In this document: piece by piece, positions 1 through 20,000 of the stretch
Layout: each line of letters opens with the position of its first letter
Position numbering within the stretch: position 1 is the first letter of the stretch
Source of the DNA: an uncultured virus (IMG/VR IMGVR_UViG_3300010885_086743)
Taxonomy: Duplodnaviria; Heunggongvirae; Uroviricota; Caudoviricetes
Strand: one strand, 5' to 3'
DNA: 20,000 nt
Virus record (IMG/VR): IMGVR_UViG_3300010885_086743
The notes under the pieces: generated by a model
Told to the model about the DNA's origin: nothing
What the model saw: only the letters and a program-made list of their open reading frames with translations
Databases searched by the model: none
Translations under genes and position numbers: made by a program

Positions 1-1
1 T

Positions 2-595
2 GCTAATTGCTACAATAGAGAACCACAAGTTTTTTCAGATGAACTTAATTGGAACATAATGAGTTATGAACCAAGCGTATTTTTTGAATCAGAAATTCTC
101 TTAAAAAAAATTACAGATAAGAAATTATTGTCTTTGATTCAGTCATACTTAGGTTGTTTTCCTACTATGTATTCTGTCAATTGTGTATGGTCCAAATGTA
201 CTGATGAACCATTTAAAACACAATTACAACATCGAGATTATGATGATTTCAAGTTTCTTTCGTTTTTTGTTTTTTTGACAGATATTGATGATGACAATGG
301 GCCTCATATGTATTATCCAAAAACACAAAATGGTGAAGAACCAAGTTGTGATCCAATAATTATTAAAGGCAAAAAAGGAACAGTTTTTTTAGCAGATGTT
401 TACGGTTATCATAACGGAGTGCCCTTGAACAGTGGTAAAAGATGTCTGTTGTGGTGCAGATTTGGTCTTATGCTAAACAATATGCACTATAAAGATAAAT
501 GTGATTTATTTAAGCAAGATCCAGAAAATATATTTTCAAAAATTGAAGACACTGAACACAATAGATACCTTTTAAGAGGTTTCTTGAATAAGTAA
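2..595 (+). CDS. 2OG-Fe(II) dioxygenase, phytanoyl-CoA dioxygenase-like (5'-truncated by window edge)
   Basis: Frame is open from position 2 (ANCYNREPQVFSDELNWNIMSY...), so the gene probably starts upstream of the window. HxD motif (QHRDYDD), 'FLTDIDDDNGPH' and distal His (YGYHNG) followed by Arg fit the double-stranded beta-helix 2OG oxygenase pattern. Confidence 0.75.
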   Translation, partial: ANCYNREPQVFSDELNWNIMSYEPSVFFESEILLKKITDKKLLSLIQSYLGCFPTMYSVNCVWSKCTDEPFKTQLQHRDYDDFKFLSFFVFLTDIDDDNGPHMYYPKTQNGEEPSCDPIIIKGKKGTVFLADVYGYHNGVPLNSGKRCLLWCRFGLMLNNMHYKDKCDLFKQDPENIFSKIEDTEHNRYLLRGFLNK

Positions 596-613
596 ATCAT
601 TTAATTTCTAATT

Positions 614-653
614 ATAAAAATGCAACGTAAAATAGAATACGTTGCATTTTTAT
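614..653. terminator. Rho-independent terminator / perfect 16-bp inverted repeat
   Basis: ATAAAAATGCAACGTA (614-629), 8-nt loop, TACGTTGCATTTTTAT (638-653); A- and T-tracts on both sides; lies just downstream of the dioxygenase stop. Confidence 0.8.
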
Positions 654-700
654 TTGTATTAGATGCATAATAGAAATTGGATTCTGAAAAGATAAAATAT

Positions 701-2224
701 ATGAATAATTTAGATGTTTTGTTTGTAAACCCAGGTGGATTAAAGGCAGTTTATCAAAGTTTGGCTAGTGATTTAGCTGCTATTGAACCTCCTACATGGT
801 CATTACTTTTAGCTCAATCTTGTCGTTCAATAAACTATAATGTTGCAATTCTTGATATGAATGCAGAAAATTTATCGTTTGAAGAAGGCTTGAGAAGAAT
901 TGAGCAATACAATCCAAGATTGATATGTTTTGTTGTATACGGTCAAAATGTTAATTCAGGCACAGTGTCAATGGCAGACTCTGTTCAATTTTCTGAATAT
1001 ATCAAAAATTCTGGATTAAAAACACCTATTTCATATGTTGGATCTTATGTCCAAGCATTGCCTAAAAAGACTTTAATTGAAGAAAAATCTATTGACTTTG
1101 TTTTTATGAATGAAGGCGTTTACGCATTAAGAAATATCTTAAAGACAGATATAGATGTTAACAATTTAGAAGATATCAAAGGCATAGCTTGGCGTAAAAA
1201 TGGAGAAATTATTTTTAATGATCCAGAGCAAATAGTACCAAATGAAAAAATGGACACAGATTTACCAGGGTACGCTTGGGACCTGCTTCCATTTAATGAA
1301 AAGCCTTTAGATTTATATCGATCACCGTATTGGCATGCTGAGTATATTGATGAGAACAGATCACCATACGCTGCAATTCAAACTTCATTGGGTTGTCAAT
1401 TTGGTTGCTCATTTTGTATGATAAATATCTTAAACAGAAATGACAATGAAGAAATTGGTGTAGCTAGTAATTATTCTAAAATGAGGTTTTGGTCTCCAGA
1501 ATTTATTTTTCAAGAGTTCAAAAAACTTTATGATTTAGGTGTAAGAACAATCAAAATTACTGATGAAATGTTTTTACTCAATAGAAAATATTATGAACCT
1601 CTTTGTACCATGATTTCAGAATCTGGTATGGGATCTGATTTTAGAATGTGGGCTTATTCTAGAGTTGATACTGTAAGAAATCCTGAGATCTTGAGTTTAG
1701 TCAAATCAGCTGGAATAAAATGGTTAGCTCTTGGAATTGAAAGCGCCAATAAAACTGTAAGATTAGAAGTTACTAAAGGCAAATTTGAAGATGTAGACAT
1801 TGAAAAAGTTGTAAAGCAAGTAGAAGATGCTGGAATTCAAGTAATGGCAAATTATATTTTTGGTCTGCCTGGTGATAATTTAGATACAATGCAAGAAACT
1901 TTAGAATTTGCTAAAAAACTTAATACTTGTGGATGGAATGCCTATCCAGCAATTGCTTTGCCAGGGAGCAGAATCTATAAAGATGCTTATGATAACAATT
2001 CAAGACTACCAAAAAAATATGAAGAATATTCTTTTTTAGGTAAGAAAACTTTACCTATCATTCATGAAAATTTATCCAGAGATCAAATTTTGCAATTTAG
2101 AGATAATGCTTTTCATGAATATCACTCAAGTAAGCAATTCAAGGATAAAATTCAAAGTATTTATGGATCTAGAGCTGTTGAATCAATTGAAAAAATGCTA
2201 TCAGTAAAACTGGAAAGAGAATAA
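701..2224 (+). CDS. Cobalamin-binding radical SAM protein (class B methyltransferase-like)
   Basis: N-terminal B12-binding-like domain (LFVNP...EPPTW...ILDMNAE), CxxxCxxC motif 'SLGCQFGCSFC', 'LGIES' and 'YIFGLPGD'. ATG at 701 preferred over the TTG at 677 used by the ORF track. Confidence 0.9.
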   Translation: MNNLDVLFVNPGGLKAVYQSLASDLAAIEPPTWSLLLAQSCRSINYNVAILDMNAENLSFEEGLRRIEQYNPRLICFVVYGQNVNSGTVSMADSVQFSEYIKNSGLKTPISYVGSYVQALPKKTLIEEKSIDFVFMNEGVYALRNILKTDIDVNNLEDIKGIAWRKNGEIIFNDPEQIVPNEKMDTDLPGYAWDLLPFNEKPLDLYRSPYWHAEYIDENRSPYAAIQTSLGCQFGCSFCMINILNRNDNEEIGVASNYSKMRFWSPEFIFQEFKKLYDLGVRTIKITDEMFLLNRKYYEPLCTMISESGMGSDFRMWAYSRVDTVRNPEILSLVKSAGIKWLALGIESANKTVRLEVTKGKFEDVDIEKVVKQVEDAGIQVMANYIFGLPGDNLDTMQETLEFAKKLNTCGWNAYPAIALPGSRIYKDAYDNNSRLPKKYEEYSFLGKKTLPIIHENLSRDQILQFRDNAFHEYHSSKQFKDKIQSIYGSRAVESIEKMLSVKLERE

Positions 2225-2260
2225 GTTATAATCTTAATTAAAGATTAGAGGCATTTATAT

Positions 2261-2866
2261 ATGACTAAATACAGCGAACAAGATTTGATTGATTTCGAAA
2301 CAGAAATTGGAGAATGTTTCAATAACGGAATGATAAAAGCTCCAATTCATTTGTATTCCGGTAATGAAGCTAAAATCATTAAAATTTTCGAAAAAATCAA
2401 AGATGAAGATTGGATATTTTGCACTTGGAGATCACATTATCAGTGTTTATTGAAAGGGGTGCCAAAAGATAGGTTGCGTCAAGATATCTTGGATGGCAAT
2501 TCAATTACACTATGTTATCCTGAATTTAATATCTATTCTTCAGCAATTGTAACTGGTAGTATTCCTATTTCAGTAGGAGTGGCTTTAGATAAAAAAATTA
2601 AAAATGAATCAGGTCATGTTTGGTGTTTTGTGGGAGATATGGCTTCTGAAACTGGTGCATTTTTTGAAAATTGGAAATATGCAGTCAATCATGATTTGCC
2701 TATAACATTTATTGTTGAAGACAATAATAAATCAGTATGTACAGAAACAAGAAAAGTATGGAATTCTGAAGTTTTATTTTTTCAAGAGCCAAGAGATAAA
2801 GTTATTTACTATCAATATGAGTCTATTTATCCTCATGCTGGCTCTGGAAAAAGGATACAATTCTAA
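2261..2866 (+). CDS. ThDP-dependent dehydrogenase E1 alpha-like subunit (short, 201 aa)
   Basis: 'HLYSGNEA', 'TWRSH' and ThDP-binding motif 'GDMA...EDNN'; GAGG ribosome-binding site at 2248-2251. Confidence 0.85.
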   Translation: MTKYSEQDLIDFETEIGECFNNGMIKAPIHLYSGNEAKIIKIFEKIKDEDWIFCTWRSHYQCLLKGVPKDRLRQDILDGNSITLCYPEFNIYSSAIVTGSIPISVGVALDKKIKNESGHVWCFVGDMASETGAFFENWKYAVNHDLPITFIVEDNNKSVCTETRKVWNSEVLFFQEPRDKVIYYQYESIYPHAGSGKRIQF

Positions 2867-3402
2867 TGAAATATTTTGATGAATTAAAGAAATCAATGGA
2901 TTGGCTTGGTGAACAATCAGACACATTGTTTCTAGGACAAGCTGTAGATTATCCAGGAACAGCTATGACTAATACAGTCAGAGACATTCCTAAGTCAAAA
3001 CTTTTAGAAATGCCTGTAAATGAAGATATGCAAATGGGTATTACTTTGGGCATGGCATTGAATGGAAGAGTGCCTATTTCTTTTTACCCTAGATGGAATT
3101 TTTTACTTTTAGCCGCCAATCAATTGGTAAATCATGTAGATAAAGTAAAGATTATGTCAAATGGTGGTTTTTGTCCAAAAATTATTATTAGAACTTCAAT
3201 TGGATCTCAAAGGCCATTGCATCCTAAACATCAACATATAGCTGATTTTACTGGTGGTTTCAAGGCTATGTGCGACTTTGTTGATATTATAAGATTAGAT
3301 GAACCAGAACAAATTTTTGAAGCTTATCAACATGCATACATGAGAACTGATAATAGGCCAACGATTTTAGTTGAATGGGGCGATTTCTATAACGAGAAGT
3401 AA
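2866..3402 (+). CDS. ThDP-dependent E1 beta-like subunit (pyrimidine-binding domain only, 178 aa)
   Basis: 'LFLGQAV', 'EMPVNED..MG...GMAL.G..P', 'NQLVNH', 'PKHQH', 'PTILVE'; TAATG overlap with the alpha subunit; ends before a transketolase C-terminal domain would begin. Confidence 0.85.
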   Translation: MKYFDELKKSMDWLGEQSDTLFLGQAVDYPGTAMTNTVRDIPKSKLLEMPVNEDMQMGITLGMALNGRVPISFYPRWNFLLLAANQLVNHVDKVKIMSNGGFCPKIIIRTSIGSQRPLHPKHQHIADFTGGFKAMCDFVDIIRLDEPEQIFEAYQHAYMRTDNRPTILVEWGDFYNEK

Positions 3403-3403
3403 T

Positions 3404-4573
3404 ATGAATAATTTTTTTTTACCCTTGATGAATGACAATATAGATAGAGAAGATGTTGATTCTGTCATTAATTTTTTATCACAAGAAAAAATCCCCAAGC
3501 TAACAAATGGACCAAAAGTAGTTGAATTTGAAAATGCCTGGGGAGAATGGCTAGGAACAAAATACAATTTGTTTGTCAATTCTGGAGCATCTGCAAACGA
3601 ATTAACAATGCTTGCTCTAGCTCATATTGTTGGTGAAGGTGAAATTATCGTTCCTCCACTAACTTGGATTTCAGATATTTCTTCAGTTCTTTTTGCTGGA
3701 CATAAATTAGTTTTTGTTGATGTCAACTTTACTAATCTTTCATTCGATATTGACAAACTAAAAGCAGCTATCACCTCTGAAACAAAGGCAATTTTTCTTA
3801 CTCATGTCTTAGGTATTAACGGATTGACTAATGAGTTATTGAAAATTTGTGAAGATAACAATATATTGTTGGTTGAAGATGTTTGTGAATCTCATGGAAC
3901 AACTTTCCAAGGAAGTAAAGTTGGAAATTTTGGATTTGCCAGTAATTTTAGTTTCTACTTTGCTCATCATATGTCAACAATTGAAGGTGGAATGATTTCT
4001 ACAAACAATTGGGAATTTTATCAAGTTTGTCGTGCTCTCAGGTCTCATGGTATGACTAGAGAGATGACTAGCGACAGCATGAAAATTTCTATTGCTATGG
4101 ATAATCCCGATCTTAATCCAGACTTTATTTTTCTTAGACCAGCTCACAACTTTAGAAGTACAGAAATTAATGCTGTGATTGGGCTTTCTCAGCTAACTAA
4201 ATTAGATGATAAAAACCATGAAAGAAGGGAAAATTTTGATTTGTTTATATCAAATTTAGACCCTGAAAAATATCACATTGCTTTAAACACTGAAGGGAAT
4301 TGTAATTACGCATTCATTATAATTTTGAAAGAAGCAGACTTTTCAAAAAGAAATGATCTAGAAAAAAAACTTAGAAATAATGGTATTGAATTTAGAAGAG
4401 GACTGTCTGGTGGTGGAAATCAAATGAGACAGCCATTCTTTAAGTCAATTTATAGTGATTTCTCTAATTTTCCCAATATTGAGCATATTCATAATTTCTC
4501 CTGGTATGTTGGAAATTATCCTGGTCTTGAAAGAGAAAAAATCATCAAATTACTTGAGGTATTAAATGGCTAA
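3404..4573 (+). CDS. DegT/DnrJ/EryC1/StrS family PLP enzyme, ColD-like NDP-4-keto-6-deoxyhexose 3-dehydratase
   Basis: 'VNSGASAN', 'EDVCESHG' and 'SFYFAHHMSTIEGG' with His in place of the Schiff-base Lys, as in ColD/E1; lacks the Cys cluster of E1. ATG at 3404 lies just after the upstream stop. Confidence 0.8.
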   Translation: MNNFFLPLMNDNIDREDVDSVINFLSQEKIPKLTNGPKVVEFENAWGEWLGTKYNLFVNSGASANELTMLALAHIVGEGEIIVPPLTWISDISSVLFAGHKLVFVDVNFTNLSFDIDKLKAAITSETKAIFLTHVLGINGLTNELLKICEDNNILLVEDVCESHGTTFQGSKVGNFGFASNFSFYFAHHMSTIEGGMISTNNWEFYQVCRALRSHGMTREMTSDSMKISIAMDNPDLNPDFIFLRPAHNFRSTEINAVIGLSQLTKLDDKNHERRENFDLFISNLDPEKYHIALNTEGNCNYAFIIILKEADFSKRNDLEKKLRNNGIEFRRGLSGGGNQMRQPFFKSIYSDFSNFPNIEHIHNFSWYVGNYPGLEREKIIKLLEVLNG

Positions 4574-5075
4574 AGTTTCCTTATTATCAGATGTAAGCAC
4601 GTACTCTTACGACAGATTCAATGATGAAAGAGGTCAGCTTTTTACAGTATGGAATCAGTCAGATTTATCTAAAATTTCTTTTAATCATGATAAAGTTGCA
4701 ATTTCAAACAAGAATGTTCTCAGGGGTTTACATACTGATAAAGCGTGGAAATTAATTACTTGTTTACATGGAAAAATTCAACTTGTAGTTGCAAATTACA
4801 AACAAGATAGTCCCGAATATTTAGATCATATGAGTATAATTTTAGACTCTGACTCTGAATATAAAACAAGTATATTAGTTCCTCCTGGATACTTAAATGG
4901 CCATTTAGTATTAAGTGAACAAGCAGTATTTTTTTACAAATGGTCATACGAAGGAAGCTATCCAGATGTAAAAGATCAAACCTCAGTTAATTGGTCTGAT
5001 CCAAAAATTGGTATAAATTGGTTAGTAGATAATCCCATACTATCTGAAAGAGATAAAAACACTCCATTATTATGA
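4566..5075 (+). CDS. rmlC: dTDP-4-dehydrorhamnose 3,5-epimerase family (RmlC-like cupin)
   Basis: 'DERG', 'NVLRGLH', 'KLITCLHGKI', 'VPPGYLNGH', 'WSDPKIGINW...PILSERD'. Confidence 0.88.
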   Translation: MAKVSLLSDVSTYSYDRFNDERGQLFTVWNQSDLSKISFNHDKVAISNKNVLRGLHTDKAWKLITCLHGKIQLVVANYKQDSPEYLDHMSIILDSDSEYKTSILVPPGYLNGHLVLSEQAVFFYKWSYEGSYPDVKDQTSVNWSDPKIGINWLVDNPILSERDKNTPLL

Positions 5076-5842
5076 AAGAAAATTACAAAGATATAAAAAT
5101 ATTAGTAATTGGTGATTCGTGTGTTGATATTTTCACATACGGAGACACACTTAGGTTGGCTCCTGAAGGCCCAGCTCCTGTATTCAATCCTTTAAACAGC
5201 AAAAGCAATGGAGGTATGGCACTAAATGTTTCTAATAATATCTCTGCAATTGGTGCTTTCAATACTCTAATAACACAAAGTCAAGAAATTACTAAAACAA
5301 GATACATTGATGAGCGCACAAATACACTATTACTTCGTATAGATGCAAATGACAAGACAGCACAAATATCTAATGAATTATTGAAAAATATTACAAATAA
5401 TTCTCATGAAAATGTTTGTTATGACGCTATTGTAATTAGTGATTATTGCAAAGGTTTTTTATCTGAAGAAGATATTGAATTTATTGCTTCAAATAATTCC
5501 AATGTATTTTTAGACACAAAAAAAATCCTAGGCGAATGGTGCAAATCAGTGACATTCATAAAAATAAATCATACAGAATTCGATCGGACTAAACATACTA
5601 TTGATGCATTAGGTTTATATGAAAAAATGATCATTACAAGATCAGATGAAGGTTGTGAATATAATAGCGTAATTTATCCTGTAGAAAAAGTCAACATAAA
5701 AGATGTTTCGGGTGCAGGAGATACATTTGTTTCTGGATTAGTTTGTGAATTTATTAGAACTAAGGATATTATTCTTGCAATAAAATTTGCTCAAGAATGT
5801 GCCACAAAAGTAGTTCAAAAGAAGGGAGTTTGTACTATATGA
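5072..5842 (+). CDS. PfkB-family sugar kinase, HldE/RfaE domain I (heptose-7-phosphate kinase)-like
   Basis: 'ILVIGDSCVD...G...RLAPEGPAPV', 'GGMALNV', 'VISDYCKG', 'DVSGAGDTF'; ATGA overlap with rmlC. Confidence 0.85.
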   Translation: MKENYKDIKILVIGDSCVDIFTYGDTLRLAPEGPAPVFNPLNSKSNGGMALNVSNNISAIGAFNTLITQSQEITKTRYIDERTNTLLLRIDANDKTAQISNELLKNITNNSHENVCYDAIVISDYCKGFLSEEDIEFIASNNSNVFLDTKKILGEWCKSVTFIKINHTEFDRTKHTIDALGLYEKMIITRSDEGCEYNSVIYPVEKVNIKDVSGAGDTFVSGLVCEFIRTKDIILAIKFAQECATKVVQKKGVCTI

Positions 5843-6129
5843 ATATGAAAGAATATTATGAAATGTATCTAACTTTGCACCAAAATAAAGTGTGCAGAAG
5901 ATTACATGTTTTGGGTCAATTTATGACTATCGCCTGGGTAGTAGGTTGTTTCTATTTTGGATTTTATTGGTTTCTTATATTGACACCATTTATTGTTTAC
6001 CCATTTGCTTGGTCAGGACATTATTTCTTTGAGAAAAATCAACCAGCTGCATTCAAGGATCCTTTAAAGGCTAAAATTAGTGATTGGATTATGTTGTCGG
6101 ATATTCTAAGAGGAAAAGTTCCATTCTAA
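5839..6129 (+). CDS. DUF962 / Mpo1-like small membrane protein
   Basis: 'YLTLHQNKVCRRLHVLG', hydrophobic hairpin, 'AWSGHYFFEKNQPA'. ATG at 5839 overlaps the kinase TGA and follows a GAAGGGAG SD-like sequence at 5821-5828. Confidence 0.8.
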   Translation: MNMKEYYEMYLTLHQNKVCRRLHVLGQFMTIAWVVGCFYFGFYWFLILTPFIVYPFAWSGHYFFEKNQPAAFKDPLKAKISDWIMLSDILRGKVPF

Positions 6130-6156
6130 AAAAAGAGGCATAAAGCCTCTTTTTTT
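6128..6156. terminator. Bidirectional rho-independent terminator between convergent operons
   Basis: AAAAAAAGAGGC (6128-6139), loop ATAAA, GCCTCTTTTTTT (6145-6156); fills the whole gap between the two convergent stop codons. Confidence 0.9.
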
Positions 6157-7251
6157 TTATGCTAATTTCCTATACCATTCAATAACTTTATTTCTCAAAG
6201 TCCAAGAATTTTCAGAACTTATATTTCTGCCTATATTCCAAATATTTACAATTCTGGTCAAATGAATATAAAAAAGTTCTTCTTCAGAATAAATGCTCGC
6301 AAATCCTTGAAAATCATTATTAAATTCCGAAATTCTATTTTTCCAAAAATAAGGAATATATTCTTTAGAAAAATAAAAATCATATCCCTTTTCATCAAAA
6401 ATTTTCAATTTATCGTAAGTTGGATTGATATTAGTAAAATTTTGTCTATACGAACAAGAGTAATTTATCTTAATATTATTTTCAAAAAATCCATCAGGAA
6501 TTTCTAAAACTGGCAACACTTCATTAGGAAGATACTGCCAAATTGTATGTTGATATCCATCAAAATGGCGAGCTATTTCTCTATAGGGAGTTATAATTGT
6601 TGATTTTGAAAACCAACTAAATAAATCTAATGCTGGAGTGCTGATACCATCAGCTCTTGGGAAAGCTACATCTGGTAATTTGTGTTCCACCCACCAGTGA
6701 TGATAAGTTTTTCTGTTGATTACTTGAATAGAATCACAACACTTTCCCTTTGATTTAATATGGTCTTCTAAAAATTGAAAATTTCCAGAATTATCGAATG
6801 AACTGTAGCAATGCTCAGGCCAATGTGAAAATTGTATTCCTAAATAATCATCATAATTTCTGTATTGTTCTACGATATTCTTGAAATAAGTTGGATCAGG
6901 ATCAATAAAAACATGATCATGATTACAAGAAAACAATATTAAATCATCATCTAAAAGATCATAATCTTTCTTCCATTCTGATTGATATTCATTTCTATAT
7001 TCTCTTACAATCAAAGGATACTTATCAAAACAATTATTAATAAATTCATGAAGTTCTTGTTTGCGGTGAAAGTAAACAGTGTCAAGTTTTACGTTAATAA
7101 TTACTTTTTTCCAAGAATAAAAATCAGACAAACTTGACAACATATATTTAAAAACATCAACTTTATCTGAATATTTTGCGTTCTGTCTAACGACATTTCC
7201 TTGAGTTTTAAATTTTTCTTCAGTTAAAAAAACATTTAAGAATAAAATCAT
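6157..7251 (-). CDS. Hypothetical protein (364 aa), possible divergent GT-A glycosyltransferase
   Basis: Long ORF coupled to the upstream HAD gene by an ATGA overlap. 'DLILFSCNHDHVFID' resembles a beta-strand plus DxD-type metal motif, with a late 'RHFDGY' His. The CDS is solid; the function is a guess. Confidence 0.55.
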   Translation of the reverse strand: MILFLNVFLTEEKFKTQGNVVRQNAKYSDKVDVFKYMLSSLSDFYSWKKVIINVKLDTVYFHRKQELHEFINNCFDKYPLIVREYRNEYQSEWKKDYDLLDDDLILFSCNHDHVFIDPDPTYFKNIVEQYRNYDDYLGIQFSHWPEHCYSSFDNSGNFQFLEDHIKSKGKCCDSIQVINRKTYHHWWVEHKLPDVAFPRADGISTPALDLFSWFSKSTIITPYREIARHFDGYQHTIWQYLPNEVLPVLEIPDGFFENNIKINYSCSYRQNFTNINPTYDKLKIFDEKGYDFYFSKEYIPYFWKNRISEFNNDFQGFASIYSEEELFYIHLTRIVNIWNIGRNISSENSWTLRNKVIEWYRKLA

Positions 7252-7610
7252 AATATTTCTATATCCTTAATTCCAACATTTCTATCAGGGGAAATGCAAA
7301 AGCAAGCTACTTCACCATCAGGTTTTTTATCATTTATTAAGTATCTTGGACCTCCACCAATTCCCATGATGAGTAAATCATAAAATATACCAACCTCTGA
7401 TAATTGCTTTTCAGTAGCTTTACGCATACTTTCTTTTCTGCCAGTAGTCAATATTATTCTAAAACCGTTTTTTTCCCACTCCATTAATTTTTCAAGAGTT
7501 CCAGGCAAGAGCTCAAGAGAGTGGCTTGGTCTGCAGCTTGTTGATGGTGGTTCATGTTTAACCAATGTTCCATCAATATCACAAAAAATTGTTGGTTTAG
7601 ACGATATCAA
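7248..7610 (-). CDS. Small HAD-superfamily phosphatase
   Basis: Motif I 'FCDIDGTL', motif II 'LTTGR', C-terminal 'INDK'. TTG start preceded by AGGTG (SD-like) inside the upstream gene. Confidence 0.8.
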   Translation of the reverse strand: MISSKPTIFCDIDGTLVKHEPPSTSCRPSHSLELLPGTLEKLMEWEKNGFRIILTTGRKESMRKATEKQLSEVGIFYDLLIMGIGGGPRYLINDKKPDGEVACFCISPDRNVGIKDIEIL

Positions 7611-8553
7611 TTAGTTCACCTAGTTTTTTATTTATTTTATTATAGATGAAAGATTCATCTATTTCATCTAATATTTCATTTACAAAAACTTCATTCGAGT
7701 AAACATAATGACCACTTATTTTTATAAGTTCAGACTTATTGTTTATTGGATCAAATTCTGGACCAACCCAGTTTTTCCATTTTCCAGAATCAAAACATAA
7801 TTTATAAAATAATTCAAATTTTTCTTCACTAATACAATCTAATATAGAACATGTTTGCAAATATCCAAATTCTGGCGCAATGTTTATACAATCTAACCCC
7901 AAATCAAATTTTTGTTTGATTATTCTAGTATCAATGTAATCACCATTATGTTCTTTGCTAAATTTATCAAACTTTTTGACAATATTTATTTGATTTACAA
8001 GACGTTCAGAAGAATAATTACCAATTTGATTATTTCCTTTCAATTTTGTCCCTGATTGAATTACTATATGAGAAATTTTATCAAATATAAGACCTAATTC
8101 TTTGTGAACAGAATCTATAAAATGTTCAAGTGTTTTTTCATCAAAATAAAAAATAGATTCTTCAGTAGCTATTTCATAAGATAAATTTTTATTTATATTA
8201 TGACAAAACTTTATGTAATCAGTAGTTAAAATGATAGCTTCTTGTATGCTTTTAGTGTATTTGAATGGATCAATTTGAATCATATCAAAATGCAAAGCAT
8301 CTGATTCCAAGCTCGCATACCCATCATCAGGGAATGCTCCTTGCATAGCACCAGCATGATCTCTACATATAGTGAATTCTGGTTTTGTGTCTTTTACATA
8401 TGATGCAAAAGATTCAGTTGACCAATTATTTACATAGCCACTTTTATAGTCCACTTGTCTTCTACTAGGTATAAATCCAAATAAAGCAGGGTTTTGCTTT
8501 AATAGACAATCAACAATTTGCTTACTCATAGGTCCAACAAAAAATTTAATCAT
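7597..8553 (-). CDS. GatZ/KbaZ-like (tagatose-6-phosphate epimerase / class II aldolase-like) TIM-barrel protein
   Basis: 'SRRQVD...GY', 'RDHAG', 'YEIATEE', 'VIQSGT', 'KEHNGDY' and 'NIAPEFG' parallel GatZ/KbaZ motifs (NQV..GGY, DHLG, GTE, VQPG, HSTDY, KVGP). Confidence 0.6.
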   Translation of the reverse strand: MIKFFVGPMSKQIVDCLLKQNPALFGFIPSRRQVDYKSGYVNNWSTESFASYVKDTKPEFTICRDHAGAMQGAFPDDGYASLESDALHFDMIQIDPFKYTKSIQEAIILTTDYIKFCHNINKNLSYEIATEESIFYFDEKTLEHFIDSVHKELGLIFDKISHIVIQSGTKLKGNNQIGNYSSERLVNQINIVKKFDKFSKEHNGDYIDTRIIKQKFDLGLDCINIAPEFGYLQTCSILDCISEEKFELFYKLCFDSGKWKNWVGPEFDPINNKSELIKISGHYVYSNEVFVNEILDEIDESFIYNKINKKLGELIDIV

Positions 8554-10081
8554 CCATACCTCGCAAATTCATAAATAAATTGTATTTTCCAAAATTAAAC
8601 AAAAAATTACTTAATGGATATTCATGCAATGGAGACATATTTAGCCAAATCAAACATGTTAAAATTTTTATCTTTTTTAAGTCAAAATTATTATCGACAA
8701 TCCATTTGTGATATTGTTTTTGACATTGCTTGTTCATAAATGGAACTAATATATCTAATTTTATTTGATCTTTGCCAACGTAATCTATGTTGAACAGTTG
8801 AGAATCTAAAACTCTATGATTCAAAGTTAAACTATGATTCAATTTTGCTAAATCATAATAAATATCTCCGCATTCAACAGTACCTTGAAAGTCTTGTCTC
8901 CAATCTATAAGTTTGAATTTATTACCATCAAAGAGAATATTATCTAGAATAAAATCACCATGAAACCTAACTGGAATACCGTTTGCTAAATATTCAAAAT
9001 CAATTTCTTTCAGTAAATCCGATACTTTTGGAATTTTCAAATCATTGATATAAATACTGTCATCAGGAAAATGTACGCAAAATTTATTAATTCTTTCAAT
9101 TGTTTTATGATAGTAAAAATCTAAACACAAAGAATTAAAATTTTCAAATTCAACATTTTTCCATAAGTCATCTTTGCTCCATGATAAAAGTTTTTCAAAA
9201 TTTTCTGTACTTATAACTGAAGCGTATAAATTGGATTCTACTATTTTATATTTGTAAAAATTTTCTGTATGAGCGACAATTTTTGGAACAATATCTTCCA
9301 TGTCTTTTGCTCTTTGAACTCTATTTTTTACAATTATTGGATTACTAAAAAATTTAATTACAAAATCATCAAAAAAATAAATTGATTCTTCAGGCTTATC
9401 TAAAACATGATATTTTGAATGAAAGTGTTTACGTGTGCTGTGAAGTTCTCCATTGTTTCCAATATCAAACCATTCATTAACTTCTACCACGTCAAACTTT
9501 GATTCAGAAGACATGATATTTAAGACATCAACTTCAGTCAAGTCTGCAAAATTTTTATTTAGGTAGTTTCCTAAAAGATTAAAAAATTTCTTATAATCTT
9601 TAACACCACATATACCACAATAAGCAAGATCATATTCTATCTCACCCTTGTCATATATTCTGCTGCTTGAATTTCTCAAGGTGCGATATTGTGAAACATT
9701 GTCTTTTTTACTGCCAATGATAAAATTATTATTGTAAATCTTTAAATCTTTGATAATTGAATCACAAGCATGATAAATAAAAGGTCCATTGATTTTATCC
9801 TTGCATTTATATATGGAATACCCTAAAGAACTACCCTCGCCTTCATATACATCAACTTCAACAAAGGTAATTTTTTTATCAGGGTACGCTAAAGATAAAA
9901 ATTGTTTTACATGATCTCCGTAATGACCTAGTGTGATAACAAAATTAGTATCATTTGGATAAGATTCTATAATATGAGAAATAGCAGGTTTATCATCAAC
10001 TCTCACCAAGCATTTATTCGTATGCTTGGTGAGATCTCCTAATCTTGATCCAATACCACTAGTTGTTATTACGACGTTCAT
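8546..10081 (-). CDS. Fusion: sugar-phosphate nucleotidyltransferase + APH/choline-kinase-like phosphotransferase
   Basis: N-terminal 'ITTSGIGSRL...TKHTNKCLV' NTP-transferase signature and 'WFDIG'; C-terminal kinase motifs 'FHGDFILDNI', 'LIDW' and 'GDIYYDLAKL'. Confidence 0.85.
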   Translation of the reverse strand: MNVVITTSGIGSRLGDLTKHTNKCLVRVDDKPAISHIIESYPNDTNFVITLGHYGDHVKQFLSLAYPDKKITFVEVDVYEGEGSSLGYSIYKCKDKINGPFIYHACDSIIKDLKIYNNNFIIGSKKDNVSQYRTLRNSSSRIYDKGEIEYDLAYCGICGVKDYKKFFNLLGNYLNKNFADLTEVDVLNIMSSESKFDVVEVNEWFDIGNNGELHSTRKHFHSKYHVLDKPEESIYFFDDFVIKFFSNPIIVKNRVQRAKDMEDIVPKIVAHTENFYKYKIVESNLYASVISTENFEKLLSWSKDDLWKNVEFENFNSLCLDFYYHKTIERINKFCVHFPDDSIYINDLKIPKVSDLLKEIDFEYLANGIPVRFHGDFILDNILFDGNKFKLIDWRQDFQGTVECGDIYYDLAKLNHSLTLNHRVLDSQLFNIDYVGKDQIKLDILVPFMNKQCQKQYHKWIVDNNFDLKKIKILTCLIWLNMSPLHEYPLSNFLFNFGKYNLFMNLRGMDD

Positions 10082-10811
10082 TTGCTAGTCTCAATTCTTC
10101 ATTGAACCAATCTTGCTCTTTTTTATAAATTTCATCATAATTATTGACAGGATTGCATTGTTCAATAATTGTATTTTTATCTCCCAATACAGCATACGAT
10201 CTTTTAACAAGTAATGAAACACCCACATTGTAATCACCACTACCAAATGGAAAATCTACAACATCAAATGTTCCATCAAAAAATTTAGTCCTAAGATCAA
10301 TATTAAATTCTCTAGAACCATCAATTTTTGCAGTGTCATGAAAAGCAATTATGCCTGTTTCACTTAAATTTTTATATACAGCATTGAAATCATTTAGCAC
10401 ACCATCATAAGAATGACAACCATCAATAAAAGCAAAATCAATTTTTGGATGTTTAGTTTTGATTAGCTTATGAAATTCTGGAGTTTTAGTATTGATTGTA
10501 GTAAACTCAAAATTAGTAAATCCAGCAGAAGTCAAATATTGTGCACTTTTTTCTTTTGTAGAAGAAGCAGGAAATTGATTATTTACACCATGTATATCCC
10601 AAAGATCGTATCCATAAACTATGCCACCATTGATTTGAGCAGCTTGACATAATAATTTAGTAGTCCGAGCAGTAGACACTCCAATCTCTAGAATAGTTTT
10701 ACATTTGTTTAAAATAATCAACCCTTGAAATAAAGTTCCATGTTCAAAAGAAAACTTTTCTTGCCAGTCGTTTCCTTGTCTAACTTTCATGTAATTATTC
10801 ATATCTATCAT
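10059..10811 (-). CDS. Class I SAM-dependent methyltransferase (Methyltransf_24-like)
   Basis: 'ILEIGV', 'VYGYDLW', 'DFAFIDGCHSYDGV..D', 'GIIAFHD'. Confidence 0.85.
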   Translation of the reverse strand: MIDMNNYMKVRQGNDWQEKFSFEHGTLFQGLIILNKCKTILEIGVSTARTTKLLCQAAQINGGIVYGYDLWDIHGVNNQFPASSTKEKSAQYLTSAGFTNFEFTTINTKTPEFHKLIKTKHPKIDFAFIDGCHSYDGVLNDFNAVYKNLSETGIIAFHDTAKIDGSREFNIDLRTKFFDGTFDVVDFPFGSGDYNVGVSLLVKRSYAVLGDKNTIIEQCNPVNNYDEIYKKEQDWFNEELRLANERRNNN

Positions 10812-10817
10812 AATGCT

Positions 10818-11162
10818 TTATAACCTTTTGTAATCATCTTCATGTCGAACAATGTCATCTTCGCCAAAATAAGTGCCAAGTTGAACTTCAATAAATATTA
10901 AGTCAATATCACTTACACATCTAACTTGATGTTTTTGTTGAAAATCAACATTTACAATATCGCCTTTAGTGTAAGTGGTATCAACTCCATCTAAAGTTAT
11001 TTTAGCTTCACCTTGAATTATCGTATATCGTTCACATCGAAATTGATGGGATTGATAACTGGGAGCTTGTCCAGGTTTAATTGTAATAATTTTTACTTTG
11101 CAGTCATCTCGTTCTAAAAGATTTTTAAAAAATCCCCAAGGCCTTGTTTCACTATAGTTCAT
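10818..11162 (-). CDS. Stand-alone cupin, type II phosphomannose isomerase C-terminal domain-like
   Basis: 'RPWG', 'SYQSH..R.E', 'H', 'IEVQLGTYFGEDDIVR.EDDY'. Confidence 0.88.
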   Translation of the reverse strand: MNYSETRPWGFFKNLLERDDCKVKIITIKPGQAPSYQSHQFRCERYTIIQGEAKITLDGVDTTYTKGDIVNVDFQQKHQVRCVSDIDLIFIEVQLGTYFGEDDIVRHEDDYKRL

Positions 11163-11177
11163 AATTAAATTATACCT
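11163..11177 (-). promoter_or_regulatory. Putative -10 element giving a leaderless transcript
   Basis: Minus strand AGG-TATAAT-TTAATT-ATG; hexamer at 11174-11169, 6 nt before the ATG. Confidence 0.45.
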
Positions 11178-11188
11178 AAAAATAAGTT

Positions 11189-11962
11189 CTAAATATTGTA
11201 GCCTTTTTGATATAGCAAATCGAATTGTTGTAGTTCAATAGGTAAATCTGACTGAGCAAATTCAGGATACAAAAATTCTAAATCACTTTTTAAAATATCA
11301 TATTTGCCAACATTGCTATAGAAAGTATATCCTTGACCACAATAATGGATGAAGTTAGATTGATACCTTAAAAGATTTGGATCAGGCACACCCATATCAC
11401 CACGATTCCAATACCAATCAAGATTCTTGAATGGCATATTGAATTTGGCAATCATCGCATTTAAGCATGTTTGATCAGTCATAGGTAGATGACCAGTGAT
11501 GCTATCTATTTCTCTGAACTTTCCTAATTGATCTTGATGATGTTTGGAAAAAAGCAAAATTCCTGAATTGAAATATCTAAGTTTTCTATTCCATTCCTTT
11601 GGCCAAATTATAAATTGATTATCAAAACAATTTATAATTTCTCTAACCAATGGATCTCTGTTATTTTGTCCTGTGAAACCGCTTTCATGAAATCCATAAA
11701 ATGGTACAGGATCAGTGTAAACTTCAAAAATATTTGGAGCTTGAGGAGTAATTAACACATCACCATCAATATATAAAACTCTGTCATAATCATTCAATAA
11801 ATCAACTGCAATAAACTTTTCAAAGCCTAAGTCTCTCCATCCAATTTTGTTTTCAGTGATGACATGCAAATCTAAATTGTATTTTTCACAATATCTTTCA
11901 TGAATAGGCAATGAGTGTCTAGGACAATCTCCAATAAAAGTGGTTATTACTAAATTTTTCAT
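11189..11962 (-). CDS. Glycosyltransferase, GT8-like (GT-A fold)
   Basis: 'FEK', DxD motif 'VLYIDGDVLI', 'YFNSGILLF', 'DQTCLN', 'WN', 'FIHY'. Confidence 0.8.
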   Translation of the reverse strand: MKNLVITTFIGDCPRHSLPIHERYCEKYNLDLHVITENKIGWRDLGFEKFIAVDLLNDYDRVLYIDGDVLITPQAPNIFEVYTDPVPFYGFHESGFTGQNNRDPLVREIINCFDNQFIIWPKEWNRKLRYFNSGILLFSKHHQDQLGKFREIDSITGHLPMTDQTCLNAMIAKFNMPFKNLDWYWNRGDMGVPDPNLLRYQSNFIHYCGQGYTFYSNVGKYDILKSDLEFLYPEFAQSDLPIELQQFDLLYQKGYNI

Positions 11963-12687
11963 AGTTTATCTTTATGAACAAAAATGTAGTCGGTTGTGTA
12001 TGTATTTACTTGGACATAACCTAAACTACTCAGGTGTTGACGGACTAAACTTGGAGTATGACCATAGCGATTGAGCCAAGGTTCACAAAGTTCAACAACA
12101 ATAACAGGTTTATATTTATTAATAGTCTCATTACTTCCATAAAGAGCATTTAATTCTGAACCTTCTATATCTAATTGAATCATGTCGCAATGTGGCAAAT
12201 TCATATCATCAATTCTAATTAAGGGAACATATCCTGAATAATTTTTAGAAACATTTCCACCCAATGATCCAGAGTCTAAATCTATTTCTATTGTTCCAGA
12301 TTCTTTTCCAACAAAATTTCCACCAATATCATTAGGATCAAGGTTTAGGAAAATGCTTGTTCTTTTTTCTCCTAAACAAGCTTGCAATTTTATGACATTT
12401 TTATATGGTAAATTATTTACTAAACAATGAAAACTTTTTGGGTCTGGTTCAAAAGTATATACACTTTGAAAATATAAAGCAAACTTTTCAACTTGCAAGC
12501 CACAATTTCCACCAGCCTGTATCATGATTCTATTGCCATTTAGATAAGGCTTTACTAATTCTAATAATTCTGTTTCTTGACTTAAGACATTATAAGTAGT
12601 GAAATCTTTATCGTCAGTTCTCCAAAATACTTCTTTGTCATTCTCGTCTTTTATCAAACATATCAAATCAATAAATTTATTTTGCAT
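11959..12687 (-). CDS. FkbM-family methyltransferase
   Basis: 'IQAGGNCG', 'VYTFEPD', 'RIDD', 'DMIQLDIEGSELNALYG...I..YKPVIVVE'. Confidence 0.88.
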   Translation of the reverse strand: MQNKFIDLICLIKDENDKEVFWRTDDKDFTTYNVLSQETELLELVKPYLNGNRIMIQAGGNCGLQVEKFALYFQSVYTFEPDPKSFHCLVNNLPYKNVIKLQACLGEKRTSIFLNLDPNDIGGNFVGKESGTIEIDLDSGSLGGNVSKNYSGYVPLIRIDDMNLPHCDMIQLDIEGSELNALYGSNETINKYKPVIVVELCEPWLNRYGHTPSLVRQHLSSLGYVQVNTYTTDYIFVHKDKL

Positions 12688-13576
12688 TTTTTATACCTTC
12701 AATCGTTTTAAGTAAACCGTTAGATAAACTATGAATTTCTTTCCAATCAGTAGTTTTTACAAGTTTTGAATTATCGCCACAAAAATATTTTTGAAATCCT
12801 AATCTATCTCTGCTTGCATCAAAAGAAATTTCACCAGCAAAATTACATAAACTGGCAATATTTTCAACTATATTTTTTATTTTGTATGTTTTGCCCGAGG
12901 ATATAATGATTTTTCCAAGTACATTTTTGTCAATTATTTCATTTATACCAAAAACAAAATCTTTAACATACAAGTAATCAACAAGGGAATCACAGCTATC
13001 TAAAGTGAAATTTTCATTCTTCAAGCACAAACTAATAACTTTAGGAATTAATCTTGTTTTGATATCATTTTGACCATAAACATAAACAGGATATACCCAG
13101 TTAAAATCAATTTTGTTAGTTTCACAAATATGTTTTGCTAAATCATAAAAATATTTTTTGCTAGAACCATACAAACTATAAGGATTTTTGATTGCATCTT
13201 CATTAACTGGAAAATTGTGAAAACCAAATTCTGCAGCAGAGCCTATTCCAATAAATTTTGTAATATTGCTCTTTTTGATGATTTCTAATAATCTTAATCC
13301 AGCTACAATATTTTCAAATTGAATTATAGAATTTGTGTCATTGAAATTGTTGCCACCAATCCAAGCACAATGTATGAGCAAATCAGGTTTGAAATCTAAT
13401 ATTGTATTTTCAAAATCATCAATATTTGCAAGATCATATTTTACAAACTGAACATTTTCGTTGATATTTATATTTTCACATTTTCTGGAAAATGCTAATA
13501 TCTTGTGATTTTTAGATAAACTGTTGCAAATGTTAGACCCAAGAAATCCTCCAGCGCCAGTGATGATTATGTTCAT
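12677..13576 (-). CDS. NAD-dependent epimerase/dehydratase/reductase (extended SDR)
   Basis: 'ITGAGGFLG' Rossmann motif, 'IHCAW', 'GSAAEFG', YxxxK 'YGSSK', 'DYLYVKD'; similar in style to 3,6-dideoxyhexose 4-reductases. Confidence 0.88.
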   Translation of the reverse strand: MNIIITGAGGFLGSNICNSLSKNHKILAFSRKCENININENVQFVKYDLANIDDFENTILDFKPDLLIHCAWIGGNNFNDTNSIIQFENIVAGLRLLEIIKKSNITKFIGIGSAAEFGFHNFPVNEDAIKNPYSLYGSSKKYFYDLAKHICETNKIDFNWVYPVYVYGQNDIKTRLIPKVISLCLKNENFTLDSCDSLVDYLYVKDFVFGINEIIDKNVLGKIIISSGKTYKIKNIVENIASLCNFAGEISFDASRDRLGFQKYFCGDNSKLVKTTDWKEIHSLSNGLLKTIEGIKNAK

Positions 13577-13956
13577 AAATTCTTTAGTGCTTCAATAGAT
13601 GATAAAAATTCTTTTTCATCAAAGCATATAGCTTTATCATCAATGTAAAAATCAGCTACAACTTTTGGGCTTGGACCTGACAATTTTTTGGTGCCTTTAA
13701 TATTTTCATTAATGGAATCAAATTCCAATCCTTGTTTTTTGCACCAATTTGTTGCTTGAGATAAACAAGGATATTCAGCATTGTCTCCTCTGCAAGTCCA
13801 TAAAATTAATTTATGACCTTTAGATCTCATTTGAATCAATAATTCTAATAGTTCTTTATGATGTTGTTTTTGCTCACCAATTTCAGGAAAAGCATATTCA
13901 CATAAAGTGCCATCAAAATCCACAGCAATTACATAGCTATCTTTCTTTTTCATCAT
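13573..13956 (-). CDS. Small HAD-superfamily hydrolase
   Basis: 'IAVDFDGTL', 'ILWTCR', 'FDSINEN', 'KVVADFYIDDK'. Confidence 0.85.
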   Translation of the reverse strand: MMKKKDSYVIAVDFDGTLCEYAFPEIGEQKQHHKELLELLIQMRSKGHKLILWTCRGDNAEYPCLSQATNWCKKQGLEFDSINENIKGTKKLSGPSPKVVADFYIDDKAICFDEKEFLSSIEALKNL

Positions 13957-15109
13957 ATTTCCTATTGTTTAATTCAACTAAATTCTTTGATACTAAGTAA
14001 GCTGATTCGATAAGTTTATGATTTTCGTAAAAATCTTTTTCAACAATAAACTTTTCAATTAAGTCTCTAGCATATGTACCAATAGAAACACCATTTATTC
14101 TTACACCTGATAAATTGGCTAATTCTTTGGAATGTGAATTAGTTCCACCAGAAATTAATAAAGGAATGACATCATTACTGGTCAAAGATTTGTAGATTTT
14201 TTTAGAAGATATTTTTTCTTTTCCAAGTTCATCTATCTCTCTTTTTTTATTGAGCTTCATATTGAATTTCTTATTAACAACATCGGCACAAGCTACAGCT
14301 TGTAAAGTTGTATTGAAATCATCTTCTCCACCACTCATAGGATAACCATCAGCTTGAATCATAATTTTATCTTTTGCTATTTGTTTAGCTTGAGATACTC
14401 TATGTTCTAATTTTAGATTTCCCAGATTTAATCTATCTAAACACATTGAATTATAATTATTGCTATTGATATCACAAATTAATTGCCACTCTTTCAATGT
14501 GATGTCATCTTCACCTACAGCAGCATGTAATTCGAACAATTCTGCACCAGCTTCTAAACATTTTGGCAATAATATGTTTAATTCTCTGAAGCTATGTCTA
14601 TACGAAATAATGTCATCTTTGGGACAAATATTGCTGCATTTACCACACCCTATACACAAGTCCTTAATTACAATTTCTTTTGAACTATCAGGATGATCAA
14701 ATGAACCATTCAAAGTTTTGAAAATATCTAATTCTTTGACAAAATTTTTGGGTATAGCATCTGTAGGACATACTGGTATGCACAAAGTACATCCTATGCA
14801 CTTATTAGGATCTATATAAGATTTTCTAACGTGATGGTCTCCTGGCATCCCTATACTAACCATAATATATGGTCTGACATCAATTGTTGTTTTTAAATTT
14901 GCGCAATATGAATAAGCTAAATCTATACCTTCCATTGCTGCTTGAACAACTTTGACATTAGCAGAAACGTCCAAAATTTTAGCGCCAGCAAGGGTATATA
15001 CAAAGGCAAGTTTCTTTACTTGAACTGTATCCTCATTACCGGCACCACAGATCATCTTGAAACAATTTTCATCTTCAAGTAAATTTTTTAACGTTTCATA
15101 TCTGTTCAT
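13937..15109 (-). CDS. ldpA: LdpA-family 2x[4Fe-4S] protein
   Basis: 'FKMICGA', 'VYTLAGA..LDV.A', 'MVS....DHHVRK', two CxxCxxCxxxCP motifs (CIGCTLCIPVCP; CIGCGKCSNICP), 'ELH', 'QADGYPMSG', 'SGGTN' and 'G..IGTYAR' match in order the conserved blocks I recall for cyanobacterial LdpA. Confidence 0.8.
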   Translation of the reverse strand: MNRYETLKNLLEDENCFKMICGAGNEDTVQVKKLAFVYTLAGAKILDVSANVKVVQAAMEGIDLAYSYCANLKTTIDVRPYIMVSIGMPGDHHVRKSYIDPNKCIGCTLCIPVCPTDAIPKNFVKELDIFKTLNGSFDHPDSSKEIVIKDLCIGCGKCSNICPKDDIISYRHSFRELNILLPKCLEAGAELFELHAAVGEDDITLKEWQLICDINSNNYNSMCLDRLNLGNLKLEHRVSQAKQIAKDKIMIQADGYPMSGGEDDFNTTLQAVACADVVNKKFNMKLNKKREIDELGKEKISSKKIYKSLTSNDVIPLLISGGTNSHSKELANLSGVRINGVSIGTYARDLIEKFIVEKDFYENHKLIESAYLVSKNLVELNNRKYDEKER

Positions 15110-15852
15110 TATTTTCTCGAACTTAATAATTTGATTCTTCTCAAATAATCTTCGCTAAGATCTGAGCTAACTTGTAATTTATTTTTTAAAAGAAGAATTT
15201 CAAAATCTATTGATTCTTGTATAGCTAAATTGATCTCATCAACATTCTTGTCATTTAGTTCAATGACAACATTTCTTGTTTCAACCCTATTTATCAAATC
15301 TAACTCATACATTTCTTTTATGAATTCTGAACTTTTGATGCTTACATTTCCACCCAAAGTTGTAAGTAAATTGTATTTTTTAGCTTTTGTAAAAACATCT
15401 TTGACAATAGAGTAAATGAAATCACTATCTGTTTCGATTTTATTTAGGTCGTAAGATTTAGTTAAGTCTGATCTTCCTACAATTACACCAGTTAATTTTT
15501 CATGAGCTGTTTCTAAAATTTCATCAATATTCATGTATGATGTTTTTGATTCAACAACGATGTAATATTCAGACCTTTCATCATAGCAATCCATAAATTT
15601 AGAAACTGCAAAAGATGACTCAACCATTGGAGCAATAATTCCATTAACTCCTAATTTTAAGCAATTATATATGTCCGTGTTAGCTTCGCAGCCCCCAACT
15701 TTCACAAATGACATCAAATTGCATAATTCTGTTATTCTTCTAACAGAAATAACATCTTCTAATAAAGCGCCTTCATCTTCAAAAGATTGTTTAATTCCTA
15801 TTACGCCATGTTTTTCTGATATGTATTTAAGTTTTAACAATAATTCATTCAT
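15109..15852 (-). CDS. HpcH/HpaI aldolase / citrate lyase family protein
   Basis: 'KQSFEDEGA', 'VKVGGCEA', 'GIIAPMVES', 'VES', 'VGRSDL..S'. Confidence 0.75.
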   Translation of the reverse strand: MNELLLKLKYISEKHGVIGIKQSFEDEGALLEDVISVRRITELCNLMSFVKVGGCEANTDIYNCLKLGVNGIIAPMVESSFAVSKFMDCYDERSEYYIVVESKTSYMNIDEILETAHEKLTGVIVGRSDLTKSYDLNKIETDSDFIYSIVKDVFTKAKKYNLLTTLGGNVSIKSSEFIKEMYELDLINRVETRNVVIELNDKNVDEINLAIQESIDFEILLLKNKLQVSSDLSEDYLRRIKLLSSRK

Positions 15853-16532
15853 AAATCAACTCTCTTGATGCCATCTGTGATAAAATTTGTATCCATTCCC
15901 CATATAAGTAATTCAGGCTTGTTATCTAAAGAAATCGTTTTCATGTTTTCAAAAGTGGGCAAAAATAATCCCAATTTACTCAACGGAATTTTATCGTAAA
16001 TTATTTCCATATAATTTTTAAATGTTTTATTTTCGAAATTTCCTGGAAATGTCAATGAACTAGATAAATCATATGGTCCTATAATATAATAATCAAATGG
16101 CACTTGTAATAGCGAACTTAAATTTTCTACAGAATTTGCAGTTTCTATTTGAGCAATAATTAGTGGCTTCTTAGAAGCTAATGGTAATTTTCCCCACTTA
16201 TTTTCTCTGACTAAACCACATCCTCTAACTCCATTATTTACTGGATAATTACAATAAGAAATGATTCTATATCCTATTGATTCATCTTCAATTGTAGAAA
16301 AAATCAACCCATCTACACTAGCATCTAAACACATTCTTATAAGTTGTTTGTTAAAATCAGTCAATCTAACAAAGCATTTTTTATCCAAATTTGTAATAAC
16401 TTGAATGCAGCTATACAAAGATTCATTATTGAAACATCCATGTTCAGTATCAAGAACTACACCATCAAATTTGGAATCTGCTAATATTTCTGATATGATA
16501 GTTGAAGGTATGGTTTGCAAAGTCAAGTTCAT
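15849..16532 (-). CDS. HpcH/HpaI class II pyruvate aldolase
   Basis: 'FDGVVLDTEHG', 'VRL', 'YP...GVRG', 'AQIET', 'IGPYDLSSSL'. Confidence 0.88.
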   Translation of the reverse strand: MNLTLQTIPSTIISEILADSKFDGVVLDTEHGCFNNESLYSCIQVITNLDKKCFVRLTDFNKQLIRMCLDASVDGLIFSTIEDESIGYRIISYCNYPVNNGVRGCGLVRENKWGKLPLASKKPLIIAQIETANSVENLSSLLQVPFDYYIIGPYDLSSSLTFPGNFENKTFKNYMEIIYDKIPLSKLGLFLPTFENMKTISLDNKPELLIWGMDTNFITDGIKRVDL

Positions 16533-18322
16533 AGTCTAATCTCGTAAGATAATTTTTTCACTTCAACCATAGATTTTTCCAATACCTCAATAGGCAATAA
16601 CGGAGACATTTCTTCTAATGGAGGAGCAAGTAAACCACCATTAGTCATTATACCTTTTACTTTTGGTACCAAATCTTGTTCAGGGTTCATAAAACACTCA
16701 AGAACGGCAGGACCAGAAAAACTTAAGAACTCATCAAAATTGTTCTTTTTAGTATTGAAATATTCAAAACCAAATGCTGTTGAAACTTTTTCAAAGTTTG
16801 GCAAAGACATTCCAGTTTCAGAATCAACACCTGTATATCTACCTTCAAATAACATTTTTTGAGTATGCTTGATAAATAAATATCCAGAATTGTTGAATAT
16901 TACAATTTTTAAAGGAATTTTATATCCTATGACAGTTTGAAATTCCTGAATATTCATCATAGAACTTCCATCGCCATCAAAAAGAATTATTGGTCTAGAA
17001 ATATCAGATAAAGCAGCACCTATGGCAGATGGCAAACCATTACCCATTTCGCCTAAACCGTTTGAAGCAAAAATTGTTTGATTACTACTGTGAATTAATG
17101 CTTGATGACAACATGGCAAAGGAGAACCTTGACCTATTACAATTATATGATTGTCTTCAAGTTTTTTAGAAATTTCATTAATTAGTACATATGAATTGTC
17201 GAAGTTTTTATTGTCTTCCAAATGACATTCTTCAACTAAAGGAAAATCTTCTCTATAACGATTACATTTGATTACCCAATTTTCTTTATATGAATCAAAT
17301 ATTTTTTCATTCATTCGATCAATGAAATATTTACAATCACAATAAATTTTCATATCATATCTTGAATATTTATTGAGTTCTAATTCATCATTATTAACCA
17401 TGATTATTTTAGCATTAGGAGCAAAATTATCAATGTTATATCCTGTCTGAGGTAATGCCAATCTGCTTCCTATGACAATTAATAAATCACAATTCTGAAT
17501 TATAAAATTAGCTGCTCTTTGTCCATAAATGCCAGGACATCCATAATTAAAATCATCATCTGAAGAAACTATATCAATTGCAGACCATGAATGAACTACA
17601 GGTATTTTAAGATTATTCATCAATTCATGGAAAGATTCAATTGATTTCGAAAGTCTTATCCCATGTCCAGCTAAAATTACAGGTCTTTCAGAAGACTCAA
17701 TCATTTTACTAATTTGATCAAAATTAATTTCTTGAGAGTAATTTGCTGTTTCAGTATTTACAAAAGAGCTTAAACTTTCAATATCAATATTTGATGATTG
17801 TATATCCATGGGAATATCAATCCAAGTAGGGCCTGGACGATCACTCATAGCAACATGCAAAGATTCGTCTAGTGTGTATGATATTTTATTTGGATCTGTT
17901 AATAATGTTGCTTGTTTTGTAATTTTTTTAACAGAATTTATGATATCAAAACCTTGCGTACCATACATTCTTAAATCAGAATGTTCTATCAAATATTTAG
18001 TTGATTCTTGGCCTGATAAAACAATACAAGGAATCGAATCAGCCCAATTACAAACAACTCCTGTAATTGCATTAGCAGATCCAGCTCCAGCAGTAACAAT
18101 TGCAACAGAGATTTTTCCAGAAGCTCTGTAATATGCACCAGCTGCCATAACAGCAGATTGTTCATGATGCATAAAAATAACCTTGGTAAATCCTTTTCGT
18201 AAAATAGAATCAAATATATATGAATTTGCAGACCCGATTATTCCAAAAACAATAGAAATTTGATGTTTTTCAAGCCAATCTGCAATGAAATCTGATACTA
18301 AATAATTTTTACTAGTTGACAT
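16529..18322 (-). CDS. ThDP-dependent acetolactate-synthase-like enzyme (YerE-like carboligase)
   Basis: Catalytic Glu 'HHEQSA', 'TAGAGSANA', 'RPGPTWIDIPMDIQ', 'RPVILAGHG', ThDP motif 'GDGS...NNSGY'; lies directly downstream of rfbH. Confidence 0.88.
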   Translation of the reverse strand: MSTSKNYLVSDFIADWLEKHQISIVFGIIGSANSYIFDSILRKGFTKVIFMHHEQSAVMAAGAYYRASGKISVAIVTAGAGSANAITGVVCNWADSIPCIVLSGQESTKYLIEHSDLRMYGTQGFDIINSVKKITKQATLLTDPNKISYTLDESLHVAMSDRPGPTWIDIPMDIQSSNIDIESLSSFVNTETANYSQEINFDQISKMIESSERPVILAGHGIRLSKSIESFHELMNNLKIPVVHSWSAIDIVSSDDDFNYGCPGIYGQRAANFIIQNCDLLIVIGSRLALPQTGYNIDNFAPNAKIIMVNNDELELNKYSRYDMKIYCDCKYFIDRMNEKIFDSYKENWVIKCNRYREDFPLVEECHLEDNKNFDNSYVLINEISKKLEDNHIIVIGQGSPLPCCHQALIHSSNQTIFASNGLGEMGNGLPSAIGAALSDISRPIILFDGDGSSMMNIQEFQTVIGYKIPLKIVIFNNSGYLFIKHTQKMLFEGRYTGVDSETGMSLPNFEKVSTAFGFEYFNTKKNNFDEFLSFSGPAVLECFMNPEQDLVPKVKGIMTNGGLLAPPLEEMSPLLPIEVLEKSMVEVKKLSYEIRL

Positions 18323-18343
18323 TTTTAATATCTTTTTTGGAAT

Positions 18344-19657
18344 TTATCTTGTGCTCATAAAGCTATCTAAAACTTCACCTATATAAGCAATTTGCTCTTC
18401 AGTAATGACTGGTGAAGTACCCAAGAAGAAAGTGTCTGTAGTTACTTTTTTAGCAACTGGAAAATCACTCAAATCCATGTCTTTTACAAGATGGCTATAA
18501 GCTGGCTGCATCAAAATGTTTCCTGCAAAATAAGGTCTTGTTTGAATTTTTTGAGATTCAAAGAATTGACAAATATCACTTCTCTTAAATGGTGAATTAT
18601 CTTTTACAGTAAGTGGGAAAGCAAACCAGTTGACATCTGAATTTTTTTGAGCCACAGGAAGAACAAAATGATCTTCGTACTTTGAAAAAACTTCAAAAAG
18701 CAATTTATGATTTCTTTGGCGCAATTTTTTGATTTCAGCAAGCTTATCTATTTGAGCTAATAACATAGAGGCTTGAACTTCTATTGGTTTTAAGTTATAG
18801 CCAATTTCCTCATAAACATATTTATGATCAAAAACTTCTCCTGGAATACTAGGAAGCCATTCAGAAAATCTTTGATTGCAAGCTCCACACTCTGTAATGT
18901 TTTGCTTACCAATACAAAAACAACCACGGCCCCAATCTCTAATAGAACGAATTACTCTTTCGAGATCTTCATCATTGCAAACAACTAATCCGCCTTCTCC
19001 ACAAGTAATATGATGAGCAGGGTAGAAAGAGCAAGAAGCCATAGTGCCGAAACTACCCAAAGGATGACCGTCGAATAATGACCCCAAAGCATCACAACAA
19101 TCCTCCAGCAATATTAATCCATAATGATCAATAATATCTAACAATCTGTACATATCAGGTGGATTTCCCAATACGTGAGCAAATGTTATAATTTTTATTT
19201 CTGGATCTGCTTGCAATGTAGCTTCAACATCATCAAGATTCAAATTTAAGCCATCTAAAGAAATATCTACAAATACAGGCTTAAATCCGCATTGAAAGAT
19301 TGGATTGATAGTAGTAGGGAAACCAGCAATCGGTGTTAATACTTTGGTTCCCTCAGGCAAATTTAGATATCTTTTTGATTTCAACGCAGACATCATCAAA
19401 AGATTACTACTGCTGCCAGAATTGGTCAATAAAGCATGATTTTTGCCAAATAATGAAGCTAATTTCTTTTCTGCTTTATATGCTTCTGCACCTAAAACTA
19501 ACCAACCATCTAATAATGTAGAGACTGATCTAACAATTTCAGTGTGATCAAAGTAAGGTCCAGCATAATGGACGTGGTCTTTGCCAGGTCTCCATTTTTT
19601 ATTAGGTTCGTTTTTAATAAAATCTTCAACTAATTTAAGCAATTCTTCTTTAGTCAT
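18344..19657 (-). CDS. rfbH: CDP-4-keto-6-deoxyglucose 3-dehydratase E1 (RfbH/DdhC/AscC)
   Basis: 'NSGSSSNLL', 'GFPTT.NP', 'EDCCDALGS', 'SFYPAHHITCGEGG' (His for Lys), Fe-S segment 'DWGRGCFC...C..C' and 'DHKY.Y..IGYNLK'. Confidence 0.92.
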   Translation of the reverse strand: MTKEELLKLVEDFIKNEPNKKWRPGKDHVHYAGPYFDHTEIVRSVSTLLDGWLVLGAEAYKAEKKLASLFGKNHALLTNSGSSSNLLMMSALKSKRYLNLPEGTKVLTPIAGFPTTINPIFQCGFKPVFVDISLDGLNLNLDDVEATLQADPEIKIITFAHVLGNPPDMYRLLDIIDHYGLILLEDCCDALGSLFDGHPLGSFGTMASCSFYPAHHITCGEGGLVVCNDEDLERVIRSIRDWGRGCFCIGKQNITECGACNQRFSEWLPSIPGEVFDHKYVYEEIGYNLKPIEVQASMLLAQIDKLAEIKKLRQRNHKLLFEVFSKYEDHFVLPVAQKNSDVNWFAFPLTVKDNSPFKRSDICQFFESQKIQTRPYFAGNILMQPAYSHLVKDMDLSDFPVAKKVTTDTFFLGTSPVITEEQIAYIGEVLDSFMSTR

Positions 19658-19672
19658 ATAATAATTTTACCA
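19658..19672 (-). promoter_or_regulatory. Putative extended -10 promoter for the minus-strand sugar operon (leaderless)
   Basis: Minus strand TGG-TAAAAT-TATTAT-ATG: TGn plus hexamer at 19669-19664, 6 nt before the rfbH ATG, no SD, immediately after the terminator. Confidence 0.5.
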
Positions 19673-19680
19673 TTATTTAA

Positions 19681-19720
19681 ATAAAAAAAGAAGGGATATT
19701 TCTATCCCTTCTTTTTTTAT
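19681..19720 (-). terminator. Rho-independent terminator after the putative capsid gene
   Basis: Perfect 18-bp inverted repeat ATAAAAAAAGAAGGGATA (19681-19698) / TATCCCTTCTTTTTTTAT (19703-19720); loop reads GAAA on the minus strand; U7 tract; 13 nt after the stop codon. Confidence 0.92.
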
Positions 19721-19733
19721 GACTAGTTTAGAA

Positions 19734-20000
19734 TTAGCTAACGGTAATTCTGGAAACTGCGTAGTCATTGATAAGAGCAAAACCGAGCTCTTCGTAAACA
19801 ACCCATCCGAGTCTAAGTCTCTTTGGATCGTCTGCAGGAAGAACAGTAATGTCTTGGCGAACTGGCATTGCACCAACAAATTGGGCAGGAGCGAGAACGT
19901 AGACACTGTTCTTAGGAACCATTGTTGAAACGTGGATGTCTGCGGAATAAATATGTCCGTAGAGACCAGTCATAAGAATATCTCTTTGAGTTGCCTCATC
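19734..20000 (-). CDS. C-terminus of a putative HK97-fold phage major capsid protein (5' part outside window)
   Basis: Frame is open to the window edge: DEATQRDILMTGLYGHIYSADIHVSTMVPKNSVYVLAPAQFVGAMPVRQDITVLPADDPKRLRLGWVVYEELGFALINDYAVSRITVS. The 'G.I....I.VS..VP...VY' segment and terminal 'GW...E..G....N..AV..I' pattern resemble HK97-fold capsid C-termini. GC is 116/260 over 19741-20000, and a strong terminator follows. Confidence 0.7.
   Translation of the reverse strand, partial: DEATQRDILMTGLYGHIYSADIHVSTMVPKNSVYVLAPAQFVGAMPVRQDITVLPADDPKRLRLGWVVYEELGFALINDYAVSRITVS

Follow-up and report, generated by a model that had tools for sequence, protein, structure and literature searches.

The 20,000-nucleotide stretch of uncultured-virus DNA analyzed here, referred to below as the window, carries an operon of predicted sugar-biosynthesis genes, and all the features described in the following lie on its minus strand. 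At the upstream edge of the operon is the 3' part of a gene for a phage major head protein (19734..20000), recognized as an HK97-fold capsid protein (NCBIfam, E 5e-12) and as a member of phrog_2522 (E 6e-20). The full-length homolog of this protein in a related locus (L023) shares 48% identity with the major head protein of Bacillus phage G, and the window is phage DNA, its operon bordering directly on a major capsid gene of the phage-G-like type. The first operon gene, RfbH (18344..19657), encodes a CDP-6-deoxy-4-hexulose 3-dehydrase (E1); it scores 436 bits against NF011936, above the equivalog cut-off of 423, and 322 bits against the Yersinia E1 (3bcx), in an alignment that matches both the AHH stretch and a run of cysteines, and is on this evidence a genuine E1. 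It is followed by a ThDP-dependent carboligase of the YerE-like type (16529..18322), with three TPP domains in Pfam and 488 bits to the YerE-like enzyme JanthE (8rph) and 254 to 5ahk, as against 232 to the Escherichia coli acetolactate synthase I (6lpi). Next come two aldolase-type genes. HpcHa (15849..16532) is a canonical HpaI-type class II pyruvate aldolase (Pfam HpcH_HpaI, E 1.6e-10; NCBIfam TIGR02311 HpaI, E 8.7e-20, below the equivalog cut-off), whose LDTEHG, VR, QIET and GPYDL segments we take to be the catalytic motifs. HpcHb (15109..15852) is a diverged member of the PEP/pyruvate-domain superfamily of HpcH/HpaI aldolases, pyruvate kinase and CitE; it was detected through HpcH_HpaI (Pfam, E 1.3e-7) and YfaU (profile against PDB, E 8e-6), and its structural model (pLDDT 94.4) matches HpcH aldolases, pyruvate kinase, malyl-CoA lyase and CitE with Z-scores of 16-17.6. 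We also considered a phosphonate pathway, in which HpcHb would be a PEP mutase and the ThDP, HMGL-like and 2-hydroxyacid dehydrogenase neighbors would provide the coupling. This candidate was rejected: none of the Pfam scans returned PEP_mutase, and the fold of HpcHb instead groups with the HpcH aldolases, pyruvate kinase and CitE.

The gene that is the focus of this study (13937..15109) encodes, from an ATG start, a protein of 390 amino acids, assigned to the LdpA family through Pfam and NCBIfam profiles, an AlphaFold model and fold matches. Downstream of it are genes for a small cap-less HAD phosphatase of 127 amino acids with DFDGT and DD motifs (13573..13956; phrog_1238, and BT0820-family HAD in NCBIfam with E 7e-23 and 81 bits, under the cut-off of 165), an SDR-type NAD-dependent reductase or epimerase (12677..13576; Pfam Epimerase, E 1.6e-34), an FkbM-family methyltransferase (11959..12687; Pfam and NCBIfam) and a GT8 glycosyltransferase (11189..11962; Pfam). 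An earlier note, made from the letters of this DNA, had described a full-length LdpA-like protein with two canonical CxxCxxCxxxCP motifs, overlapping an HpcH aldolase gene upstream and a HAD gene downstream in a window free of kai genes. This description holds throughout: the overlaps are of 1 nt with the HpcHb reading frame and 20 nt with the HAD reading frame, a Pfam scan of 24 window ORFs returned no Kai or CikA family, and both motifs are present, as C104-x2-C107-x2-C110-x3-C114-P and C152-x2-C155-x2-C158-x3-C162-P. Moreover, profile matches cover the protein nearly end to end. The NCBIfam model CircClkLdpA (NF045992) aligns its positions 9-330 of 360 with residues 11-363 (E 2.3e-39, 135.5 bits), both Pfam cut-offs for LdpA domains are passed (LdpA_Fe-S-bd, PF25160, 41.0 bits against 27.6; LdpA_C, PF12617, narrowly, 24.9 bits against 22.2), and DUF561 scores 16.8 bits, under its cut-off of 21.6. 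Many Fer4 families also match, with Fer4 at residues 98-119 and 147-168. The 135.5 bits miss the equivalog threshold of NF045992 (450 bits), which in a control run was exceeded by the Synechococcus elongatus protein alone. The profile scores, which lie far above chance level, thus place the product in the LdpA family as a member other than the clock ortholog.

The family so defined is large. Searches with the phage protein recovered 2864 proteins at E <= 1e-3, the best 120 listed being 64-93% identical to it, and 339 representatives of 50% identity clusters at E <= 1e-10; the LdpA model matched all 76 of a set of diverse relatives. PHROGs holds no family for either the LdpA-like protein or HpcHb, and tblastn against 50,697 phage records found no match to either of them. 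Our literature search, part of which was too broad to speak for absence, turned up no account of an LdpA-type protein from either a phage or a sugar cluster, and the passages on DUF561 assign it no function. In an unrooted tree, in which cyanobacterial rows are unlabelled, the phage protein falls within a 20-row clade (SH-aLRT 96), and six plant/algal-type sequences form part of a separate 11-row clade (SH-aLRT 100). The cyanobacterial host or gene donor that the earlier note had entertained finds no support: the capsid protein is closest to that of Bacillus phage G, and the clade of the phage protein stands apart from the canonical plant/algal LdpA.

The AlphaFold model of the LdpA-like protein (pLDDT 94.7, pTM 0.92) is a (beta/alpha)8 barrel, and fold searches with it return barrels, in keeping with the TIM barrel suspected at the outset. 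Residues ~98-170 (14600..14818), which hold both cysteine motifs and the Fer4 matches, form in the secondary structure of the model a ferredoxin-type insert after barrel strand 3, which is modeled as a two-cluster 2x[4Fe-4S] ferredoxin domain set within the barrel. Barrel strands 7 and 8 (317-320 and 340-343 in the model) and their conserved loops PLLISGGTN and NGVSIGTYAR map to 14066..14164, with PLLISGG at residues 316-322 and NGVSIGT at residues 339-345. Glycine-rich motifs after beta7 and beta8 form the generic phosphate-binding site of many barrels, and from knowledge of the fold we take these two loops to be the standard version of that site. A further feature, a beta-hairpin insertion at residues ~284-306 (14192..14260; model strands 284-292 and 298-306), is present in two rows of a 14-row alignment (P0001 and P0122) and missing from the other 12; in this alignment it appears restricted to the closest relatives of the phage protein. 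Across 76 aligned family members, among them plant and algal LdpA, three of the eight cluster cysteines (C114, C152 and C158) never vary, and each of the remaining five occurs in at least 90% of the sequences. Also invariant are K18, S85, D91, E193, H195, Q252, G255, G321, G340 and G344, with D47, H93, K96, D254, G322, N324 and R348 kept in at least 90%; in the model these barrel residues fall on strands or on the loops that follow them. One protein, P0134, lacks the cluster-1 cysteines in the alignment and retains the barrel residues.

The best fold matches of the barrel are non-flavin, non-redox, phosphate-binding barrels with Z-scores of 16-17.7: KDPG aldolase (17.7), hexulose-6-phosphate synthase (17.5), ribulose-phosphate epimerase (16.6) and deoxyribose-phosphate aldolase (16.4). 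Flavin barrels score slightly lower (old yellow enzyme, 15.6; dienoyl-CoA reductase, 15.0), and with all 50 listed families within 15.0-17.7 the ranking is non-discriminating. XenA is among the Foldseek matches to the model (E ~2.5e-5). FMN-dependent TIM-barrel oxidoreductases of the OYE, DHOD/DPD, NMO and glycolate oxidase types share with the LdpA-like protein the barrel and the strand-7/8 phosphate site, features also common to many non-flavin barrels. When the barrel halves of five family members were scanned against Pfam at E <= 10, no FMN family was recovered; DUF561 was found on four of the five N-terminal pieces and LdpA_C on all five C-terminal pieces, besides a few unrelated weak matches. 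On these data the flavin/Fe-S oxidoreductase that the earlier note had suggested from the PLLISGG and NGVSIGT motifs stays a candidate, with FMN binding neither favored nor disfavored. A sequence search of solved structures returned matches to ferredoxin domains only; therefore no solved structure of an LdpA protein is available. A complex prediction for the LdpA-like protein with HpcHb scored 0.00 against a mark of 0.32, which gives no verdict either way.

To study gene neighborhoods, a metagenome search was run with the 14-row alignment and the best 80 of 547 matches were kept. Likeness to the query was the criterion by which the loci were chosen; they are mutually related and mostly viral, so that the counts below are not numbers of independent events. 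In a set of 87 loci, the gene immediately upstream is HpcHb in 64 of the 71 that could be tested and the gene immediately downstream is the small HAD in 69 of 75, with both arrangements together in 57 of 63. The full collection of 108 loci reduced to 95 distinct sequences, of which 35 extend for 4.5 kb or more in both directions. A HAD phosphatase is nearby in all of these 35 long loci and an aldolase-type gene (HpcH or HMGL) in 34. A YerE-like ThDP enzyme is present in 19 and a KdsB-like cytidylyltransferase in 7, amounting to 26 with either; in phmmer queries the remaining 9 have neither, one of them (L026) with a weaker CTP_transf_3 gene. RfbH is found within 4.5 kb in 10 of the 35 and is absent nearby in 25. 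The SDR gene comes after the module in many loci. Five of the six loci scored as lacking both the small HAD and HpcHb (L076, L084, L091, L093 and L106) have a capped HAD_2 gene directly downstream, and two of them (L093 and L106) have HMGL-like and HpaI-like aldolases upstream; the functions are therefore retained, though the genes are non-orthologous. In four loci (L001, L079, L093 and L106) the module is accompanied by genes for a KdsB-like enzyme, an HpaI-like aldolase and a HAD phosphatase, and RfbH is absent; the KdsB-like genes of L079 (273 bits) and L001 (270 bits) both pass the cut-off of 255. Likewise, four of four viral loci near a second clade of ~320-aa proteins combine an LdpA-like gene with HAD_2, HMGL-like and/or HpcH genes and a ThDP enzyme.

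Gene fusions point in the same direction. P0125 is a fusion of an LdpA-like protein with a BT0820-type HAD, and in 19 protein clusters an HMGL-like (and MptE-like) region is fused to an LdpA-like one in proteins of 853-892 aa, two of the 19 having been re-scanned. When the HMGL-LdpA fusion protein was used to collect viral loci, the matches were confined to its HMGL part and the loci contained no LdpA-like gene. Between the HAD, aldolase-type and fusion data, the link to sugar genes is not a chance insertion, as the earlier note had anticipated, and the co-occurrence with HpcH, RfbH and ThDP genes that it proposed to survey is recurrent, but partial for RfbH (10/35) and for the ThDP enzyme (19/35). 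Neither of the outcomes that the note had named as speaking against it, a failure to match LdpA profiles or a lack of recurring sugar-gene neighbors, was obtained. In three distinct loci the module is accompanied by an FNR-like gene that has FAD and NAD domains but lacks an Fe-S domain; it lies between the LdpA-like and HAD genes in two of them (L035 and L042) and immediately follows the HAD gene in L024. L042 also carries RfbH.

A published precedent for the operon is the gene set for acyl-branched sugars, in which the E1 pathway goes together with a YerE-like enzyme and a pyruvate aldolase, besides a supplier of the aldehyde, a reductase and a methyltransferase (Steitz et al. 2022, PMC9306805). 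In that scheme the BphI-like aldolase ErwI is of the HMGL type and is paired with the aldehyde dehydrogenase ErwJ (PMC9306805). The window operon, with its RfbH, YerE-like carboligase, HpcH-family pyruvate aldolase, SDR and methyltransferase, fits this set, its product being predicted from the genes. By analogy with the scheme of PMC9306805, the SDR is a candidate for the side-chain ketoreductase, in the YerF/ErwF role. The position of the LdpA-like gene among E1-pathway, YerE-like, pyruvate aldolase, reductase and methyltransferase genes matches that of ErwJ/BphJ; the HMGL-LdpA fusion parallels the ErwI-ErwJ pair and recalls the BphI-BphJ complex. In contrast to the acylating aldehyde dehydrogenases ErwJ and BphJ, which use NAD and CoA, the LdpA-like protein would use iron-sulfur clusters and is unrelated to them in sequence and fold. 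Since a phosphatase always accompanies the LdpA-like gene, the precursor is probably a phosphate ester rather than an acyl-CoA. The KdsB-type loci (L001, L079, L093 and L106) echo the logic of the Kdo pathway, with its KdsA, the HAD phosphatase KdsC and KdsB. However, the aldolase of the module is a class II pyruvate aldolase and not the PEP-using KdsA, the additional iron-sulfur barrel enzyme has no counterpart in Kdo synthesis, and the phage window lacks a KdsB-like gene.

The best reading of these data is that the LdpA-like gene encodes an enzyme and not a clock component, and the protein family to which it belongs probably consists of enzymes. As to its activity, we consider it an even bet that the protein carries out a redox reaction on a phosphorylated intermediate and contributes to making the side-chain keto acid of an acyl-branched 3,6-dideoxyhexose. 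Its substrate, a small phosphorylated compound, would be bound by its phosphate at the glycine loops of strands 7 and 8, and the two [4Fe-4S] clusters would relay single electrons between an outside donor, in some relatives probably an FNR-type flavoprotein, and the barrel active site. As both clusters are fully cysteine-ligated, the barrel would need an extra redox-active group, be it a flavin, a metal or the substrate itself. The LdpA-like protein would operate in a fixed module with an aldolase-type protein (here HpcHb; elsewhere an HpaI-like or HMGL-like protein) and the HAD phosphatase, the last of these stripping the phosphate handle afterwards. This module may make or reshape the non-pyruvate half of a hydroxylated 2-oxo acid, which in the phage would serve as donor for the neighboring YerE-like ThDP carboligase. 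RfbH would supply the CDP-4-keto-3,6-dideoxyhexose to which the carboligase then attaches this donor, and an acyl-branched sugar of the erwiniose/caryophyllose kind would result; in other loci a KdsB-like enzyme may instead activate the 2-oxo acid with CMP. What the analysis establishes is the family membership, the fold, the residue conservation, the synteny, the fusions and the identity of the neighboring genes, whereas redox catalysis, a substrate bearing phosphate, the sequence of reactions and the end product are inferred. On this reading the module would fill the slot of the aldehyde-supplying dehydrogenase ErwJ/BphJ in the published scheme. If so, a previously unrecognized module is added to that scheme.

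A rather unlikely alternative is that the barrel catalyzes a non-redox reaction on a sugar phosphate or phospho-keto acid, as an isomerase, epimerase, aldolase or decarboxylase; the Fe-S domain would then be structural or regulatory, and the module would still feed the aldolase and ThDP steps. Enzymes of just this kind head the list of fold matches, the strands bear invariant K, D, H and E residues of the sort that typically serve in acid-base catalysis or as metal ligands, and P0134 keeps its barrel residues after the loss of the cluster-1 cysteines. Against it, however, stand the retention of the eight cysteines in at least 90% of 76 diverse sequences, the FNR-type reductase gene beside the module in three distinct loci, and the redox-active [4Fe-4S] clusters of purified cyanobacterial LdpA, as reported in a review (PMC13421787). 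The neighboring RfbH raises another explanation, which we regard as improbable, namely that the LdpA-like protein replaces E3 (AscD) and passes electrons to the [2Fe-2S]/PMP enzyme RfbH (E1) for the C-3 deoxygenation of a CDP-hexose. E1 requires a reductase; the RfbH of the window is a genuine E1, and among the 24 scanned ORFs there is no AscD-type gene (Fer2, FAD_binding_6 and NAD_binding_1). The LdpA-like protein shares with E3 an iron-sulfur electron-transfer character near an E1 gene, and its ferredoxin domain together with the FNR-like neighbors free of Fe-S domains (L024, L035 and L042, the last with RfbH) resembles a split E3. But the protein itself, unlike AscD, has no plant-type [2Fe-2S], FAD or NAD domain (Fer2, FAD_binding_6 or NAD_binding_1), and it possesses a conserved barrel active site, for which a pure electron carrier has no need. 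Moreover, it occurs mostly away from RfbH, which is nearby in 10 of the 35 long loci against 35 for HAD and 34 for aldolase-type genes and is missing from the four KdsB-type loci that have the module, and its fusion partners are HAD and HMGL domains rather than E1.

The only characterized member of the family is described as a redox-sensing clock input (PMC13421787), which speaks for the phage protein being likewise a non-catalytic redox sensor or regulator, tuning the sugar operon or the host physiology to the redox state. We hold this to be very improbable: the scanned window ORFs contain no Kai or CikA family, the protein scores 135 bits where orthologs are expected to exceed 450 and sits in a separate clade of the tree, Pfam finds no DNA-binding or signaling domain in it, the gene is translationally coupled within a biosynthetic operon by its overlapping reading frames, and relatives are fused to enzymes. 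Counted against the preferred reading, the redox enzyme of the keto-acid module, are its giving no reason for two aldolase-type proteins, the non-discriminating fold matches with non-redox enzymes at their head, the extra redox-active group that the barrel would need, P0134 with its missing cluster-1 cysteines, the 9 of 35 loci that have neither a ThDP nor a KdsB-like gene, and the relatedness of the loci behind the counts.

The comparison with canonical LdpA bears on the family as a whole. LdpA of Synechococcus elongatus PCC 7942 (NF045992; PF25160 and PF12617) has the same architecture, with the 2x[4Fe-4S] insert between an N-terminal and a C-terminal half-barrel, and the invariant barrel residues and the cysteines are common to the phage protein and the 76 sequences that include the canonical plant/algal type. 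Unlike canonical LdpA, the phage protein scores below the 450-bit cut-off, belongs to a separate clade, is phage-borne with no clock genes nearby, and has the extra beta-hairpin 284-306 and a long linker between its cluster motifs; the phage-type family is, furthermore, embedded among and fused with biosynthetic enzymes. For about two decades LdpA has been known solely as a redox-sensing clock input, and a 2026 review still lists its mechanism as unresolved (PMC13421787). We tentatively raise the possibility, which we hold to be less probable than not by some way, that the entire family, including the clock-input protein and the plant/algal plastid homologs, comprises metabolic iron-sulfur TIM-barrel enzymes acting on phosphorylated small molecules. 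Because the barrel residues are invariant in both the sugar-cluster and the canonical clades, the clock effect might then be a by-product or readout of turnover. If this is true, the aldolase-LdpA-phosphatase module is a first handle on the substrate of LdpA. In a large and diverse branch of the family, LdpA-like genes are firmly built into biosynthetic modules alongside phosphatases and aldolase-type proteins, up to the point of fusion, and given these partners and the polar barrel residues invariant across the family, LdpA chemistry becomes testable with defined partner enzymes. These loci further suggest that large phages with capsid proteins related to that of Bacillus phage G carry pathways of the acyl-branched sugar type beside the capsid gene.

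The LdpA-like gene (13937-15109, minus strand) starts with ATG and encodes a 390-residue protein with two ferredoxin motifs, C104-x2-C107-x2-C110-x3-C114-P and C152-x2-C155-x2-C158-x3-C162-P, followed by the stretches PLLISGG (residues 316-322) and NGVSIGT (residues 339-345). Pfam searches recovered LdpA_Fe-S-bd (41.0 bits; cut-off 27.6) and LdpA_C (24.9 bits; cut-off 22.2) above threshold and DUF561 below it (residues 7-63; 16.8 bits versus 21.6), and the NCBIfam LdpA model aligned its positions 9-330 of 360 with residues 11-363 (E 2.3e-39), with a score of 135.5 bits where the equivalog cut-off is 450. The protein is a member of the LdpA family and not an orthologue of the clock protein. These results confirm the earlier note's description of a full-length LdpA-like protein with two CxxCxxCxxxCP motifs, including the C-terminal domain for which it had proposed a profile search. 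Its statement that the window lacks kai genes also held, there being no Kai family among the 24 ORFs scanned with Pfam.

An AlphaFold2 model built from a 76-sequence alignment of the family (mean pLDDT 94.7, pTM 0.92) predicts a (beta/alpha)8 barrel, with the ferredoxin domain (approximately residues 98-170) inserted after strand 3 and a beta-hairpin (284-306) confined to the closest relatives. The TIM barrel suspected earlier thus emerges both from the model and from Foldseek searches of the PDB, which matched class II FBP aldolase, thiamin-phosphate synthase, tryptophan synthase alpha and XenA (E ~5e-6 to 7e-5, TM 0.33-0.61). A second, independent fold search recovered KDPG aldolase (Z 17.7, rmsd 2.8, 210 residues aligned), hexulose-phosphate synthase (17.5), ribulose-phosphate epimerase (16.6), DERA (16.4), PseI (15.9), NeuB (15.8), old yellow enzyme (15.6) and 2,4-dienoyl-CoA reductase (15.0), Z values that are too similar to single out a sub-family. 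When the two barrel halves were compared separately with Pfam at E <= 10 for five members of the family, DUF561, LdpA_C and a few unrelated weak matches were found, and no FMN family was among them. As DUF561 matches, which exceed the cut-off in two relatives (cluster representative P0125 and the protein of locus L120), were recovered, the barrel is of the DUF561/Ycf23 type, a family with no known function in the parts of the literature searched.

Across the 76 sequences, which take in strong canonical LdpA_C scorers, including at least one plant and one algal protein, K18, S85, D91, C114, C152, C158, E193, H195, Q252, G255, G321, G340 and G344 are invariant, and G22, A41, G42, D47, H93, K96, C104, C107, C110, G154, C155, C162, D254, G322, N324 and R348 are retained in at least 90%. 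In the model K18, D47 and S85 map to strands 1, 2 and 3, respectively, D91, H93 and K96 follow strand 3, strand 4 carries E193 and H195, strand 6 carries Q252 and D254, SGGTN follows strand 7 and GxxxG(S/T) sits at strand 8. Barrel active sites are usually located on the strands and the loops just after them, and the conserved residues, placed by secondary structure, would occupy this position. In one cluster representative, P0134, the first [4Fe-4S] motif is missing its first three cysteines and the second motif is missing one, but the invariant barrel residues are retained.

Starting at the capsid gene, the operon reads RfbH, ThDP enzyme, HpcHa, HpcHb, LdpA-like protein, HAD, SDR, FkbM methyltransferase and GT8, with every gene on the minus strand and most of them overlapping, and further sugar genes lie beyond. 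The RfbH (E1) gene product (18344-19657) exceeds the NF011936 cut-off (436 versus 423 bits) and matches the Yersinia E1 structure 3bcx at 322 bits, in an alignment that includes the AHH stretch and a run of cysteines. The three-domain ThDP enzyme (16529-18322) scores 488 bits to 8rph versus 232 to E. coli acetolactate synthase I; 8rph is JanthE, a YerE-like carboligase (PMC12188165). HpcHa (15849-16532) is an HpaI-type class II aldolase by Pfam and NCBIfam, which also identify the SDR, FkbM and GT8 genes downstream of the HAD. As claimed earlier, the LdpA-like ORF overlaps both its neighbours, sharing 1 base with upstream HpcHb (15109-15852) and 20 bases with the 127-residue HAD directly downstream (13573-13956).

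HpcHb shows a weak Pfam HpcH_HpaI match (E 1.3e-7), and a 37-row profile search recovered YfaU and HpaI (E ~8e-6) and pyruvate kinase (1.5e-4). Its structure model (pLDDT 94.4) matches 2-dehydro-3-deoxygalactarate aldolase, hydroxyketoacid aldolase and SbnG (Z 17.5-17.6), pyruvate kinases (17.0-17.3), malyl-CoA lyase (16.4) and CitE (16.3), with generic barrels reaching 13.4 at most. It retains E101 and D129, aligned with the stretch that we take to hold the metal ligands of the PEP/pyruvate-domain superfamily, and has invariant residues of its own (K21, E25, E27, K51, E56, D60, E78, K85, R127, R193 and R239). Based on the profile matches, the fold matches and the two retained acidic residues, HpcHb is a predicted PEP/pyruvate-domain enzyme.

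The operon resembles the gene set for acyl-branched sugars such as erwiniose, caryophyllose and 'gastriose' (Steitz et al. 2022, PMC9306805). As set out in that study, the E1 pathway supplies the acceptor, CDP-4-keto-3,6-dideoxyglucose, for which a YerE-like ThDP enzyme takes gamma-hydroxy-alpha-keto acids as its donors; these are made by a pyruvate aldolase, either BphI-like ErwI or MMAR_2331 of the aldolase/citrate-lyase family, with BphJ-like ErwJ supplying the aldehyde, and a reductase and sometimes a methyltransferase complete the set. All members described there have counterparts in the window except the BphJ-like enzyme, whose place is occupied by HpcHb, the LdpA-like protein and the HAD.

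The last window ORF (19734-20000, minus strand) covers the 3' part of a gene for an HK97-fold major head protein (E 5e-12; phrog_2522 E 6e-20), and the sugar operon begins directly beside it. In the related viral contig L023 a full 284-residue capsid gene (L023:4517-5371) directly precedes RfbH, and its product shares 48% identity with the Bacillus phage G (498 kb) major head protein. Homologues of the LdpA-like protein with 64-81% identity occur on six IMG/VR contigs of 32-106 kb, and a 100% identical protein on the metagenome contig L029. Given the adjacent capsid gene, the likeness of the L023 capsid to that of phage G and the homologues on IMG/VR contigs, the operon is phage-borne. The G+C content of the window is 27-36% throughout. 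Related contigs reach 173-296 kb (L057, L056); the capsid likeness and contig sizes point to large aquatic phages with long glycan pathways beside structural genes.

We then compared 87 loci (L001 and L023-L108), counting only those with sufficient flanking sequence. The LdpA-like gene is directly preceded upstream by an HpcHb homologue in 64 of 71 testable loci and directly followed by a small HAD in 69 of 75, with both partners in place in 57 of 63. All six loci scored as lacking both partners were annotated. Two (L093, L106) have the order HMGL-like, strong HpaI-like aldolase, LdpA-like, capped HAD_2 and KdsB-like; L084 has cytidylyltransferase, HpcHb, cytidylyltransferase, LdpA-like, HAD_2 and PGDH-like dehydrogenase, with HpaI-like, FkbM and KdsB-like genes further on; L076 and L091 have LdpA-like followed by HAD_2; and L099 shows neither partner within its contig sequence, with RuvC, a kinase and RuvA downstream. 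At L001 and L079 an HpaI-like aldolase gene and then a gene for a KdsB-like cytidylyltransferase (270 and 273 bits, respectively; cut-off 255) come after the triad of HpcHb, LdpA-like protein and HAD. L001 is a contig of a Chloroflexota MAG, with the module beside aconitase B and the capsule-export genes Bac_transf, CpsB, Wzz and Poly_export; unless the contig is mis-binned, the module thus also occurs in a seemingly cellular polysaccharide locus. A second clade, of ~320-residue proteins, probed with its own alignment, yielded 21 viral loci, and in all four of the closest, which were annotated (L118, L119, L120, L124), the LdpA-like gene occurs with HAD_2, HMGL-like and/or HpcH, and ThDP enzyme genes, alongside RfbH-like DegT, nucleotidyltransferase and SDR genes.

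All loci counted here and above were fetched by similarity and are interrelated, the metagenome scan covering the best 80 of 547 matches. Pooling 108 loci and collapsing identical proteins left 95 distinct ones, 35 of them flanked on each side by at least 4.5 kb. In this set of 35 a HAD is present in 35, an aldolase-type gene in 34, a ThDP enzyme in 19, a KdsB-like gene in 7, either of the latter two in 26, RfbH (at least 300 bits) in 10 and an FNR-like gene in 1; the phmmer neighbour queries may miss divergent genes, such as an L026 cytidylyltransferase seen by Pfam. The co-occurrence with HpcH, RfbH and ThDP genes for which the earlier note had proposed a survey therefore stands for the aldolase-type gene and is only partial for the other two. 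In the full set of loci, L035 (6031-6786) and L042 (7140-7856) have an FNR-like gene between LdpA-like gene and HAD, both copies known solely by similarity to the one directly after the HAD in L024 (11519-12241), whose product has FAD_binding_6 and NAD_binding_1 and no Fe-S domain. This flavoprotein is a candidate electron donor for the LdpA-like protein.

Gene fusions involve the same kinds of proteins as the recurrent neighbours. P0125 (468 aa) joins an LdpA-like domain to a C-terminal BT0820-type HAD, and 19 protein clusters of 853-892 aa (P0272-P0290), two of which were re-scanned with Pfam, combine an N-terminal HMGL-like aldolase domain with a C-terminal LdpA-like domain. Some have an MptE-like/DUF115 middle domain, which the precomputed Pfam list gives for P0284 only (29.6 bits on re-scan, below the 34.6 cut-off). 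L106 encodes the same HMGL-MptE-like combination as a gene of its own.

The window protein falls in a 20-row clade (SH-aLRT 96) of a 93-row tree (IQ-TREE quick search). This clade holds every sequence with known sugar-cluster context, including the HMGL fusions; the HAD fusion P0125 lies just outside, in the next clade (21 rows, SH-aLRT 97). Six plant/algal-type sequences group elsewhere (11 rows, SH-aLRT 100), as do the ~320-residue proteins (31 rows, SH-aLRT 99). The tree is unrooted and most rows lack a taxon label, so it names no donor. Of the listed ESM Atlas clusters near the query, most have Cyanobacteriota as their commonest known phylum and one has Uroviricota, each from few records. 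Canonical-type homologues occur in Musa acuminata (P0227; 429 aa, LdpA_C 209 bits) and Phaeothamnion confervicola (P0262; 444 aa, 149 bits), both with an N-terminal extension, as the query aligns from about residue 50. Since plants and algae encode such homologues, the family is kept in lineages without the Kai clock.

The constant pairing with phosphatases, with non-orthologous HAD types swapped between clades, the equally constant pairing with aldolase-type genes, the two kinds of fusion and the invariant barrel active site with its phosphate-binding motif argue that the LdpA-like protein is an enzyme acting on a phosphate ester, in series with pyruvate-type aldolases. The eight conserved cysteines and the occasional FNR-type neighbour further argue that electrons take part in the reaction, which could be a reduction, a reductive dehydroxylation or the oxidation of a hydroxy acid. 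As the downstream user varies from locus to locus, being either a YerE-like carboligase or a KdsB-like cytidylyltransferase, the module product is suggested to be a functionalised 2-oxo acid, or an aldehyde needed for one. The order in the ~320-residue clade (L118-L120: LdpA-like, HAD, aldolase(s), ThDP) would be collinear with a phospho-aldehyde being made, dephosphorylated, condensed with pyruvate and attached to a sugar; the order HpcHb, LdpA-like, HAD of the window clade would fit 'condense, tailor, dephosphorylate' equally well. We give even chances to a module-level explanation of the LdpA-like protein, HpcHb and HAD. Donation of electrons to RfbH, with the LdpA-like protein replacing AscD as E3, may be a second role in phages that contain RfbH but cannot be the general function of the family. 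The enzymatic reading bears on a protein whose mode of action is still listed as unresolved in a 2026 review (PMC13421787); our literature search, partly broad and hence weak evidence, found no paper on an LdpA-type protein in a glycan cluster or phage. Fold and family are already known; what is new is the biosynthetic setting, the fusions and the active-site conservation across the family, from which a testable case can be made for LdpA proteins being enzymes.

Elsewhere in the window, a second sugar-tailoring block on the opposite strand (677-6129, plus) encodes a B12-binding radical SAM enzyme (677-2224), a split PDH-E1/transketolase-like pair (2261-2866 and 2866-3402), a DegT aminotransferase, an RmlC-like epimerase, a PfkB kinase and an Mpo1-like protein; the E1-like pair presumably resembles the enzymes attaching two-carbon branches in antibiotic sugar pathways. 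A further block (6157-11162, minus) encodes a cupin of the mannose-6-P isomerase C-terminal type, Methyltransf_24, a second small HAD, a 511-residue nucleotidyltransferase-kinase fusion and two proteins (318 and 364 aa) matching no Pfam family. Parts of it recur with the triad in L024, L081 and L082, and the region is modular, as the 9 genes that separate the HAD from the Mpo1-like gene are all missing from L023.
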